Shown here: positions 1 to 53,218 of the stretch, in pieces | Layout: each line of letters starts with the position of its first letter | How positions within the stretch are numbered: position 1 is the stretch's first letter | IMG/VR virus record: IMGVR_UViG_3300032116_000277 | Coordinates: 1-53,218 of that record | Length of the DNA: 53,218 nucleotides | From: a virus | Taxonomy: Duplodnaviria > Caudoviricetes | Strand: one strand, 5' to 3' | Notes under the pieces: generated by a model | The model's input: the letters and a program-made list of their open reading frames with translations, nothing else | Told to the model about the DNA's origin: nothing | The model's database searches: none | Program-made: the position numbers and the translations under genes

Positions 1-1
1 C

Positions 2-658
2 TTTAAGACCGTAAGCTTTGTTACTGAACTCTGCACTTACAGGTAATTCATTGATTACTTCTTTGCTGTCAAACTCAGTTACATCACATCCAATAAGCCT
101 ACACACTTGCTCATTAGTCTTAATAATGTCAACCGCGTCTGTACAAAACTTAAAAGTGTCAGGATCAATAAGTGTTTTATCCCCTTTGGTTTTTAAGAAC
201 TCCCAGTATGATATAGCTTCAGGAGTAACAATTTTGTCTAGGCGTTGCTGATCTGTCTTAAGATTCTGGAAGTAGTTCATGTCTTTCATAACATCCAGGA
301 TAGCACCGTCAAACTGTGCAAGCTCTGTACGGTCATCACCGTTACGACTTAGTTCTGTGTAGTGTTTAAATACTCTGTCAACTACTACTCTAAGATTTCC
401 TGATGGAAGAGTGGAAGGAGTCATCATAAACTCTTTCTCAAACTTTTCAGGCTCTAATAGGAGTAGGTGGATTAGTTTACCTTGAACTAGATGTGCATCT
501 AGCTTCTCTTCTTTCAGACCCAGTACATACATTTGATAAAAGATCTGAGGATTCCAGATCAGTTTGTTCAAGCTACTGTACGAGTAGAAGAACTTTCTAT
601 TATAGAAATCTTTTTCTAAGACTTCTATTGATTCTTGCATTATGCTTTCTAGTTCCAT
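2..658 (-). CDS. PD-(D/E)XK-type exonuclease (RecE/DUF3799-like), 3' end outside window
   Basis: Not in the ORF track. ATG at 658 opens MELESIMQESIEVLEKDFYNRKFFYSYSSLNKLIWNP...LVQGKLIHLLLLEPEKF, open to the window edge. The SYSSL...G..IH.LLLEP pattern is typical of the N-terminus of phage exonucleases. Confidence 0.65.
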   Translation of the reverse strand, partial: MELESIMQESIEVLEKDFYNRKFFYSYSSLNKLIWNPQIFYQMYVLGLKEEKLDAHLVQGKLIHLLLLEPEKFEKEFMMTPSTLPSGNLRVVVDRVFKHYTELSRNGDDRTELAQFDGAILDVMKDMNYFQNLKTDQQRLDKIVTPEAISYWEFLKTKGDKTLIDPDTFKFCTDAVDIIKTNEQVCRLIGCDVTEFDSKEVINELPVSAEFSNKAYGLK

Positions 659-660
659 AG

Positions 661-1083
661 TTATGCGTTATTGATTTTCCAAGTTGATTGTTCTTTACCA
701 CACTCTTCACATAGTGTAGCTATCCAACCTTTTGTTTGTCCTATGTTTTTCTCAGATCCACATTTTTGACAGGTTAGTGAGCACAAGTGCTCTGCCATAT
801 AGATCATACCGTCTGTATGATTATCTCCTCCGTTTACATAGAAGCGTAGTCCACCAAACTTCTCTTTCATCTGCGTGCAGGTTACTTGAGGAGTCTTATA
901 TGTTTTACCTTCTGTATATCGGGTTACATTATCTATGTATGATTGAATAGCTCCACATAGTTTATCTACTACTGGTATCCAACCTTCAGGCAGATCTAAC
1001 CAGTTAACCATACCAGGATTACCTTCGTACTGCTCAAAAATCTTAGGATACTTGAGTATTAGTTCTTCTAGTTTACTGGCCAT
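661..1083 (-). CDS. Conserved phage hypothetical protein (QxKEKFGGLRFY family) with CxxC pairs
   Basis: QMKEKFGGLRFY, CQKCG, LCEEC. Confidence 0.65.
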   Translation of the reverse strand: MASKLEELILKYPKIFEQYEGNPGMVNWLDLPEGWIPVVDKLCGAIQSYIDNVTRYTEGKTYKTPQVTCTQMKEKFGGLRFYVNGGDNHTDGMIYMAEHLCSLTCQKCGSEKNIGQTKGWIATLCEECGKEQSTWKINNA

Positions 1084-1223
1084 ATGCCCAACTGTTGAAG
1101 TTTTCTACGAATACGCTCCTGCGTTCTTGGGTCTACTGTAAATGCTTCTTCGTATTCCAGAAATGCAATGATCTGGTCATATTCTTTTTGAATGTCTTCT
1201 ACAGACTTAGTTACGGTTTCCAT
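1068..1223 (-). CDS. Small hypothetical protein (51 aa)
   Basis: METVTKSVEDIQKEYDQIIAFLEYEE...; fills the gap and overlaps both neighbours. Confidence 0.55.
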   Translation of the reverse strand: METVTKSVEDIQKEYDQIIAFLEYEEAFTVDPRTQERIRRKLQQLGIWPVN

Positions 1224-1432
1224 TATAGTGAATTTATAAGGTTGATTACGTCAGCTTGGTTCTTTGGCTTGAATACACGTATTGGACCTTGTTGTTCATC
1301 GTTGTAAATAGTAACAACGGCATATTTTATAAGCTTATTAAGTTCTTTTCTAGCATCTGTTAAGTTGCTGAATGCTAGATTAAAAGTCTCATTAGTATCG
1401 TTGTTAGTATACTTTATCAAATAGATAGTCAT
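1223..1432 (-). CDS. Hypothetical protein
   Basis: ORF coupled to neighbours (ATGA overlap). Confidence 0.55.
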   Translation of the reverse strand: MTIYLIKYTNNDTNETFNLAFSNLTDARKELNKLIKYAVVTIYNDEQQGPIRVFKPKNQADVINLINSL

Positions 1433-1884
1433 GATTTAAAACAGTTTTGCATATCCCGGATATAGTAACGGCCCAGGATGTTTCCGTTATAGCTTCCGCC
1501 ATTTAATACTTCTAGTTTAATCTGCCACTTAATCTCACAGAAGCTTAAATATTTCTTTGTGCAGCAGAGTTCTAGTATTGTGCGTTTAAATCTTTGCTTA
1601 CCATACTTCTGTATGTCATCTTGTAGTTCTTTACAAGAGCCATGATAATCTTTCCAGTCAGACTCTTTTATAGTCCGCTGATATGTTTTACGGGTCTTAG
1701 TAGCTTTCTTTAAACGCTGTGAGATTTTTGTTTTACGAACATTACGCAGGACCTTTTTACCTACGTAGAATTTGTATGTAATTGTATCTTGTATCAGATA
1801 TACAAACCCGTGGATGTTCTCATGATCTGGAAGGTCTTCTATAGTATGGACCTCTTTGTTTTTATAAAACCAGGGTTGTTGCAT
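1429..1884 (-). CDS. GIY-YIG-family nuclease-like protein
   Basis: GFVYLI...KFYVGKK, later YHGS and C-terminal YNGNI. Confidence 0.65.
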   Translation of the reverse strand: MQQPWFYKNKEVHTIEDLPDHENIHGFVYLIQDTITYKFYVGKKVLRNVRKTKISQRLKKATKTRKTYQRTIKESDWKDYHGSCKELQDDIQKYGKQRFKRTILELCCTKKYLSFCEIKWQIKLEVLNGGSYNGNILGRYYIRDMQNCFKS

Positions 1885-1906
1885 AGGGATATGGATTAGC
1901 TCTACA

Positions 1907-1914
1907 AATATAAT
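1907..1914 (-). promoter_or_regulatory. Bacteroidota -7 promoter element TAnnTTTG (TATATTTG)
   Basis: Reverse complement of caaatata upstream of the ORF starting at 1884; coordinates approximate. Confidence 0.45.
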
Positions 1915-1925
1915 GTAGAACTTAT

Positions 1926-2894
1926 TTAGTTCTCCAACTTTTTATTCAGAATGGGGACTAATCTGTCACGCACTTCCCGTGCAGTATAATCTCTGATAGA
2001 GTCAGATACATCTTTGCTCATTGGTAGTACAGCTGTCTGGACACCTGGGTACACTTCTTGGTAACGTTCCATGGCTTTTATTCCTGCTTCGTCATAGTCA
2101 AAAAGAACAACCACCTTTTTGTACTTTTTCAGGTACTCATTCATTAGCTCCTTTTTGATCAGGGAGTTCTCTGAGTCTGGGGCTATGATGTCTATAGAAA
2201 GCTTTAGACTTTTTAGAGACATGATATCTTTAAGAGAACTGGTTATGATTAAAAATGGGTGGTTTTTAATCTGTTCAGAACCTTGAACATAGTCAGAAAC
2301 TTTAATGAACTTCTTATCCAGGGTCTTTGGTTGGTAGATTTTGTAAAGACTGCCGTCTGCTTTATGATATCCGTATAGATAGTTTCCTTTGATACAAAGT
2401 TCTTTATCATCTTTTATCATATAGTATGACTCTAAAGGAATCACATGGTGCTCAGTTAAAAGCTTGGTTCCAATATTAAACTGGGTCCAGAAATACTGAT
2501 CCGATGTATTCCACTGTCTAGACTTAGTAGACGATACTTTGTATTTACTTGCCTGTTTAAACTCTTGAAGATCATAGCCTCCGTTGTTATGCAGGACAAA
2601 GTCATTATACTTTTCTACTACCTGCTGACAAGCTTTATAGTATGAAAGCTGGGTAATATCTTTAACCAGATCTATTGCAGAGCCATATTTACCTGATGAG
2701 AAATCCTTATATCTGTATACGTTATCCTTATTAAGATAAATACACATGCTAGGAGTACGTTCTTTAGGATTGAATATACTCTTGATTTTTACGTCATGAC
2801 CGTTAAGCTTTTCTTTGAGCTTGCAAAAGTGCTCAAATATCCAGGACACCGGGACATCTTTGACGTCATGCACTAAGTTTTTTGTAATAAACAT
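1926..2894 (-). CDS. DNA primase (Toprim)
   Basis: N-terminal SIFNPKERTPS...YKDFSSG; Toprim-like ITSSLKDIMSL, FDYDEAG, KDVSD; located in the replication cluster. Confidence 0.8.
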   Translation of the reverse strand: MFITKNLVHDVKDVPVSWIFEHFCKLKEKLNGHDVKIKSIFNPKERTPSMCIYLNKDNVYRYKDFSSGKYGSAIDLVKDITQLSYYKACQQVVEKYNDFVLHNNGGYDLQEFKQASKYKVSSTKSRQWNTSDQYFWTQFNIGTKLLTEHHVIPLESYYMIKDDKELCIKGNYLYGYHKADGSLYKIYQPKTLDKKFIKVSDYVQGSEQIKNHPFLIITSSLKDIMSLKSLKLSIDIIAPDSENSLIKKELMNEYLKKYKKVVVLFDYDEAGIKAMERYQEVYPGVQTAVLPMSKDVSDSIRDYTAREVRDRLVPILNKKLEN

Positions 2895-2960
2895 AGCAGC
2901 GGTGTTAGAAATAAAAAATGGGGACTAGTAAAAACCAGTCCCCGTGATAACCATTAAACC

Positions 2961-3572
2961 TTACATTGAAAAATCATCAGTGGCTGGCTCAAAGCTTCCA
3001 ACAGTCTTTGTTACTAAAGCTTTATAGTGATACTTATTTGATTTATCAAACTTGTCAAGCTTAGCTTCATCAATAGAAACAAACTTGTATTTTGGCAGAG
3101 ATAGTTTTACAATAGTCTTTCCATTGTATTCTTCCTCTGTACCCTTTAAGAACCAATATAAGTTCTGACCTTTTACTAGATCAATTACTTCTTTAACCCA
3201 TTCTTCAATGGTGTTAGCCTGAATAGAATCTAGTTCATGTTTAAGACCAAGTTCTGTAGCAATAATAGTTAGCTTATACATGATCTCATTACGAGATACG
3301 TTTGTATTAGCAAACTCGTCAGTCCACATAGTGGCTCCAACACGAGCTGTCTGACCTTTGTACTTAGGTCCATCAGGGTTGTCTTTGTCAATTGGCCATC
3401 CTTCAAAGTTTTCAAGAGCTGGTCCCTCTAAATAGAGTTCCAGTACTTTCTTGTCACCTTTGTTTGATGTACGCAGTTGACCACTGTTAATGTGAGCATA
3501 AACTACTCCGGGGTTAAATGACTTGGAAGAACCGCCACTTTGTTTTACTTCCTGTCCGCTTGTACTGAACAT
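2961..3572 (-). CDS. Putative single-stranded DNA-binding protein
   Basis: Between the AAA_24 ATPase and primase; acidic/aromatic C-terminal tail (ATDDFSM). Inferred from context. Confidence 0.4.
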   Translation of the reverse strand: MFSTSGQEVKQSGGSSKSFNPGVVYAHINSGQLRTSNKGDKKVLELYLEGPALENFEGWPIDKDNPDGPKYKGQTARVGATMWTDEFANTNVSRNEIMYKLTIIATELGLKHELDSIQANTIEEWVKEVIDLVKGQNLYWFLKGTEEEYNGKTIVKLSLPKYKFVSIDEAKLDKFDKSNKYHYKALVTKTVGSFEPATDDFSM

Positions 3573-3604
3573 ACGCTGTGTTTTTGAATTTAAAAAATGA
3601 GGAA

Positions 3605-4288
3605 TTAGTTTTCATAAGTATATATAGACTCTTTAACAAGAGCCAAGTCATTAGCTATCTCAAAGCTGTCAAACATGCCTTTAGGACTTTTGCATGTATT
3701 CTCACCATTGTTTTGTGTCTCAAATACAAAACGGATGTTGCCATCTTTGTCTTTCTTGACTTTACCAAAGAGAACAATAGAGAACAAACCTTCTAGGCTA
3801 AGCTTCTCATCAACCATACGGCCGATAGTCTTTGCTTTAAACTTGCGTTTACCTTCTAAGTCTGTTGACTCTTCAGCATGTGTAAGAAAGAAAATAGTAA
3901 GATCATCTCTGAGATCCTTAGGCATACGTGCAATGCGAGCTAGGTTAGCACCGATCTGAGTAAATTTCTCATAGCCTTTCTCATCGCTGCGGTCAAAGAA
4001 CTCAAAGCTAGACATGTACTGAAAGTCATCAATGACAATAGTCTTGATTTCAGGACGTTTAGAGTTGATGTAACCTAAAGCTGCTTCAATTTGTTGTGCG
4101 GAAGAACCGGTGTACAGATTACCTGTAGGGTTATCTTTACTCCATTGGATGTACTTTTTCTTCCAGCCTTTGAAAGGGAGAGGCTTGTTAGCTACGTTAA
4201 TAATAAATGTTTCTTTTGGGTCCAGGTTTTCTATACTGGTAGATTTACCAGCACCGGACTCTGCAATAACTAGGATGCCTTGTGCCAT
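3605..4288 (-). CDS. AAA_24 / Sak4-like P-loop ATPase
   Basis: AESGAGKS Walker A, IVIDD Walker B, FLTH, CKSPKGMF. Confidence 0.75.
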   Translation of the reverse strand: MAQGILVIAESGAGKSTSIENLDPKETFIINVANKPLPFKGWKKKYIQWSKDNPTGNLYTGSSAQQIEAALGYINSKRPEIKTIVIDDFQYMSSFEFFDRSDEKGYEKFTQIGANLARIARMPKDLRDDLTIFFLTHAEESTDLEGKRKFKAKTIGRMVDEKLSLEGLFSIVLFGKVKKDKDGNIRFVFETQNNGENTCKSPKGMFDSFEIANDLALVKESIYTYEN

Positions 4289-4289
4289 A

Positions 4290-4865
4290 TTACTTAGATG
4301 TTGATTTTATAAGTTCGTTAAGCCATGTTTTAGCACTAACAGGTTTGCCTGTAGTAATAGCCATAAAGTCACGGATTGTCATCTCGCTGTATGGACCATC
4401 TTCCATAGGAGCAGGTGCTTTATAAGCTGTAACTTGTTTTATGTTTTGAGGCTTAGCTGTTTCTAGTAACGCTGATTGACCATTGATAGCAACACTTTGT
4501 GCATCAATAGCTCTTAGCTCTTCTAACGGTACTAGATAAGAACCTTTTTCATTGATCTCATACTCCTCTTCAAATGAAGAGTTATATGGTATACGATATA
4601 CTGTTCGGTTAGGATCTGCTGGTTCTAGATCACGAGTGATTAGTTCAAAGTAGAATCCTTTTTCTTTCTTAAACTCAGATGCAAAAATTCCAACTACCAT
4701 TCTAGCTTGCTTATCATAGAAAGCCATCTTCATATTGAAGTCTGTTCTAGGAATGCCAAGGTTATTAATTAACGACTGATGGTAGTCTCTGACTTCTTCA
4801 AGTCTTTGTTTCTTAAACTCTTTGACATCGTCTTGAGTTAGTGTTTGTTGTGATGTGTTGAACAT
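4290..4865 (-). CDS. Hypothetical protein
   Basis: 191-aa ORF within the operon. Confidence 0.7.
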   Translation of the reverse strand: MFNTSQQTLTQDDVKEFKKQRLEEVRDYHQSLINNLGIPRTDFNMKMAFYDKQARMVVGIFASEFKKEKGFYFELITRDLEPADPNRTVYRIPYNSSFEEEYEINEKGSYLVPLEELRAIDAQSVAINGQSALLETAKPQNIKQVTAYKAPAPMEDGPYSEMTIRDFMAITTGKPVSAKTWLNELIKSTSK

Positions 4866-4876
4866 GTGATTGTGTT

Positions 4877-5938
4877 TTAATCTAATTCACTACCAATAGG
4901 AGCAGATATATTTCTTGTACCTCCACCTCCTGTTCTTTGTGAATAACGTAAGTATGTTCCGTCAGGTCTTGTTGCTGTGAACTCTGGTACTTCTACCATA
5001 CGCTGGTTCTTGCCATCCATTTTTAGGAAGACAATACTTTTTTGTTCGTCACCATTACGTACTTTAAGAAGGTGCATAAAGACATCTTCTTTGTTTACTT
5101 CGTAAGCATAAGGACCGTATGAACGAATGTCAGATTTAAAAGGTCTTGATAGAGCTACTACCATATCAGATCCTTGCATCAGTGCGTCACCGCCAAAGAT
5201 GTCAGAGCTTGTAGGATAGTTTGCAATAGACCCAGGTGTTTTACGTGAAGACTCATCCATGGATCTGTTTAACTGAGTGATCATTACAACAGTAATAGGA
5301 ATCTCATTTTTTAATCTCATGAGAACTTCTGTTGTGTTGTAGAGAACATCAAACTTATCTTTTTCTGAGCTTGTTCTTTTGATAAGCCAACTGTGATCTA
5401 TTGTAACAATCATTGGCTTACGTCCGCCATCCACGTACTTGATCTTTATAGCGTCTTCTATTTCTTTGTGATTAAGAGATATAGGAAACATATCTCTGTG
5501 TATTCCTTTAGAAAAAAGGAACTTCGTTTCTTGGATATACTGTTTAGCTCTTTCGTAGATAAAATTATCTAACGCTTTTTCTGTACTTAAGATGACTCCA
5601 TAGTCTTCAGCAACCTCAGCTGCAAACTGACGTGCTGCGTACTGCTTGGCACCCATCTCAAACTGGAACTCAACAATATTAAACTTCTGATCAGGATTAA
5701 GGCGGTGTGCTTCTCTTATTATTTGAGAGGCTATCATAGTCTTTCCTGCACCAGGACGTGCACCGATAGTGAGCATAGATCCCCACTCAAGTCCACCAAC
5801 GCCTGCTTGATTAAAGCCAGGCCATGGTGTCTTAAGAGACTTGATCTCACCGGTCATTCTCTTTTCTATGTATGTCAAACCTTCTTCTAGAACGCTGACA
5901 TAACTTCTGCATCCGTATTTTTCTTCTGCTAGCCCCAT
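4877..5938 (-). CDS. dnaB: Replicative DnaB-like (SF4) helicase
   Basis: GARPGAGKT, QFEM, VTIDH, ITQLNR, SDIFGGDALMQGSDMV, KVRNG. Confidence 0.85.
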   Translation of the reverse strand: MGLAEEKYGCRSYVSVLEEGLTYIEKRMTGEIKSLKTPWPGFNQAGVGGLEWGSMLTIGARPGAGKTMIASQIIREAHRLNPDQKFNIVEFQFEMGAKQYAARQFAAEVAEDYGVILSTEKALDNFIYERAKQYIQETKFLFSKGIHRDMFPISLNHKEIEDAIKIKYVDGGRKPMIVTIDHSWLIKRTSSEKDKFDVLYNTTEVLMRLKNEIPITVVMITQLNRSMDESSRKTPGSIANYPTSSDIFGGDALMQGSDMVVALSRPFKSDIRSYGPYAYEVNKEDVFMHLLKVRNGDEQKSIVFLKMDGKNQRMVEVPEFTATRPDGTYLRYSQRTGGGGTRNISAPIGSELD

Positions 5939-5952
5939 AATGTAAGTATGAA

Positions 5953-6168
5953 TTACTTTGAAAAAACTTCGTCCATCAGGCTTTGAAGAGAATCAAGACC
6001 TTCAGCTTTACCTGTGTAGTAAGCTTTATTCATCATCTTACTTACGATAGTCTCAAGAATAGAGTAGTTAATTAATTTAACTTCATCACCGGTATCTCCG
6101 GTGAGCCTAGCAGAGGGGAGTTGAGTAAAGAGCTGTTTTAGCTCCTCTTTGTGTGTTAGTGTTTCCAT
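5953..6168 (-). CDS. Hypothetical protein (likely start METLTHKEE at 6168)
   Basis: The upstream part of the track ORF is intergenic and overlaps the next gene. Confidence 0.55.
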   Translation of the reverse strand: METLTHKEELKQLFTQLPSARLTGDTGDEVKLINYSILETIVSKMMNKAYYTGKAEGLDSLQSLMDEVFSK

Positions 6169-6248
6169 GTGGAATGTGTTTTGTAAGTGTAAATGTAGAA
6201 CTAAAACTGTAGAACAACAAAAAAGTCTACATAATAATCTACAACTTT

Positions 6249-6827
6249 TTAGGCAGTTTTTAGAATCTCTGGGTTGTCTAATATCATCTGGCAATGGTCG
6301 GCCAGGGCTGAGCGGCTAATCTTAGTACGAGGGTCAGTCTTCTGTATAAAATAAGAGCTGTTAATCATGTACAAGTAACCGTCTTTCTGCTTGGTATACA
6401 CGTAGTAATCAGTGGCATCCAGTACCAGGTCCCAGTCAAACTCAGGATAGGTTTTAAAGAACCAAACAAACTTGTCCTTAAGTTCCTGTACCGACTGTCT
6501 AGCCAGTTCTCCAGAAGGTAATTTCTGGGCAGGAAACATGTTTCTGTAGGTAGTTATAGCGTTAAATGCGTCAGTACCAAGGATTTCTGAAGCTACCCTC
6601 TTTTTTGTCTTGGCTAGTAAAGTTTCAAATTCATCCAGGATAAATAGTGCCCCGGGAGTTAGTTTACCATCTTGTCCGATATGACCTCTGTTTGTAGCGG
6701 ATTCTCTTTCAGCATCTACATCTATGAGGCTGGTCGGTTTAATTTTGTTTCTGCAGCAATCAAGGAAGTAGAGCTGGTTCGGGCTCACATTGTACTTGAT
6801 TAGCGTTGTCCATAGTTGGTGACTCAT
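6249..6827 (-). CDS. Hypothetical protein of the replication module
   Basis: 192-aa ORF in the operon. Confidence 0.7.
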   Translation of the reverse strand: MSHQLWTTLIKYNVSPNQLYFLDCCRNKIKPTSLIDVDAERESATNRGHIGQDGKLTPGALFILDEFETLLAKTKKRVASEILGTDAFNAITTYRNMFPAQKLPSGELARQSVQELKDKFVWFFKTYPEFDWDLVLDATDYYVYTKQKDGYLYMINSSYFIQKTDPRTKISRSALADHCQMILDNPEILKTA

Positions 6828-7266
6828 AATGTTCTTTTATATAGGTGAGGATTGTAAGATATTTCTGCCTAAAGGTTTCACAGGTCTGTAAAAGGTTTTT
6901 ACAAGAACTAACATTATGGATTACCGTTGTATGATCTCTTTTGCCTAGACTTTCACCTATACTTATTAGGCTGTAACCCAGCTGTCTGGCAAGAAAACAG
7001 TATATGCTTCTGAGTTCTACGATTTCTCTATACCGGTCTTTACTTTGAAGTCTTACTATCCTGCCATACTTAGTAGGTAAGAATGGTTGGAAGAATTCTT
7101 CCAGTGACTGCAGGCTCATCATAGGTATGTACTGATCCATGTCTGTTTGTACTCGGGTTATTACTGTTGGGTAATACCCCATCTTTTCATAGAAAGAGTC
7201 TTTAAACTGCTCTATCAGCTTCTTTTCAAGCTGGATAGCATAGGTTTTTGGGTCCATAAATTTCAA
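6760..7266 (-). CDS. Protein with a DnaA domain IV-like (Bac_DnaA_C) HTH
   Basis: EIVELRSIYCFLARQLGYSLISIGESLGKRDHTTVIH matches the SLxxIGxxFGxRDHTTVxH signature. Confidence 0.8.
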   Translation of the reverse strand: MKFMDPKTYAIQLEKKLIEQFKDSFYEKMGYYPTVITRVQTDMDQYIPMMSLQSLEEFFQPFLPTKYGRIVRLQSKDRYREIVELRSIYCFLARQLGYSLISIGESLGKRDHTTVIHNVSSCKNLLQTCETFRQKYLTILTYIKEHYESPTMDNANQVQCEPEPALLP

Positions 7267-7307
7267 AGGGTTTGGTCTACAAATATAGGTAAGTTCTACA
7301 AAATTTC

Positions 7308-7324
7308 GTATATTATATTGTAGA
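7308..7324 (+). promoter_or_regulatory. Putative phage late promoter GTATATTATATTGTAGA
   Basis: Near-identical copies at 41766-41782 and 51946-51963, each upstream of a plus-strand operon. Confidence 0.55.
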
Positions 7325-7370
7325 GTTTATTTAGGCCCTACATATTCTAGGTTTATAAATCTTATATAAG

Positions 7371-7643
7371 ATGTCAAAGAAGTTCTATGCTCAGAAAGAT
7401 GCTCTGGGCTGGCCTATCCCCGGTACAATGATGAGTGGTGCTAAGGTGCCTGCTAATCTCGTTGAGATTCCTGCAGCTAATGTAGCTCCAGGTGCTAATC
7501 AGGTAGCTGTTTCTCACCCTGAGAAGCTCCGCTATTTTGTACGTAAGGACAAGAAAGGAAACATCATCCCTAACACATTGATTATCAGCTTGAAAAAGCC
7601 AGCTGGGGATGTCTATGAGTTCAAACTTGTAAAGGCTAGCTAA
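7371..7643 (+). CDS. Hypothetical protein
   Basis: First ORF after the putative late promoter; internal duplication (KDALGWPIPGT / KDKKGNIIPNT). Confidence 0.7.
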   Translation: MSKKFYAQKDALGWPIPGTMMSGAKVPANLVEIPAANVAPGANQVAVSHPEKLRYFVRKDKKGNIIPNTLIISLKKPAGDVYEFKLVKAS

Positions 7644-7645
7644 AG

Positions 7646-7948
7646 ATGGTAAAGGAAAATCCGGCTATTGCAGCATTCAAAGTCTGGGTGTTTCCCAGTC
7701 TTGTGTCTATTGTCAGTCTGATGATCTGGAATGACGTCAACGAAATTAAAGCTGATGTCAAGGCTCTTATGGCCCAGTCTAATATAGACAAGACTCGTAT
7801 AGACAACCTAGAACGTCAAGTCTACGGAGGAAAGACAGCAGCTAATACTCCGGGTAAAGAAAACCCTAAGCCTTTTATAGCCAACGAGTTATATGCTGTG
7901 CTACCTGACAATACATCTAATCCTAAACCTAAAAAACGTACTATATGA
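7646..7948 (+). CDS. Membrane protein (1 TM plus coiled coil), holin-associated
   Basis: VWVFPSLVSIVSLMIW followed by a heptad region; lysis context. Confidence 0.5.
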   Translation: MVKENPAIAAFKVWVFPSLVSIVSLMIWNDVNEIKADVKALMAQSNIDKTRIDNLERQVYGGKTAANTPGKENPKPFIANELYAVLPDNTSNPKPKKRTI

Positions 7949-8193
7949 GTTTTAAGCAATGGTTATTGGACCTCTTCAAAGATGAACGCGGGTCTACATC
8001 TATTAAGCCGGTAGTTGGATTTATGGGTGCACTGTTTCTCTGTGTAACTCTTACAGCAAACTCTTTTACTCACGGTGATATCAAGCCGTCTGATGCTCTT
8101 GTGGACGCTGTTCTTATTATGACCTGTGTGGGTATAGGAGCAGACAGCGTAGATAAATTCAGCCACAAGAAAAAGAAAGAAGATGAAGCTTAA
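7945..8193 (+). CDS. Putative holin (2 TM, charged C-terminus)
   Basis: Two hydrophobic segments, HKKKKEDEA tail, upstream of the endolysin. Confidence 0.5.
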   Translation: MSFKQWLLDLFKDERGSTSIKPVVGFMGALFLCVTLTANSFTHGDIKPSDALVDAVLIMTCVGIGADSVDKFSHKKKKEDEA

Positions 8194-8815
8194 TAAGTAT
8201 ACGATAGGTATTCTGGTAGTTATTGGTCTTATCCTGCTATCCCGCGTTGGTTGCAACAACGGATTTGGCTTTTTTGATAAGCCTAAAGCAGATACTGTAG
8301 TAGTTCGTGACACTGTATGGAACGAGCATGACAGTACTATTATACGCCAAATGACTATCCGGGAAGTAATCTATGATATTGATACTCTTCCTCCTCAGTA
8401 CTTGCCTGATACAAACTATGCAGCTTTAAAGTTGCAGTTTGAGGCACTGGTTAAAGAGCATGCTTCAAAGAATGTATACTCTGATACTTTGAAACTAGAT
8501 ACTCTGGGTTACATAGCTGTAGCAGATACTACACAGTTTAATAAACTATTAAATAGATCCTACGACTATAAATATAAGATTCCTACTATAACCGAAAAGA
8601 TCACCATTACCAAGTATCCTCCTAAACGTAATCAAGTTTATATAGGAGGTGCTATAAATGTTGATGCAAAGCTTGCTCCCAGCACAGCTGAAGTAGGATT
8701 AATTCTAAAGACCAAGCGTGATCAGATTATGGGTGTAAAAGCCGGTTCTGATATCAATGGCAATGTAAACTACGGATTCCAGAGTTACTGGAAGATCGGA
8801 TCTAAAAACAGATAA
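8183..8815 (+). CDS. Membrane-anchored protein, putative spanin-like lysis accessory
   Basis: N-terminal TM, DTVVVRDT repeats, beta-rich C-terminus; lysis context. Confidence 0.45.
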   Translation: MKLNKYTIGILVVIGLILLSRVGCNNGFGFFDKPKADTVVVRDTVWNEHDSTIIRQMTIREVIYDIDTLPPQYLPDTNYAALKLQFEALVKEHASKNVYSDTLKLDTLGYIAVADTTQFNKLLNRSYDYKYKIPTITEKITITKYPPKRNQVYIGGAINVDAKLAPSTAEVGLILKTKRDQIMGVKAGSDINGNVNYGFQSYWKIGSKNR

Positions 8816-8816
8816 T

Positions 8817-8975
8817 ATGAAAATGTTGATTCAAAAGCTTCTCAGCCTCTTCAAAAAGAAAGTAGTGAAGAAGGTTGAAGAGGTAAAGGCACAAACTATG
8901 CCTGCACCCGCTGCTCCAGTACAGCAGAAGAAGAAAAAGAAGTACTACAAACCCAAGCCTAAGGCTAATATTTAA
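8817..8975 (+). CDS. Small Lys-rich protein (52 aa)
   Basis: MKMLIQKLLSLFKKKVVKKVEE...KKKKKYYKPKPKANI fills the gap before the endolysin. Confidence 0.55.
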   Translation: MKMLIQKLLSLFKKKVVKKVEEVKAQTMPAPAAPVQQKKKKKYYKPKPKANI

Positions 8976-8985
8976 TTCTTAGTAT

Positions 8986-9585
8986 ATGGATTTATCACGT
9001 CTCAAAGGTCATGTACCTGATACTGTTATTGCACAGATCCCTGAAGTGATGCAGAAGTTTGCAGTGAACACACCGCTACGTCTTGCTCACTTCTTAGCTC
9101 AGTGTGGACACGAGTCAGGTGGATTTAAGTTAACGCAAGAGAACCTTAACTATTCAGCTAAGGGTCTTATGGGCATTTTTAAAAAGTATTTTCCTACACA
9201 GGCTTTGGCTGATCAGTATGCACGCAAGCCTGAAAAGATTGCTAACCGTGTATACGGTGGACGTATGGGTAACGGTCCTGAAGCTTCTGGTGAAGGATAT
9301 AAGTTTCGTGGTCGTGGATATATCCAATTGACCGGTAAGCAGAACTATACTGCATTTGATGCTTCTGTACCAGAGAGTATAGTAGATAATCCTGATCTAG
9401 TAGCTACCAAATATCCTTTGGCATCTGCTGCCTGGTTCTGGAGTAAGAATGGTCTTAACGCCATTGCTGACCAAGGTTCTAGTGTTGAGACTGTTACAAA
9501 AGCTACAAAGCGTGTAAACGGTGGTACTATTGGTTTAGCAGATCGTATCAAACACTTTAAAGAGTATCACGCATTACTTGCATGA
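8986..9585 (+). CDS. Endolysin, glycoside hydrolase family 19
   Basis: RLAHFLAQCGHESGG, ENLNYS, IANRVYGGRMGN, FRGRGYIQLTGKQNY, SAAWFW, VNGGTIGLADR. Confidence 0.92.
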   Translation: MDLSRLKGHVPDTVIAQIPEVMQKFAVNTPLRLAHFLAQCGHESGGFKLTQENLNYSAKGLMGIFKKYFPTQALADQYARKPEKIANRVYGGRMGNGPEASGEGYKFRGRGYIQLTGKQNYTAFDASVPESIVDNPDLVATKYPLASAAWFWSKNGLNAIADQGSSVETVTKATKRVNGGTIGLADRIKHFKEYHALLA

Positions 9586-9616
9586 TAAAAAAAGTTATTA
9601 CTAAAAACTTCAAGAT

Positions 9617-9751
9617 ATGGCTAAGGCCAAAGGCTCCAAAGCCGGAGAATCAAGAAAGGTCACCTTTGGAAAACGTAAGGGCGGTAAAGCTGCCAAAAGC
9701 AGAGGACCAAAGGACAAGGCAGTCTCCAAGTACCGAGGACAAGGACGCTGA
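9617..9751 (+). CDS. Small basic protein ending KYRGQGR (44 aa)
   Basis: MAKAKGSKAGESRKVTFGKRKGGKAAKSRGPKDKAVSKYRGQGR. Confidence 0.65.
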   Translation: MAKAKGSKAGESRKVTFGKRKGGKAAKSRGPKDKAVSKYRGQGR

Positions 9752-9784
9752 TTCATAATAAAACCAACCTCTAAATCTAACGTT

Positions 9785-10267
9785 ATGAACCTTAGAGGTT
9801 ATTTTATAATGCTATTCTGTACTGTGTGGGTATCATCATACTCACAAAGTATATATATTGATAGTGTACGGAACAATATTCCTACTGGTCCGCTTACTGC
9901 TAATAAGAATCTAAGCTTTGGTGTAAAGAACATCTTGGCTGAAGTGCTTCAGGACAAAGGACTTGACCTGCTTCCTAAAAAGTATGAGGGTGAACTAAGT
10001 CTAGTTACGGAGATATACTTCTTTGATATCGTACAGACAAATGGTGGTGTTTCTGTCTTTAAAAAGCAGAGTAATACTACTATTATGGGTTTGAAAGGCA
10101 TGCTATATAAAAACGGCAAGCTTGTAAGCTCAAAGAAAATTGAAGAGTCTTCTTCTGAAATAGTTATGGCCAACTTGGTCGTACCTGAGGATGGAAAACC
10201 TAATCAACAATCTGTTAGTAACGTAATCAAAAAAGCCTGTCAGGCTTTAATTGACAAACTCCTATGA
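9785..10267 (+). CDS. Secreted protein, short CsgG/TolB-N-like paralogue of 14657..15424
   Basis: Signal peptide ending SYS-Q; LSFGVKNILAEVL resembles VGLGVTNIIVEYL; NQQSVSNVIKKA resembles NQSTIGITTKKA. Confidence 0.5.
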   Translation: MNLRGYFIMLFCTVWVSSYSQSIYIDSVRNNIPTGPLTANKNLSFGVKNILAEVLQDKGLDLLPKKYEGELSLVTEIYFFDIVQTNGGVSVFKKQSNTTIMGLKGMLYKNGKLVSSKKIEESSSEIVMANLVVPEDGKPNQQSVSNVIKKACQALIDKLL

Positions 10268-12165
10268 TAAAAAAACTTTTGCTTGCTTGCTTTCTTCTTC
10301 TTTCAACACTCACTTACTCACAAACAATCGGACACTTTCAGCAGTTAGCTAGTGTAAAAAGAGGAGATACTTTAGATGTGGCGTGGTACTACCAGCCTAG
10401 TGGTTCTGTGGATATCAGAACGTTTCAGGTTGACTTTCAGTTTAAGAAGGACCTGTTTACGCATCTGAGTACTCACATAGACACTCCGTATGTAACTACT
10501 GGTCGTCAGCCTCAGCTGGACTATAGACAATTTAATGACTATAAGTACAGTGGGTATAGTAATGGAAGTTATGTCTACTCTGCAGACAATGCCTGGTCAG
10601 TAGGACGTAACTATCTTACGCTTCCTGCCGGCAGTGGATTTGGTACAAACAATGGATACATAATCCATAATAAGTTTAAGATCAATGCTGTTGCAGCCAA
10701 CTTCGTATCAGATACGATTACTGTTAACTGGGCAAGACTTTTTAGAGTAGACGGTACCAGTATAGGAGATAACGTAGCAACGCTGACTAATAAGAAGCTT
10801 GCTATTTTCTTACAAGGTAACCTGACTATCTCTGGTAAAATATGGATGGGTGCTAGTACTGGCCTTCCTACACTTATTGCTTATGATAACAATACAGGTG
10901 TAGAAGCATCACGTACAGTTCCTGCTGCAGATGGTACTTATACATTAAGTAACATAGAGCAGAACACTAAGTATAAGATTAAAGTAGTGTTTCCTCAGGA
11001 TAGTTTGATCACAATGCGTGACCGTGCTGTTACTGTAGCAGATGCTGTAAAGACTTTAAATGAGTTTAAGAATGCTGATATTAATCAGAACTTTCCAAGG
11101 ACGTATCTAACCAACGGCTTGGCTTATTTGATAGCAGATGTTAGCCGTAATGGAGTATTAGATGGTGGTGATCCTTATAACATCTATGCTTCTGTATCAG
11201 GACTACAGCCAATTGATACAGCTCGTCTTGTGAATGTATTCTTGAAGAATGAGTTTGACTCATTGGCTATGGGTGCAAACCAGTGGACCACTTGGGCCAA
11301 TAACCGTGATAAAGGTTTGTTTGTATATGACTCTGTGACTACAGTTAACTCTACAAACATTGATATCAAGTATATGTTACTGGGTGACGTAGATCGTTCT
11401 CACTCTTCACCAGTATATAATGCACAGGGGCAACTTGTAGCTCGTACAATATACCGTGGTAACATAAATGTAACTGTACCTGATACTTATGTAAACAATA
11501 CACAGCCTTTGTATGTACCGTTTAACGTAAGCTACGCAGGGTACAAGAACACAGGTTTACAGTTTGAGATGAAGTATGATCCTGCGGTTGTTCGTTTTGA
11601 GCAGATCCAGTCTAACATTGACGGACCTTGGCTTCAGTATGTAACTAACGACAGTATAAAAGGTATAGTAAGGTTTGGTGGAATGAATAACCAGGATAAG
11701 GGTTTCTTAACTGGAGACTTTACTCCTTATAAGCTTAAGTTCTCACCTAAGAATCCTGGTACAGACATCACCAGCTTTGTATATGTGAGGCGTTTGATGG
11801 ATGCATCTGATGAAAACGGTGATCACTACAACATTGTGTTGCAGTCAGACCGTATAGTTCTTAGTTACCGCATGAATGGAGGAGGTCCAGTATTTGCAAA
11901 CATGGAGCCTACTATCACGGTAAATCCTAATCCGACTACCGGCATGTTTGAGGTAGTAGTATTTCTACCAAAGAACAGCAACATGAATGCACTGGTCTAT
12001 GATATGCAAGGTAGACTTATTATGGACTTAGGTAAGTTCAAAACAGAAGACACTGAGTTTACATTTCGTAAACCAGTATCAAGTTCTAGCATGCCTGTAG
12101 GTATGTATAATCTAGTATTATTTGATAACCGTAAACGTATAACAACTAAACTAATAAAATCATAA
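10264..12165 (+). CDS. T9SS type-A CTD cargo protein with cohesin-like and dockerin-like modules
   Basis: Signal peptide TYS-Q; cohesin-like VKRGDTLDV..FQVDFQF and VPFNV..GLQFEMKYDPAVVRF; ADVSRNGVLDGGD; C-terminal VNPNPTTG..VYDMQGRL..GMYNLVL..TTKLIK. Confidence 0.8.
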   Translation: MIKKLLLACFLLLSTLTYSQTIGHFQQLASVKRGDTLDVAWYYQPSGSVDIRTFQVDFQFKKDLFTHLSTHIDTPYVTTGRQPQLDYRQFNDYKYSGYSNGSYVYSADNAWSVGRNYLTLPAGSGFGTNNGYIIHNKFKINAVAANFVSDTITVNWARLFRVDGTSIGDNVATLTNKKLAIFLQGNLTISGKIWMGASTGLPTLIAYDNNTGVEASRTVPAADGTYTLSNIEQNTKYKIKVVFPQDSLITMRDRAVTVADAVKTLNEFKNADINQNFPRTYLTNGLAYLIADVSRNGVLDGGDPYNIYASVSGLQPIDTARLVNVFLKNEFDSLAMGANQWTTWANNRDKGLFVYDSVTTVNSTNIDIKYMLLGDVDRSHSSPVYNAQGQLVARTIYRGNINVTVPDTYVNNTQPLYVPFNVSYAGYKNTGLQFEMKYDPAVVRFEQIQSNIDGPWLQYVTNDSIKGIVRFGGMNNQDKGFLTGDFTPYKLKFSPKNPGTDITSFVYVRRLMDASDENGDHYNIVLQSDRIVLSYRMNGGGPVFANMEPTITVNPNPTTGMFEVVVFLPKNSNMNALVYDMQGRLIMDLGKFKTEDTEFTFRKPVSSSSMPVGMYNLVLFDNRKRITTKLIKS

Positions 12166-12168
12166 ACT

Positions 12169-12477
12169 ATGTCAGAAGAACAAGTAACACAAGAAGAAGG
12201 TACTTGGTCAGGTCTTAAGAAGACTTTGATTGGTACTATCAGTACAGTAATCCTTGGTGCAGGCACCTGGGTAGGTACAACATTTTTTGGAGGTAAAGAA
12301 GAAGCTGCTCCAGCTCCTGCCGCTGCACAGCCAAGTATTATCATTAATAATACACAGGCTCAGCAACAAGCTGCCGGTGGTACTAAAGTAATTGAGCGTG
12401 TGGTTGAGAAACCAGCTGCTAAACCTGCAGAACCAGCTCCAAAGAAGAAAGAGTTTTCAGAAGAACCAAAGTGGTAA
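12169..12477 (+). CDS. Single-TM protein with a Pro/Ala/Gln-rich tail
   Basis: LIGTISTVILGAGTWVGTTFFGG; APAPAAA; KPAAKPAEPAP. Confidence 0.7.
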   Translation: MSEEQVTQEEGTWSGLKKTLIGTISTVILGAGTWVGTTFFGGKEEAAPAPAAAQPSIIINNTQAQQQAAGGTKVIERVVEKPAAKPAEPAPKKKEFSEEPKW

Positions 12478-12493
12478 TATAAAACCTAAGTAT

Positions 12494-13102
12494 ATGTTAT
12501 TTAAAAAGAAAGAAGAACAAACAACACCAGTAACGGGATTTCAAGCCTTGCTCAATTCAATGATGAGGAGACGCTGGTTTATTACAGCTCTTGTTCTTGG
12601 GTCATTTATGTTTATTGTTGGTGGCATATTTATTGCCATAGAGTTGGGTCATCCCATAGCTGGTGAGTGGAAAGAACTTCTACTTCTTATGCTGGGTGCT
12701 TTCATCGGCTCATATGGCAAGATCATTGACTACTGGTTCTCTGATACCGACAAGGACAAGATGTTAGTTCAGAAAATGGATGAAGAAGACGGTGTTAGTC
12801 TGTCTCATACTAATGAAATGAAAGAGTCAGCTAAGCCTGCCGGTGGAAGTCTTGTAGATCCAACATTTGCTGCATTTGCTGCTAAAGCAGGAGATTCTAA
12901 ATCTGATACAGCACCAGTTTCTAAAAAAGGTACAGAGATTGACGAAGACGGTGATGGCGTAATGGACGGTCTAGACTTTGATGGTGATGGTAAGATTGAT
13001 GAATACTTTGCCCACAGACAGTGTGAACACGTATGGGGTGATGTAGACGGTGATGGTGATGAAGAGTGTGTTAAGTGTGGCAAGATTAAAGATCCGGAAT
13101 AA
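12494..13102 (+). CDS. 2-TM membrane protein with DxDGDG Ca-binding repeats and a Cys/His cluster
   Basis: Likely start MLFKKK at 12494; two TM segments; DEDGDG, DFDGDG, DVDGDG; CEH...CVKC. Confidence 0.65.
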   Translation: MLFKKKEEQTTPVTGFQALLNSMMRRRWFITALVLGSFMFIVGGIFIAIELGHPIAGEWKELLLLMLGAFIGSYGKIIDYWFSDTDKDKMLVQKMDEEDGVSLSHTNEMKESAKPAGGSLVDPTFAAFAAKAGDSKSDTAPVSKKGTEIDEDGDGVMDGLDFDGDGKIDEYFAHRQCEHVWGDVDGDGDEECVKCGKIKDPE

Positions 13103-13135
13103 TATTTTTCACTTAATCCTGTAATATGGAAGCTG

Positions 13136-13381
13136 ATGAACAAAAGAAAAAGATTAAAGATTTTACGTTCCTCCCGGGATATAAGCTTGATGTTGGCAAT
13201 GTTTTTTTTGCCACTGGGCTACGACTTTTTGTTCAAGACGCTTTTAGATATTACGGGCAGCTTTTGGCTTACCGATATGATATTTTATTGTTTATCAGGA
13301 GTCTTTTGGCTGTCATACTGGCTGCTTTCAAAGTACTCTAATAAAATCAAAGATCATGGCAATGCCGTGTCCAATATGTAA
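13136..13381 (+). CDS. Small 2-TM membrane protein
   Basis: ISLMLAMFFLPLGY and MIFYCLSGVFWLSYWLL. Confidence 0.6.
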   Translation: MNKRKRLKILRSSRDISLMLAMFFLPLGYDFLFKTLLDITGSFWLTDMIFYCLSGVFWLSYWLLSKYSNKIKDHGNAVSNM

Positions 13382-13559
13382 AAATCAACTGGGTTTTGAT
13401 TTAGACTTTATAATAAAAAACCCCAAAAGCAAATGTCCTCACTGTAATACTGTTTTTAACTTTTCTGTAAGTGAAGATGTCAAATCATCCTTTTATTCTG
13501 CAACACATGAGATAAAGGAGATTAAAAAAAAGTATGAGAAGATGGTAAAATTTACTTAA
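13356..13559 (+). CDS. Small zinc-ribbon protein
   Basis: CPIC...CPHC. Confidence 0.65.
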   Translation: MAMPCPICKNQLGFDLDFIIKNPKSKCPHCNTVFNFSVSEDVKSSFYSATHEIKEIKKKYEKMVKFT

Positions 13560-13577
13560 CCTATAAAACTCAAAACT

Positions 13578-14168
13578 ATGGCAGATTCTATTGCAGATCA
13601 GTTCAGGGGACTTCCTATTGAAGAACTTATTGTTAGTCCTATTATTGGCATGGCCAAAGGTCAAGCCAAGCTAAATGAAGTAACCTGGAGATATATCTCT
13701 GAGGTTGCTTTTGAAAAGAAAGGAGACGCTCAGGTGGCTCGTTCTTTAGATGTACAGATGGAAAGAGTGTTTACTAATGGTGACACTGGTGTTCAAGAAC
13801 TTAAAACTGTTTACAGTAAAGTTCCTATGCTTCCTTTGGTTCCACTTCCTTCTCTTGCTATTACTTCAGCTGATATTAACTTCACAATGGAAGTTAAAAC
13901 ATCAGAAGGATCAAAAGAAACTAGTGATACCCAGACTGGCTATGAAGTTTCTGCTGGTGGTAAATGGTGGGGTATGAGCTTTAATGCTAAAGTAAGTGGA
14001 AGCGTAAGTACACACAAAGAAAATACCAGAAGTACTGATAATTCAGCTAAGTATGAAGTTAAAGTTCATGCTGAGCAGTTACCTCCTACAGAAGGTATGT
14101 TAAAGTTATCTGATTTTTTGACTGCTATGCTTGAGCCATCTTTGGTTCCATTGTCTAAGGAAAGCTAA
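13578..14168 (+). CDS. DUF2589-family protein
   Basis: QFRGLPIEELIVSP..A.GQ..L, VPMLPLVPLPSL.I...I.FTMEV, TRSTDNSAKYEVKVHA. Confidence 0.75.
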   Translation: MADSIADQFRGLPIEELIVSPIIGMAKGQAKLNEVTWRYISEVAFEKKGDAQVARSLDVQMERVFTNGDTGVQELKTVYSKVPMLPLVPLPSLAITSADINFTMEVKTSEGSKETSDTQTGYEVSAGGKWWGMSFNAKVSGSVSTHKENTRSTDNSAKYEVKVHAEQLPPTEGMLKLSDFLTAMLEPSLVPLSKES

Positions 14169-14184
14169 ACAGTAAAAATACTTT

Positions 14185-14673
14185 ATGGCAAGATTAAACG
14201 TAGAGGAACTCATAGGCGGTCTCTTAGAGGCCGCCATGGTTTCTCAAAGTATAAGTGAAAGACAGCATATTAATGCAATAAGAAACTATTTTAATGAAGA
14301 TGGTACTCCTAAAACTACTTCGTTTAATGTAGGTGGTAAAGACTTGGTAGTACCTCTTTATATTTTAGCAGATCACTCATCTATAGGATTAGATGAATTA
14401 GATATTGAGTTTAGCTGTAGACTGCTATTTGGAGACGAAGAAAAAGATGTTTCCAATCTTAAAAAATCTCTGTTAGGACTATTTAAGAAAAAGGGATACC
14501 AGCATAACATAAAAGGAATAGAAGTTGATTCTGGATTTAATCCTAATAGTTCTGGGCAAGCTAAAATAAGGGTAAAGTTTAAATCTGATGAAAAGCCAGA
14601 AGCTGTTTCTAGATTAATTGATTCTTATATCCAAGCTCTTGAGCCTATAAAATCTAATGATGATGAAAGTTGA
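14185..14673 (+). CDS. DUF2589-family protein (second, shorter paralogue)
   Basis: ELIGGLLEAA..SQ, VPLYILADHSSIGLDELDIEF, PEAVSRLID; tandem with the previous gene. Confidence 0.65.
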   Translation: MARLNVEELIGGLLEAAMVSQSISERQHINAIRNYFNEDGTPKTTSFNVGGKDLVVPLYILADHSSIGLDELDIEFSCRLLFGDEEKDVSNLKKSLLGLFKKKGYQHNIKGIEVDSGFNPNSSGQAKIRVKFKSDEKPEAVSRLIDSYIQALEPIKSNDDES

Positions 14674-15424
14674 TAAAGATATACTTAAGATTACTTTGAT
14701 TGTAGGCCTGTGGTTTTTATCTATGTTCTTGATCAGTTCACTTTTAAATAAGTGTACAGCTCAGACAGTAGGGTCTACTAAGACCGAACAGTATCAGGCT
14801 GGCTTTGAAAAGAAAGTAAACATTGATTCTTTGATGGACTATAACGGTCCAACTATTCCTATACAGCTATTAAGCTTAGGTATCAATGAAGATGTATATG
14901 CTATGTACCCAGAGCTTAAAGACAAACGTGTAGGTCTGGGCGTTACTAATATCATTGTTGAGTATCTGGAGGAGACCGGTAGGTTCACCTTTACAGAAGA
15001 TAAGACTGAGATTAAGAACCGCATGGTAAAGCAGTTTCAGGCCAGTCAGTCTGGTATTACTGAGAACAAACTGGATGGACGTGGTAAGATTATGTTAGCA
15101 CGTTACTTTGTGTACATAGAAGTATATGACTTTTCTGTATCTGTTGACGAGGAGGTGAAGCTTGCAAATGGTGTAAAAGAAACTATGGTAACACGACTTG
15201 GTTTACAAGCTAAGTTCGTGGATGCTGAAACAGGAGAATACTTCACTGCCTCAGGTCTTGGAGAAGCCAAGACAGTAAGAGAGCTTACTCTTCTTAATGA
15301 TGATAACCTCTCTGAAATTAAGTTCAACCAATCAACGATTGGTATCACTACTAAGAAGGCTCTGGAAACAGCGGCTTCAAGAGTAGTTCTGCGTATGATC
15401 AAGAAGCAGATCTTCAAGAACTAG
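14657..15424 (+). CDS. CsgG/HfaB-family outer-membrane secretion protein
   Basis: Signal peptide CTA-Q; GVTNIIVEYLEETGRFTFTE, GKIMLARYFVYIEVYDF, LGLQAKFVDAETGE parallel the CsgG pattern (L..S..F...ER; A....EG.I..Y; V.LRVV.V.TGE). Confidence 0.65.
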   Translation: MMMKVDKDILKITLIVGLWFLSMFLISSLLNKCTAQTVGSTKTEQYQAGFEKKVNIDSLMDYNGPTIPIQLLSLGINEDVYAMYPELKDKRVGLGVTNIIVEYLEETGRFTFTEDKTEIKNRMVKQFQASQSGITENKLDGRGKIMLARYFVYIEVYDFSVSVDEEVKLANGVKETMVTRLGLQAKFVDAETGEYFTASGLGEAKTVRELTLLNDDNLSEIKFNQSTIGITTKKALETAASRVVLRMIKKQIFKN

Positions 15425-16845
15425 TGTGGCACCGTGCCCTTTATATCATAACATTGCTTGCCCTTACTTTGACTGCAAGAAGTCAGGTATTAACGTATAA
15501 CTTCACAGATCCTTGTACAAAGGTGGTGACTACGTTCAATATACCTGTAACGGGTACTACTACAATATACTTTCTAAATCGTACAGCCTCGTTTACTGCA
15601 GCAGATGTCAGTAGCGGGGCTTTTGCTGTTTGGGTAGATGCTACATATGCTGACTATAGAAAGATTTCACCCTGCGGTCAGCAATCCGGGCAGGTTACCC
15701 AGAATCAGATTACTAGTCAGATTATTGGTAACACAGTACAAAGTGTGGTGGGATCAATCATGAGCTCTGCACAGAGTCAGGCTACATCTTCTGTAGTCTC
15801 AAGTGCAACAGGAAGCTCAGTGTCATCTGGGGGAGGTGGCGTATCCAACGCTAGCTCAAAGGATAACAAGGACTCTAAATCTAATAACAATGGAAATACT
15901 TCTAATAGTTCTTCTAATTCTTCTAATACCAGTTCTAATAACCAATCAGGAGGCTCGTCAGGGTCTACTAGCTCTAGTCAAAATACTACTGGTACTGGTA
16001 GCTCTAGCGGGAGCAATAGTAGTAGCTCATCTTCATCTGACCAAAAGTCTTCTACAGAAGGGTCTCAAGAAGTTGCGGCTTCTACCACAATGAGTGCTGA
16101 TGCCTCATCAGATAAATCTGGAGGAGACAATAGTTCTTCTTCAGGAGGAGGAGGTAAATCAGGTAGTAAAGGTGGTGGTAAAGGCGGAGGGAATAACCCC
16201 ATACTAGTATCATCTGACTTTACTACGGCACAGAACTTGGATAAGACGTTTACGCCTATCCTGAATCTATCTATGAGTCAGTCATCACTGACTGGTAAGA
16301 CCAGTTGGGGAATGACTGGAATGATATGGTTTAACTTTAAGCAGTTTGCTCTTAGTGGTAAGTATACTAAAATGAGTGTAAACAAAAGTGGGAAGCTTAA
16401 GTATATATCCAACTTTGCACTGACTGCAGTTTACAGCTACGGAAATATCCTTGGCTTTATTGGGTACAGTGGTATTCTTAATGCTGGCAAGTTTGGGGTG
16501 ACCGGCTTTAATGTATCAGGTGCAGCAAGTGTAATAAGTGAAGATGATAATACATTCTTTAGTCCGTCTATTACTGCGTTTTACACTAAGCCTTTTTACC
16601 TAAATAAACGTAAGAGGTTAACTATATCACCTGAACTGTATATAATTTCTACTCCTCTGATATACTCAACAAAAGATAAAGTAACACAGAGTGATAGAAC
16701 TTTTAGTTTCTTTGCAGGATCTGGATTTGACTATCAGATAAGCAAGAAGTTTAAGTTTAACGTAAACTATAAGCTTAACGCTAGTACAAACAGAGAGTTT
16801 CCTATCCTGAGTTTCTTTTTGGTAGGAAGTAAAATCAACCTATGA
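15424..16845 (+). CDS. Secreted protein with a Ser/Gly/Asn-rich linker and C-terminal outer-membrane beta-barrel
   Basis: Signal peptide ARS-Q; long S/G/N low-complexity stretch; alternating amphipathic strands ending FFLVGSKINL. Confidence 0.6.
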   Translation: MWHRALYIITLLALTLTARSQVLTYNFTDPCTKVVTTFNIPVTGTTTIYFLNRTASFTAADVSSGAFAVWVDATYADYRKISPCGQQSGQVTQNQITSQIIGNTVQSVVGSIMSSAQSQATSSVVSSATGSSVSSGGGGVSNASSKDNKDSKSNNNGNTSNSSSNSSNTSSNNQSGGSSGSTSSSQNTTGTGSSSGSNSSSSSSSDQKSSTEGSQEVAASTTMSADASSDKSGGDNSSSSGGGGKSGSKGGGKGGGNNPILVSSDFTTAQNLDKTFTPILNLSMSQSSLTGKTSWGMTGMIWFNFKQFALSGKYTKMSVNKSGKLKYISNFALTAVYSYGNILGFIGYSGILNAGKFGVTGFNVSGAASVISEDDNTFFSPSITAFYTKPFYLNKRKRLTISPELYIISTPLIYSTKDKVTQSDRTFSFFAGSGFDYQISKKFKFNVNYKLNASTNREFPILSFFLVGSKINL

Positions 16846-18281
16846 GAATCTTACTTGTCATATTACTATGCTTGATGACTGTGCTTACTCAAGCTCAGTC
16901 TATTACGGCTCCTCCTGGTAGAACATACCAGGTTAATGTGAGCGGGCAAGATGCAAGTGGGTTTGTTATTAGTGGATTTAGTACACAGTCATTATTAACT
17001 TCTATAGGGTTAGTTGACCCACCTGCAGGAGTTACATTTAGTATTACAACTACTACAGGTTTATCTTTTGCTACAGGATATAATTCCTGGACCAATCAGA
17101 CACGTATAAGTTTTACTGGTACTCAAGCTAACGTAAATAATGCATTAGCTACTTTAAAGATCAATACTGGATCTACACTTGGTAACGTACAGATATCTGT
17201 ATCTACCACAGAAAACCCAGCTGGCTATTATTATAATGCTATCAATGGTCACTTTTATAGACCAATATCTACTACTGCTTTTTATTCTGCAGCAAAGACA
17301 GCTGCTTCACAACAAACTTTTAAAGGTCAGACTGGTTATCTTGTGACTATAACTTCTCAGTCTGAGCAAGACTTTATTGTTGCTAACGTACCACAGAATA
17401 ATATTTGGTTTGCACTCTCAGATGTAGCTCAAGAGGGTTATTGGCGTGTAGACGCAGGTCCTGAGAATGGTACGTTAATCAAGACAGCAAACGGTCAGAC
17501 TGCCGGTAATATTGCCGGTCAGTACAACAACTGGTGTGGAGGTGAACCTAACAACGCAGGTGGTGAACACTATGCAGTTACCAAATGGGGCGGGGGAGGA
17601 TGTTGGAATGACCTTCCAAACAACTATAACTGTGCTTACATAGTAGAGTTTGGTACTTGGTCAAATCCTGCTGATGCTACCTTTACTGGATTCTATACAG
17701 CTAATACAACTAACACAGTAGCTGTAACAAATACGTTGACAGGAACAGTTACTATTCCTGCGGGACTAACATCTAGACCTCTGCTCACTTTATACAGAGT
17801 TGTTAATGGATCAGATGTACTGGTAGACTATAAGACCGTAAATACTAATGGGACTTATACGTTTACTTTACCTAATCAGAACTCTACATACAAGATTGTA
17901 CCCTCATTAACAATGCAGGGTATAACCTCAGCTGACTTTACAGCAACATGGGCGGAGTGCTTGAACATTAATACGCCTAACAATCTTAGTCCTGGATTAT
18001 CTATGACAGGAACTAAACAGTGGAAGGCAGCAGATGTAAACAAGAACGGTATATTAGACCTTGGTGATGCTTTCTTAATCATAGCACACACCACAGGGTT
18101 AAGATCAATTTCAGAAGTCTTATGGTTCAATTCATCAGACTATGACAGTATCACGAGATCTAACTTTTCTACTGTCAACTCGGTCAGCTCGTTTACTATA
18201 AACGTAGCTACCAGTGATGTTATACAGAACATAAAGTACTGTGTACTAGGGGATGTGAATCTATCTCACAGTTCAAACTAA
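16842..18281 (+). CDS. Secreted C-type lectin-domain protein with a C-terminal dockerin-like module
   Basis: Signal peptide TQA-Q; GYLVTITSQSEQDFI, WFALSD..QEG.W, YNNWCGGEPNN, WNDL, YIVEF; ADVNKNGILDLGD. Confidence 0.8.
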   Translation: MRILLVILLCLMTVLTQAQSITAPPGRTYQVNVSGQDASGFVISGFSTQSLLTSIGLVDPPAGVTFSITTTTGLSFATGYNSWTNQTRISFTGTQANVNNALATLKINTGSTLGNVQISVSTTENPAGYYYNAINGHFYRPISTTAFYSAAKTAASQQTFKGQTGYLVTITSQSEQDFIVANVPQNNIWFALSDVAQEGYWRVDAGPENGTLIKTANGQTAGNIAGQYNNWCGGEPNNAGGEHYAVTKWGGGGCWNDLPNNYNCAYIVEFGTWSNPADATFTGFYTANTTNTVAVTNTLTGTVTIPAGLTSRPLLTLYRVVNGSDVLVDYKTVNTNGTYTFTLPNQNSTYKIVPSLTMQGITSADFTATWAECLNINTPNNLSPGLSMTGTKQWKAADVNKNGILDLGDAFLIIAHTTGLRSISEVLWFNSSDYDSITRSNFSTVNSVSSFTINVATSDVIQNIKYCVLGDVNLSHSSN

Positions 18282-18313
18282 AAAAAGACCAGTGGGATTT
18301 CTCCCACCGGTCT
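18280..18313. terminator. Intrinsic terminator between convergent operons
   Basis: A-run followed by the hairpin AGACCAGTGGGA-TTTC-TCCCACCGGTCT. Confidence 0.7.
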
Positions 18314-18321
18314 ATATACAA

Positions 18322-18924
18322 CTACTCGTCCTCATTAGAAAAAAGTTTCCTTAACAAGTCATCAATATCAGGCTTCTTTTCTGTATTGTTTGAATTATTA
18401 CCATCAGCCCATCTACGTAACATATTCATGTACGTATCAAAATTGTGGTGACTCTTCTTTACAAAACTAATACGCTTCATCATAGACTTTTTATCAAGTT
18501 TATCTATAGGAGCGTCTTCTTCATCATCATCTTCTTCTTCGTGCTTACTTCTCATTTCAGATACAAGCTCTATAATCATAGACTTAAGTCTATCTTCTTT
18601 GTTGTCTTGGTTTTCTTGAAGATGTTTGTAGTAGCCAAAGATTTCTTTAGCCATACGTTGGTAGCCTGTAAAGATCATAAGAGTATATTCATACTCTAAC
18701 TGATCTGTTATGCTTTGTAAACATCTTTGCAAGTCACCGCTGACAGTACGAAGTTCTTTAGGAGCGTCATCTGGGTCTTCAAAGAGTTCTTCTCTTTGGA
18801 ATGCATTACTAATTGCTGTAAAGAAAACACGTTCTCTACATTTAGTACGGATATCCCCGGGGATACCAAGTGATTCATGAAAGCTATCTGTTTCATGATT
18901 AAACTTTCTGTTTGCAAGTAACAT
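18322..18924 (-). CDS. Hypothetical acidic protein downstream of the VWA gene
   Basis: 200-aa ORF. Confidence 0.7.
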   Translation of the reverse strand: MLLANRKFNHETDSFHESLGIPGDIRTKCRERVFFTAISNAFQREELFEDPDDAPKELRTVSGDLQRCLQSITDQLEYEYTLMIFTGYQRMAKEIFGYYKHLQENQDNKEDRLKSMIIELVSEMRSKHEEEDDDEEDAPIDKLDKKSMMKRISFVKKSHHNFDTYMNMLRRWADGNNSNNTEKKPDIDDLLRKLFSNEDE

Positions 18925-18941
18925 AGGATACTTTTTGGATT

Positions 18942-20453
18942 TTAGTTATTCTCAATAGTGTTTCCATACTGATCTACTTTGGAGATCTTACTACCGTCAA
19001 AGACTACAACTTGTCCTCTTTGAGAGTATTGCTTGATAACTTCACTATCAAAGTGATTGAACCTTGCTCCTTCTAGACCTATAAAGAATGCTTTATCGGT
19101 AAAGTGATGACATCTGTCTTCTGCATCGGTAATGACAAGAGCGTTCTTGTCTCCGCGTGCAATGTTATTAACGGCTACATCAATACTAGTACCGCCTCCG
19201 CAGTCAATCATAGAAATAGATATGAGATCATTACGGTATTTCTTTAACCGGGTGTCAAAGAGATAGACTTCATTTAACATATCCATCTCTTTTAGTTTAG
19301 CTATCATAGACTTAGCAAAGTCTATACGGGTTATTTGATTACCTTGAGCGTCTTTTGTGCCACAACCTGAAGACATAGATCCGGATATATCTACATACAC
19401 ATCTATCTTACCTACTGCTTTAGTATCCTTGATTTGTATATCTTCTGCAAAGATCTTACGCAGTTGTGGATGTAAGAGTTCATAGTCTTCTAGACCAGAT
19501 ACATCCTGGGCATTGAATAGATCCTCGTAAGTTGTGATCTTCCGGGATGAGAAATAACTAGTAGACTTATCTAAGAGCTTTTTGAGTTTCTCTTTAAGAG
19601 CACCCATAGACATCTTGATATTTGCGAGTCTACCTGCAACCTGACGCATATAGTCTGGGCTAAGCTTTCCTGCTTCTCCACTACCAGATTGGTTAGCCTG
19701 GTCAAACATTTGTTCTTGGATATCTTGACCCATTGACTCGTCCATCATCTTACAGGTTTCCTGTGCATCTTGCATGGCACGTTCTAATGCATTCTTGCTG
19801 GTTTGTGAGCCAAACATCTTATTTAGTGCATCATCTGCAGCATCGTTACCAAACTCTGAGTCAGAGTCTAGTCCGTTTTGCAGATCCTGTGCCGCCTGTG
19901 GATCAATGTACTCCAGCTGCGTCATCTGCATCATGTAGTACATCATCATGTTACGAGTATAGATTGCAGACTTAAGGTTACCACCTTCGGTCATGATCTT
20001 ACCAACAGGATTGTTTGCTTTCTCCAGAAACCTGAACCGGGTATGATTCTTGTCTGTACGCTCTTCAAACTCAAGTTTATCCATCTTGTTGTAGTACATC
20101 TTGAAAATGTCCAGCTTAAGATGCTTAGGAAACTTTTCATAAGTATCACGTACTTTTTGATAGTATGCACTAAAGTCTGGCTTCTTGTCTTCATCTAGCT
20201 TTTTAAAAGCTGCACTTTTACTGAAGTTGTTATACTCTTCTTTCATCTTACTGGCATCCTGAAAAGCTACATCTACAATACGAGATATTTTTCCCTCATC
20301 TATGTAGTGTACATACGGTTTAATAAGATCGGCTTTTTTATAAAAGTTTAGTTTGCCGAAGAGACCTTCGTTGTCTTTGTAATGAGACTGTATTTCACCT
20401 TTCTTTACTTTCTCAAGTATAGTGTATACATTCTTATACTGTTTGTTTGACAT
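18942..20453 (-). CDS. VWA-domain protein (ViaA-like MoxR partner)
   Basis: MIDAS motif VDISGSMS, GGGTSI, VITDAED. Confidence 0.8.
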   Translation of the reverse strand: MSNKQYKNVYTILEKVKKGEIQSHYKDNEGLFGKLNFYKKADLIKPYVHYIDEGKISRIVDVAFQDASKMKEEYNNFSKSAAFKKLDEDKKPDFSAYYQKVRDTYEKFPKHLKLDIFKMYYNKMDKLEFEERTDKNHTRFRFLEKANNPVGKIMTEGGNLKSAIYTRNMMMYYMMQMTQLEYIDPQAAQDLQNGLDSDSEFGNDAADDALNKMFGSQTSKNALERAMQDAQETCKMMDESMGQDIQEQMFDQANQSGSGEAGKLSPDYMRQVAGRLANIKMSMGALKEKLKKLLDKSTSYFSSRKITTYEDLFNAQDVSGLEDYELLHPQLRKIFAEDIQIKDTKAVGKIDVYVDISGSMSSGCGTKDAQGNQITRIDFAKSMIAKLKEMDMLNEVYLFDTRLKKYRNDLISISMIDCGGGTSIDVAVNNIARGDKNALVITDAEDRCHHFTDKAFFIGLEGARFNHFDSEVIKQYSQRGQVVVFDGSKISKVDQYGNTIENN

Positions 20454-20467
20454 ATAGTCAAAATTTA

Positions 20468-20499
20468 AAGTAGAGTCAGCTGTTACACTGACTCTACTT
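20468..20499. repeat. Perfect 12-bp stem-loop between the MoxR and VWA genes
   Basis: AAGTAGAGTCAG-ctgttaca-CTGACTCTACTT. Confidence 0.6.
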
Positions 20500-20513
20500 G
20501 ATTAATAAATACA

Positions 20514-21824
20514 TTAAGCCTGTTCTGCCATCAATGTATCAAACTCTTCTGAAGTTTGATAGTCTTTACGAGCAGGGTGGCTACCTAAGATATACTGCAT
20601 AGAAAGTTCTATTTCTTCTACTTGTGTCTCATCCATGATACCACGGGAAACATAAGTATTGATTAGAGATTCTATGTCTGCAATAGCCAGCTCCAGCTGT
20701 TCATTGGTAGTATAGCTCTGCAGCATTTCTACTTTAGACATTACAGCCTTCACCTCGGGGCTCATCAGTTTGTTCTGTAGTTCAGAACCAGCTGACTGGC
20801 CGATCATGATCTGTGCTGTCTTTACTAGGGCTTTATCTACTGAAATATCCCAGATGTAACTAACTGCTTTGGTAAGCTTTGGTACGAAAGTAAGCGTACG
20901 GTCAGAGCTGTGTTGGTAACCAACTTCAAGATACTTCTCTAGTTTGTTTACAGGGATTTCTACCTGCTCAATTTCTGCACTGTTAGGTACACCAATAGTA
21001 AACTTCTCACGGTAGTTACGGGCTCCCTTGTTATAATACTTAACAAGCTCACCTGCAGATACACGGTTCACAGTCATCTTTAACATAAAGCGGTCCCAGA
21101 ATGGTGAGTCTTGCTCATCTTTAGGGATCTCATTACAAGTAGCAATGAACAGCTTCCACTTACATGGAATCTTGTGCTTACCGTTAAAGAGAAACTTCTC
21201 GTTCATTACACCTAGCATCGCATTACGGATTGCAGAGGAAGCTTTGTCAACCTCGTTGATAATAACAATCTCTGCATCTGCAATTGGAGCAGCTAGTTCA
21301 TACTTGTTCTCTGTGAACAGTTTACCCAGATCAGGCATACCCTTGATCTCTGAAGCTTTAGTACCCTCATCTGTTTCTAGGATATAAATCTTCTGAGCAA
21401 AGTCTTGAGCTGTCATCTTACCGTCTTTATTAAGCCATGCTTTTGCATACTCAATAACTGTTTTAGTCTTTGCAACACCGGGCTCACCTACAAGCAGACA
21501 GGGTAGACCTGTTGATTCTGCAAGGGCCATCATCTTAAATACTTCTTCCTTGTTGATTAAGGAAGTTTCAATTGTACGTACCTCTTGGGTAGTTTTCTTG
21601 GTGATTGTCTTCACTTTAGACATGTTTACTTTGTTTGTAATGTTAGGACTTGGATTTACTGTAGTTTGTATTTGATGTGCATTATTTACATGATAGGCTT
21701 TTACCCATCTTTGTACACCAGTTGAAGAAGCTCTTACTTCCCATAAATTTCCGTCATTGCCAGTCATTATATGACCGACAGGATATAGTGTTGCACTGTC
21801 TGTTGGACTTGGTCTAGGCTGCAT
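20514..21824 (-). CDS. MoxR/RavA-like AAA+ ATPase with an N-terminal RPSP..GNDGN.W extension
   Basis: GEPGVAKT, IINEVDKA..IRNAMLGVMNEK, ATCNEIP, PFWDRF; ATG at 21824 lies just after the upstream stop. Confidence 0.82.
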   Translation of the reverse strand: MQPRPSPTDSATLYPVGHIMTGNDGNLWEVRASSTGVQRWVKAYHVNNAHQIQTTVNPSPNITNKVNMSKVKTITKKTTQEVRTIETSLINKEEVFKMMALAESTGLPCLLVGEPGVAKTKTVIEYAKAWLNKDGKMTAQDFAQKIYILETDEGTKASEIKGMPDLGKLFTENKYELAAPIADAEIVIINEVDKASSAIRNAMLGVMNEKFLFNGKHKIPCKWKLFIATCNEIPKDEQDSPFWDRFMLKMTVNRVSAGELVKYYNKGARNYREKFTIGVPNSAEIEQVEIPVNKLEKYLEVGYQHSSDRTLTFVPKLTKAVSYIWDISVDKALVKTAQIMIGQSAGSELQNKLMSPEVKAVMSKVEMLQSYTTNEQLELAIADIESLINTYVSRGIMDETQVEEIELSMQYILGSHPARKDYQTSEEFDTLMAEQA

Positions 21825-21828
21825 AGTA

Positions 21829-22188
21829 TTAGAGGTTGACGAAGGCTGAGAGGTCGTCTTCTGTTTGATTAACTCCCACCGCTGAGTAGTTGTCATCCAC
21901 TGATACCACTGGTTGTTCCACAGGATTTGCTGTCCTAGCAGTTGTGGGTTCTTGGGTTTGATTAACGGTCTCATTAGTGTCGTCAATAATGTTAAATACT
22001 GTGATATTAGTTTCTGCATCTCTTAGTTTTGCATTTCCTTTACGGATTACTGCAATCTGTTGCTCTTTTGCATTATACTTTTCTTGGATGTTACCGTAAC
22101 CGATATCATCACGCTTCAGCCATGTAAGGCCGTTGTTGAGGTCTTCTAAGATCTGTGATACGTACAGATCTACTTTGTTTACTGCCAT
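21829..22188 (-). CDS. Hypothetical protein
   Basis: 119-aa ORF. Confidence 0.65.
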   Translation of the reverse strand: MAVNKVDLYVSQILEDLNNGLTWLKRDDIGYGNIQEKYNAKEQQIAVIRKGNAKLRDAETNITVFNIIDDTNETVNQTQEPTTARTANPVEQPVVSVDDNYSAVGVNQTEDDLSAFVNL

Positions 22189-22214
22189 AGTAGTTGTTAT
22201 TAGATTTTGTTTAA

Positions 22215-22790
22215 CTAATAGATTTCAAAGCCTCCACAGTTTTTTAGGAAGGCTATCCAGTTTTTGAGATGACCAAGTGAAGTTCCGTGGCTTGGATATG
22301 CTACGGTTCCATCTTCTAGTACTACTCCGTTAAAGAGCACTGTACCAAAAGGATACTGTTCTTGCAGTTTATCATCAACTTCTTTAGTCAAGAACTTTCC
22401 TTCATCTGTACACCAAGATCCCATACAGAGATAGATCCGATCATTATCTTCTTTTAGTTCTTCTGTTAAATGCGTGTTGATATGATCTTCTAAAGCGTTA
22501 GCTAGCTCTTCGCATTTCTTGGGGCTTCTAAGTCCGTAACCGGAGTTCTCTCCCCATCCGTTTGTATTAACTCTGAGTTGATATTTTCTGGATACTATTT
22601 CACATAGCATGTGTATAGGTCTCCAGGCCCACCAGTTAGAGCGGAAATACTCACCGGGATTTTCTTCTTGCCATTTATTTACAGCTTCCCAATAAGCTTC
22701 CCTTTCTGTTTCTGTAGCATTTTCAAAGTCAATACGTTCAGGACGTTCACTAAGTATAGTAGGGTTTAACCCTGATATATCTACTCCCAT
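22215..22790 (-). CDS. Conserved phage hypothetical protein (YFRSNWWAWRP)
   Basis: Likely start MGVDISG at 22790; ends FLKNCGGFEIY. Confidence 0.7.
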   Translation of the reverse strand: MGVDISGLNPTILSERPERIDFENATETEREAYWEAVNKWQEENPGEYFRSNWWAWRPIHMLCEIVSRKYQLRVNTNGWGENSGYGLRSPKKCEELANALEDHINTHLTEELKEDNDRIYLCMGSWCTDEGKFLTKEVDDKLQEQYPFGTVLFNGVVLEDGTVAYPSHGTSLGHLKNWIAFLKNCGGFEIY

Positions 22791-22791
22791 A

Positions 22792-23508
22792 TTACCATTG
22801 AATTTTGTACTGAGGTCCGTTGTTTTTTGCAAGGATCTCATTGGCTTTATTAAATATGTCATTGCAGTCCCATACTGTTTTGGTATACGCTGCAGATGCC
22901 GGATGACTGGCTTTTAAGATGTAGTGGTTCTGACCAATGACAGATTCCAGCTCCTGGGCTTTTGCACCTAGCAGCATGAAGATGAGACCTGAGTTAGTCA
23001 GGCTGAGCATGTCTAGAACATACATGATAAAGTCTTTCCAGATATCGTAGTGGGTGCCCACTTTGTCTATCTGGGTTGTTAGTGCACTGTTAAGCATAAG
23101 TACTCCTTGATTAGCCCAGCGTGTTAAATCTGGATCTTGATGAGTGGGGTACCCTTGAAATACAGTTTCTTCTATAGCCTCAAACATATTTTTAAGGCTA
23201 GGTTGGGGCTTTCCAGTAAGACCACAAGAGAATGCTATACCGTCAGCCACGCCCATGTGAGGGTATGGATCTTGTCCTATCATTACTACTTTGAGTTCTT
23301 TTTCTGGGCACTCCTCAAATGCTCTAAAAGTGTACTTTAAAGGAGGAGTAAACCTTTTGCCGGCATCTCTTTCTTGGAGCAGGTTGTCCAGTATTTTATC
23401 AAAATCACTGGACATAATAAACCCCCGTAGCTTAGTAGCCCAGCCAGAAGGGGTAAGCTTTTCTATAAGTTTGCATTTAATTTCTGCAAGGTCTACAGTT
23501 TGTGTCAT
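22792..23508 (-). CDS. ung: Uracil-DNA glycosylase, family 1
   Basis: VVMIGQDPYP, ADGIAFS, PSLKN, WANQGVLMLNSALT, SHPAS. Confidence 0.93.
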   Translation of the reverse strand: MTQTVDLAEIKCKLIEKLTPSGWATKLRGFIMSSDFDKILDNLLQERDAGKRFTPPLKYTFRAFEECPEKELKVVMIGQDPYPHMGVADGIAFSCGLTGKPQPSLKNMFEAIEETVFQGYPTHQDPDLTRWANQGVLMLNSALTTQIDKVGTHYDIWKDFIMYVLDMLSLTNSGLIFMLLGAKAQELESVIGQNHYILKASHPASAAYTKTVWDCNDIFNKANEILAKNNGPQYKIQW

Positions 23509-23542
23509 AAAAGTTGTCTAAATTTGTTACAAATAATATCCT

Positions 23543-23836
23543 ATGGCTACTTATACAGCTATCAAAAGAGATTCTACATTTCCTATAACTGTTGGAGGAA
23601 ACACCCTTATTAACTTTCAGAAGCTTCTTCTTTTTCTTTTGTCAGATAAAACTGAAGAAGAAATAAAAACAGCTTTTGAAAAAATTACTAAGAAAGAGTA
23701 CGAAGAAGACTGGTATGAGCATGTTGCTTTTGTCTCTCTTATGATAAATGTTTTAGAAAAAACAGCTCATGAAAAAGGTCTTACTGTTATAGAAAATTTG
23801 GAAGAACCTCCTTCTCAAGACTCTACCATACAGTAA
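23543..23836 (+). CDS. Hypothetical protein, lone plus-strand gene
   Basis: 97-aa ORF preceded by TAAATTTG (about 23519-23526). Confidence 0.6.
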   Translation: MATYTAIKRDSTFPITVGGNTLINFQKLLLFLLSDKTEEEIKTAFEKITKKEYEEDWYEHVAFVSLMINVLEKTAHEKGLTVIENLEEPPSQDSTIQ

Positions 23837-24221
23837 ACCCTACTTCTTCTCCTATTTCTATGCATGCTTGAATAGCTAAGCTCAGCTCATCTTTTGAGCA
23901 TTCAGAAAAGCTCTTAGGTAAAAAATATTCTTTACCTGAGACTTCTCTTGCTATACATAGTCCTGCTCTATCTTTTACAAGGATTTTCATGTTTTCTGCA
24001 GTCTCACCAATATGTGTAGCTAGCTGTTTGATTAATACGTGCAACTTGGCTAACTGAGGTAAAGTGCCATCATCATGTTGTTCCTCATAGAATACTTCTA
24101 CTATTTGCCCATCAGGTATATGAGAGACAAATAATTCAAACTGTTTTGAAGAGGCCAGAGTAGAGAACTCCAGCCGTCCGTTACGTTTAATATATTTACC
24201 TGTAAAGTGTAAGTTCATCAT
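23823..24221 (-). CDS. NinB/YbcN-like protein
   Basis: TLPQLAKLH....IA..IGE....K..VK and KSFSECSKDEL pattern. Confidence 0.5.
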   Translation of the reverse strand: MMNLHFTGKYIKRNGRLEFSTLASSKQFELFVSHIPDGQIVEVFYEEQHDDGTLPQLAKLHVLIKQLATHIGETAENMKILVKDRAGLCIAREVSGKEYFLPKSFSECSKDELSLAIQACIEIGEEVGFTVW

Positions 24222-25332
24222 AGGTGGATAAATTTACTTCGTGATACTTAATCTTAGTTTGATCAAGATCTTTCAGTGCTTCAGAAACCCAGCGTTCATC
24301 TACAGTATCTTTATAGCAAAGTATATGTACTATAGCAGTGTCATCAGGATTGAGTCTGAGTAATCTTCCTATGCGTTGATTACTTTTACGCTCGTTACCG
24401 TAAGCATGCATAATAATGCCTGCTCTGAGGTTAGGAATGTTTACGCCTTCATTAAGCTGAAGTACACAGGATAGCTTATCAATCTTGTCTTGCTTAAACA
24501 TCTCAAGATTAACTTCACCATTAGGATTTTCTGAGTGTACAGAATGTTTACATACTCTGTCTGCTTGGGCTTGGGTATTACAAAATACTATGCACTTATC
24601 TTCTATTTCATTAAGAAGATATTTTGCATACGTTTCTTTGGTTTTAAAGTCCATCAGTACTCTCATTCGCATAACAGAAGCTATCTGTTCTTGCTTTTTA
24701 GTTTGAGCTTCTAGAATTCTTTTGCTCCAGTATGCATAGCTTTTTTGTTCTGATGTATAGAAGTTGCTGTTCTTTAGTGATACAGGTATGTTGTTATCTT
24801 TACCTAATGGCATTTTGTGTACAACAATTCTATAATCATTTAAGATATCATCATCTATAGCATCATCTGTGATATACTTGTAAAGTACAGGACAGTATTT
24901 AGCTACCATTCTACCTTTTTCAGATTGTCCATATCTAGGTGGAGTACCCGTAAGCCCCAGTATACGACCTTCATAGTTGGCTAGAAAGGTTTCGTGCGAT
25001 TCTAAAAGACTGTGGCATTCGTCCAGCACAACTACATCAAAGTTGTGTGGGTTATATTTATTCAAGGAAAGGTATGTAGTGAATGTAGTTTGATTTATTA
25101 CCTCTTGAGGTATATCAAACTTTACTGCATCATCTTTCCAGGTATCAAATATGCTCAGCTTAGGTGCTACTACTAGTACGTTAAGCTTGTACATATTTTG
25201 TTCTTGTAAATGACTAAGGTATTTGAGTCCGATGAGAGTCTTGCCAACACCCATAGATATACCTAAGCCACTACGTTTGTACTTTAAGGCTATATCCAGA
25301 GCTTGTTGCTGGATCTCTTCTCGTTTATTCAT
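24196..25332 (-). CDS. Superfamily 2 (DExH) helicase
   Basis: MGVGKT, LDECH, GLTGTP, LNEGVNIP, QRIGRLLR. Confidence 0.9.
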   Translation of the reverse strand: MNKREEIQQQALDIALKYKRSGLGISMGVGKTLIGLKYLSHLQEQNMYKLNVLVVAPKLSIFDTWKDDAVKFDIPQEVINQTTFTTYLSLNKYNPHNFDVVVLDECHSLLESHETFLANYEGRILGLTGTPPRYGQSEKGRMVAKYCPVLYKYITDDAIDDDILNDYRIVVHKMPLGKDNNIPVSLKNSNFYTSEQKSYAYWSKRILEAQTKKQEQIASVMRMRVLMDFKTKETYAKYLLNEIEDKCIVFCNTQAQADRVCKHSVHSENPNGEVNLEMFKQDKIDKLSCVLQLNEGVNIPNLRAGIIMHAYGNERKSNQRIGRLLRLNPDDTAIVHILCYKDTVDERWVSEALKDLDQTKIKYHEVNLSTYDELTLYR

Positions 25333-25490
25333 TTAGAAAGATTTTTTATTATTTGTAATCCTTCTTCTTGACTATTTACTGGTATCATTTTGTTATTACC
25401 TAATACATACCATCCGTCATATCTTTTTTCAAGACGAAGAGGACCACTCAGATCAAATTCTTCTCCATCTGTAAATTTTAGCTTACTCAT
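25329..25490 (-). CDS. Small hypothetical protein (53 aa)
   Basis: MSKLKFTDGEEFDLSGPLRLEKRYDGWYVLG...; ATGA-coupled to the helicase. Confidence 0.6.
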   Translation of the reverse strand: MSKLKFTDGEEFDLSGPLRLEKRYDGWYVLGNNKMIPVNSQEEGLQIIKNLSK

Positions 25491-25494
25491 TTTT

Positions 25495-25878
25495 TTAATT
25501 TAATCTTGTTTCAGAATAGCCTAACTCTTTTGCTGCATCTGGATTTTCTTCTATCCATCTATGACAGGTTCTACATACAGCTAACCAGGTAGAGATTTTT
25601 AGATGATTTTCACCTCGGCCAGCTTTGTGATGTACATCAGTTGCTTTACCTGTACAGCCAACTAGTTTAGCTTGGCATTGATTATGTATTACAAGGAATG
25701 CTGTACGTCTTTTAGAATACTCATCCATAGTCTCACGCATCTTTTTAGATACAGGTGAAATCTTTTTGGGTGGGTCAAGAGTATACCAACATTCCTTGCA
25801 ATACTTTTCTTTACCGTGAGATTTCCAGATGTGTTTCAGTTTGTTGCAACTGTTGCACATCTTCAGTTTTGTTTGCAT
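25495..25878 (-). CDS. HNH endonuclease-like protein with an N-terminal Zn finger
   Basis: CNSC..CKEC; CQ....C...ATDVHHKAGR....WLAVCRTCHRWIE. Confidence 0.75.
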   Translation of the reverse strand: MQTKLKMCNSCNKLKHIWKSHGKEKYCKECWYTLDPPKKISPVSKKMRETMDEYSKRRTAFLVIHNQCQAKLVGCTGKATDVHHKAGRGENHLKISTWLAVCRTCHRWIEENPDAAKELGYSETRLN

Positions 25879-26068
25879 CAGGCACGGGTTTAGTTCTGAC
25901 AATAATGGCATCTTTTACAGACTTACCTAGTATACTTACAGGCTGTCTTATTACTTCTATTTCTACAGGACCGTTTCCTATTAGCTTATTTAGAAGTAAA
26001 CTGTCTAACTCATTTGCCGGCAGTAAGATTAACTGAACCTTTTCGTCAGAGATAAAAATACTTTCCAT
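25811..26068 (-). CDS. Hypothetical protein
   Basis: 85-aa ORF. Confidence 0.55.
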   Translation of the reverse strand: MESIFISDEKVQLILLPANELDSLLLNKLIGNGPVEIEVIRQPVSILGKSVKDAIIVRTKPVPDANKTEDVQQLQQTETHLEISR

Positions 26069-26084
26069 AGAATACGGACTGGGT

Positions 26085-26606
26085 TTATGCTAATTGGAAG
26101 AAGTTGTTTGGTAGGAACCCAACTTCAATTAGCTTAGAGGCAATCATTTCTTGGCTAAGACCTAGTTCTTTAAAAGACTGTCTATTAATATGAGCTCTGT
26201 TATATCCTTTTACAGAACACATATCTTTTGCCATAGATGATTTGGGGAATAGTGTAGAAAGTAAACTGTTTACTCTACTGTCTAGGATCTCTTGCTTCCA
26301 GCGGTTTAGAAAGAATTGAGCCCGTCTGTGCAAGGAATTTATTCTTAGTACATCTTTTTGGGATAAACCCATGAGTTCTTCTTGGTCATAAGTTTTAATA
26401 CCATAGAGTACTTCAGAATAAAGCTTTTTCTGTGTCCTGTTAAAAACAGGTTTGTCAATCGGTTGATACTTTACCTTTCCAAATTGCTGAATTTCAGCTA
26501 CTTCTTTGGATTTGTAGGCTATGTATCTTGGCCGGCTGCCGTCTCCATAGGATATAAGTATACCCTTAGAGTTTGCTGTAATAGTTTTGTTAGGGTTGTT
26601 GGCCAT
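26085..26606 (-). CDS. Hypothetical protein
   Basis: 173-aa ORF. Confidence 0.7.
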   Translation of the reverse strand: MANNPNKTITANSKGILISYGDGSRPRYIAYKSKEVAEIQQFGKVKYQPIDKPVFNRTQKKLYSEVLYGIKTYDQEELMGLSQKDVLRINSLHRRAQFFLNRWKQEILDSRVNSLLSTLFPKSSMAKDMCSVKGYNRAHINRQSFKELGLSQEMIASKLIEVGFLPNNFFQLA

Positions 26607-26654
26607 ACATCTACAATTAGAGAGGTGAAGTTATACAATAATTACGAGTTCTAC

Positions 26655-26688
26655 AAAAAAAAGCCCAGGATTTCTCCTAGGCTTTTTT
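26655..26688. terminator. Bidirectional intrinsic terminator
   Basis: A-run, GCCCAGGA-TTTC-TCCTAGGC hairpin, T-run. Confidence 0.75.
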
Positions 26689-26708
26689 GTAGTTAGTTAC
26701 ACAAACAT

Positions 26709-27188
26709 TTATAATTCAGCAGGTTCTCCTGTCTGAGCTCTCTTTATTTTGAGGCTTGAAACAGCTCGCTGAGCAGCTTGTACTTCACGGATTTCTTCAC
26801 TATTTGTGTGCATAATGAGCTCATCCTGTAAGTTGTTATTAGTTGTGTAGAAAGACTGACGATAGATAGGTTGATCGTCAATACGGCATACTACACCTGT
26901 TTCACCTGCAATCTTAAGATCTTTGTCAGGATTTTCAGGATTAAAAGGGTTCAAAGATTCTACTACAATAACTTTACCATCAAGTTCTTGACCTTCGGTA
27001 AAACCTGTTTCCATTAGATCTTTTACAAGACCTTTAATAAGTGCTGAACGTTTGCTAACACGCAACCATCCTTGGTCATTAATAAATGAACCTGTTTGCT
27101 CAACCCGTACGTAACCGTAATCGGGGTTGTTTTCGGATACACCGATAACATTGCCGTTCTTGTCGGCAGTAACTACAACTTTACCCAT
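26709..27188 (-). CDS. Hypothetical protein, possibly OB-fold
   Basis: 159-aa beta-rich ORF. Confidence 0.7.
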   Translation of the reverse strand: MGKVVVTADKNGNVIGVSENNPDYGYVRVEQTGSFINDQGWLRVSKRSALIKGLVKDLMETGFTEGQELDGKVIVVESLNPFNPENPDKDLKIAGETGVVCRIDDQPIYRQSFYTTNNNLQDELIMHTNSEEIREVQAAQRAVSSLKIKRAQTGEPAEL

Positions 27189-27269
27189 TGTTTAGGTATT
27201 TAGTGATTAAAAAATAAAAGCCTCTGAAGTATATTACTCCAAAGGCTTCGTTACAAAATATTTACAAGA

Positions 27270-27533
27270 CTAGTCGTCTTCCGGTTTATAGTCTATATCC
27301 GTATAACTTATTTTATCTGTGTCAGGTATATCGGTTAAGTCAGGAAGTATATCGGGGGTATCCTCTGTGAAAGTAGTAGTATCTCTTTTATTAAGTACAG
27401 AGCCAAACCAAGGATCTTCCAGGGTGTCTCCGTAATTATATGCAATAAGGTACTCAAGTTCTTCATCGGACATTTCAACATACTGTTCTGTACTTATCTC
27501 AATTACCTTTCCGTTAGGTAACTGGTACAGCAT
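27270..27533 (-). CDS. Acidic hypothetical protein
   Basis: 87-aa ORF starting MLYQLPNGK. Confidence 0.7.
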   Translation of the reverse strand: MLYQLPNGKVIEISTEQYVEMSDEELEYLIAYNYGDTLEDPWFGSVLNKRDTTTFTEDTPDILPDLTDIPDTDKISYTDIDYKPEDD

Positions 27534-27610
27534 AGGGTTAGATTTGTTATAAAGCTAACCTCTATAATAATACTAACCAAGTTCTACAACAATAAGTTCG
27601 GATAATAGGG

Positions 27611-27787
27611 CTATAAGTTAGGCGTACGGTTCCTGCGAAGTAAGTCATTGAACCGCTTCTTCCAGTAGGCATTAGTTTTATTAATAGCCTCTTGTCTCTG
27701 CATCAGCTTTTCATAAAGCTCTTTATTTTCTTTCTCTAGCACTTTTATACGGGCACAAGGAAAGATCTTACTTAACAGTTTAGACAT
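27611..27787 (-). CDS. Small hypothetical protein (58 aa)
   Basis: MSKLLSKIFPCARIKVLEKENKELYEKLMQRQEAINKTNAYWKKR... Confidence 0.55.
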   Translation of the reverse strand: MSKLLSKIFPCARIKVLEKENKELYEKLMQRQEAINKTNAYWKKRFNDLLRRNRTPNL

Positions 27788-27792
27788 GCGTT

Positions 27793-28137
27793 TTAGTATT
27801 TTACATCTACGAACTCAGGAGTTACATATATACTCTTTGCATCTTTAAAGTACAAAGCTGTACCATTAACAACTAAAGTAAAAGTTTTATCTGTACTTGT
27901 TGTTAGTACAGGAGTTGTAGGTGTGTTGTTAGTGATTGTTCTGTTTTTTCTAACTTTTCTCTTCGTTGTTTTATACAACGGATTTAGTGCACCAGCTTTA
28001 ACAAGCTTTTTACGGAAATAGCAGGCATGTTGGTAGCTTACATTATTACTAGTTGCTACGTCAGAGAGGCTTCCTCCATTAATAAGATCTTGATTGATCT
28101 TTTGGATTTTCTGTTTGTCCAATTTGCTTTTGAACAT
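27793..28137 (-). CDS. HTH protein, paralogue of 28212..28577
   Basis: SLSDVATSNNVSYQHACYFR; C-terminal TFTLVVNGT...AKSI. Confidence 0.6.
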   Translation of the reverse strand: MFKSKLDKQKIQKINQDLINGGSLSDVATSNNVSYQHACYFRKKLVKAGALNPLYKTTKRKVRKNRTITNNTPTTPVLTTSTDKTFTLVVNGTALYFKDAKSIYVTPEFVDVKY

Positions 28138-28211
28138 GTTTTAGGATATTTAAGATTAAAAAAAAAGGTACAAGTTTTCTTGTACCTATTTAGTTTGTGA
28201 TAAGAGTTTAT

Positions 28212-28577
28212 TTAGAAATTTATTTCCATACTATCCTTATCAATGTTAATGTTTTTTGCGTGCCCAGATATTTGTACTGATGTTCCATTAACTATAAACT
28301 TGTAAGTATCACCACTAAGTGAGCTAGAAGAATCTACTGACTTTATTTGACCAATTGTTTTACTTGTTGATGGTCTTACATCAACAGAACCGGTCGGGCG
28401 TTTACCTCTAACTGAAGGAAAGTTAACTCCCTCAGCTTTAAATCTAGCTTTATAGTTATGTACGGATGATATTGCTACACCAAAGTGCTTGGCAATGTCT
28501 TCAGGAGCAGTTCCTTTTTGCACCATTTGTTTCATCTGTTCAACCTGATCTAAAGAAAGACGTTTTTTATTAGCCAT
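28212..28577 (-). CDS. HTH DNA-binding protein
   Basis: APEDIAKHFGVAISSVHNYK; C-terminal TYKFIVNGT...AKNI. Confidence 0.7.
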   Translation of the reverse strand: MANKKRLSLDQVEQMKQMVQKGTAPEDIAKHFGVAISSVHNYKARFKAEGVNFPSVRGKRPTGSVDVRPSTSKTIGQIKSVDSSSSLSGDTYKFIVNGTSVQISGHAKNINIDKDSMEINF

Positions 28578-28671
28578 ATTTATTGAATTATTTAGCCGTT
28601 ACAAAAATACATCTTTTCAAAAGATAATGGATTTGTGTATATTCACATGTGAATTTATTGACAAAACGCAA

Positions 28672-28767
28672 TGTAACTAACTGATAGTCAACACTGTTAT
28701 CTGCCTTACAAGCAGAGGGTCGGCGGTTCAAACCCGTCAACTCCCACTTGATAATCAGTAAGTTACA
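28672..28767 (+). mobile_element. attP: 3' half of tRNA-Val(TAC) (28699-28747) flanked by 20-bp imperfect inverted repeats
   Basis: ATCTGCCTTACAAGCAGAGGGTCGGCGGTTCAAACCCGTCAACTCCCAC comprises anticodon arm, T arm and 3' acceptor strand, with no 5' half. IRs TGTAACTAACTGATAGTCAA and TTGATAATCAGTAAGTTACA match at 17/20. Directly upstream of the integrase. Confidence 0.85.
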
Positions 28768-28792
28768 AGGTTTTTAACTAAAAAAGTTAGCC

Positions 28793-29662
28793 ATGTTTCT
28801 TACTAAATCTTTAGATTACGCTTTTTCAAAGCTAAAAGTGGAGCCACATACTAAGGAGTGTGTGGCTTCTTCATTAAAGTATATCCAACTTTCTATACGG
28901 GCCCTGGGATATAATCAGGTAGAAGCACATCGTATAAAGCGTAAGCATATTCGTTTTATCATGGATCACTGTGAACAGGAAAGAAACCTTTCTGCCCGTA
29001 GCTGGAACGCTTACAGAACCTATCTTGCTATGCTGTTTGAACAGCTGTTGGACTATGAGCTGGTGGAAGAAAATCCAGTGCTACAACTCCGTAAAAAGCA
29101 GGAAGATGAGGTTGTGCGTACCATTCTGACGCTAGAACAAAGAAAATTACTGATAGAACACTTAAAAGAAACCGATCCGGTGTTCTTAAGGTTTATACAA
29201 ATCTTCTTTCACTCTGGTGCCAGGCGTACTGAGCTACTAAGTTTACGTATAGAAAACACATACTTGGATAAAGGATATTACCAGGTCTTTGTCAAAAAGG
29301 GACGAAAGAAACGCTGGGTAACCAAGGTAATTAAGGAAATAGCCCTGCCCTTCTGGAGGGAACAGATTGGTAATCACATATCCGGTTATATATTTTCTAT
29401 AGGCTTATTACCTGGTGATAAACCCATTCGTCCAGAACAGGTTACCCGCAGGTGGAAACGTCATGTAAAAGATAAACTTGACATTACAGCAGATCTGTAC
29501 AGTTTGAAGCATCTCAATACAGATGAGGTATCATCTGAGCTTTCTCTTATGGAGGCAGCTAAGCATAACTCTCACTCTGTTCAGATGGCCAAAAAACATT
29601 ATGCTGTTAATGAAACGTTGCGTGAATTGGAAAGAGTTAGGAAGATTAAGAATGAGCTTTAA
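28793..29662 (+). CDS. int: Tyrosine recombinase / integrase
   Basis: SAM-like N-terminal part (SARSWNAYRTYL..ENP), HSGARRTELL, LYSLKH, H...KHYA; adjacent att core. Confidence 0.88.
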   Translation: MFLTKSLDYAFSKLKVEPHTKECVASSLKYIQLSIRALGYNQVEAHRIKRKHIRFIMDHCEQERNLSARSWNAYRTYLAMLFEQLLDYELVEENPVLQLRKKQEDEVVRTILTLEQRKLLIEHLKETDPVFLRFIQIFFHSGARRTELLSLRIENTYLDKGYYQVFVKKGRKKRWVTKVIKEIALPFWREQIGNHISGYIFSIGLLPGDKPIRPEQVTRRWKRHVKDKLDITADLYSLKHLNTDEVSSELSLMEAAKHNSHSVQMAKKHYAVNETLRELERVRKIKNEL

Positions 29663-30191
29663 CAAACTTACTTAGTAATCCGCTAAACCTTCCGCTTATA
29701 CTATCAGCACCTGACATAGTCTGATCTTCTATAAGATCAATATGGTCTACTAGGTCACCTTCTTCGTTGACTTGTTTACCCATGCGTTTAATATCATAGA
29801 CAATTGCTTCTGTCTTGTGTTTAAACTCCAGGTTAATAAACAGTACTTCTCTTTTGATGGGAAGATCCTTCCAGTTATCTGGAAGTTTATCATCTTTAGG
29901 TGATGTTCTAACCCAGGCTTCTGTTGCCCAGCCTACACCATAAGGTATAAACTTTTCATGTATACTGTCAGCTATACCGGGTAAGACAACATCAACGAAC
30001 TTATCTTTCATGTCTTCTGACTTTAGAAACTCGTCAGGTATAGGGATGTGGATGATGGCATCTTTATCATTACCATCTTTATGTGCACCGAATACGGTGA
30101 CGTGAGGAAACAGGTCTCCTACAGAAAGCATATATCTCTTGATATTGTCAAGATATCCTTTCTTGATTTCTTCATATTTTTCTTCTGTCAT
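29646..30191 (-). CDS. Hypothetical protein
   Basis: 181-aa ORF with an EAW motif. Confidence 0.7.
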   Translation of the reverse strand: MTEEKYEEIKKGYLDNIKRYMLSVGDLFPHVTVFGAHKDGNDKDAIIHIPIPDEFLKSEDMKDKFVDVVLPGIADSIHEKFIPYGVGWATEAWVRTSPKDDKLPDNWKDLPIKREVLFINLEFKHKTEAIVYDIKRMGKQVNEEGDLVDHIDLIEDQTMSGADSISGRFSGLLSKFVKAHS

Positions 30192-30202
30192 AAGACTTAA
30201 GA

Positions 30203-31234
30203 TTAAAATACCAGATCCTGGTTAGCAAATGCCTTATGTACTTTAACAGCTTTTTCCATGACGTAAACTTTTGTAATGTCTACCTGCTCCTCATCATCAA
30301 AGTAGCTAACAATGACCTGATTTGCAGAGAGTACCTTTACAATGTTACCCATGTAACGGCTGTTGATACGGAAGTCACTGCCGGTTGAATAATCATTTAA
30401 GTATGATGGACTAACTGTAGCATATGTACCAGCTTCTTCTTTCTTGCCGTCTACCAGCTCATAAACATTATAAAGTTCCTCACGGTCAGAGTGGATGTTA
30501 AATACATCTCTGAAGTTTGCAGGATCTTCATTGTGAATGTTTACTTCCTCCACTATGGACTTGATAAGATCCATTGTAATGATGGGAAGCTCACTGATAA
30601 ACTTTACAGTCACATCATAGAGATGCTTATGCGTGAGTTTATCATTTACCACTTCCATGATTACCGGTAAAGTAAGATCAGAAAAAGTTTTTACATAACG
30701 TACACGGCTTGGACGCTGTAAAAGATTACGGTCCACCCTGAGTTCATTGGTAGTTAACAAGAAGAACAGTCTGTGCTTTGTCTTCAAAGCTCCGTCCATT
30801 ACGGTGAGCAGTTTGTTTTCCCATCCGTCGTAGATCTTTTCAAACTCATCTATAAAGATGATAACGTCCTGCTGGATGTCGTTTAGAAAAGAGATCACAG
30901 ACTTGTGGTGAAAAGAGACAATGATTACAGGCAGTTCCAGCCTATTTGCTATGAGTTCAGCAGTTACTGTTTTGCCGGTACCTTTAAGCCCATTGAGGAT
31001 AACACCAAAGTTGCCGTTGGTTTTTCCCCATGATGTTACTACGCGGTCAATAAACTCTGTTTCTACTCCGTATACTTTGTACGGGAAATAGAATTCATCC
31101 TGTACCCTAGATAAGAAAGGGTTTTCAAATACGTCTACCTGGAATTTATAAACTCCTTTTGGTAACATTGGTTTCTGCGTAGACACTTCTCTGAGTGAAT
31201 AGTTGTTTGCAGATTCTACCCATACATTGTTCAT
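30203..31234 (-). CDS. AAA+ ATPase
   Basis: NGLKGTGKT, IFIDEFEK, LLTVMDG, LLTTN, RPSRVRY. Confidence 0.85.
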   Translation of the reverse strand: MNNVWVESANNYSLREVSTQKPMLPKGVYKFQVDVFENPFLSRVQDEFYFPYKVYGVETEFIDRVVTSWGKTNGNFGVILNGLKGTGKTVTAELIANRLELPVIIVSFHHKSVISFLNDIQQDVIIFIDEFEKIYDGWENKLLTVMDGALKTKHRLFFLLTTNELRVDRNLLQRPSRVRYVKTFSDLTLPVIMEVVNDKLTHKHLYDVTVKFISELPIITMDLIKSIVEEVNIHNEDPANFRDVFNIHSDREELYNVYELVDGKKEEAGTYATVSPSYLNDYSTGSDFRINSRYMGNIVKVLSANQVIVSYFDDEEQVDITKVYVMEKAVKVHKAFANQDLVF

Positions 31235-31249
31235 AGTTATAATTGGTTT

Positions 31250-31834
31250 TTAGTCCCACCAGTGGTTTAGTTTGTAATGCATGAGCTTCCAAAAGATACG
31301 CTCACACTTTTGTTGGTTGTAATCAGATACTCTAAAAGCTAGTTTTTCTGTATCTGCTACTTTTAGTTTATACTTCTTACGAAGTTTCTTGGCTGTACGT
31401 TTATACTTAGCCAGATAGTCTTCAAGATTGTCTTCTAGGATGGTATCTTCCATGGTGAGGTAATCACCTGTAGCATCAGCCGGTACGAACTCATATGATT
31501 TCTTTAGATAATCATACATTTCAAGTTCGTAATAGCTCTGCTTTATACGCTCTAGCAGATTAAGTGCTAGAGTAATGTCTTTATTTACAGCTTCTACGCC
31601 AACAAACCGGTTAGCTGTTACGAGTTCTTCTCTCATAAACTCTAACTTCTTCTGTAATAGGTCGGTAATAAAACTGTGGTCCCAATGACGGTCCCGGTAG
31701 ATAGTTGGCATCCATCTAATAATATTGTACAGTCCCTGAAAGAACTGTTTAATAAAGATTGGCACGTATCCGAGCCATTTGTTTCTGCCCCAGGCTGAGT
31801 CATCAGGTACTGGTAGTTGATGATACTGTTTCAT
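31250..31834 (-). CDS. Hypothetical protein (likely start MKQYHQ at 31834)
   Basis: IYRDRHWDHSFI..LL..KLE; ends WWD. Confidence 0.7.
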   Translation of the reverse strand: MKQYHQLPVPDDSAWGRNKWLGYVPIFIKQFFQGLYNIIRWMPTIYRDRHWDHSFITDLLQKKLEFMREELVTANRFVGVEAVNKDITLALNLLERIKQSYYELEMYDYLKKSYEFVPADATGDYLTMEDTILEDNLEDYLAKYKRTAKKLRKKYKLKVADTEKLAFRVSDYNQQKCERIFWKLMHYKLNHWWD

Positions 31835-31970
31835 CTGTACTGATTTGTTCTGTACTGCAAGTTTCACCTTGACAGCAGGGTTGGATATTGTTCTTACAAA
31901 CACTACATTGTATGTGTCCGTGAACATCTACTGGAATGTATGGATGGTTACATACGGGACATAGATTCAT
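31803..31970 (-). CDS. Small Cys/His-rich Zn-finger protein (55 aa)
   Basis: MNLCPVC...VHGHIQCSVC....PCCQGE. Confidence 0.6.
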   Translation of the reverse strand: MNLCPVCNHPYIPVDVHGHIQCSVCKNNIQPCCQGETCSTEQISTDETVSSTTST

Positions 31971-32080
31971 AAGCTAATTACTATTAGTATGATTATTGTA
32001 ATAACAAGACCAAGCATTGATATAAACGCAATAGTCTCATTTGTTTCCTGTTGATCAGGACGTCTACCTTGGTTATTCAT
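31967..32080 (-). CDS. Small membrane peptide (37 aa)
   Basis: MNNQGRRPDQQETNETIAFISMLGLVITIIILIVISL; ATGA-coupled to the next gene. Confidence 0.5.
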   Translation of the reverse strand: MNNQGRRPDQQETNETIAFISMLGLVITIIILIVISL

Positions 32081-32154
32081 AGGTATAGGATTTTAAAATA
32101 AAACCAGGGTGTAGAAACACCCCGGTAACGATTGCTTGCTTGCCATTAAGGCAG

Positions 32155-32198
32155 TAAAGATGAGAGGACTTGAACCTCTTGATATACCTATCATCTTT
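32155..32198 (-). ncRNA. tRNA-like minihelix element (acceptor stem plus T-arm only)
   Basis: AAAGAUG-AUAGGUAUAUCA-AGAGG-UUCAAGU-CCUCU-CAUCUUU-A. Confidence 0.55.
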
Positions 32199-32448
32199 AT
32201 TTAACACTCTTATTTTATCCAGCTTACAAGTGTTTTGGCTGTCCCCACAGGAGGCTGACTTTCCTCCACTGCTATTTTTTCTAAGGTGGGTTAGGAATAA
32301 GTATTTTAGTTTGACCCCAGGTTACCAACCTGCTGTTACTAAGTAACCGCCACTTGACCATATATGCAGCTAGCATACTTCTCATCGTCTAGATCCAGAC
32401 TATCCGGTAGCATATCCGGATCGTATCTTTTACTAGGTAATAAATTTA

Positions 32449-32604
32449 TTACCTGTCAATAATCACAAAATCTATACTCCATCTAAGCCACACTATTTCT
32501 ATAGACAGCATGCATAAGTCACCTTCAAAAAATCTATCGTGCATAACACGTAAAGTAGGTGTGATATAAGTGCTGTTATAGTTTTTAGATACTTGTAATT
32601 TCAT
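32449..32604 (-). CDS. Small hypothetical protein (51 aa)
   Basis: MKLQVSKNYNSTYITPTLRV...IEIVWLRWSIDFVIIDR. Confidence 0.5.
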   Translation of the reverse strand: MKLQVSKNYNSTYITPTLRVMHDRFFEGDLCMLSIEIVWLRWSIDFVIIDR

Positions 32605-32619
32605 ATAGAGAGTTTAAAA

Positions 32620-33210
32620 AGGTGGTATACTTGTGATGCATACCAGATCCCATCTGAATTGACGCCACAGATACGGTATGACGGCATCTAGTTAAAGTCT
32701 ATTAGCTAGACTGTTCATTAAAAGTTTTTAAAGTCTATCTGAGGGACTACCTTTGAAGGTTGCCATCAGACAGGCTACTAGGTTAAACAATGCTCGTGAA
32801 CCGGTTACATGGTTTTTGGGGTTCTTCACCTTAATACCAAGGAGTATGTAGTAGCGGTTTTATCTACGGTATACTCTTAACTTTACAGTACTGATTGAGT
32901 AACGACTTCGCGGTCACAGGAGGTTATCTTAGATAGGCTCCTCAGATCAGACTTTTTGATTATTGACTACCATAACAGGTCAATGCTGGCCAAAGGCCAC
33001 TTGTCTTATATGACGTTATTATGATCAGACAAAAAGTTTGGCTATTAGATAGACACTATACCTTGGTTTCAGTCAATAAAGCCTACTTTGATGGTACATA
33101 GAAAAGACTTAGACCATGGGGAGCACGTGCATATAGGCCAGCTCGTTTAGGTTTTGTTTGAGTTTGGTCAAACCCAAACTAAGTCTTAGCTGTGGTTATC
33201 TAATCAGCCA
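32620..33210 (-). ncRNA. Candidate large structured ncRNA
   Basis: No ORF of 60 aa or more; long-range complementary pairs GTCTATCT/AGATAGAC, ACCAAGG/CCTTGGT, ACTTTTTG/CAAAAAGT, AAGACTTAG/CTAAGTCTT. Strand inferred from flanking genes. Confidence 0.4.
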
Positions 33211-33212
33211 AT

Positions 33213-33512
33213 TTATTTTAGAACAACAGTAACCTTACTTAAACCACGTCCACGATTAATTCGTGATATGATCTGTTTAGTTTCTAGTTCTTTCAAAGAA
33301 CGTTTAACAGTAATAGGTGTGATGTTTAATTCTGAAGCCATCTTTAAAACACTGACAGTTAATTGGTTATTTATACTATCAGCAAAAGTGCACAGATAAG
33401 CATACACAGCCTTATCACGTATTTTTAAATTAGGATCTCTCATTACAGTACTGGTGCACTGACCAAACCCACCTTTTAATCTACTGTTCTGATATATCAT
33501 ATTGTAGAACAA
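33213..33512 (-). CDS. Winged-HTH protein (HTH_36-like)
   Basis: LKIRDKAVYAYLC...SVLKMASELNITPITVKRSLKELE...ISR. Confidence 0.75.
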   Translation of the reverse strand: MFYNMIYQNSRLKGGFGQCTSTVMRDPNLKIRDKAVYAYLCTFADSINNQLTVSVLKMASELNITPITVKRSLKELETKQIISRINRGRGLSKVTVVLK

Positions 33513-33544
33513 TATTAGAGAACTTTTTTGACTTCTACAAATAA

Positions 33545-33900
33545 ATGTACCAGGAAAGTCCCACTAGGGGACCCCCGGTACTTACCAACCCTAATCCTCA
33601 TTAGTTAAATAGTAAAAAGAGCCGGCTTGACGTACCGGCTGTGCTGAGTTTCCTACATCTGAGCAGCTAAGCTGCCAGGTTCAGTATTGTATAACTACTT
33701 GCTTGGCGTATTCTGGCTAACATGAACCTAGTTCAATGCAGTATACAAGCGTTTGTTGCCCCCTTTACGACAGGCGTTACTACGTACACAGTAAATGCGG
33801 TAGCTTTTTCCTCCTGTATCAGCTCATGGTTGATCAGTATCCTAGTACCAGGGTTAGGGTAAGAGCGTGCCCACGCTAGCTTGTGCTAGCCTCACCGAGT
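33545..33900 (-). ncRNA. Candidate structured ncRNA ending in a terminator-like hairpin
   Basis: GC-richer, hairpin-dense intergenic sequence; AGCCGG-uacgucaag-CCGGCU followed by a U-run on the minus strand. Confidence 0.35.
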
Positions 33901-34227
33901 TTAATTATGTTTACCAAACTTAAGTACAAGATTAGTAACACCGTTTACTTTTCTAATCTCCCAGTTATTAATAGGGATAATAAACTCACCTTTTCTAAAA
34001 GTTGAGCTTTTGTAATTAGAATCAGTAGTTGGATTACTTACTGTTTTTCCAAGTTTAGATCTTTGATCGTATACATACTGTCTTAAACTACCAACAGTTC
34101 TGTTAAGTTCTTTAGCAGTTTTTTCAAGATAGTCTTGAGTAAGTTTAATTTGACCTTGAATAGCAGGTTTCAGAGTGTTGTACTCTGATTCAGAATAAAA
34201 GCGGATTGTTCTTTTAGCTTTTTTCAT
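33901..34227 (-). CDS. Hypothetical protein, possibly HTH
   Basis: LEKTAKELNRTVGSLRQYVY. Confidence 0.6.
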   Translation of the reverse strand: MKKAKRTIRFYSESEYNTLKPAIQGQIKLTQDYLEKTAKELNRTVGSLRQYVYDQRSKLGKTVSNPTTDSNYKSSTFRKGEFIIPINNWEIRKVNGVTNLVLKFGKHN

Positions 34228-34246
34228 TTGGATTGGATTTTATTTT

Positions 34247-34837
34247 TTAAAAATTGGTTTGATCAGTAATACTAATCATTGGCACAGTGTCTTTGTATAT
34301 ATAACACTGGTATTCCTTTGTTACTGTTTTAAGAACATAGGATTTGTACTTTGAATACTTGTCACAGTGACTATACATAAGTTTAAGTTCAGGATGCAGA
34401 GTATTATCTATTAGTTTGGCAAACTGTTTTATAGTTTTATCAAGGCCAATTGGTCTTATAGATAATGTAAAACATACATTCTTAGTAAACTTAGGTATAT
34501 GTAAGCGTGCGTTATTAATACTGCAGCAGAAGTCAAGATCGTAAAAAGTATTTGGTTGATTAGCGGTGGCATGATAAACATCTGAGTATCTTATTTCACT
34601 ATCTATTACAGGCATATAGTGATCTAGTTGCAAAGTAAGCTTAGACATATCGTATTCATATATCTCTGCACTTTTAACTTTATATGACCGTAATAAAAGT
34701 AGATAATCAGTGATGTTTGGTCCTCCAAGACCTACAACCTTGTTTAGTTTATTCCATTTAAGCTTTTCGTATATGCTGGCTTGTACTGCACGTTTGTTTA
34801 TTGACTGAGTATAATCAGTTTTATGTGAGTAAGGCAT
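34247..34837 (-). CDS. Putative SAM-dependent methyltransferase-like fold protein
   Basis: VVGLGGP, EIYEYD, FYDLDFC spacing resembles class I MTase motifs; weak. Confidence 0.35.
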   Translation of the reverse strand: MPYSHKTDYTQSINKRAVQASIYEKLKWNKLNKVVGLGGPNITDYLLLLRSYKVKSAEIYEYDMSKLTLQLDHYMPVIDSEIRYSDVYHATANQPNTFYDLDFCCSINNARLHIPKFTKNVCFTLSIRPIGLDKTIKQFAKLIDNTLHPELKLMYSHCDKYSKYKSYVLKTVTKEYQCYIYKDTVPMISITDQTNF

Positions 34838-35113
34838 AGAATGAATATTGGGTTAGAAAAGTTACGGTTTAAAGCTTACCGTAAACTGCCCATTGAATGA
34901 AGTCCAACGGGTCTAAGTCCTTTAATAAAGGTCACATGTGCACAGATAGTTTACCATGCATCATGCTTACCCGAAACTCTTTACACCATTCTGAGTATGG
35001 TGGTGGGTTTTCGGGATAGGTGGATTTAAACGTGCTGATACACAGCTTTTGGTTTTCACAGGAGGCTTTGGATATACCGAGCCAAGTAAGTAGTGTTTTC
35101 ATATAAGGATAAA

Positions 35114-35581
35114 TTAAGATTCCATGAGTTCCATGATTTCAATTGCTCTCTCATAGTTTTCAGCCCATACTTCAGCTCCCTTTATAACCCACATTTTTCT
35201 TCCAGTTGTTATATCAATCTGAACAGGAGGAGGATTTAGCTCATGACCAATTCCCCACTCACTCTCTGGTCTAAGAATACATACTGGTATCCATACAAAC
35301 CCTGATTGAACACCTCGGTTTGTTGGGTATACTATATTATTCTCAGTTAAAAAGTTGAGCATACCTTCATTTTCAGAGTAATCTTTTATTAGAATTTCAT
35401 CCTCATCTAATAATACATCTGGAAGATTTACGCTTGCTATAGCGTAAGGAAAGCCATAATCTTCAGAGTTCTCATCTGCATATAGCAGTTCAAGAGAAGG
35501 TCTTCCGTTATTATACTTTCTTTTGCGTATTGACACTGGGCAGGGGTCACTGCCTTCAAGTGTCACAAAAAATTTCTGCAT
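35114..35581 (-). CDS. DUF4313-like protein
   Basis: PYAIASVNL...IKDYSENEGMLNFL..N.I......SGFV. Confidence 0.6.
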   Translation of the reverse strand: MQKFFVTLEGSDPCPVSIRKRKYNNGRPSLELLYADENSEDYGFPYAIASVNLPDVLLDEDEILIKDYSENEGMLNFLTENNIVYPTNRGVQSGFVWIPVCILRPESEWGIGHELNPPPVQIDITTGRKMWVIKGAEVWAENYERAIEIMELMES

Positions 35582-36653
35582 GTGTAATGTTTTTTACAGT
35601 TTTAGGATAATTATTTATATCATTTAACCATTGCTTTACTTCATGTAAAATGCTAGAATCAGGACGTTGATTGAACTTACCCATTAGCTGATTGAAATGT
35701 AGACCTGTAGTTTTATCATAAGCTAAACCAAGAGTAAGACCGTATGTAGAGCCATCATTAACATGAAAGACTACAAAGTTTTCATACTTTATAGCATTCC
35801 AATAGTTCGTATAAACACAGTGCTTCATCACTTTACCTTCTTTGAATACATCATATTGATTATCAAGAAGTGTATACCTATTGTCATTATACTTTTGAAA
35901 TTTCTTTAACCAGTTAAGAGGTTCTCTAGACATACTATCAGATTCTAATTCCATTAGTTCTTCTGTCCATTTCTTGTGCTCTTCTTCCATACGTCTTACA
36001 GACCAGTTAAAATCAATTTTACGATCAAGTATAAGAGCTTGCTGCATTAGATCATTTATTGAACCATGCTGAGAAAAACTATCAGCAGTACTTTGAACAA
36101 AATCTAAATAGTGATCCAAGTTCTTTGCAACAGATATACCTTCTAGCAACTGAGTTTTAGTTACATTATTTTCTACAGCATGTTTAAGATAGTTAGCAGA
36201 AGCATTTTTAACTCTGTATAGTTTAAGAATGGTAGTAAACAAATCATGCGGATTAGTAATCTTTCCTACAATTATTTTACCCATAATAGAGTTAGTAATA
36301 AACTGCAGATACTTTTCCTTAACCCATTCTTTACCTAGCTTAGAAAGAACATCGTGCAAGTATGGTATAGTGTGAAGTTTACCACCAAACCAAACATTCA
36401 TTTTACCTTTTGGATCTACGGTAAAACCATAATGACTGTTCTTCTTCATAAAATATTCTTTACCCCGACTTATTTTGTACACTGTATATGAATAGTGTAC
36501 TGTTCCGTCTTCACGGATTAATATGTTTCCACATGGAAAGTGGTTACCTTGAAACTGTCGGTGATAGAGTATATTTTTTGCTATGGACTGTGGCATAGCT
36601 AAGAAGTCTTTTACTTCTTGATTAATTTCTTGTATAGCAATCGTTTTTTCCAT
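35556..36653 (-). CDS. PcfJ-like domain protein
   Basis: C-terminal EGKVMKHCVYTNY...Q..GKFN; likely start MEKTIA at 36653. Confidence 0.7.
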   Translation of the reverse strand: MEKTIAIQEINQEVKDFLAMPQSIAKNILYHRQFQGNHFPCGNILIREDGTVHYSYTVYKISRGKEYFMKKNSHYGFTVDPKGKMNVWFGGKLHTIPYLHDVLSKLGKEWVKEKYLQFITNSIMGKIIVGKITNPHDLFTTILKLYRVKNASANYLKHAVENNVTKTQLLEGISVAKNLDHYLDFVQSTADSFSQHGSINDLMQQALILDRKIDFNWSVRRMEEEHKKWTEELMELESDSMSREPLNWLKKFQKYNDNRYTLLDNQYDVFKEGKVMKHCVYTNYWNAIKYENFVVFHVNDGSTYGLTLGLAYDKTTGLHFNQLMGKFNQRPDSSILHEVKQWLNDINNYPKTVKNITHAEIFCDT

Positions 36654-36728
36654 ATAGGATTTATTATTAATTAATAAAAAACCCGGTAGCCGAAGCCACC
36701 GGGTAATAACCATTAAACCAACACCATA

Positions 36729-36884
36729 TTACTGAGGTACTCTTGTAATCAGCTTGCTTCTTCCTTTGCATCCGTAGCCTTGTGTGCTACAACTACATAA
36801 ACCAGCAAGAAGTGCTAGAAATACAATAGTGATAAGAAGATATTTTGCAGCAGTTTCATTTTGCTGACGTTGATTTTCTTTCAT
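36729..36884 (-). CDS. Small putative lipoprotein (51 aa)
   Basis: YLLITIVFLALLAGLCSCSTQGYGCKGR: hydrophobic stretch plus an SC lipobox. Confidence 0.55.
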   Translation of the reverse strand: MKENQRQQNETAAKYLLITIVFLALLAGLCSCSTQGYGCKGRSKLITRVPQ

Positions 36885-36893
36885 GACTTATAA

Positions 36894-37469
36894 TTATAAA
36901 CGTTTATTAATAAGTTTAGATCTACATATGTTGCAGAAGTAGGTACCTTCTTGATCAACTTGTTTGATTGTACCTTTTGCAGAACTCATTAAGCATTTAG
37001 AGTCATTAGTACAATGATCAAGACCAAAGTTGTGACCTACTTCATGTATTGAAACTTTATTAATACGCTCAAGAACTAGTTTTTTAGAAAAGCCTTTTAA
37101 TCTATAAACAGATACAACGCATATGTTACTATTGCGTTTTGCAAGCCCAAATATTCCCCACTCAGGTTGACCGGGTGTTTTAGTATAGCAAACATCTTTT
37201 TCAGTAATAAGTATCGTATGATTAGATGTTTCATACTTATCAAGCATTTTTTGAGCATCATATCTACTACTTCTTATTTTAGCATGTATATCTTTAGTTC
37301 CACTTATAGGCGTATTAACTATACATCTGATACTATAAAAAGATTCTAATGAAGACTTGATCGTATTTATGTAAGCTTTGTCTACATTATCTATAGGTTG
37401 TATGTATATAACTGACTTAGAATCTATGTGAAAAAGATGAATAATAAATAAAAACAGTAGAGTTTTCAT
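36894..37469 (-). CDS. Archaemetzincin-like zinc metalloprotease (peptidase M54)
   Basis: HEVGHNFGLDHC....CLM (HExxHxxGxxH, Cys, Met-turn), FCNIC; hydrophobic N-terminus. Confidence 0.85.
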   Translation of the reverse strand: MKTLLFLFIIHLFHIDSKSVIYIQPIDNVDKAYINTIKSSLESFYSIRCIVNTPISGTKDIHAKIRSSRYDAQKMLDKYETSNHTILITEKDVCYTKTPGQPEWGIFGLAKRNSNICVVSVYRLKGFSKKLVLERINKVSIHEVGHNFGLDHCTNDSKCLMSSAKGTIKQVDQEGTYFCNICRSKLINKRL

Positions 37470-37576
37470 ATGGTACTATTTTAATTATCAAATATCACTG
37501 GAGGCATGTATAACATAGAGATATAGTTTTAAATTAATAATATGTTATTAAGACATACCCCCAGTGAGAACTTAAA

Positions 37577-37897
37577 CTAAGGCAAATATTGAAACACAAT
37601 AACTCCTATAAAACTTAGTATACAAACAGACAGCATTACTGCCATTTTATATACTCCATCCTTTTTAAAAGAAGGACGTTTATAGAAAGGATCTGTTCTA
37701 ACATCTAAGTAAAAACCAAAGCTTACAATACCAGTACCCATAAAAAATGCATTAACGAAGTCTTTATCAGTAAGCTGAATAGTTATTGTGTGATTACCAA
37801 CAACACTAACTGATATTAAAGCGTACACTGCATAAATAAGACAAACTAGTCCTAAAATAAAACTAGAGTTTTTTAAAAGTTTAAGAGTAGGTTCCAT
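37577..37897 (-). CDS. Membrane protein (3 TM)
   Basis: Three hydrophobic segments. Confidence 0.6.
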   Translation of the reverse strand: MEPTLKLLKNSSFILGLVCLIYAVYALISVSVVGNHTITIQLTDKDFVNAFFMGTGIVSFGFYLDVRTDPFYKRPSFKKDGVYKMAVMLSVCILSFIGVIVFQYLP

Positions 37898-37972
37898 AAA
37901 AGGATTTTAAAATTTTAATAAATAAAGTGGTTAGCCCCTTGGGTCAATGACTTACGGGGCTTAACCAACCAT

Positions 37973-38182
37973 TCAAGCTTTAGATAATTTTTCTTCTAGA
38001 TCTATACATACAACTAAAGATGGAATCCAACCAAGAACTACCATAAAAAAGCCTATACCACCGCTAGTGGCGGCCTCTCGGAAAGTCCCTGATTCCATGC
38101 ATAAATATGTAAGTGTAGATAAGCATAACCAGGTAATTAGTAATGTACCTAGAAAGCCAAGCATAAGAATTGTTCCTTTCAT
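37973..38182 (-). CDS. Small membrane protein (2 TM)
   Basis: Hydrophobic segments, GWIP. Confidence 0.6.
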   Translation of the reverse strand: MKGTILMLGFLGTLLITWLCLSTLTYLCMESGTFREAATSGGIGFFMVVLGWIPSLVVCIDLEEKLSKA

Positions 38183-38379
38183 AATGCGTTTCTTTTTTGT
38201 GAACGATTTGGTTTGTAAGGAAAAGCTCTGCGGTAATCAGATTCTAATGTGTCGTAAATGTCAGACCATTGTTTTTTCAAGCCATCAGTACGAAATGTCC
38301 ATACAGATACAAGAACTTCCCATAACAAGAATGGGATTGCAAGAAGACTTAATCCTAAGATTTTTAATAAGTACTTCAT
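38179..38379 (-). CDS. Small membrane protein
   Basis: N-terminal hydrophobic helix; ATGA-coupled to the next gene. Confidence 0.55.
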   Translation of the reverse strand: MKYLLKILGLSLLAIPFLLWEVLVSVWTFRTDGLKKQWSDIYDTLESDYRRAFPYKPNRSQKRNAL

Positions 38380-38408
38380 TTTGTTTGAGGTTGGTTAAAA
38401 AATATTTT

Positions 38409-38509
38409 TCTCCCTCTGCACTCAGTTGTAAGGCCCGCCCATAGAATTAACTATACGCTTGGATTCTTACAACTGCTAGCCCTTGGGAAGCTAGGATGGT
38501 GCATTAAGA
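38409..38509 (-). ncRNA. Twister ribozyme (type P1, with P5)
   Basis: UCU-UAA-UGCA-CC-auc-CUAGC-UUCCCAAGG-GCUAG-CAGUUGUAAG...CUUACAACUG-ag-UGCA-GAGGG-AGA. P2, P4, P5 and both pseudoknots (CCC/GGG, CC/GG) can form; predicted cleavage between U38506 and A38505. Confidence 0.8.
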
Positions 38510-39580
38510 TTCTGACAGGCTGAGTGTTGACCTACAGATACTATCGTTTTCATAGAGTTACCTCTACTTATACACACGGTGGATTACTCCATCGTAGATA
38601 GCAGTACCAGTGTTTAACCTCACTCCTGAGGGATCTTTCTCGCGGGTTACATAGACTTTGATTTCTACCAAGCGGACTGGATGGTCCTAAGCTACATCCC
38701 TGCAGCTACTTAGATATACTTTCTCTATCTCACAGCGTTCCTTGCGGTACTGGCTGTGCTGTCATATTACAGACAGATAAGGTACTTTGACCCAGAGAAC
38801 TAACAGACTGTTGCGTTAATTAATTAGTATTAAATAACAATAGCATAATCCAGGACGTGCCGTTAGAGTATAGCTCACTCCCTTTTGAGGAATGCGTACT
38901 ATAACGCCCCAGTGCAGGTTACCAGCCCACGGTATATTCAAGACCCTGTTACCAGGCCTTAAGTATACTGGATAACGCAGTAAGTCTCTTGGTAAAGACC
39001 TTCCACATGTATCCTACAGGTTTCATCCTATTGCGGTTTCCCGCTCAACAGTGTATGCTGACACTGTAGTTACTCAGGGGTTTCCCCACTGCAACTGTTA
39101 CCCGTTTGCTTACTCGGCCGGTATTACTACCGTAGATGTGCTCTTGTTAAGACACACCTTTTATACCTGTCACCAGGTTTATCCTAACGACCATAAGCGG
39201 CCGTGTCAATTGGTAGCTGATCAAGTCAGCTTAACGCACACACCGTGAGTATTTAAACTCTGAAGGTTTGACATTGTGTGCTTTGCACTATGGTTCTCAC
39301 TCGCAAAGAGAAGACCGAAGCCAACTCACCCATAGCGGATATACATTCAGGTATATCAGCCTACATAGACGCACGTGCTGTCTATTGCCCCCATCAACTT
39401 AACGGGTTAGTGCCCCATATACAACGCTCGGTTCGTCAACCAAGCCTTCTGTGACACGAGAAGCAACGTAAGTGAACCCAGTGGCCTAAGCCAGCCAGGT
39501 TCACCAATATTATCAGGTATCTCCAGTGATACCTATAACATAGTAATACTATATAGTACTGGTATGTTAGGGTATCTGTA
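38510..39580 (-). ncRNA. Candidate large (about 1 kb) structured ncRNA(s) rich in GNRA hairpins
   Basis: Minus-strand UAGAG-GUAA-CUCUA, GGA-GUAA-UCC, CCUG-GUAA-CAGG, GCGG-GAAA-CCGC, GGG-GAAA-CCC, CGGUA-GUAA-UACCG; no credible ORF. Confidence 0.55.
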
Positions 39581-39586
39581 GAGATA

Positions 39587-39814
39587 CTATTCAGTATCAT
39601 CATCAGCTTCTACAAGAGAGTAGAGGTGAGACCAGGCGTCAATAAGATCTGACATCTCAGACTTAAGTTCCTGCCACCGTGTGTAATCTTTGCCGGGTGG
39701 TATCTCATTCCAAGAACCGTTAAAACGGTATAGCTTGGTAATCACCTGAATTACTTCAGCACATTCTTCGGCTAAGGTGAGTGCTGGGTCACCTTGATTC
39801 TTATACAGAGCCAT
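39587..39814 (-). CDS. MazG-like NTP pyrophosphohydrolase
   Basis: LAEECAEVIQVITK...LKSEMSDL (ExxE / ExxD). Confidence 0.75.
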   Translation of the reverse strand: MALYKNQGDPALTLAEECAEVIQVITKLYRFNGSWNEIPPGKDYTRWQELKSEMSDLIDAWSHLYSLVEADDDTE

Positions 39815-39829
39815 ATGATTAGGTATTGG

Positions 39830-40630
39830 TTACAAAGAAGAAAGAGTGGTTTCACTTCGCATTATATCCACTCTTTTTACCCCGCTTCTAGGGTAGATAC
39901 GTCTTAGTATCATCAGAAGGCTGTTTTGCATTACGCTGGATGACCTACAAGCCCAGCAACCCTTTACAGGGAACTTAGGTTAAAGACATAAACTCAGTGT
40001 ATTCTATTTTGCAGGACACTGAAAGAACTGAATGGTTTCAAAGGCTTACCAATAACCCTAAATAGTAGCATATATGTCTGCGGTATATGCTAGACCGCTG
40101 TGTCTGTAAGGCCTACCTAGTCAACACAATTCTAGGTAGTTTGGTACAGCTCCTGCCCATACATAGCTGTTTAATGGTAAACCCCATATATAACCGTAAG
40201 ACTAGGTAAAGGGCAGAACACTTCTGATACATCAGACAATATGAGTGTTAACTGTAGATCCTCAATAGCCTAGTCTCCAGGGTTATAGCCATCTTATCCG
40301 CGGCCAAAAGTTCTACGGAATAGGTGGTAGAAAAAGATAGAGAAAGGTGTGACTGCTTGACTACCACAGACAAACAGTCACACAAGTACTTGTGAATCAG
40401 CGTTTTATTCCTAGGGATTCCGGATAACGCTGTTAGAACCGGTTAAGACCTTACGCACTACGTAAGTCTTCTGCTAAACTCATCAGAGCAGCTATGCCTG
40501 TGACGAGTACAACAGTTCCACTGGCGGTGAAGACCAGCATATTTTTAGAGTGATTAACTCCTACGGTATATAATCAATCCCTACCAGGCTGTAAATGCTA
40601 AGACCTGAGTAAATGGGATTGAAAAGGATA
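39830..40630 (-). ncRNA. Candidate structured ncRNA(s)
   Basis: Closing pair ATCAGAAG (about 39912) / CTTCTGAT (about 40221) encloses hairpins CTACCTAG/CTAGGTAG, TAGCATATA/TATATGCTA and CCCU-GUAA-AGGG; further hairpins continue to 40620. Confidence 0.45.
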
Positions 40631-40633
40631 CGC

Positions 40634-40660
40634 AAAAAAAAGGGGACACTTGTCCCCTTT
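40634..40660. terminator. Intrinsic terminator downstream of the 40677 gene
   Basis: A-run followed by GGGGACA-ct-TGTCCCC-TTT. Confidence 0.7.
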
Positions 40661-40676
40661 GGGTGGATACGGAAGA

Positions 40677-40982
40677 TTATTTCTTCCAGTATCCGCCCTG
40701 TTCGGCATCCGCGGGTATCAACCCGTGATAGCCGAACTCGTCAGCCGTTTCCGCTATGCGGACTTTCGGCCTGACGCGGAAGACACCTTCAGAGGTTTCT
40801 TCCACAACGTCTTCCATAGTGGAAGACCAGAAGGAAATTTGTTTGCCGTTGTCACATGTGACACGGAAACCAATATTTCCGGATTTGGAAGGATCTCCGA
40901 TCTCCAAATCTGCAAGCTTGAAAGTCAGTCCGTTTACGGCTGAGTCAAGCTTGGCTTGAACGAGTTTGTGTAACGAGTTCAT
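40677..40982 (-). CDS. Hypothetical protein, first gene of the minus-strand arm
   Basis: Likely start MNSLHKL at 40982; visibly GC/CpG-richer than the rest of the window. Confidence 0.55.
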   Translation of the reverse strand: MNSLHKLVQAKLDSAVNGLTFKLADLEIGDPSKSGNIGFRVTCDNGKQISFWSSTMEDVVEETSEGVFRVRPKVRIAETADEFGYHGLIPADAEQGGYWKK

Positions 40983-41256
40983 GGCCAATGAATTGGGTTT
41001 TACGGGGGTTACCCCGGCCCAATTTATTGGTGGGGTAGTTTGTATGGGCGGGCCATCACCCCCTCCTGTATACAAGATTTAGGGTACCGTAGTTAGGCTA
41101 GTTAAGTCAGTTAAGCAGTTAGGAGGCGGGGGTATAGTTTAACTAGAAAGTACCCGGGGGTACTATTTACTGTATTAGGTACTATTTGGTCACTTAGTTA
41201 CCTGAAAGTAATCATGGGTACTCTGTCTGTATAAGATTACCTTGGGTCCGTTCTAA

Positions 41257-41592
41257 ATGATAACCAAGGAAATACATGATATAATAAAATTTAAAAGATC
41301 TATCCTGCACAATAAGTGGGGCATAGAGTGTATTATTACCCTTGGAGACGGGGATCCCCTTAGATTTAATGAGATCCATGATAACCTACCCGGCTGCTCA
41401 GCCAAAGTATTAACCCAGGCATTAAAGAAGCTAGAAGCCCAGCATTTACTAGTTAGAACGTCTTATAACGAGATACCCCCAAGAGTTACCTACAAACTGT
41501 CTAATAACGGACTCTTAGTTCTTAAGTATGTAGAGGACTCTATACAGTTTTTTCGTGAGGCATTTATGCTCTACAATAAGTATGAAATTTAG
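41257..41592 (+). CDS. HxlR-family winged-helix transcriptional regulator
   Basis: KW...I...L.....RFNEI...LPG.SAKVLTQ.LK.LE...L..R..Y.EIPPRV.Y.LS..G. Confidence 0.88.
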   Translation: MITKEIHDIIKFKRSILHNKWGIECIITLGDGDPLRFNEIHDNLPGCSAKVLTQALKKLEAQHLLVRTSYNEIPPRVTYKLSNNGLLVLKYVEDSIQFFREAFMLYNKYEI

Positions 41593-41765
41593 TGATTCAC
41601 CAACTTCTACATTATTTGTTACTAAACGGTAACTTGTAGTTAAGGCACTGCACAAACTAAACCACCTCTTACTGCGTTATCTTTGTCGCTTTTTCACATC
41701 TGTTGAAAAGTCAGTAACTAATATGTAGAACTATGAAGTAAATTTGGAGAGTTTAAACTTTTTAG

Positions 41766-41782
41766 GTATATTATAGTGTAGA
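41766..41782 (+). promoter_or_regulatory. Putative phage late promoter GTATATTATAGTGTAGA
   Basis: Matches the 7308 and 51946 copies; precedes the packaging operon. Confidence 0.55.
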
Positions 41783-41802
41783 CCTAATCAAAAACCGACC
41801 TT

Positions 41803-42093
41803 ATGATACACACCTGTAACATCCACTGCCATACTATGGACCTGGACAAGGCAGACCTTATGGGAATCCAGGATAAGGGTAAATGGTTACCCTTTGCATT
41901 TCATCTAGATATTGTTATTGCCTGTAAACTTACTACTGATGATGAGGAAGAGATTGTTAGTGGATGCACTACTGTCTTTACTGATCACGGGGATACTTAT
42001 ATCATAGATACACCTTATACAGAGTTTCAAACAATCTTTCAGTTATATAACGCAGACCCTGATCCAGGAAAGTCTGAGGATCTTAATTTTTAA
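41803..42093 (+). CDS. Hypothetical protein
   Basis: 96-aa ORF after the promoter motif. Confidence 0.65.
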   Translation: MIHTCNIHCHTMDLDKADLMGIQDKGKWLPFAFHLDIVIACKLTTDDEEEIVSGCTTVFTDHGDTYIIDTPYTEFQTIFQLYNADPDPGKSEDLNF

Positions 42094-42105
42094 AACCAAC
42101 CCTAA

Positions 42106-42357
42106 ATGAGCACAGAAAACACCACAACCCAAGAAGAGCAAAAAGCTCCAACCAAAGAAGAGGTTATTTCTTTCTTTCAAGAACAAATTGAGGTAAAGAA
42201 AGTACAGCTTGAACTTCAAGAAATGAATACTGCACTTGCAGTAGCCAGAGCAGAAGAGCTCAAAGCACTTGCTTTTATAGCACAAATTACTAATCCACAG
42301 CAGCAAGAAGAAGAGTCTGATGAGCCCAAAGTCCGGAGTCTGAAAAAAGAAAAGTAA
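42106..42357 (+). CDS. Coiled-coil hypothetical protein
   Basis: 83-aa helical ORF. Confidence 0.7.
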   Translation: MSTENTTTQEEQKAPTKEEVISFFQEQIEVKKVQLELQEMNTALAVARAEELKALAFIAQITNPQQQEEESDEPKVRSLKKEK

Positions 42358-42788
42358 TGACCACGCTCTATAAGCTCAGAGACTACCGTGAAACGATGGT
42401 GTTTGAACGTGAGCATCCTAAAGAACTAAGATGGGATGAGCGGTATAAGCTATACATGCTCAATGAAAGTAAAGAGTGTCAAGGCATCTGGTTCAAAGAT
42501 AAAAAGTATTTAGTGGCAGAAGCTATCATGACGTGGAGTTCAGATAACGTGATTCATGTTGATAGCTTTACTGTTCATCCTCATCACCGAGGTCAAGGTT
42601 TAGGATACGATCTAATATCTACTGTCCTTGAATATGCAAAGGACATGAAAAAAGAGTACGTAACTGGTGAAGCAAGAAAAGGAGCATCTTGGCACATCTT
42701 TGAAAACCTAGGAGCAGTCCCCGTGCTTCTACATAAAAACTGGCATAACACCGGGGAAGATTATATGAGTTTTAAAATAGAACTGTAA
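42357..42788 (+). CDS. GNAT-family acetyltransferase
   Basis: VHPHHRGQGLGYDLI acetyl-CoA motif A; FENLG. Confidence 0.8.
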   Translation: MTTLYKLRDYRETMVFEREHPKELRWDERYKLYMLNESKECQGIWFKDKKYLVAEAIMTWSSDNVIHVDSFTVHPHHRGQGLGYDLISTVLEYAKDMKKEYVTGEARKGASWHIFENLGAVPVLLHKNWHNTGEDYMSFKIEL

Positions 42789-43159
42789 TGGCATTAGTTA
42801 ATCAGGTGGAAAAAAGAGTAAGAATGAATACTTGGCAAGCTGTCAAGTATCAGATTCTTACGCACTGTTACCTGTATGACATACCAGTTAGTGAAGCAGA
42901 TCTGAACTGTCTTACTCTTCTTGCCATAGAAGGAGATCAAGAACTTACAAGTTTTTGTAGCAAGGCTTTTGAGAAGAAGATATTTTCTTCTACTCAATCT
43001 GTAAGAAACTGTCTTACAAAAGCTGAAAAGAAAAACTTGATTAAGAAAGAAGGAAAGAACAAGAAGAAGATATATATCAATCCTGATATGAAAGTCAGCT
43101 CACGAGGAAACATTTTATTGGATTTTAAATTCCTCTGCGTTGCGACCCAGGAAAGCTAA
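42788..43159 (+). CDS. Winged-HTH-like protein
   Basis: STQSVRNCLTKAEKKNLI.K......YINP. Confidence 0.55.
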   Translation: MALVNQVEKRVRMNTWQAVKYQILTHCYLYDIPVSEADLNCLTLLAIEGDQELTSFCSKAFEKKIFSSTQSVRNCLTKAEKKNLIKKEGKNKKKIYINPDMKVSSRGNILLDFKFLCVATQES

Positions 43160-43559
43160 AGAGTTTATACCTGAAGTGGCACAGCAGACGGGCTTGAGTC
43201 CAGATGCTGTTGAAACTATTGTGTCATACTACTGGCAAGAAGTAAGGAAAAGTCTTAGTGCCCTTAAACATTCCAGAGTGCACATCACAAATCTTGGTGA
43301 TTTTGTGACAAAGCATTGGAAGCTGGATGATAAGATACAAATGCTTGAGAAGTTTGAAGAGAACAACAAGCAAAAAGGTCTTCAGCAAATGACTGCTCGT
43401 TATAAAACAGCAGAAACGCTTTATGATCTAAGGAATCTTAAAAAAATAATGGAGGAAGAGCAACAGAGAGCTGAGTTTATAAAAATGCATAAACGAACAA
43501 GCTATGAGTCTAAAAGAGAACGTGATCAGAATCTGGAAGAACAAGGGTCAGATACTTGA
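43140..43559 (+). CDS. HU/IHF-like DNA-binding protein
   Basis: EFIPEVAQQTGLS...VE.IV......V...L......V.ITNLGDF; IHF-like genes are typical of the crAss-like packaging block. Confidence 0.65.
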   Translation: MRPRKAKEFIPEVAQQTGLSPDAVETIVSYYWQEVRKSLSALKHSRVHITNLGDFVTKHWKLDDKIQMLEKFEENNKQKGLQQMTARYKTAETLYDLRNLKKIMEEEQQRAEFIKMHKRTSYESKRERDQNLEEQGSDT

Positions 43560-43833
43560 AGGTATCACAAACTCAATCTTTAAGAAAGAGGATGTAGAGC
43601 AGATTGCTAAAGAAAGAATGAGCATCTGCCGGCAATGTGATTTGTTTACAGAAAAAGATGCTGGTTGTGTTGTTGCAGGAACAACTCCATGTTGTGATCA
43701 GACAAAAGGAGGATGTGGCTGCTCTCTTGCATTTAAAACCAGATCACTTTCTTCAGATTGTCCTTTAGGTAAATGGAAAGCTGAAATAACTCAGGCTGAA
43801 GAAGATTTTTTAAAAAGTAAGTTAGGCATTTGA
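43504..43833 (+). CDS. Cys-rich phage protein
   Basis: RMSICRQC...CGCSLAFKTRS...CPLGKW. Confidence 0.7.
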   Translation: MSLKENVIRIWKNKGQILEGITNSIFKKEDVEQIAKERMSICRQCDLFTEKDAGCVVAGTTPCCDQTKGGCGCSLAFKTRSLSSDCPLGKWKAEITQAEEDFLKSKLGI

Positions 43834-44213
43834 TTCCGCATGATTCTATACAACTAGAAGTGGTTCATTCAATCTACAAGACCAAGACTATCTATCAAAA
43901 GATGGAAGGCGGGGATTTATTTCCAGAAAAGAAAGAAGTTCTTGTCAAACAGATTAAGGTAAAGAAATGGTTTAAGAAAGAATGTATTAGTTCTATAGAA
44001 GAGTACGTCAATAGTAAAAATAAGATTAGCAAACACAGATCCGTAGTGTTTGACAAATTCTCCGGAAGGTTCTACGCAACCTTTCATAGTCCTCAAGAAG
44101 TACTTCAAGCAATATCTACAACCCCTATGAATAACCCAATTGGATTCACCCATGATAATAACATTCACCCCTCAACATCACAAGTACAGCAGCATAGAAC
44201 CAGACGATATTGA
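43830..44213 (+). CDS. Hypothetical protein
   Basis: 127-aa ORF, TTG start. Confidence 0.5.
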   Translation: MIPHDSIQLEVVHSIYKTKTIYQKMEGGDLFPEKKEVLVKQIKVKKWFKKECISSIEEYVNSKNKISKHRSVVFDKFSGRFYATFHSPQEVLQAISTTPMNNPIGFTHDNNIHPSTSQVQQHRTRRY

Positions 44214-44985
44214 CTGGTTAAGTGTAACGTCTTTTATATCAAACTTTAAACAGCCTTTTGAAGCAGATAAGATAGCAGAAAAATCAAGTAAGAGTAAAAA
44301 ATCAAAGTGGTATGGTATGACTCCTGAGGCAATCAAGGATGCCTGGAAGTCAGAAGCAAACAGAGCCACAAGTCTTGGTACCTGGTATCACAACTGCAGA
44401 GAAAAAGATATATGTGAAGTAGAATCCATGGAACGCCATGGTGTAGTTATACCTGTTATAAAACCCATAGAAAAAGACGGAGTTAAGTATTCTCCAAACC
44501 AGAAGCTTTCTAGTGGAGTCTATCCCGAGCATATGGTTTATTTAAAGTCTGCTGGTATTTGTGGCCAGTCAGATCTAGTAGAAGTAGTCAATGGAGAAGT
44601 ACATATTACAGACTACAAGACCAACAAAGAAATTAAAGTAGAAGGATACACAAACTGGGAAGGTATAACACAAAAAATGTTTCCTCCTATTAGCCACCTT
44701 GATGATTGTAATCTTAATCATTACGCTTTACAGCTTAGTACTTACATGTTCATGATACTAAAGCATAATCCAAAATTAAAGTTTGGAAGCTTGACAATAC
44801 ATCACATCATGTTTGAAGAAGTTGATAAAGATAAGTTTGGTAATCCCATAACTGCTCTTGACAGTAATGGTGATCCCATAGTAAAAGATATTGTACAGTA
44901 TGATCTGCCTTATTTAAAACAAGAAGTTATTTCACTACTGCATTGGTTAGAAGATAATCGTCACAAGTTAAAAGCTAAACAATGA
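44152..44985 (+). CDS. PD-(D/E)XK (RecB/Cas4-like) nuclease
   Basis: SVTSFI, GTWYH, EHMVY, GQSDLV...ITDYKTNK, YALQLSTY. Confidence 0.85.
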   Translation: MIITFTPQHHKYSSIEPDDIDWLSVTSFISNFKQPFEADKIAEKSSKSKKSKWYGMTPEAIKDAWKSEANRATSLGTWYHNCREKDICEVESMERHGVVIPVIKPIEKDGVKYSPNQKLSSGVYPEHMVYLKSAGICGQSDLVEVVNGEVHITDYKTNKEIKVEGYTNWEGITQKMFPPISHLDDCNLNHYALQLSTYMFMILKHNPKLKFGSLTIHHIMFEEVDKDKFGNPITALDSNGDPIVKDIVQYDLPYLKQEVISLLHWLEDNRHKLKAKQ

Positions 44986-45200
44986 TTGTACAAACCATCC
45001 ATGAAATACTTAATCCTTTTGATGTAGAAGTTCGTGAGCTTGGTCATGGCGTGGCTTTGTTTATGATTGCAGGATCTATACATAGCAATCCTCAGTTTAT
45101 TGTACGCTTTTATCACACGGGAGAACTAAGAACAGTAGACCAAAATGATATAAAAGTTTACGGAAATCCAACAGCAGGAGAAAATTTAATACCACAATGA
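44982..45200 (+). CDS. Hypothetical protein
   Basis: 72-aa ORF, ATGA-coupled. Confidence 0.6.
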   Translation: MIVQTIHEILNPFDVEVRELGHGVALFMIAGSIHSNPQFIVRFYHTGELRTVDQNDIKVYGNPTAGENLIPQ

Positions 45201-45287
45201 AAAAGTTTATAAAGTTTTTAAAATGGCTAGAAGAATACCGGCTTGAACTTATGACAAGAGCAGGTAGACCCTGGTAAATAAAATATT

Positions 45288-45800
45288 ATGATAAGATTAT
45301 TTGATATACAGAACGGAAAGGTAACAGCAAGTGAACACTGCTATACTCTTAAGTTTCTTAAAAATATTATGGACTCATATCCAGATGAACATTTGCGGAT
45401 ATATGCGTATCTGTTTTACATGACCTGCCCTAACCCTGATCTAAACCCCTTCTTTGATGTACCCGAAGCTGAGAAAGAAGAGATTATTCTTCAAGAGATT
45501 GATGCTGACTTTTCCACTGATGATGACCTTATTGTCGTTGGTCTTAGAATGTGTGAGAAACTATACCAAACTCCCACGTACAGAGCGTACATGGGTATTA
45601 AGACAATGTTGGATAGGCTTGCGAAGTATATGGAGACCACGGAGATTGAGCACGGTAGAGACGGTAACATTACAGCACTTGTTAATGCAGCCGCGAAGTT
45701 TGAGGCTATCCGGCAAAGTTTTAAAGGTACGCTACGAGATCTGGAAGAAGAGCAGCAGTCTCAAGTAAGAGGAGGACAAAACTTAGCATACGACCAATGA
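45288..45800 (+). CDS. Conserved crAss-like protein upstream of TerL (candidate terminase small subunit)
   Basis: Helical, ends RGGQNLAYDQ; function inferred from position only. Confidence 0.4.
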   Translation: MIRLFDIQNGKVTASEHCYTLKFLKNIMDSYPDEHLRIYAYLFYMTCPNPDLNPFFDVPEAEKEEIILQEIDADFSTDDDLIVVGLRMCEKLYQTPTYRAYMGIKTMLDRLAKYMETTEIEHGRDGNITALVNAAAKFEAIRQSFKGTLRDLEEEQQSQVRGGQNLAYDQ

Positions 45801-46447
45801 CAATAGTATCTATAAGAGAATATAATAAAAGAATAGAGTCTGTTCTTTCTGACTCATATAAAGTTGTACTAACCGATGAGGAGTATAACTATAGAAAAGA
45901 ATATTCTGTAGACTGGTCAGATAAAAAACGAGACGCAGGTCCTCAGTACATTATTGATGACAACTACTTAGAGAAAAGAAGTACTAATGGGCACATGGGG
46001 CAAAGAGCTGTAGAGAAGTTTTTAGGTATAGAATTTACAGATCCTGATACTTCATATGATATAAAAAAGAATATCCCTGATTTATTACCTGCAGGATTAC
46101 ATATTGGAGTAAAGACGCATAGAGTAGCTAATCCTCCAATGCTTGATTTTATACCGGATCAAGTATATGAGAAGCTTGATCCTGTAAAACAAAAGAAAGC
46201 TCGTTATCCTCAGATTATTGTAACAAAGGATAATAACTGTGAAAAGACCTTTTATATACTTGGTGTTTATGCTCCTAAAGTTCTTTGGCATAAAGACTAT
46301 GTAGATAAAGGTCTGATATATGATGATAAACTTTTAGAGAAGGGAACTAAGATTCCTTTTATTGGTGTACATAAACGTGTACCATTTAAAAACAAGGAAG
46401 AACTAGTTTCTATCATAGGTCCTACATGGACTTCTACTGTAAGGTGA
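45797..46447 (+). CDS. Hypothetical protein, possible restriction-endonuclease fold
   Basis: GQRAVEKFLG...PDLL....IGVKT resembles PD-(D/E)xK; stop codon overlaps the tRNA. Confidence 0.45.
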   Translation: MTIVSIREYNKRIESVLSDSYKVVLTDEEYNYRKEYSVDWSDKKRDAGPQYIIDDNYLEKRSTNGHMGQRAVEKFLGIEFTDPDTSYDIKKNIPDLLPAGLHIGVKTHRVANPPMLDFIPDQVYEKLDPVKQKKARYPQIIVTKDNNCEKTFYILGVYAPKVLWHKDYVDKGLIYDDKLLEKGTKIPFIGVHKRVPFKNKEELVSIIGPTWTSTVR

Positions 46448-46527
46448 CGGAACTGGCAGACGTGCCTCCCTGTCTCGGAGGTGGATAGGGTTTCTTATCC
46501 TTGGAGGTTCAAATCCTCCCCTTACAG
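46438..46527 (+). tRNA. Atypical tRNA, anticodon GTC (Asp), long variable arm
   Basis: Acceptor TGTAAGG/CCTTACA+G; anticodon arm CCTCC-CTGTCTC-GGAGG; variable arm GGATAGG-GTTT-CTTATCC; T arm GGAGG-TTCAAAT-CCTCC. Confidence 0.75.
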
Positions 46528-46536
46528 CAAAAATAC

Positions 46537-46610
46537 CGCGGGGTGGTGTAACGGTAGCACACTGGGCTCATAACCCAGGAATCCTAGTTCAACTCTAGGC
46601 TCCGCAACCA
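46537..46610 (+). tRNA. tRNA-fMet (CAT), initiator type
   Basis: C1:A72 mismatch, CTGGG-CTCATAA-CCCAG with three G:C pairs, encoded CCA. Confidence 0.9.
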
Positions 46611-46626
46611 CATTAAATTAATTCTT

Positions 46627-46845
46627 ATGGAAAACAATGACTATGCCCTTTACAACTATGTGTTTCACTACAATGCTCATAATAAAAACTGGGCAGCTAT
46701 TCCTAGAGAACTTTATAATGACTACTGGAGTGACTCTACTAAACCTGGTATTCTAAGAAGTAAGTCTATTGATACTTTGATAGAAATCTTACACAAAACA
46801 GGTGGAGATAAAAAGAAAATAAGCAAGCTAGTTGGAGAAAAATAA
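46627..46845 (+). CDS. Hypothetical protein
   Basis: 72-aa ORF immediately before TerL. Confidence 0.65.
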   Translation: MENNDYALYNYVFHYNAHNKNWAAIPRELYNDYWSDSTKPGILRSKSIDTLIEILHKTGGDKKKISKLVGEK

Positions 46846-49039
46846 ACCATATATAGAAGTACCAACCTATGAAAATGGGCAGTGGGATCTAACTACTTTT
46901 TACTCAAGAGAAGAGTTCAGAGACTATTTGGTTAAGTTATTTAAAGAGCCTGGTCAATATGGTTTTGATGAAAGCAGTCAGATATTTAATGCTGAAGCTA
47001 GAAAATACCAACAACAAGGTTTTTACTGCCCAGCCCCTGTAAAAACTAAAGACTTTATTAATTACTGGGATGACCAGAAAATGAAGTGTAAGTCAGGCAT
47101 TATTGTAAAAAATAACGGTAATGCATGGTATATCAGTCGGGATTATTACATGTGGCTGAATTTTCTTCCTATCTACGACAAGGAAGAAAAACGTTTTGAC
47201 TTTGCAAAAGTCAGAGATGCTCAGTATCACATGGCTTTGTATGAACAGCTAGCAGAACTGCACTACAAACACTCAGCTATTTTAAAGAAACGTCAGATAG
47301 CCTCATCGTATTTCCATGCAGCTAAGTTGATCAACATGTTCTGGTTTGAGAACGGTGCCGTTCTTAAGATGGGAGCAAGTCTTAAAGATTATATTTCAGA
47401 GAAAGGTACTTGGCGTATGCTTACTGAATACCGTACATTTCTAAACGAGCATACTGCTTGGTACAGACCATCTGATCCAGATAAAGTATTTTCCTGGCAG
47501 CAGCGTATTAAGGTTCGTATTAGTGGACGAGATACTTACAAGGGTAATAAATCTATTATTACTGGAACCTCTTTTGAAAAAGACCCAACAAATGGTGTCG
47601 GTGGTCCGTGTACTTACTTCTTTCACGAGGAGGCTGGTATTGCTCCAAAGATGGATCAGACCTATGAGTATATGAGACCAGCCATGCAGAGTGGTATGAT
47701 TACTACAGGTATGTTTATTGCTGCAGGCTCAGTGGGTGATTTAGAAGCCTGTGAACCTTTGAAGCTAATGGTACTTCAACCAGAAGCTAATGATATCTAT
47801 GCAGTAGATTCAAATCTTATAGACAAAGAAGGAACTATAGGAAAGACTGGATTATTTATTCCTGAGCAGTGGAGCATGCCACCATTTATAGATCAGTATG
47901 GTAACTCTAAAGTAGAAGAAGCTCTTGCCGCAATAGTTGAAGAGAGGATAAGGTGGAAGAGAGATCTTACTCCTGAGCAGTATCAGTTAAGGATATCACA
48001 GAAACCAACAAACATAGAGGAAGCTTTTGCCACAAGAAAAGAATCGGTATTTCCTCCTCACCTTGTATCCAAACAGATTCAACGTATTCAGGATAAAGAA
48101 TACTCAGTAGAATACTTAGATCTTTCTAGAAACGCAGAAGGTAAGATTATAGATAAGCCTTCAAGGAAGATTCCAATCATGGAGTTTCCTATATCTAAAA
48201 AGACAGAAGACAAAGAAGGAGTTATTTGTGTGTATGAAAGACCTGTAAAAGATCCTACGTTTGGGATGTACTATGCCGCTGTTGACCCTGTAGGAGAAGG
48301 TAAGACTACAACTTCTGAATCACTTTGTGCCATCTATATCTACAAAAACCCGGTGGAAGTTATAAAAGATGAGGGCAACGGAAAGGTTACTAACACTATT
48401 GAGCGGGATAAGATTGTAGCCTCTTGGTGTGGCAGGTTTGATGACCTGAACAAGACGCATGAACGTCTGGAGCTAATGATTGAGTGGTACAACGCCTGGA
48501 CCGTAGTGGAAAACAACGTAGCCTTGTTTATTCAGTACATGATTAGTAAGAAGAAACAGCGTTACCTGGTACCAAAGGATATGATCCTGTTCCTAAAAGA
48601 CATCGGGGCTAACCGGAACGTATTCCAAGAATACGGGTGGAAGAACGTGGGTACACTTTTTAAGGGCACGATCTTGTCTTACGGGATAGAGTTTCTAAAA
48701 GAGGAACTTGACCATGAAACCAAAGCTGACGGAGAGATTGTAAAGACCTTCTACGGAGTAGAGCGTATTCCTGATATCATGCTTCTAAAAGAGATGCAGG
48801 CTTACCAGGACGGAATAAACGTAGACCGGCTGGTAGCTTTTTGCTCCTTGGTTGCGTTTGCTAAGGTCCAACAATCTAACCGTGGGTTGGCTAAACGTGT
48901 AGAGGTTACAGAACAAAAGTTGGATAACTCCCAGAAATTTAGTAAATTAAATTGGAGCCCCTTTAGACATTTAGGTGGCTCTAAAGGTGCTAGTTCTGGT
49001 ATGAAAGCTCCCAGAAACCCCTTTAAAAATATAAGATGA
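46832..49039 (+). CDS. terL: Terminase large subunit (crAss-like)
   Basis: ILKKRQIASSY, FFHEEAG, P...EEAF, AAVDP nuclease motif, VENN, NVDRLVAF; adjacent to the portal. Confidence 0.9.
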   Translation: MEKNKPYIEVPTYENGQWDLTTFYSREEFRDYLVKLFKEPGQYGFDESSQIFNAEARKYQQQGFYCPAPVKTKDFINYWDDQKMKCKSGIIVKNNGNAWYISRDYYMWLNFLPIYDKEEKRFDFAKVRDAQYHMALYEQLAELHYKHSAILKKRQIASSYFHAAKLINMFWFENGAVLKMGASLKDYISEKGTWRMLTEYRTFLNEHTAWYRPSDPDKVFSWQQRIKVRISGRDTYKGNKSIITGTSFEKDPTNGVGGPCTYFFHEEAGIAPKMDQTYEYMRPAMQSGMITTGMFIAAGSVGDLEACEPLKLMVLQPEANDIYAVDSNLIDKEGTIGKTGLFIPEQWSMPPFIDQYGNSKVEEALAAIVEERIRWKRDLTPEQYQLRISQKPTNIEEAFATRKESVFPPHLVSKQIQRIQDKEYSVEYLDLSRNAEGKIIDKPSRKIPIMEFPISKKTEDKEGVICVYERPVKDPTFGMYYAAVDPVGEGKTTTSESLCAIYIYKNPVEVIKDEGNGKVTNTIERDKIVASWCGRFDDLNKTHERLELMIEWYNAWTVVENNVALFIQYMISKKKQRYLVPKDMILFLKDIGANRNVFQEYGWKNVGTLFKGTILSYGIEFLKEELDHETKADGEIVKTFYGVERIPDIMLLKEMQAYQDGINVDRLVAFCSLVAFAKVQQSNRGLAKRVEVTEQKLDNSQKFSKLNWSPFRHLGGSKGASSGMKAPRNPFKNIR

Positions 49040-49133
49040 TCAGTTATAGCATACTTCCTGAACAAATAGTGTTTCAATCTACCAATACGTATGGGGTAGA
49101 AATAGTCTATAAATACGTAACTAATTAATTATC

Positions 49134-51875
49134 ATGCAGATATATAATGCTCTAGATCTAAAGGCTGGTAAGAAGGCCGAATATAACAAGATGGGTACCC
49201 TTACCCAGCCTATCCAGTTTTTATTAGAGAAGGAAAAGGATGAAGAATGGAGAGCGTGGAACCTAGATTGGCTAGAGTTTCAGGGAATGAAGCAGCTTAG
49301 GCGTAATGCCCGTAGGCTGATGAAGAACTACAAGCTTGCAAAAGGTATTATAGATAAGTCAGACTACATTGTAGAAGAGGATAACGAGATGGCAGATTTG
49401 ATAGATACTCTTACCAAAGAGGATGTATCAGCACTTGAGTTAAAGTTTTATCCTATTATTCCAAATGTAATCAATGTGTTATGCAATGAGTTTTCTAAAC
49501 GAAGCTCAAGAATAATGTTTAAAGCAGTAGACGATATTTCTTACAACGAGATGTTGGAAGAAAAAAGGTCTATGATTGAAAACATATTGCTAGAAGATGC
49601 AGAGCGTAAGATGATGCTAGAAATGCTATCAGCTGGTATTGAGCTTGATAGTGAAGAAATGCAAAAAGCAAATAGTCCTGATAATCTTAAGAAGCTTCCA
49701 GAAATAGAGTCTTTTTTTAGGAAAGACTATAGATCAATGATTGAGGAGTGGGCTACACATCAAATGAGTGTAGATGAAGAAAGATTTAAGATGCAAGAAC
49801 TTGAAGAGCGTGCTTTCCGTGATATGCTTATTACAGACCGCGAGTTCTGGCATTTTCGTATGATGGAAGATGATTATGAGCTAGAGCTTTGGAATCCTCT
49901 TTTGACTTTCTATCATAAGTCTCCAGACGTGCGATATATCAGTCAGGGTAATTGGGTAGGTAAGATGGATCTTATGTCTGTATCAGACGTAATTGATAAG
50001 TACGGATGGATGATGACACAGGATCAGTTAGAAGCTTTAGAAGCTATCTATCCTGTACGTTCTGCTGGTTATGCAATACAAGGTTATCAAAATGATGGAA
50101 CTTATTACGATCCAACTCGTTCTCATGAGTGGAATACTCAGATGCCATCCCTGGCTTATAGACAATTTACTTCTGTGTATGATGCCCAGTTTGGTACAGG
50201 CGATATAGTAGAATGGATACTGTCTGACTCAGAAGATACTGTTGACTTTGGAAAGAGTCATATGTTAAGAGTTTCTACTATTTATTGGAAGTCTCAACGA
50301 AAGGTTGGACATCTTACTAAAATCACAGATGAGGGAGAAGTAATTCAAGAGATAGTCAGTGATATTTATAAGGTTGTAGATAAGCCTATTTATAACACAA
50401 CTATTTATAAAGAAAAGTCAAAAGATAATTTAATCTACGGAGAACACATTGACTGGATCTGGATTAACGAAACATGGGGAGGTATTAAGATTGGACCTAA
50501 CCGTCCAGCATTCTGGGGTATGAACAATCCAGGTGGTATTAATCCTATTTATTTAGGATTAAATGGTGGCAAACCTGGTCGTATCCCATTCCAGTTTAAA
50601 GGAGATGCAACACTTTATGGCTGCAAACTTCCGGTGGAAGGTGCTGTATTTGGTGATAGAAACACCCGCAGTATTTCATTGGTTGATCTGATGAAGCCAT
50701 ACCAGATAGGTTATAATATCGTGAATAACCAGATAGCTGACATCTTAGTTGATGAGCTAGGCACGGTTATCATGCTGGACCAGAACGCTTTGCCTCGTCA
50801 CTCTCTCGGAGAAGACTGGGGTAAAAATAATCTGGCCAAAGCCTATGTGGCAATGAAGAACTTTCAGATGCTGCCTTTGGATACTTCTATTACCAATACA
50901 GAGAATGCTCTGAATTTCCAGCATTATCAGGTTTTGAATCTAGAGCAAACTAATCGTTTATTATCTAGGATTAATCTGGCAAGTTATTTTAAGAACCAGG
51001 CATTTGAAGTAATTGGTCTGAATCCTCAGCGTATGGGTCAGCAGATTGCTCAACAGCAAACTGCAACTGGCATTGAGCAGGCTATGAACGCCAGCTACGC
51101 CCAGACAGAGCAGTACTTTATTCAACATAGTGACAACCTTATGCCAAGGGTTCAACAGATGAGAACCGATCTGGCTCAGTATTATCATTCAAAGAAGCCT
51201 AGTGTAAGGCTTACCTATATTACTTCAAAAGACGAGAAAGTAAACTTTGAAGTAAATGGTACAGAACTTTTACTTAGAGACTTGAATATTTTCTGTACTA
51301 CAAAGACTAACTCTCGTGCTATTATGGAGCAGCTTAAGCAGTTGGCTCTAAACAATAATACAACCGGAGCTTCTATTTACGATCTTGGTAATGTAATTAA
51401 ATCTGAGTCTATAGCTGAACTTACTGGTGTTCTTAAAGCTGCAGAAGAAAAGAGTATGGCTCAAAAACAGGCAGAACTACAGCAGCAACAGCAAATGCAG
51501 CAGGAGATGCTTCAAAGCCAAGAGCGTCAAAAACAGATGGATCTTGAGTTTAGAGCTCAGCAGGCTGACATGGATCGTCAGAAAGATATTACAGTAGCTG
51601 AAATTAGAGCAGCTGGCTACGGATCTATGGCAGACATAAATAAAAATGAACAGTCTGACTTTCAAGATGCACTAGATAAAATAAGAAGTGAAGAACGCTA
51701 TCAAGAACAGATGAATATTAAAAAAGAGCAAGTACTTACTCAAAAAGAACAAGGAAATAGTAAGCTACAAATAGAAAAAGAAAAGTTACAGACTCAGCGT
51801 GAAATAGCTAATAAACAGTTAGAGATAGCTAGAGAAAACAAAAATAAGTATGATGTTTCTCCAAAAGGGAAATAA
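49134..51875 (+). CDS. Portal protein (crAss-like)
   Basis: 913 aa following TerL; KFYPIIP, SLVDLMKPYQI.YN, GLNPQRMGQ, C-terminal coiled coil. Confidence 0.85.
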   Translation: MQIYNALDLKAGKKAEYNKMGTLTQPIQFLLEKEKDEEWRAWNLDWLEFQGMKQLRRNARRLMKNYKLAKGIIDKSDYIVEEDNEMADLIDTLTKEDVSALELKFYPIIPNVINVLCNEFSKRSSRIMFKAVDDISYNEMLEEKRSMIENILLEDAERKMMLEMLSAGIELDSEEMQKANSPDNLKKLPEIESFFRKDYRSMIEEWATHQMSVDEERFKMQELEERAFRDMLITDREFWHFRMMEDDYELELWNPLLTFYHKSPDVRYISQGNWVGKMDLMSVSDVIDKYGWMMTQDQLEALEAIYPVRSAGYAIQGYQNDGTYYDPTRSHEWNTQMPSLAYRQFTSVYDAQFGTGDIVEWILSDSEDTVDFGKSHMLRVSTIYWKSQRKVGHLTKITDEGEVIQEIVSDIYKVVDKPIYNTTIYKEKSKDNLIYGEHIDWIWINETWGGIKIGPNRPAFWGMNNPGGINPIYLGLNGGKPGRIPFQFKGDATLYGCKLPVEGAVFGDRNTRSISLVDLMKPYQIGYNIVNNQIADILVDELGTVIMLDQNALPRHSLGEDWGKNNLAKAYVAMKNFQMLPLDTSITNTENALNFQHYQVLNLEQTNRLLSRINLASYFKNQAFEVIGLNPQRMGQQIAQQQTATGIEQAMNASYAQTEQYFIQHSDNLMPRVQQMRTDLAQYYHSKKPSVRLTYITSKDEKVNFEVNGTELLLRDLNIFCTTKTNSRAIMEQLKQLALNNNTTGASIYDLGNVIKSESIAELTGVLKAAEEKSMAQKQAELQQQQQMQQEMLQSQERQKQMDLEFRAQQADMDRQKDITVAEIRAAGYGSMADINKNEQSDFQDALDKIRSEERYQEQMNIKKEQVLTQKEQGNSKLQIEKEKLQTQREIANKQLEIARENKNKYDVSPKGK

Positions 51876-51945
51876 GTTATAGCTCTATTATCCATACTTC
51901 AGGTCTTTCTACTCAGCAACTTTTAAATTTTTAGGGTTTAAAGTT

Positions 51946-51963
51946 GTATATTATTATTGTAGA
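51946..51963 (+). promoter_or_regulatory. Putative phage late promoter GTATATTATTATTGTAGA
   Basis: Third copy of the motif, upstream of the ATG at 51991. Confidence 0.55.
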
Positions 51964-51990
51964 AGTACCCCATAAAAACCAATACAACTT

Positions 51991-53217
51991 ATGGAAAACC
52001 AAACAAATGTGCAGACATCTGTACAGCAAGTAGACGTAGACATTGATAGCTGGCTTGGAGCCCCCGGTGCTGAAAGCATTGTAACTCCAACAGCCGATGA
52101 GGCAAAAAAGCCTGAGGCTAAACCCAGTATCTTTTCTAGTAAAGAAGTAGATCTCAGTTTTATAGATCAAGAAGACAAACCTGAAGAGGTATCTAAAACT
52201 GAAGAAAAAGGTTCCACGGAAAACAAGGACACAGAAGTGCCAGTTTCCCGTGAAACATCTACAAATGTCTTTGATGAGCTAGATCAAGAAGAAGAGGATG
52301 AAAAGAAACCTAAAGGTGGTCGTCCAAGAACTGAAAAGTCTGGTCTAGTTGAGTTTTTAAAGAAACGCATTGAGTCAAAGGAAATGTTTGCCTTTGATGA
52401 CTATGATGAAAGTAAACAATCTCTTGATGACTACCTAGGTGGTCTTGGAGAGAAAGATATAGAGGAGCTCTGGCAGGCTAATATAGATAACCTTAAACAA
52501 GAGGTGGCAGCCAAGACTCCAAAAGAGTTCTTTGAGTCTTTACCTGATGAGTTGCAGTATGCAGCTAAATATGTAATGGACGGTGGTCAGGATCTAAAAG
52601 GTCTTTTCCAAGCTTTGGCTCAAGTTGAGCAGGTTCGTTCAATGAACCCAGCAGATGAAAATGACCAAGAAGGTATTGTAAGATCTTATCTACAAGCAAC
52701 TGGTTTTGGTTCTGAAGAAGAGATTCAAGAAGAACTAAACACTTGGAAGGATCTTGGAGTACTAGAAAAGAAAGCCAAACAGTTTAAGCCCAAGCTTGAC
52801 CAAATGCAAGAAGAAATTGTTCAGGCTCAATTAGCTGAACAAGAAGCAAGACAGCAGCAACAAGAACAAGCTGCTCAGGCTTACATGCAAAATGTATTTG
52901 AAGCTCTTCGTCCTGCTGAGATTAATGGTCTAAAACTTGACAAGAAAACACAAGCCCAACTTTATAGTGGTCTTGTCCAGCCTCAATATCCATCTATCAG
53001 CGGGCGTCCAACCAATCTTTTGGGACATCTTTTAGAGAAGTACCAGTTTGTTGAACCTAACTATCCGCTGATTGCTGAAGCTCTCTGGTTATTATCTAAC
53101 CCTGATGAGTATCGTCAAAGCCTTGTAAAACAAGGTAAGAACCAAGCAGTTGAACAAACTGTACGCCAGCTTAAGACTGAGCAGAGTCGTAAAAACGTCT
53201 CAACTTATCAGGAAGAA
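51991..53217 (+). CDS. Acidic head-assembly/scaffold-like protein after the portal (3' end outside window)
   Basis: Not in the ORF track. MENQTNVQTSVQQVDVDIDSWLGAPGAESIV... is open to the window end and E/D/Q-rich; this position precedes the major capsid gene in crAss-like phages. Confidence 0.65.
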   Translation, partial: MENQTNVQTSVQQVDVDIDSWLGAPGAESIVTPTADEAKKPEAKPSIFSSKEVDLSFIDQEDKPEEVSKTEEKGSTENKDTEVPVSRETSTNVFDELDQEEEDEKKPKGGRPRTEKSGLVEFLKKRIESKEMFAFDDYDESKQSLDDYLGGLGEKDIEELWQANIDNLKQEVAAKTPKEFFESLPDELQYAAKYVMDGGQDLKGLFQALAQVEQVRSMNPADENDQEGIVRSYLQATGFGSEEEIQEELNTWKDLGVLEKKAKQFKPKLDQMQEEIVQAQLAEQEARQQQQEQAAQAYMQNVFEALRPAEINGLKLDKKTQAQLYSGLVQPQYPSISGRPTNLLGHLLEKYQFVEPNYPLIAEALWLLSNPDEYRQSLVKQGKNQAVEQTVRQLKTEQSRKNVSTYQEE

Positions 53218-53218
53218 G

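Follow-up and report, generated by a model that had tools for sequence, protein, structure and literature searches.

A probable tRNA-Val(TAC)-directed integration cassette in a freshwater phage distantly related to the crAss-like phages

Results

The integrase locus

The stretch of DNA analyzed here, referred to throughout as the window, comprises 53,218 nucleotides of a tailed phage (Duplodnaviria; Caudoviricetes), positions 1 to 53,218 of IMG/VR record IMGVR_UViG_3300032116_000277. At the locus considered, the 3' part of a tRNA-Val gene is framed by two inverted repeats and precedes the gene for a tyrosine integrase (int), while phage genes encoding helicases, a primase and an ATPase are found on both sides (Table 1). 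The 49-bp tRNA-Val fragment, the 20-bp repeats, the recombinase and the flanking phage genes that an earlier, sequence-only reading of this DNA had described were all found where it had placed them.

Table 1. Positions of the features at the integrase locus and of the two genes considered for phage classification.
Feature	Position	Strand	Description
HTH2	27793-28137	-	114 aa; neighbour of HTH1; left cassette border
HTH1	28212-28577	-	121 aa, helix-turn-helix; divergent from the att site
Left inverted-repeat arm	28672-28691		GTAACT motif and TGATnnTCA near-palindrome; separated by 7 nt from the tRNA fragment
attP core, tRNA-Val(TAC) 3' part	28699-28747	+	Begins with the anticodon stem (position 26/27) and ends at discriminator +1
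Right inverted-repeat arm	28748-28767		TGATAATCA palindrome and AGTTAC; directly after the tRNA end
Tyrosine integrase	28793-29662	+	289 aa; core-binding and catalytic domains only
Conserved phage ORF	29646-30191	-	181 aa; convergent with int; right cassette border
Large terminase (TerL)	46832-49039	+	Classification context
Portal protein	49134-51875	+	Classification context

The attP core and its inverted repeats

As read from its sequence, the core corresponds to tRNA positions 26-73 plus one base. It contains the anticodon stem (TCTGC/GCAGA) with the loop CTTACAA and the anticodon TAC, the T arm (GGCGG-TTCAAAC-CCGTC) and the 3' strand of the acceptor stem (AACTCCC, followed by A). The Rfam tRNA model matched positions 28685-28738 (22.3 bits, E 0.026, model positions 8-63), and ARAGORN called no whole tRNA at the core, as is expected for a fragment without the 5' half. 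The two inverted-repeat arms are 20 nt each, 85% complementary and 56 nt apart. The distance to the start of int is 45 bp from the core and 25 bp from the right arm. We consider the left arm a candidate P-arm binding site, either for an accessory protein or for the integrase.

The fragment and both arms were also found in six other phage contigs (seven in all), so that the arrangement is beyond chance, and the arm consensus yGTAACT-N3-TGATwATCA is retained in five further distinct phage sequences. When six distinct phage versions were compared, the 50-nt core was identical at 47-50 of 50 positions, and the only tRNA positions at which the phage cores differ are 57 and 59, both in the T loop. 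For the 45-nt flanks of diverged phage pairs, the corresponding numbers are 24-33 identical bases on the left and 9-31 on the right.

An assembly chimera or host contamination, by which a piece of bacterial tRNA came to lie in a phage contig, would be an extremely improbable origin of this arrangement. It is true that short-read contigs break at the core, where 31-mers are common to phage and host tRNA, as seen for the Logan contigs of two runs (other than those sampled below for raw reads), which break at 28697-28728, as expected from such a shared 31-mer. Nonetheless, 7 phage contigs that are independent of each other show the same arrangement, one of them a 127.7-kb genome of 99% completeness, each of 17 runs from several studies contains at least half of the window's sampled words, and it is the 3' part of the tRNA only that is found.

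One should also consider that the tRNA-like segment, enclosed in a long stem, might serve as a structure, in RNA or DNA, that regulates int, signals processing or mimics a tRNA, and be no recombination site. When positions 28668-28772 are folded as single-stranded DNA, the predicted structure has the arms paired with each other and the anticodon and T hairpins enclosed between them (-15.5 kcal/mol; z -3.06, with 1 of 200 shuffles as good), and a single arm position is altered on both sides between the window and sister phage L002. However, what the arms keep is a sequence consensus and no strict complementarity, the N3 positions being mismatched in every phage, and each arm has a palindrome of its own, as is typical of protein sites. 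In addition, a position beside int combined with identity to a host tRNA is what an attP predicts, and we thus regard a purely structural role as very unlikely.

The match to host tRNA genes

The near-exact bacterial tRNA match on which the sequence-only reading depended is present: the window core agrees with the Chitinophagaceae-type bacterial tRNA-Val(TAC) at 46/47 positions, while the sister phages L002-L004, L006 and L007 agree at 47/47 with a GAT variant of the bacterial tRNA-Val. When any base was allowed at the two T-loop positions that vary, at least 122 sites in the first 120 bacterial loci listed matched the 47-nt core exactly, a number beyond chance; 35 of these 122 sites have the GAT variant. 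The T-loop variant of the window itself, TTCAAAC, occurred in none of the 122 core matches and in none of 401 Chitinophagaceae genomes. The phage carries the 3' part of a genuine host tRNA next to its integrase gene, as in a tRNA-targeting attP, and the identity of this copy to the host tRNA begins at the same base as in two attR-like fragments (L076 and L106). The arrangement of core and integrase and the near-exact bacterial matches both support the earlier claim of an attP-type module aimed at tRNA-Val(TAC).

As to the host, 55 of 80 listed core-match loci are Chitinophagaceae by title or come from genera that we take to be of that family, and these sequence matches support a Chitinophagaceae-like Bacteroidota host. 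It had been proposed that the core can identify the host, and this applies to the family or order at best; as the identical 47 nt occur in many genera, the core is not species-specific.

A TTGATAATCAA-like motif was found 3' of 11 of 118 bacterial tRNA-Val genes, and we considered whether it is native host sequence that was copied by the phage. This was rejected for genome G408, in which the motif is part of an integrated element of 27.7 kb that has a canonical integrase at its other end, and the native sequence downstream of the tRNA-Val gene is a plain terminator.

The integrase protein

An in-frame TAA lies six codons upstream of the int start codon. The protein matches Pfam PF00589 with 27.9 bits over residues 112-227 (cut-off 27.1) and the phrog_1 integrase with an E of 5e-20, while no specific model for its family was found in Pfam or NCBIfam. 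Its AlphaFold2 model (pLDDT 85) predicts the fold of tyrosine recombinases with a core-binding and a catalytic domain: Foldseek aligned the model to lambda Int 75-356 over 285 columns (E 4e-10, TM 0.71/0.75), and of 69 PDB chains matched at E <= 0.001, all 35 listed are tyrosine recombinases.

The catalytic set consists of R144, K169, Y236, K239, H261 and Y270 and departs from the canonical one, as Tyr236 and Lys239 occupy the His-II and Arg-II positions according to a profile alignment to chain 4a8e. All six residues are invariant in 18/18 family members of 39-100% identity, and residues of the Y236/K239 type are also invariant in a second set of 58/58 members. As the Tyr and Lys are constant across the family, they are to be seen as a family variant and not as a lesion. 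The comparison of int with L002 and L005 gave dN/dS values of 0.14 and 0.06, respectively, with saturated synonymous sites (pS 0.73), and by this measure the integrase is under purifying selection.

Neither an arm-binding domain nor arm-type repeats at attP were found, and the protein begins at its core-binding domain. Homologues have ~100 additional N-terminal residues, whose model consists of beta strands and then a helix, and this extra domain presumably binds arm sites. The window integrase seems to derive from a family possessing the domain and to have lost it secondarily. According to PMC8138268, most integrases of mobile elements need an arm-binding domain. The sequence-only reading had called the integrase intact, which is borne out for the whole ORF, for the predicted core-binding and catalytic fold and for the selection acting on it, but not for the N-terminal domain, which is absent, nor for His-II and Arg-II, replaced family-wide.

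Members of the family in chromosomes

Integrase homologues were found in 26 of 401 Chitinophagaceae genomes. At 22 of 30 chromosomal homologue loci, a tRNA gene is located just upstream and on the same strand, and in three of those 22 loci this neighbour is tRNA-Val(TAC). In genome G182, a 47.4-kb element carrying a family integrase is bounded by a tRNA-Val(TAC) gene and by a second copy of the tRNA-Val 3' part (44/47 bases); both attL and attR junctions are present for this chromosomal family member.

Sister phages and the accessory status of the cassette

In L006, whose TerL is 91% identical to that of the window, the same fragment and repeats accompany an integrase of 364 aa in which the N-terminal domain is partly retained, and CTCTAACA direct repeats are present ahead of the int start codon. 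Both L006 and L007 have a longer int ORF, with the tRNA fragment correspondingly farther upstream.

On the other side of attP, HTH1 matched HTH_7 with an E of 1e-4, below the Pfam cut-off; both small HTH proteins beside attP gave sub-threshold matches to HTH_7/HTH_23, and no specific repressor family was found for the two. HTH1, a candidate regulator or directionality factor, travels with the cassette, as it is missing alongside int and attP in 10 relatives; in L201, where loss of the cassette has left a deletion scar, HTH1 is cut to its last 32 codons. HTH2, for its part, is present in some cassette-less relatives. The conserved ORF at the right border is 36-53% identical in 11 syntenic relatives. 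As none of these 11 has the cassette, it is accessory and dispensable for the phage lineage.

This history of loss, including the L201 scar, together with the N-terminal truncation relative to homologues and the non-canonical catalytic residues, is what one would expect if a captured integrase gene and an att scar were decaying as a relic with no present function. We hold this to be unlikely, as dN/dS stays low (0.06-0.14) along an unbroken frame of 289 codons between phages that share just 78% TerL identity, the Tyr and Lys residues are invariant traits that chromosomal members located at attL also have, and conservation of the core greatly exceeds that of its flanks.

Classification of the phage

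The window TerL has 143 matching records, and all those listed are crAss-like phages or members of two neighbouring groups; the 128 records matching the portal are of the same kinds. At E <= 1e-30, TerL has 4573 relatives. For the MCP, the relative G405 was considered, and its 12 matching records are Lbo-JY46, seven of the Cellulophaga Lightbulbvirus type, crAssE-Sib, cr10_1 (two) and one unannotated fragment. The gene order in G405 is TerL-portal-414 aa-MCP, the conserved order of crAss-like phages. Identities of TerL, portal and MCP to Crassvirales are 21-26% (for TerL, at most 26%), while the Leptolyngbya phage Lbo-JY46 is 34% identical in the portal and 28% in the MCP. The nearest cultured relatives are Lbo-JY46 and Cellulophaga Lightbulbvirus; judged by similarity, the portal and MCP are closer to these two, and TerL is closer to Crassvirales. 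In GenBank, Lbo-JY46 (unclassified Caudoviricetes) and Lightbulbvirus are both placed outside Crassvirales, and the literature searched contained no paper on Lbo-JY46.

On these sequence comparisons, the crAss-like label given by the sequence-only reading applies loosely: matches of the TerL, portal and MCP are confined to crAss-like phages and the two neighbouring groups, but identities to Crassvirales are 21-26%, and the closest cultured relatives are not classified in that order. The large ORFs of G405 measure 4791, 1759, 1568 and 1518 aa. For the 4791-aa ORF, neither PHROGs nor a PDB sequence search gave a match, and no virion RNA polymerase was recognized in G405 by these two comparisons, both of which operate at the sequence level only.

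The search for integrated copies

The junction pattern formed by the tRNA end and the right arm gave 0 matches in genome contigs. In metagenome contigs, the same pattern gave 4 matches, of which 2 are attP and 2 are tRNA-Val sites without phage or family integrase, and a search of IMG/VR with both junction patterns returned attP-form phage contigs only. Among 401 Chitinophagaceae genomes, a single one contained TerL, on a contig of 2.4 kb, and a further sample of 401 genomes from across the Bacteroidota phylum contained none, giving 1 in 802 sampled Bacteroidota genomes, as a fragment. In the 120 listed TerL clusters (at least 79% identity), the longest contigs do not exceed 131,122 bp, which is the genome size, and no contig in the integrase clusters at >=69% identity is longer than 127,008 bp. 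We also considered whether the 120 bacterial loci with tRNA-Val and the two tRNA sites from metagenomes are attL of the integrase family, and this was rejected, as tblastn of the window integrase and 120 family proteins against them gave no match. When all window ORFs of at least 60 aa were compared with the bacterial loci by tblastn, one unrelated small match was the only result. Two raw-read runs, of which 3% of reads were sampled, contained no phage coverage and only tRNA reads of other organisms, and are uninformative on junctions.

The sequence-only reading had taken the phage for a temperate member of its group and had proposed looking for attL/attR junctions or prophages. Every search for an integrated copy, in genome contigs, metagenome contigs, IMG/VR and by TerL in genomes, was empty, and neither a junction nor a lysogen was found; this absence holds within the sampled collections only.

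These empty searches are what one would see if the cassette, though derived from an integration module, had ceased to insert the phage and were retained to recombine phage copies with one another (multimer or concatemer resolution, as by Cre-loxP of P1) or for an episomal, plasmid-like carrier state. The L006-type arm-binding domain and the arm-type direct repeats are gone, and symmetric repeats around the core suit a reaction of attP with attP. Moreover, PMC10983915 reports that Crassvirales persist without integration and that their prototype is a phage-plasmid. However, a resolution site needs no faithful tRNA 3' part, yet all 47 tRNA bases are kept, with changes at T-loop positions 57 and 59 only and with sister phages that are 47/47 identical to real tRNAs. 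Such fidelity fits selection for a working tRNA after integration. As the 11 relatives without the cassette indicate that it is not needed for replication or packaging, a role in resolution or in an episomal state seems to us a possible but rather doubtful explanation.

Discussion

Considering the arrangement of core and integrase, the match to host tRNA genes, the selection on both gene and site and the integration of chromosomal family members, the segment 28200-29645 (HTH1, attP and int) is probably a site-specific integration cassette of a freshwater phage of ~125-130 kb. There is likewise a good probability that the carrier is a distant crAss-like relative, and that its integrase is an arm-less member of a Bacteroidota family that targets tRNA 3' parts. 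Lysogeny of the phage carrying this cassette is plausible.

In the proposed mechanism, the integrase would pair the 49-bp tRNA-Val(TAC) fragment of the phage with the tRNA-Val gene of a Chitinophagaceae-like host. Strand exchange would take place at or near the anticodon stem-loop, where identity to the host tRNA begins, and the tRNA would be rebuilt at attL by the phage-borne 3' part, leaving the phage between attL and attR. The GTAACT/TGATwATCA repeats flanking the core may bind the integrase or the adjacent HTH protein and may stand in for a lost arm-site system.

More tentatively, a ~125-130-kb freshwater phage lineage at the outer edge of the crAss-like assemblage might be truly temperate, having acquired the cassette from integrative elements of Bacteroidota and later reduced its integrase to an arm-less Tyr/Lys form that works with palindromic flanking sites and a small HTH partner. 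For crAss-like phages, PMC8375218, PMC10136315 and PMC10983915 describe lysogeny as absent or very rare. In the literature searched, there was no report of an attP-int module in a crAss-like phage, although supplementary tables may list integrases. If true, the crAss-like assemblage would have in the present cassette its first module for integrative lysogeny for which attP is defined and attB predicted.

With a defined attP, a predicted attB (Chitinophagaceae-type tRNA-Val(TAC)) and a compact integrase, lysogeny in a crAss-like relative becomes directly testable, and the core offers a host lead for an abundant, uncultured clade of freshwater phages. The integrases form an uncharacterized family in which two "invariant" catalytic residues are replaced and which is nonetheless seen at attL sites. 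Alleles with and without the N-terminal domain in near-identical phages provide material on the need for an arm-binding domain; if the integration reading is true, the full-length and arm-less alleles are a natural experiment on the loss of arm-dependence.

Comparison with known systems

The Crassvirales have a genome of ~100 kb, whereas that of the window phage is ~125-131 kb; a Bacteroidota host and the TerL-portal-ORF-MCP order are features of Crassvirales that appear to hold for the window phage group as well. The window phage carries an integrase, while the crAss-like group is said, in the reviews considered, to be without one.

The chromosomal integrases of Chitinophagaceae are 34-54% identical to the window integrase and have the same invariant R-K-Y-K-H-Y set. 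They use the same tRNA sublocation as the window attP, with tRNA-Val(TAC) among their targets. They differ in having ~390-430 aa with an N-terminal domain, as compared with 289 aa without it, and in the GTTAACA-type direct repeats found in both arms of their elements. These elements were seen integrated, whereas the window version was seen only as attP in phage.

Classical phage and island attP-int modules target the 3' part of tRNA genes, and their sublocation scheme includes identity that begins at the anticodon stem and extends as far as the 3' end. As in such modules, int lies here beside a tRNA 3' part that extends from the anticodon stem to the discriminator. The lambda-type integrases, to which the window integrase is related by the predicted match of its fold to lambda Int 75-356, and with which it shares a fragment equal to a host tRNA, have an arm-binding domain, His-II and Arg-II, while the window integrase is without the domain and has Tyr and Lys instead. 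Their attP contains arm-type direct repeats, in contrast to the 20-nt inverted repeats with internal palindromes around the window core.

Cre-loxP of phage P1 is likewise an arm-less phage tyrosine recombinase acting on a symmetric site, as in the resolution alternative. loxP, however, is a site of 34 bp with an 8-bp spacer that is unrelated to host tRNA, while the window repeats are separated by 56 nt around a tRNA fragment. A phage integrase of known structure, 5vfz, also consists of core-binding and catalytic domains only. It has no specific sequence relationship to the window integrase (Foldseek TM 0.49, as compared with 0.71-0.75 for lambda Int), but is reported to carry out integration and excision without arm sites, and an arm-less protein can therefore act as an integrase.

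The attP-int site

The site lies in a linear virus record of 53,218 bp (completeness 41% by CheckV), with phage genes (replication genes, TerL and portal) on both sides. The tRNA-Val(TAC) part comprises the anticodon stem TCTGC/GCAGA with the loop CTTACAA, the variable region, the T arm GGCGG-TTCAAAC-CCGTC and the acceptor 3' strand with the discriminator. The Rfam tRNA model aligns with 28685-28738 at model positions 8-63 (22.3 bits, E 0.026), while ARAGORN calls no complete tRNA there, its only calls in the window being the tRNA-Asp and tRNA-Met. The upstream sequence offers no pairing partner for the acceptor 3' strand, which makes this a tRNA fragment rather than a gene. The adjacent ORF matches phrog_1 'integrase' (E 5e-20) and, over residues 112-227 only, Pfam Phage_integrase (27.9 bits, threshold 27.1). 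The layout proposed in the sequence-only reading (fragment, repeats, recombinase and surrounding phage genes) was correct to the base.

Features of the window and of elements in two bacterial genomes
Feature	Location	Strand	Description
HTH2	27793-28137	-	
HTH1	28212-28577	-	
Inverted-repeat arms	28672-28691 and 28748-28767		20 nt, 85% complementary, 56 nt apart, either side of the fragment
tRNA-Val(TAC) 3' part	28699-28747	+	Read from sequence
int ORF	28793-29662	+	289 codons; starts 25 bases past the right arm
Two phage tRNA genes	46438-46610		Just upstream of TerL; ARAGORN: tRNA-Asp, then tRNA-Met
G182 element	G182:C1:3362148-3409560		47.4 kb, in tRNA-Val(TAC); family integrase at attL; GTTAACA repeats, both arms
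G408 element	G408:C1:603879-631641		27.7 kb, in tRNA-Val(TAC); canonical integrase at attR end

Each repeat arm has the consensus yGTAACT-N3-TGATwATCA, of which TGATwATCA is itself palindromic. The arms could be thought to form a required hairpin, and as single-stranded DNA the region indeed folds better than shuffles (z -3.06). However, the N3 positions of the two arms are complementary in no phage, and because of this mismatch we favor reading the arms as putative protein-binding sites. The evident candidate for binding them is HTH1, whose gene travels with the cassette. A similar motif, TTGATAATCAA-like, is present after 11 of 118 bacterial tRNA-Val genes. In the one case that was resolved (G408), this motif is not native host sequence but the end of the integrated element, the native sequence after tRNA-Val being a plain terminator.

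Conservation of the tRNA core

The 47-nt core, with the two phage-variable T-loop bases left free, was scanned against prokaryote genomes (one for each species) and gave at least 122 exact matches in at least 120 bacterial loci. Among the matches listed, 55 of 80 records are Chitinophagaceae by title, counting genera that we take to be members of this family (Ferruginibacter, Niabella, Niastella, Flavisolibacter, Parafilimonas, Terrimonas, Hydrotalea, Puia, Pseudobacter and Chitinophaga). Another three of these 80 titles read Chitinophagales or Chitinophagia, and Spirosoma or Larkinella account for four; the remainder are mostly unspecific Bacteroidota labels, plus a few odd ones given to MAGs. 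In the 122 matches listed, the T-loop variants are GAA (53), GAT (35), GAC (18) and GAG (16); the window's AAA variant is found in none of them, nor, by direct search, in any of 401 Chitinophagaceae genomes. The window's fragment agrees with known tRNAs at 46 of 47 positions, the single difference being purine-for-purine at position 57, and sister phages with the GAT variant agree with bacterial tRNA-Val at 47 of 47, which is the near-exact match that had been expected.

The arrangement of tRNA fragment, repeats and int recurs in six other phage contigs. Six distinct phage sequences agree with one another at 47-50 of the 50 positions around the core, whereas the 45-nt flanks of diverged pairs are identical at 24-33 (left) and 9-31 (right) positions, and synonymous sites of int are saturated between phages (pS 0.73). 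Only positions 57 and 59 vary inside the phage tRNA part; in the bacterial tRNA-Val genes (122 matches listed), position 59 can be any of the four bases and position 57 is always G. Such a pattern is to be expected if selection keeps the tRNA functional once the phage has integrated, and the conserved core, with its diverged flanks and changes confined to the T-loop, is our main argument that integration really happens.

Two bacterial loci (L076 and L106) hold a tRNA-Val 3' fragment without the 5' half, and in both, identity sets in exactly where it does in the window. In contigs of run X8, the tRNA-Val 3' part is preceded, at places 28698-28699, by non-tRNA sequence unlike this phage, indicating other tRNA-Val att elements in the same community.

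The integrase and its family

In int and 17 relatives (39-91% identity), R144, K169, Y236, S237, L238, K239, H240, H261 and Y270 are invariant. Aligning the family profile with the archaeal Xer structure 4a8e places 'DLYSLKH' opposite 'TPHQLRH' and 'H..9..Y' opposite 'GH...IY', such that the family has Tyr at His-II and Lys at Arg-II, with the other four catalytic positions being canonical. The catalytic residues are equally invariant in a second alignment, which covers 58 long members, so that Tyr and Lys are characteristic of the family rather than a sign of damage. This uncharacterized family lacks a specific model in Pfam and NCBIfam, and no Pfam entry matches its N-terminal domain. Judging by dN/dS (0.14 versus L002 and 0.06 versus L005, both related phage contigs), int is under purifying selection. 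The AlphaFold2 model of int (pLDDT 85) is low only at 260-274, the loop ahead of the tyrosine helix. All members at least 69% identical to int have 289 aa, while relatives below about 67% identity have 336-446 aa, with roughly 100 additional N-terminal residues. In the model of a long homologue (pLDDT 90.5), this extra part precedes the core-binding domain and consists of several beta strands and then a long helix, an arrangement that would fit an arm-binding domain. Describing the integrase as intact is apt for the 289-codon frame and its dN/dS of 0.06-0.14, with the qualification that the protein lacks the N-terminal domain and has Tyr/Lys at His-II/Arg-II.

Homologues of int (26-51% identity) occur in 26 of the 401 sampled Chitinophagaceae genomes (L150-L179). 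Of the 30 loci returned, 22 have a tRNA gene directly before the integrase and in the same orientation (Met 7, His 4, Arg 4, Val(TAC) 3, Lys 1, Ser 1, Ala 1 and Gln 1); several of the other eight are at contig ends. In the bacterial genome G182, tRNA-Val(TAC) and a family integrase are followed, 47.4 kb downstream, by a second tRNA 3' part (44 of 47 bases) that differs from tRNA-Val at its 5' end only, and the gene and this copy delimit an integrated element. The position of family members beside tRNA genes, together with this element, indicates that integration is possible with a Tyr/Lys active site; in its anatomy, the window's site corresponds to this family's attP.

Downstream of tRNA-Val and a terminator hairpin, six bacterial loci (L092, L039, L143, L115, L129 and L142) carry short direct repeats (GCACA..GCACA, GTGACC..GTGACC, TCACTAAC..TCACTAAC). 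The repeats resemble the arm-type sites of integrated elements; no integrase of the family lies within reach of these loci.

Variants and loss of the cassette

The TerL of the related phage contig L006 is 91% identical to that of the window, yet its integrase only 66%. With 364 aa, the L006 integrase retains the N-terminal domain in part. Both phages have the tRNA fragment and both flanking repeats, but L006, unlike the window, carries CTCTAACA direct repeats ahead of the integrase. The comparison indicates that the window-type allele lost the N-terminal domain along with the repeat-bearing DNA between right arm and start codon. Neither integrase nor tRNA fragment is present in 11 other relatives with the neighbor genes in order (ATPase 55-71% identical). 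In one relative without the cassette (L201:7560-7800), the last 32 HTH1 codons remain, preceded by a stop codon, directly past the neighboring ORF; from its sequence, this remnant is a deletion scar where relatives have HTH1-attP-int. Given these 11 relatives and the scar, this phage clade carries the HTH1-attP-int unit (about 28200-29645) as an accessory element. HTH2 persists in relatives without the cassette. By eye, HTH1 and HTH2 (27793-28577) share similar C-terminal stretches ('FIVNGTSV...' and 'LVVNGTAL...') and look like paralogues.

Phage classification

TerL matches 143 of 50,697 phage records, at 21-26% identity among the matches listed. These are of Crassvirales type (cr*_1, crAss001, PhiCrAssBcn, DAC17, ProJPt-Bp1, Fpv and phi14:2) or are crAssE-Sib, Cellulophaga phi4:1 and phi17:2, and Leptolyngbya phage Lbo-JY46, with no further kinds. 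The portal is closest to that of Lbo-JY46 (34%, E 8e-100), then phi4:1 (25%, E 8e-48), with Crassvirales at 21-22%. GenBank lists Lbo-JY46 as unclassified Caudoviricetes and phi4:1 as Lightbulbvirus, both outside Crassvirales. The near-complete relative G405 (127.7 kb, 99% complete, first 30 nt repeated 611 nt before the end) has the gene order TerL-portal-414 aa-MCP, and its MCP matches Lbo-JY46 (28%), crAssE-Sib (23%), cr10_1 (22%) and also phi4:1 and phi17:2. PHROG and PDB sequence searches found no recognizable virion RNA polymerase. The TerL, portal and MCP matches support the phage being a distant member of the wider crAss-like assemblage; in this loose sense 'crAss-like' can stand, although membership in Crassvirales is not established.

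The 4791-aa ORF of G405 (C1:39039-53414, L192) has no PHROG or PDB sequence match. The ORFs of 1568, 1759 and 1518 aa beside it are only partly annotated, the annotations being a virion structural protein, a peptidase domain and an exonuclease domain. In the window, the tRNA-Asp is unusually long (91 nt) and overlaps the end of ORF 45797-46447; Lbo-JY46 likewise has a tRNA cluster upstream of TerL. The region 37469-44140 (about 6.7 kb) has no ORF of at least 150 aa and presumably contains many small genes.

Search for integrated copies

The sequence-only reading of a temperate phage gained no direct support, in that attL/attR junctions and related prophages were sought in genomes, metagenomes and IMG/VR and none were found. 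The attL-type junction pattern was absent from species-representative genomes, JGI metagenome contigs gave only attP forms or phage-free tRNA sites, and both junction patterns gave only attP forms in IMG/VR. Among 401 Chitinophagaceae genomes, a single fragmented MAG had TerL, on a contig of 2.4 kb; none of 401 genomes sampled across the phylum had it. As these searches rest on samples and on short-read assemblies, which break at prophage ends, the negatives weaken the case for lysogeny without overturning it. The clade is large, with 4573 TerL relatives at E <= 1e-30 in a collection of 5.8 billion proteins. The longest contigs of the 120 closest TerL clusters plateau at 124-131 kb, and those of close integrase clusters do not exceed 127 kb. 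The phage is widespread in freshwater data, with 17 runs holding at least half of the window's sampled words.

Comparison with known systems

The attP-int cassette is real, under selection and of a known kind, albeit in an unusual form and in an unusual phage. We consider it somewhat more likely than not that the phage integrates into tRNA-Val(TAC) of a Chitinophagaceae-like host. In the literature, crAss-like phages are called 'incapable of lysogeny' (PMC8375218) or 'strictly lytic' (PMC10136315), while PMC10983915 gives 'very low' lysogeny rates for Crassvirales and reports the prototype crAss phage as a phage-plasmid. For epsilon crAss-like phages, PMC11054128 reports repressor and anti-repressor genes and no integrase, and the word 'integrase' is absent from the main text of PMC7886860. 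The int model superposes on residues 75-356 of lambda integrase, that is, lambda Int minus its arm-binding domain (TM 0.71-0.75). For such an arm-less integrase, Brujita provides a phage precedent, and a count gives 27 phages with simple recombinases versus 410 with arm-binding ones (PMC8138268).

Follow-up and report, generated by a model that had tools for sequence, protein, structure and literature searches.

The viral stretch of 53,218 nucleotides analysed here, which we call the window, carries on its minus strand, at 38509-38409, what we interpret as a self-cleaving ribozyme of the twister class. We assign this reading a probability of roughly 0.8, cleavage itself being inferred. The element represents a subtype that lacks P3, possesses a long P5 and has one swapped pair in pseudoknot T2. 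This subtype is new and invisible to the Rfam models, and it appears to be common in freshwater phages. In the window, the ribozyme most likely generates the 3' terminus of GOLLD, a giant phage RNA that reportedly assembles into a 14-mer cage.

A preliminary description of this DNA had laid out the parts of a twister on the minus strand between 38509 and 38409, and inspection of the window sequence found each of them present, in that order and at those coordinates. Read 5' to 3', the element consists of UCU, U|AA, UGCA, CC, AUC and the hairpin CUAGC-UUCCCAAGG-GCUAG, followed by P5, a 10-bp stem CAGUUGUAAG/CUUACAACUG enclosing a 33-nt insert, then A, G, UGCA, GAGGG and AGA. P1 has only 3 bp, as originally drawn, its 5' strand UCU (38507-38509) facing the 3' strand AGA (38409-38411). 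The UAA loop (38504-38506), which on visual alignment coincides with the same trinucleotide in the Rfam twister-P1 consensus, contains the predicted scissile bond U38506/A38505. The 5' strand of P2, UGCAC (38499-38503), pairs with GUGCA (38421-38417), which together with the preceding unpaired A38422 occupies 38417-38422. C14 (38498) is the T2 partner of G38482, and C38499 can pair with G38481 too. After the joiner AUC (38497-38495) comes the P4 hairpin (38476-38494), in which CUAGC (38494-38490) and GCUAG (38480-38476) close the loop L4 at 38489-38481. P5 occupies 38423-38475, with its stem formed by 38475-38466 and 38432-38423. GAGGG (38412-38416) provides G38414-G38412 for T1 with C38485-C38487, and its first nucleotide, G38416, is the guanine adjoining P2. 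In the twister class this guanine has a catalytic role, as does the adenine just past the cleavage site; both G38416 and A38505 are present in the window element.

The minimum free energy fold (-38.6 kcal/mol, z = -4.0) is not equalled by any of 200 shuffles and recovers P2, P4 and P5, its outer helix lying one register off the P1 of the preliminary description. We also wrote a twister descriptor requiring UAA, a 4-bp P2, a T2-compatible pair and at least 4 of 5 pairs in P4; the loop had to contain its motif and be able to form T1 with GA plus 3 nt. Its single match in the window is at 38509-38409, and it found none in 300 block-shuffled windows searched on both strands.

The curated Rfam models do not detect the element. 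At gathering scores, Rfam reports only a tRNA at 46537-46607 of the window and no twister; the twister models (P1, P3, P5 and sister) give no match to the element at E<=10, whether 1.5 kb or 131 nt are searched, and RF03160 alone finds nothing in the IMG/VR record of the window. The match to the twister-P1 model that had been proposed as a check thus failed to appear at E<=10, even on 131 nt. Five relatives with a short P5 have no Rfam twister match either. The miss is plausibly due to the absent P3 positions and to the 53-nt P5 inserted in the window element; we treat it as a failed membership in a curated model and not as evidence against the fold. Two other twister-like classes were considered and rejected. 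A type-P5 circularly permuted twister (RF02684) does not fit, as P5 is capped by its own loop, P1 is open to the flanks and Rfam gives no match, and twister-sister was dismissed for want of an Rfam match at E<=10. We assign type-P1 topology because the ends of the element are open at P1.

The element belongs to a sizeable phage family. A scan of IMG/VR with two 5'-half motifs returned at least 120 stretches. A fitting 3' half is carried by 87 of the 125 pattern matches listed, and the 38 without the exact 3'-half motif in reach were left out of this first count; about 30 of these are chance matches in coding DNA, the remainder being cut by the contig end or having a slightly variant 3' half. 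A looser regular expression, from which the family tables derive, re-admitted some of the 38 and recovered from IMG/VR at least 93 elements with the full layout, corresponding to at least 90 distinct sequences, window included. This layout is UAA, UGCA(C), C, a joiner of 3-4 nt, a 5-bp P4 with loop UUCCCAAGG, a P5 starting CAG...CUG, one A, (G)UGCA and GAGGG. Among the 90 distinct members listed, P3 is absent and the stretch from P4 to the single A before P2' measures 19-183 nt; the last motif is GAGGG in 86, GAGGA in 2 and AAGGG in 2. The UAA found in all 90 says nothing about conservation because the search pattern and regular expression fixed it.

A covariance model built from 32 relatives, with the window excluded (R1), finds one site only in the window, at 38512-38406 on the minus strand, with 90.2 bits and E 1.4e-22 under a rough calibration. 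Among its matches elsewhere are five relatives without the UAAUGCACC half. In phage records, blastn found no match for 38150-39650; for 38406-38530, searched in a set of 50,697 such records, it gave only chance-level matches of 21-24 nt. One conceivable reading is that the window element merely resembles a twister by chance, as part of a 3' extension of GOLLD. The absence of any Rfam match and the fact that the motifs were first picked by eye would allow this. Yet the independently built R1 and the descriptor, with 0 matches in 300 shuffles, refute it, and the GOLLD 3'-end motif precedes only 4 of the 93 elements listed and is missing in front of 86 of the 90 distinct relatives. We consider a chance resemblance next to impossible.

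Covariation shows the fold of the subtype in P2, P4, P5 and T1. In alignment A3 (32 sequences, window excluded), none of 500 shuffles matches the whole structure on any of five measures, every slid control falls below it too, and double changes occur at 5 of 5 pairs of P4 and 9 of 10 pairs of P5. Variants of P2 and of the loop had to be sought among copies found only by R1 because the scan pattern fixed both. Alignment A4 therefore contains 21 sources, the window and 20 of 160 loci picked to include such variants; it was aligned to the model and is hence biased towards the structure. In A4, 91.9% of cells are paired against 75.5% in shuffles, with double changes at 3 of 5 pairs of P2, 5 of 5 of P4, 10 of 10 of P5 and 2 of 3 of T1. 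RNAalifold on its own predicts P2, P4 and P5; it does not predict P1. P2 is paired in 100% of cells of A4 and occurs as UGUA/UACA, as UGCG/CGCA and with a C-G to U-A exchange at the fifth pair. P4 is paired in 447 of 450 cells across the 90 distinct members listed, with 18 distinct stem combinations, and P5 has many stem variants across the family. The twister identity first claimed from the window alone is borne out by this family of at least 90 members and by the compensatory changes in P2, P4, P5 and T1.

T1, which is CCC with GGG in the window, is paired in 98.9% of cells of A4, its double changes being C-G to U-A once and C-G to A-U three times. Loop UUCACAAGG is paired with GAGUG in L069, L010 and L138, keeping T1 as A-U, and loop UUUCCAAGG with GAGGA in L015 (7451-7603), keeping it as U-A; the third T1 pair is also A-U in the Rfam-detectable twisters of L160. 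On this comparative sequence evidence, we regard T1 as proven by covariation. In T2, all 90 members listed have C-G at 14-30, and 87 of them also have it at 13-31; the swapped pair is G-C in the Rfam consensus and A-U in one L160 copy. The preliminary description had read T2 as CC/GG in place of the usual GC/GC. This agrees with the Rfam consensus (GCC ... AAGC), and the two swaps would compensate each other. What cannot be upheld with certainty is the second pair, since position 13 may instead extend P2 as a fifth pair with position 40, which also covaries (C-G in 28 and U-A in 3, A4); T2 may thus consist of one pair only. P1 is weak but real across the family: in the 90 members listed, the mean is 2.36 contiguous pairs compared with 1.12 +/- 0.11 for shuffled partners, and 39 have at least 3 pairs, against 12% in the shuffled control, while 38 have 0-1 adjacent pairs. 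Beyond pairing alone, the core and the base of P5 are largely conserved in sequence, which could reflect recent spread.

Such a spread raises the possibility of a selfish repeat acting at the DNA level, a miniature mobile element propagating among phages whose RNA fold is incidental. Several contigs do carry more than one copy (3 each in L055 and L148, 2 each in L013, L084 and L157), the core is near-identical across many contigs among the family matches listed, and a close relative of the window, L001, has an intact copy elsewhere. Nevertheless, the compensatory changes preserve RNA helices and a pseudoknot. The elements are also strand-specific with respect to neighbouring genes: downstream, open reading frames cover 47.9% on the same strand but only 5.4% on the other one. 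Of 48 elements, 41 lie between genes. An ATG-started ORF of at least 40 aa begins at a fixed 30-36 nt after GAGGG in 19 of the 90 members listed. An informal look at the printed flanks revealed no terminal inverted repeats or target duplications. We regard incidental folding of a mobile repeat as very improbable and note that mobility and ribozyme function are compatible.

In the window, the element is followed by a 29-nt A/U-rich leader (38408-38380) and a 66-aa ORF starting at ATG 38379, 32 nt after GAGGG, the two together spanning 38179-38408 on the minus strand. Within 200 nt downstream, 61 of the 90 members listed have an ATG-started ORF of at least 40 aa. Given this downstream pattern and how few elements are preceded by GOLLD, these phages seem to use the family as a module for transcript processing in general, with GOLLD as one client among others. 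Many family elements without GOLLD in front follow a hairpin. A helicase and AAA ATPases are encoded in the gene block downstream of the window ribozyme, which the preliminary description supposed to be early genes; a PHROGs search gave almost no names among 9 neighbouring proteins. As for the hosts, the ORF at 10264-12165 of the window contains a T9SS sorting domain, five MAG contigs carry the element, two of them from Chitinophagaceae or Sediminibacterium bins, and the labels given to the RNA-library runs read freshwater, lake, riverine or aquatic. Taken together, the T9SS domain, MAG bins and run labels suggest that the carriers are phages of freshwater Bacteroidota.

Upstream of the ribozyme, the preliminary description had noticed a long structured non-coding RNA without naming it. 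We take this RNA to be GOLLD: Rfam RF02032 aligns end to end (full model 1-416) at 38912-38517 on the minus strand, the conserved 3' domain, with 88.6 bits and E 2.8e-23. This score is under the gathering score of 150, but so is every one of the 20 matches to GOLLD that related IMG/VR records contain, which range over 73-132 bits. The Rfam model spans the 3' domain only, and the extent of the 5' domain (38913-39265, minus strand) is inferred. No minus-strand ORF of at least 60 aa lies between 38380 and 39435. A 7-nt spacer (38510-38516), with equivalents in L055, L070, L138 and L133, separates the end of the GOLLD model from P1, which places the predicted cut 11 nt past the last base of the model. 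A promoter and terminator scan of 38200-39700 returned 1 promoter-like site versus 3.2 expected, with no signal of either kind between GOLLD and the ribozyme.

The window is represented in 20 RNA-library runs from 17 studies, which contain 11-32% of the sampled words, and our RNA evidence is limited to assembled contigs from 4 of these 20 runs. The contigs span about 38531-39268, with upper ends at about 39242-39268, and those of all 4 runs include parts of the conserved GOLLD 3' domain. X1 contig depth reaches about 830 over GOLLD, against 7-11 for flanking genes, and one X1 contig spans 38079-38410. The stretch 38411-38530 is left bare in all four runs; over GOLLD, the contigs end at 38531 in X2, 38546 in X3 and 38617 in X4. 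The uncovered stretch and the unequal contig ends are no evidence either way on cleavage or on the ribozyme staying on the mRNA.

To learn what occupies the position behind GOLLD elsewhere, we scanned IMG/VR with two GOLLD motifs at the correct spacing. The scan gave 35 stretches, and 33 records were searched; GOLLD was confirmed at E<=1e-5 in 20, which with the window makes 21 examined. The 13 records unconfirmed at this threshold were not counted and include L157 and L146, in which P5-type twisters lie beside a GOLLD-like region. The 21 contain near-duplicates (L055/L148, L130/L156, L141/L142/L143, L128/L137 and L129/L150). Within 15 nt past the GOLLD 3' end, a P5-type twister is found in 5 of the 21 (window, L055, L148, L070 and L138), and a decayed one in L144, which shares its record with L001. 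In L133 this place is taken by an Rfam twister-P1 (550-609, 52.9 bits, E 7.6e-11). Pistol ribozymes account for two, in L156 (2050-2111, scoring 56.5 bits where 34.5 would suffice) and, by its identical flank, in L130, which was not scanned. tRNAs account for another two, in L141 and, by the same flank, L142. L143 reaches its contig end, and the remaining 9 of 21 have U-rich or unclassified sequence.

In some phages, GOLLD is bracketed. In L160, the GOLLD 3' domain (2781-3182) lies between two twisters, one at 2334-2421 and the other at 3192-3251; upstream of this bracketed GOLLD there are also a RAGATH-1 hammerhead and one more twister. In L055 and L148, P5-type twisters at 3709-3852 and 4765-4842 flank the GOLLD 3' domain (4367-4761), and a third lies at 4929-5105. 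That a single position is shared by tRNAs and by three cutters unrelated to one another, namely pistol and the two subtypes of twister, argues that a cut at that place is what is selected. The earlier proposal that cleavage defines the 3' end of the upstream RNA gains support from this recurrence across GOLLD loci, the cleavage itself remaining an inference. We give even weight to the broader hypothesis, and to its negation, that GOLLD is matured by interchangeable cis-acting cutters, be it a P5-type twister, a classical twister, a pistol or an adjacent tRNA, at its 3' side and in several phages at its 5' side as well.

L001 complicates this picture. This close relative of the window (85% protein identity in a neighbouring gene) carries GOLLD, and the copy behind it, at 4441-4600, is decayed. 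Its intact copy, at 2764-2911, lies some 1.1 kb 5' of the GOLLD 3' domain, behind a terminator-like hairpin and ahead of two small ORFs. Because this nearest relative has only a decayed copy there, the 3' ribozyme must be dispensable in at least one phage.

Decayed or truncated relatives, namely L001 4441-4600 and the five copies without one half, can also be taken as a sign that the window element is a structured RNA descended from a twister but without its cutting activity, the fold being kept as a protective 5' leader of the downstream mRNA, a protein-binding site or a transcription signal. Rejection of the window element by the Rfam models, the missing P3 and A-rich joiner, the weak P1 and the A that replaces the G next to P2 in 2 of the 90 members listed all point the same way. 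Against this, the accessible part of PMC6154101 describes P1 as dispensable for twister cleavage and P3 as optional. Moreover, the nucleotides of catalysis and of the active-site pseudoknots are the most conserved: CCC/GGG is restored by double changes and GAGGG is kept in 86 of 90, along with UAA, which the search required. Pistol and Rfam-type twisters, unrelated in sequence, also share the place behind GOLLD, which suggests cutting as the common need. Loss of cleavage is therefore an unlikely explanation in our view, albeit the most serious of those considered, and we retain an active twister as the preferred reading.

An active twister would operate as follows. A single transcript would comprise GOLLD, ending 11 nt upstream of the cut, the ribozyme and the downstream genes. 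P2, P4, P5, T1 (C38487-85 with G38412-14) and T2 (C38498/99 with G38482/81) would form, after which the RNA would cut itself at U38506/A38505. GOLLD would be freed with a short 3' tail bearing a 2',3'-cyclic phosphate, and the downstream mRNA would begin with a 5'-OH, its leader being the folded ribozyme, which ends 32 nt ahead of the start codon at 38379. The end chemistry is inferred from knowledge of the twister class. Possible benefits, likewise inferred, are that GOLLD acquires a precise end and that the mRNA can follow a different fate from this abundant non-coding RNA. The variable structured inserts of P5 might tune the timing of the cut.

The jobs of genomic twisters in bacteria and phages are undetermined according to the portion of PMC6765202 available to us, and reviews, including this one, place bacterial twisters near phage genes with their role left open, as far as the excerpts go. 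The function and biogenesis of GOLLD are likewise given as unknown in the available part of a preprint (bioRxiv 10.1101/2024.12.08.627333). In the accessible full-text literature on GOLLD mentioning 'twister' or 'self-cleaving', from which the 2009 GOLLD paper, the 2014 twister paper, a 2014 thesis and supplements were outside scope, we found no report of an association between the two; 'self-cleav' is also absent from the available portion of the GOLLD cryo-EM preprint (bioRxiv 10.1101/2024.12.08.627333). A twister at the end of GOLLD links two RNAs of undetermined role and gives each a testable job. Two questions become open to direct testing: by what route the ends of GOLLD arise, and whether the cage needs precise ends to assemble. 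If the hypothesis of interchangeable cutters is true, GOLLD would be cut out of a long phage transcript, forming a natural 'ribozyme-RNA-ribozyme' cassette, and phage twisters would have a defined biological job. Besides, as the Rfam twister models miss a subfamily of at least 90 distinct IMG/VR copies, censuses of phage ribozymes are probably too low.

Among known systems, the closest is the type-P1 twister (RF03160, clan CL00120), the Rfam consensus of which runs P1, UAA, a 4-bp P2, GCC, a P3 hairpin, P4 with loop GUCCCAAGCC, UAAA, P2', GAGGG and P1'. The window subtype has the same order of parts, UCCCAAG in the P4 loop and the possibility of both pseudoknots. It differs in that P3 is absent and the UAAA joiner is replaced by P5 and a single A. 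In addition, L2 is CC instead of GCC and the loop ends in G instead of C, so that one T2 pair is swapped, L4 has one extra U and P2 is extendable to 5 bp. P5 is long and always present, with 19-183 nt between P4 and P2' among the members listed, whereas the accessible sections of PMC6154101 report P0, P3 and P5 in 21%, 78% and 1% of twisters. Next come the Rfam-detectable twisters of L160 and L133 (record G007). One of them starts 9 nt past the GOLLD 3' end, in the position that the ribozyme occupies in the window. A second twister lies just 5' of GOLLD, and two copies carry P5, the one at L160 1092-1176 having a single A between P5 and P2'. Unlike the window element, they keep P3, have T2 as GC/GC or AC/GU and one A-U pair in T1, and score 33.9-52.9 bits with RF03160. 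In L133 and L160, R1 matches nothing but this Rfam twister, with 13.5 bits and E 0.71.

The pistol ribozyme (RF02679) of L156 and L130 is also a self-cleaving ribozyme, located 5 nt past the GOLLD 3' end (56.5 bits), and the same job is inferred for it, although its fold is unrelated to that of the window twister. Pistol cuts near its own 3' side, and most of the ribozyme would consequently stay on GOLLD, whereas twister cuts near its 5' side. Finally, the HDV-like theta ribozymes described in the available portion of PMC10879173 differ from the window element in ribozyme class, in their tRNA partner and in their gut habitat, but they too are small self-cleaving phage ribozymes that adjoin a non-coding RNA gene and have been proposed to mature that RNA (PMC10879173).

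Contigs from four RNA-library runs of different studies cover window positions 38531-39268, the GOLLD region. Over this region, the depth of the contigs from one of these runs, X1, reaches up to ~830, versus 7-11 over the flanking genes. Contig depth is a poor measure of abundance, and we consider these values compatible with an abundant stable RNA, without more.

Pairs of twisters flank GOLLD or a GOLLD-like region in related IMG/VR loci, and in all five such pairs the two copies differ in helix P2, which reads UGUAC/GUACA in the 5' copy and UGCAC/GUGCA in the 3' copy. The 5' copies lie at L055 3709-3852, L148 14007-14144, L157 8830-8967, L118 6167-6344 and L146 5728-5822. In locus L160, the P2 helices of two Rfam-type twisters flanking GOLLD are likewise unlike each other. 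Among the loci of this comparison, GOLLD is confirmed for L055, L148 and L160 only. Judging from the sequences, such a difference in P2 could prevent mispairing between the two ribozymes.

Five other copies score 27-39 bits with R1, the covariance model built from 32 relatives of the P5-type twister family with the window excluded (L003 7441-7635, L040 8441-8573, L082 1558-1673, L020 2425-2583 and L155 8052-8157). All five keep P5, GUGCA and GAGGG and have a shortened P4, and a sequence beginning AAUCAG(C/U) replaces the half containing UAAUGCACC. Either these copies descend from a decayed lineage that they share, or the element is arranged differently in them. The family matches also reveal recurring sequence classes among the P5 inserts, common to different contigs, as exemplified by L009, L044 and L049 and by L013 (7979-8122), L043, L070 and L103. 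By their sequence, the inserts look like structured modules in their own right.

A hint of a Bacteroidota host comes from a T9SS C-terminal sorting domain (28.5 bits with Por_Secre_tail) in a 633-aa protein encoded at window 10264-12165 (+). The window also bears a tRNA gene (46537-46607 (+), 58.6 bits; anticodon loop CUCAUAA, anticodon CAU) ~8 kb from GOLLD, and tmRNA genes were identified in three phage contigs that also contain the twister family or GOLLD (L017 69-403, L082 7798-8271 and L136 9958-10424).

Ribozymes of other classes occur near GOLLD as well. A RAGATH-1 hammerhead ribozyme (L160 612-700; 64.1 bits, above the cut-off of 56.3) precedes the twister-GOLLD-twister cassette by ~1.7 kb, and several ribozyme classes are thus gathered within a single phage region. 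A pistol ribozyme (L156 2050-2111), whose score of 56.5 bits exceeds the cut-off of 34.5, starts 5 nt past the GOLLD 3' end; a pistol after GOLLD in L130 is inferred from a flank identical to that of L156. Finally, a tRNA (L141 623-692 (-)) starts 8 nt beyond the GOLLD 3' end, and in this locus RNase P could define the end of GOLLD at the adjoining tRNA.

Follow-up and report, generated by a model that had tools for sequence, protein, structure and literature searches.

Genomic setting and coding content

What does a phage encode in a stretch of about two kilobases in which hardly any protein gene is found? This question is raised by positions 38510-40630 of the window, that is, the whole stretch of 53,218 nucleotides that was analysed. 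The window is an IMG/VR record of a lake phage, and terminase and portal proteins are encoded in it. According to the ORF listing, a gap on the minus strand extends from an ORF of 132 amino acids (41075-40677) to the next ORF (38379-38179). Between these two, the supported coding content of the minus strand consists only of a MazG-like gene and an ORF of 29 amino acids. A preliminary description of this DNA had recognised only the MazG-like gene; this gene is indeed there, but the conserved 29-amino-acid ORF (40540-40451) was overlooked. The G+C content is 0.41-0.45 in the RNA-rich stretch as compared to about 0.30-0.40 in the neighbouring kilobases. No match was found among INPHARED phages by blastn with 38400-40700. 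The upstream limit of the non-coding island is marked by the following feature.

40660-40639, minus strand: intrinsic-terminator-like hairpin of 9 pairs followed by a U run, which ends the unit of the 132-amino-acid ORF

This hairpin is the strongest of 8 sites obtained in a terminator scan, where 1.8 were expected, and the alignment with L003, the closest relative, shows that it is kept there. Read on the minus strand, 38510-40630 forms a mosaic "RNA island" with which the leftward arm begins. The nearest tRNA genes, tRNA-Asp and tRNA-Met (46438-46610), lie about 7.5 kb off in the other arm.

GNRA hairpins and folding signal

It had been claimed earlier that at least seven hairpins of this stretch read as GNRA tetraloops on the minus strand. 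With a script that demands stems of 4 or more pairs, 9 GNRA hairpins were counted on the minus strand of 38510-40630 and 0 on the plus strand. In 500 dinucleotide shuffles, which served as control, 1.47 such hairpins were found on average and 7 at most; none of the 500 came up to the observed 9. Six of the seven hairpins were recovered (38552-38567, 38580-38591, 38945-38956, 39033-39044, 39119-39132 and 39960-39971). The seventh, at 39078-39087, is present, but it has just 3 pairs. An additional match at 39746-39759 sits within the MazG-like gene. Most of the minus-strand GNRA hairpins fall in an RNA of about 960 nt at 39465-38506. The minus strand of 38507-39480 folds with -330 kcal/mol (z -5.25, a value that none of 20 shuffles reached) as against -269 kcal/mol (z -1.95) for the plus strand. 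The folding signal of this region is strand-specific.

The large RNA

The GOLLD model had been named beforehand as one of the Rfam models that could identify the structured sequence, and cmscan did identify it. RF02032 matches the window RNA with 88.6 bits (E 1.9e-22) over model positions 1-416 of 416. It should be noted here that this score is below the gathering cut-off of RF02032, and that this cut-off of 150 bits is a threshold of the curators and not a structural feature. GOLLD RNA was reportedly described originally by Weinberg and co-workers in 2009. By size it ranks near the top of the non-coding RNAs known from bacteria or phages, according to the part of PMC12286853 that was available. 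The layout of the large RNA is as follows.

39465-38506, minus strand: GOLLD-family RNA of about 960 nt, as judged from the Rfam RF02032 match and covarying relatives
39465-39284, minus strand: 5' extension of about 180 nt, which aligns with L286, L251 and L294 and has covarying stems
39283-38913, minus strand: 5' domain of 370 nt, aligned in 4 relatives with covarying stems
38912-38517, minus strand: 3' domain, modelled in Rfam, with an AU-rich linker near 38852-38812
Tail, minus strand: 11 nt from the last conserved position to the predicted cut (38506)

In the cmscan alignment most of the RF02032 helices are formed in the window RNA, and an insertion takes the place of one small hairpin. 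Several long-range helices appear in the structures given for the large RNA by Rfam and RNAalifold. Full-length relatives were found in L003, L132 and L151. Over the 4 full-length sequences, 71 of the 203 predicted pairs show a compensatory change, in the 5' domain and the 3' half alike, and conserved covarying structure is thus present in both halves. The RNA of L003, a close relative, reaches 112.5 bits with RF02032 and is without the 5' extension. Relatives of this RNA match RF02032 in 26 of 34 contigs with 45.7-132 bits, all of them spanning model positions 1-416, and none of the 34 contigs reaches the gathering cut-off. L132 and its twin L249, which are clear relatives, give no Rfam GOLLD match. 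Among 50 contigs picked for the twister-like element described below, 0 match Rfam GOLLD though blastn and nhmmer clearly show a relative on the L132 contig, which points to limited sensitivity of the search. Judged by homology and conserved structure, the large RNA belongs to the GOLLD family as a divergent member. No promoter or ribozyme was found at its 5' end, which may lie near 39465, near 39283 or further upstream, through the MazG-like gene. ROOL, group I/II introns, RNase P, hammerhead and the like gave no Rfam match at E<=10 (31500-41800) or at E<=1 (whole window). Other Rfam matches in the window are weak and chance-like (SNORD79, mir-988, U6atac, SAM-II and BSnc120).

The element at the 3' end

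The last conserved GOLLD position is followed after 8-11 nt by a second structured element.

38509-38409, minus strand: twister-like element of about 100 nt, consisting of a UAA junction, a 5-pair P2, a 5-pair P4 with the loop UUCCCAAG, a variable stem and then GAGGG

A twister had been mentioned in the preliminary description. As a conserved element at 38509-38409 it is real, but no Rfam twister model finds it. RF03160, RF02684 and the remainder of Rfam 15 gave no twister match in the window, even at E<=10 on 151 nt. They also gave 0 of 5 in the contigs of relatives, 0 of 49 in element-bearing contigs and, at E<=1, none in 20 loci. In the contig G123, a standard twister that occupies the corresponding junction is picked up by the same model. 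Because the Rfam models do not detect it, the element is termed twister-like here and is not filed as a member of the class.

At least 120 stretches of viral contigs were matched by this twister-like subclass. Among the matches listed, the full layout is found in 90 of 115 distinct pattern matches, and 83 distinct copies, likewise among the matches listed, were examined position by position. P4 is fully paired in 81 of the 83 with 2-5 pair types per position, and this count is unbiased. Three of the five P2 pairs, namely pairs 3-5, covary (CG/UA, AU/GC, CG/UA); the P2 count is biased since the copies had been preselected for at least 4 of 5 P2 pairs. The junction is UAA in 79 copies, CAA in 3 and AAA in 1. 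The loop UUCCCAAG is found in 83 of 83 copies and the 3' strand GAGGG(R) in 81. These conserved nucleotides of L1 and L4, with an adenine 3' of the predicted cut, agree with the env22 sequence of PMC6101554. Pairing of the loop CCC with the GGG of the 3' side is conceivable and would give the pseudoknot T1; both are invariant and so offer no covariation. P1 has 3 pairs in the window (UCU/AGA), and 27 of the 83 copies are without a contiguous pair at the junction in a simple test. The inserted stem varies freely between 30 and 176 nt.

The twister ribozyme is said to go back to Roth and co-workers in 2014. As far as the consulted parts of PMC5408937 (twister type P1) and PMC6101554 (env22 construct) go, the N-A-A junction, P2, P4 with a C-rich loop ending in AAG, the P2 3' strand and GA(R)GG are common to the known ribozyme and to the element of the window. 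The possible T1 and an optional extra stem on the 3' side are further points of likeness. The element differs in having no P3, in escaping the Rfam models, in its long and variable inserted stem and in a P1 that is weak or absent, and its activity is a prediction. In the review PMC5408937, in the text at hand, stem P1 is listed as essential for twister; in PMC6101554, again in the part at hand, P1 is reported to be negligible for cleavage by env22.

Our data indicate that 38509-38409 is probably a self-cutting twister-type ribozyme, for which activity is predicted from the layout, with a predicted cleavage site between U38506 and A38505. It is unlikely, in our view, that the element lacks ribozyme activity and is instead a conserved module of structure or regulation (such as a stabiliser, a site for protein binding or a small mobile RNA/DNA element), with GOLLD ending in some other way. 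The weak P1 and the silence of all Rfam twister models would agree with such a module, and very high conservation across many contigs together with the free-varying stem could fit a spreading element. L003, where GOLLD is retained with a remnant of the element only, would agree with it as well. However, the junction, P2, P4, the loop and the 3' strand stand in the order of a proven twister, and the helices covary while the loops are invariant. P1 was negligible for env22 in the portion of PMC6101554 mentioned above, and twister and pistol ribozymes detected by Rfam occupy the same junction in other GOLLD loci.

What follows GOLLD in related phages

It was found that the probable self-cleaving element directly after the large RNA has its counterparts in relatives, where pistol, twister or tRNA stands at the junction. 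Altogether 30 distinct GOLLD-like 3' ends were classified. Eight carry a twister-type element within about 10-22 nt, two a pistol and two a tRNA; 17 of the 30 are without a recognised processing element. The standard twister of G123 begins 10 nt past GOLLD and is a twister-P1 match of 52.9 bits (E 2e-12), which is below the cut-off of the model. The pistol of G116 and G117 begins 6 nt past GOLLD and is above its cut-off with 56.5 bits. ARAGORN tRNAs lie 9-12 nt past GOLLD in L256, L252 and L299. Since a ribozyme or a tRNA is often found directly at the GOLLD 3' end, it is suggested that release of GOLLD from the transcript matters. L003 keeps GOLLD intact with only the first third of the twister-like element left, and the ribozyme is therefore dispensable. 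A literature search, which covered articles outside their supplements, turned up no publication that connects GOLLD with ribozymes of the self-cleaving kind, and the part of PMC5737381 that could be consulted makes no such link.

Units upstream of the large RNA

Between the hairpin at 40660-40639 and the large RNA the following features were recognised.

40540-40451, minus strand: hydrophobic small ORF of 29 amino acids, MLVFTASGTVVLVTGIAALMSLAEDLRSA, taken from the ORF listing and its homologues
40383-40329, minus strand: hairpin with U-rich tail that probably serves the small ORF as terminator, with a 9-pair stem (40383-40375 with 40355-40347); not among the sites of the terminator scan
40302-40282, minus strand: conserved box of 21 nt closing the small-ORF cassette (exact match)
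40281-40061, minus strand: insert of about 220 nt found only in the window, a gap in L003, with predicted hairpins
40060-39878, minus strand: structured RNA motif M1 of about 180 nt, with three covarying hairpins, near-invariant single strands and a fourth hairpin at 39895-39878
39874-39834, minus strand: terminator-like hairpin M2, with a 7-pair stem, a conserved loop of 18 nt and a U-rich run; the putative end of the M1 unit
39814-39587, minus strand: MazG-like gene of 75 amino acids (Pfam MazG E 0.009, below cut-off; PHROG 4856, NTP pyrophosphohydrolase, E 4e-5)
39584-39515, minus strand: long hairpin immediately 3' of the stop codon of the MazG-like gene, in the MFE fold of the window and of L003, with similar hairpins in L154 and L100

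Homologous ORFs of 29 amino acids are found in L003 (86% identity) and L154 (66%), with 18 invariant columns, and a copy in L148 was read by eye. On reading, most of the DNA changes that separate the window from L003 in this ORF are synonymous or conservative. The place of the 40383-40329 hairpin is taken in L154 and L148 by another strong hairpin with a U-rich tail. The 21-nt box is exact in the window, L003 and L154 only, and L148 has a near match. The cassette of ORF, hairpin and box recurs in 4 contigs, and what lies 3' of the box differs: the twister-like element in L154, M1 in L003 and the insert in the window. Blastn of the insert (40281-40061) against all fetched loci gave no match.

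M1 and the window-only insert together take up about 430 nt. A weak thermodynamic signal was obtained for 39834-40308 (z -1.62, a value matched by 6 of 100 shuffles). The M1 model R1 matches 39982-39871 with 111.5 bits, and 29 matches (23 distinct) were found in viral and metagenome loci. In these, 96.8% of the cells are paired and 11 of the 14 pairs have changes on both sides. Covariation is 0.558 as compared to 0.193 in shuffles (0 of 500 reach it), and slid controls are 31-43% paired. The Rfam search of M1 gave no match at E<=10. The fourth hairpin is visible by eye and is misaligned in the model alignment. Further pairings of M1, namely a long-range helix, loop-strand pseudoknots and a modelled fourth hairpin, were considered; an all-against-all column scan of the 23 sequences confirmed only the three modelled helices.

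M2 is common to L003, L089, L115 and L256, and in L089 its arms differ and still pair. The long hairpin at 39584-39515 is a possible processing or termination site, as far as the predicted folds go. Among 600 candidate stretches from viral contigs, 342 encode relatives of the MazG-like protein. The MazG-like gene was tried as a marker of GOLLD and was dropped: Rfam GOLLD is present in 2 of 50 gene-bearing contigs, in one of them more than 100 kb from the gene.

One transcript or several

On its minus strand the stretch codes mainly for RNA, as had been proposed, and one very large structured RNA, of the GOLLD family by its homology, accounts for much of this. The proposal of several large non-coding RNAs did not hold, and in their place stand this single RNA of a known class and one conserved motif of about 180 nt. 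The stretch is a mosaic of units and not a single uninterrupted self-processing array, and just one ribozyme-like element lies in or beside it.

The preliminary description had further assumed an early polycistron. We consider it improbable that one long early polycistron cuts itself into several large non-coding RNAs, even though all the parts lie on one strand with short gaps and the twister-like element stands at the 3' end of GOLLD. Some relatives would fit such a transcript as well. M1 is directly followed by the twister-like element in L006 and in L086/L320, and it lies a few hundred bases behind the element in L089 and L090; twister-type elements bracket GOLLD in G123, L287 and L308, and L006 has a hatchet ribozyme of 82.4 bits. 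However, the window holds only the one ribozyme-like element, and only two RNA units are supported, one of them large. The stretch is also interrupted by two protein genes and by three terminator-like hairpins with U-rich tails (40660-40639, 40383-40329 and 39874-39834). Because of these interruptions, separate transcription units are at least as likely as one polycistron.

Comparison with known systems

In the accessible part of PMC12286853, GOLLD RNAs are characterised by a large 5' region that is less conserved but structured and by a total length of more than about 800 nt. The window RNA has the same traits: its conserved 3' domain can be aligned in full with the Rfam model and has an AU-rich variable linker inside it as in known members, its 5' region is large, structured and rich in GNRA loops, its length is more than 800 nt and its context is a phage. 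It differs in that it lies, with its whole clade, below the curated cut-off, and in an extra 5' module of about 180 nt which is common to only some relatives. GOLLD is often found beside tRNA genes, whereas the window RNA has no adjoining tRNA and has the twister-like element directly 3'. That the large RNA is a separate family, which has only a 3' module in common with GOLLD and need not form cages, is highly unlikely. In its favour, all 26 Rfam matches of the clade are below the cut-off, some relatives are unmatched and the 5' part, which carries an extra module, measures 550 nt as against 420 nt in env-38 (PMC12286853, in the text available), but the whole 416-position model aligns and the window RNA has E 1.9e-22.

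In the transcripts of phages and prophages, self-cleaving ribozymes are known to lie beside genes (Perreault et al. 2011, PMC3088659, available in part). Compared with what that part of the article describes, the present loci are alike in having interchangeable ribozyme classes between the units of a phage transcript, and the task deduced for them is the cutting of a long RNA. They differ in that the unit released here and in relatives would be a giant non-coding RNA and not an mRNA, and in that tRNAs or terminators fill the same slot in other GOLLD genomes.

Proposed mechanism

The reading that explains the data best, to which we give a probability of roughly 0.72, combines a divergent GOLLD RNA, self-cleavage by the twister-like element at its 3' end, a homo-oligomeric cage and separate upstream units. 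Under this reading the element would cleave itself between U38506 and A38505 and so create the 3' end of the GOLLD RNA. Cleavage would leave on GOLLD an 11-nt tail with a cyclic phosphate and would separate it from the message of the small protein downstream. In related phages the same task appears to fall to a twister of the standard type, to a pistol, to a tRNA that RNase P cuts or to a terminator. By cryo-EM, env-38 GOLLD is an RNA-only cage of 14 subunits (Kretsch et al. 2025, PMC12286853, in the portion consulted), and by analogy the window RNA may form a homo-oligomeric cage too. Upstream, the gene of the 29-amino-acid peptide and the M1 RNA would be separate units, each closing in a terminator-like hairpin, with the MazG-like gene sitting between M1 and GOLLD.

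A wider picture is conceivable, though doubtful: a large clade of lake-phage GOLLD RNAs below the Rfam cut-off, matured by interchangeable 3' cutters (an unmodelled twister subclass without P3, pistol, standard twister, or tRNA with RNase P), in which M1 could be a partner or cargo of the cage. If this wider picture is true, the cage-forming RNA would need a precisely released end, and the window could serve as a natural compact system of GOLLD with its own cutter for studies of cage assembly and content. The sub-threshold clade has relatives in 26 of the 34 contigs tested, and the self-cleaving ribozymes or tRNAs so often seen directly at the GOLLD 3' end provide native ends that are testable. 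Two gaps of Rfam 15 also come to light, as neither the twister-like subclass (at least 120 stretches) nor M1 (23 distinct sequences) is captured.

Presence in RNA libraries

The large RNA is present in RNA libraries. Contigs from 4 metatranscriptome runs, belonging to 4 studies, cover 38531-39265; such contigs show neither strand nor true ends. In run X15 the word depth of GOLLD contigs is 235-775 as compared to 7-27 for flank contigs, depth being a poor measure of expression. One contig of the same run (39881-40308) spans the window-only insert. The RNA contigs of the 4 runs leave 38411-38530, 39331-39417 and 40375-40635 uncovered, and these gaps carry no evidential weight. At 39229 and 39262 RNA contigs continue into dissimilar sequence, which points to relatives with other flanks.

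Organization of the stretch

The stretch between 38510 and 40630, read on the minus strand, is a mosaic of a GOLLD RNA (giant phage RNA family, Rfam RF02032), a smaller RNA motif named M1, two genes for small proteins and several hairpins resembling terminators. The preliminary description had envisaged an array of several unknown large non-coding RNAs produced by self-processing; instead, one known giant class and one uncatalogued smaller motif were found, and self-processing probably occurs at one junction, the 3' end of GOLLD. Our favoured reading is a cage-type GOLLD RNA, the 3' end of which would be freed by a putative twister-class cutter. A literature search found no paper linking GOLLD with self-cleaving ribozymes.

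CheckV estimates the completeness of the 53,218-base IMG/VR window at 41%. The DNA runs in which the stretch occurs bear the label freshwater or lake metagenome, except three labelled fungus metagenome. An HxlR-type regulator and a 132-aa ORF diverge at ~41.2 kb and, together with the gene layout of the arms, this puts the stretch where it had been supposed to lie, at the head of the leftward arm. The window's tRNA-Asp and tRNA-Met genes lie on the opposite arm from GOLLD. According to the ORF listing, credible minus-strand coding between 40677 and 38379 is limited to a MazG-like gene and one 29-aa ORF; thus the region is gene-poor as described, but the MazG-like gene is not its sole gene.

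Features of the window and of the stretch (L numbers denote related contigs or loci)
From ~46.4 kb, plus: terminase and portal genes, two tRNA genes
46438-46610, plus: tRNA-Asp(GTC) and tRNA-Met(CAT), just 5' of the large terminase gene
41257-41592, plus: HxlR-type regulator
41075-40677, minus: 132-aa ORF
40540-40451, minus: 29-aa hydrophobic ORF, conserved in L003 and L154, and in L148 by reading
40383-40329, minus: terminator-like hairpin with U-rich tail, after the 29-aa ORF
40302-40282, minus: 21-nt box, after the hairpin
39874-39834, minus: M2, hairpin and U-rich run, common to L003, L089, L115 and L256
39515-39584, minus: long hairpin directly 3' of the stop codon of the MazG-like gene
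38509-38409, minus: twister-like element, 100 nt, immediately 3' of the GOLLD match, which ends at 38517
Below 31 kb, minus: helicases, ATPases

A GOLLD RNA outside the curated threshold

The observation of GNRA-rich structure on the minus strand of 38510-40630 is confirmed. A script that counted GNRA-loop hairpins with stems of 4 or more pairs gave nine on the minus strand and none on the plus; 500 dinucleotide-shuffled versions averaged 1.47 and had at most 7, so that 0/500 reached nine. Six of the seven hairpins listed earlier were recovered in place, the seventh having 3 pairs. For 38507-39480, the predicted minus-strand fold is much more stable than those of shuffled versions (z -5.25, 0/20 as good), and the plus strand has no such excess (z -1.95).

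At Rfam gathering thresholds only a tRNA was detected. The comparison with GOLLD proposed in the preliminary description was run with reporting by E-value, and it gave a match to RF02032 at 38912-38517 on the minus strand (88.6 bits, E 1.9e-22, model positions 1-416 of 416), which accounts for most of the observation. The Rfam model covers the conserved 3' half of GOLLD alone. A cryo-EM report (PMC12286853) distinguishes in GOLLD a 3' region that is universally conserved, a more variable 5' region of ~420 nt and a linker that is disordered. Among related contigs L003 is the closest; its 132-aa protein is 77% identical to that of the window, its DNA is 90.7% identical to the window over 39283-38482, and it reaches 112.5 bits against RF02032. 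Two further full-length relatives, L132 (70% identity) and L151, were obtained with nhmmer and MAFFT. For these four sequences RNAalifold predicted 203 pairs, 71 of which retain pairing through two-sided changes, in both the 5' and the 3' halves.

A scan of viral contigs with conserved 3'-terminal words gave 103 new loci, 33 of which contain relatives by nhmmer. RF02032 matches were present in 26 of 34 relatives' contigs, each full-length, at 45.7-132 bits and thus all under the cut-off of 150; many of the 34 are phage genomes of ~100-130 kb rated 90-100% complete. By these sequence comparisons, the window RNA is therefore assigned to a sizeable clade of GOLLD RNAs lying below the curated threshold. 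A 5' extension, 39465-39284, can be aligned to the sequences upstream of the core in L286, L251 and L294, where its stems covary, and is absent from L003. Since this module is present in some relatives and absent from L003, the RNA would measure ~960 nt with it or ~780 nt without it; no promoter or ribozyme that would mark its 5' end was found.

The twister-like element at the GOLLD 3' end

A pattern built from the element next to GOLLD has at least 120 matching stretches among viral contigs, and the full layout is present in 90 of 115 distinct matches in fetched loci. Of 83 copies parsed for junction, loop and stems, 79 have a UAA junction, all 83 the loop UUCCCAAG and 81 the 3' strand GAGGG(R). 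P4 (5 pairs) is fully paired in 81/83, with 2-5 pair types per position; P2 covaries at three of its five pairs, and the inserted stem ranges from 30 to 176 nt. These parts follow one another as in a type-P1 twister. The Methods of PMC6101554 describe an env22 twister construct with a U-A-A-U start, P2, a C-rich loop ending AAG and a GAAGGG 3' strand; the window element shares this start and the order of the parts. According to the review PMC5408937, P1, P2 and P4 are essential, P3 and P5 are optional and a conserved adenine follows the cut. By analogy, cleavage would be expected at U38506/A38505, freeing the 3' end of the GOLLD RNA. Rfam twister models gave no match to the element in the window, in 5 related contigs or in 49 contigs carrying such elements, and none at E<=1 in 20 loci carrying them. 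Because no Rfam twister model detects it and P1 is weak across the 83 copies, the element is named twister-like and not twister.

Thirty distinct GOLLD-like 3' ends were classified by what comes next. A twister-type element lies within about 10-22 nt in eight (including one remnant, in L282, the L003 contig, and one standard twister), a pistol in two and a tRNA in two; one end is lost at a contig end, and 17/30 have no recognised element, several with hairpins or U runs. By Rfam, a twister-P1 (52.9 bits, E 2e-12) begins 10 nt past GOLLD in locus G123, and a pistol of 56.5 bits, over its cut-off, begins 6 nt past it in G116 and G117. A 33.9-bit pistol is directly 3' of the GOLLD-like RNA in L132 and L249; in G118 and G119 a pistol lies ~280 nt downstream. 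ARAGORN places tRNAs 9-12 nt past the GOLLD-like RNA in L256, L252 and L299. Because interchangeable cutters occupy it in other members of the clade, we argue from these sequences that the GOLLD 3' junction is a likely processing site. Such exchangeable cutters mirror the known usage of ribozymes between phage genes (PMC3088659). In L003 GOLLD is kept and the element is reduced to a stump; therefore the cutter is not indispensable.

Several of these loci have further peculiarities. G123 (= L229) has three Rfam twister-P1 matches within ~2.2 kb (C1:14591-16750); two of them bracket the GOLLD RNA (15833-15920 and 16691-16750), one of these lying just 5' of it, and seven tRNA genes come within ~6 kb after. 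In L287 and L308 a variant twister-like element (P2 UGUAC/GUACA) lies ~110-260 nt 5' of the GOLLD-like RNA and the usual form lies 3', so the RNA is bracketed on both sides. ARAGORN types the tRNAs of L256 (3450-3520), L252 (622-692) and L299 (6565-6639) as tRNA-Asn(ATT) and tRNA-His(ATG). It is unusual for an anticodon to begin with an unmodified A. These tRNAs may be tRNA-like processing handles and not decoding tRNAs.

The upstream half and M1

From 40630 to 39834 the stretch divides into a small-ORF cassette, a 220-nt insert, M1 and M2; the MazG-like gene and the long hairpin come next. The 29-aa peptide ends LAE(D/E)LRSA, and the cassette of ORF, strong hairpin with U-rich tail and 21-nt box recurs in L003, L154 and L148. 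What lies downstream of the cassette varies by contig: M1 in L003, a twister-like element in L154 and the insert in the window. The 220-nt insert after the box occurs in the window and in none of the relatives compared.

The M1 core model was built on 9 sequences and gave 10 matches in 100 viral sources, rising to 29 matches (23 distinct sequences) once metagenomes had been scanned. It was found that 96.8% of cells are paired (31-43% in slid controls), with two-sided change in 11/14 pairs and a covariation score of 0.558 against 0.193 in shuffles (0/500 reach it), in an alignment fitted to the model and thus biased toward the structure. The strands that connect the helices, and a 13-nt loop, are nearly invariant, and no match was found among Rfam families. 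The neighbours of M1 differ by contig: the twister-like element is directly 3' in L006 and L086, M1 lies a few hundred bases behind it in L089 and L090, and in L256 a GOLLD-like RNA lies ~400 nt downstream. L006 also has a hatchet ribozyme (564-698, 82.4 bits, over cut-off) ~750 nt 5' of M1, and a MazG-like gene on the same contig.

The hairpin after the MazG-like stop codon is present in the window and L003 and conserved in L154 and L100. A GC-rich hairpin at 39472-39505 (minus), between this long hairpin and the GOLLD 5' extension, is found in the window only. A 'tRNA mimic' had been suggested earlier; it may correspond to the hairpin at 39515-39584 or to that at 39472-39505, and ARAGORN found no tRNA at 39472-39584.

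Occurrence in RNA libraries and other ORF-poor pieces

Six metatranscriptome runs contain 19-36% of the sampled words of the stretch. Contigs of four runs, from four studies, were mapped on the window; they cover 38531-39265, the longest being 715 nt (38531-39242). In one run, X15, word depth is 235-775 on GOLLD contigs and 7-27 on downstream ORFs, the MazG-like gene and M1, contig depth being a poor measure of expression. RNA libraries may contain DNA, and the contigs hold no strand or end information; the GOLLD part occurs in RNA libraries, and this is taken only as presence. Indels in these contigs fall at 38826-38847, within the AU-rich linker. One X15 contig covers 39881-40308, that is box, insert and M1.

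Three other pieces of the leftward arm (32204-32363, 33397-33910 and 34848-34922, minus) are ORF-poor. Rfam at E<=1 gave no match in them, and blastn found relatives at 72-86% identity in L142, L100, L256, L119 and L210, which are unrelated contigs among those fetched. Because of these relatives, the other RNA-looking segments noted earlier may also contain conserved non-coding modules.
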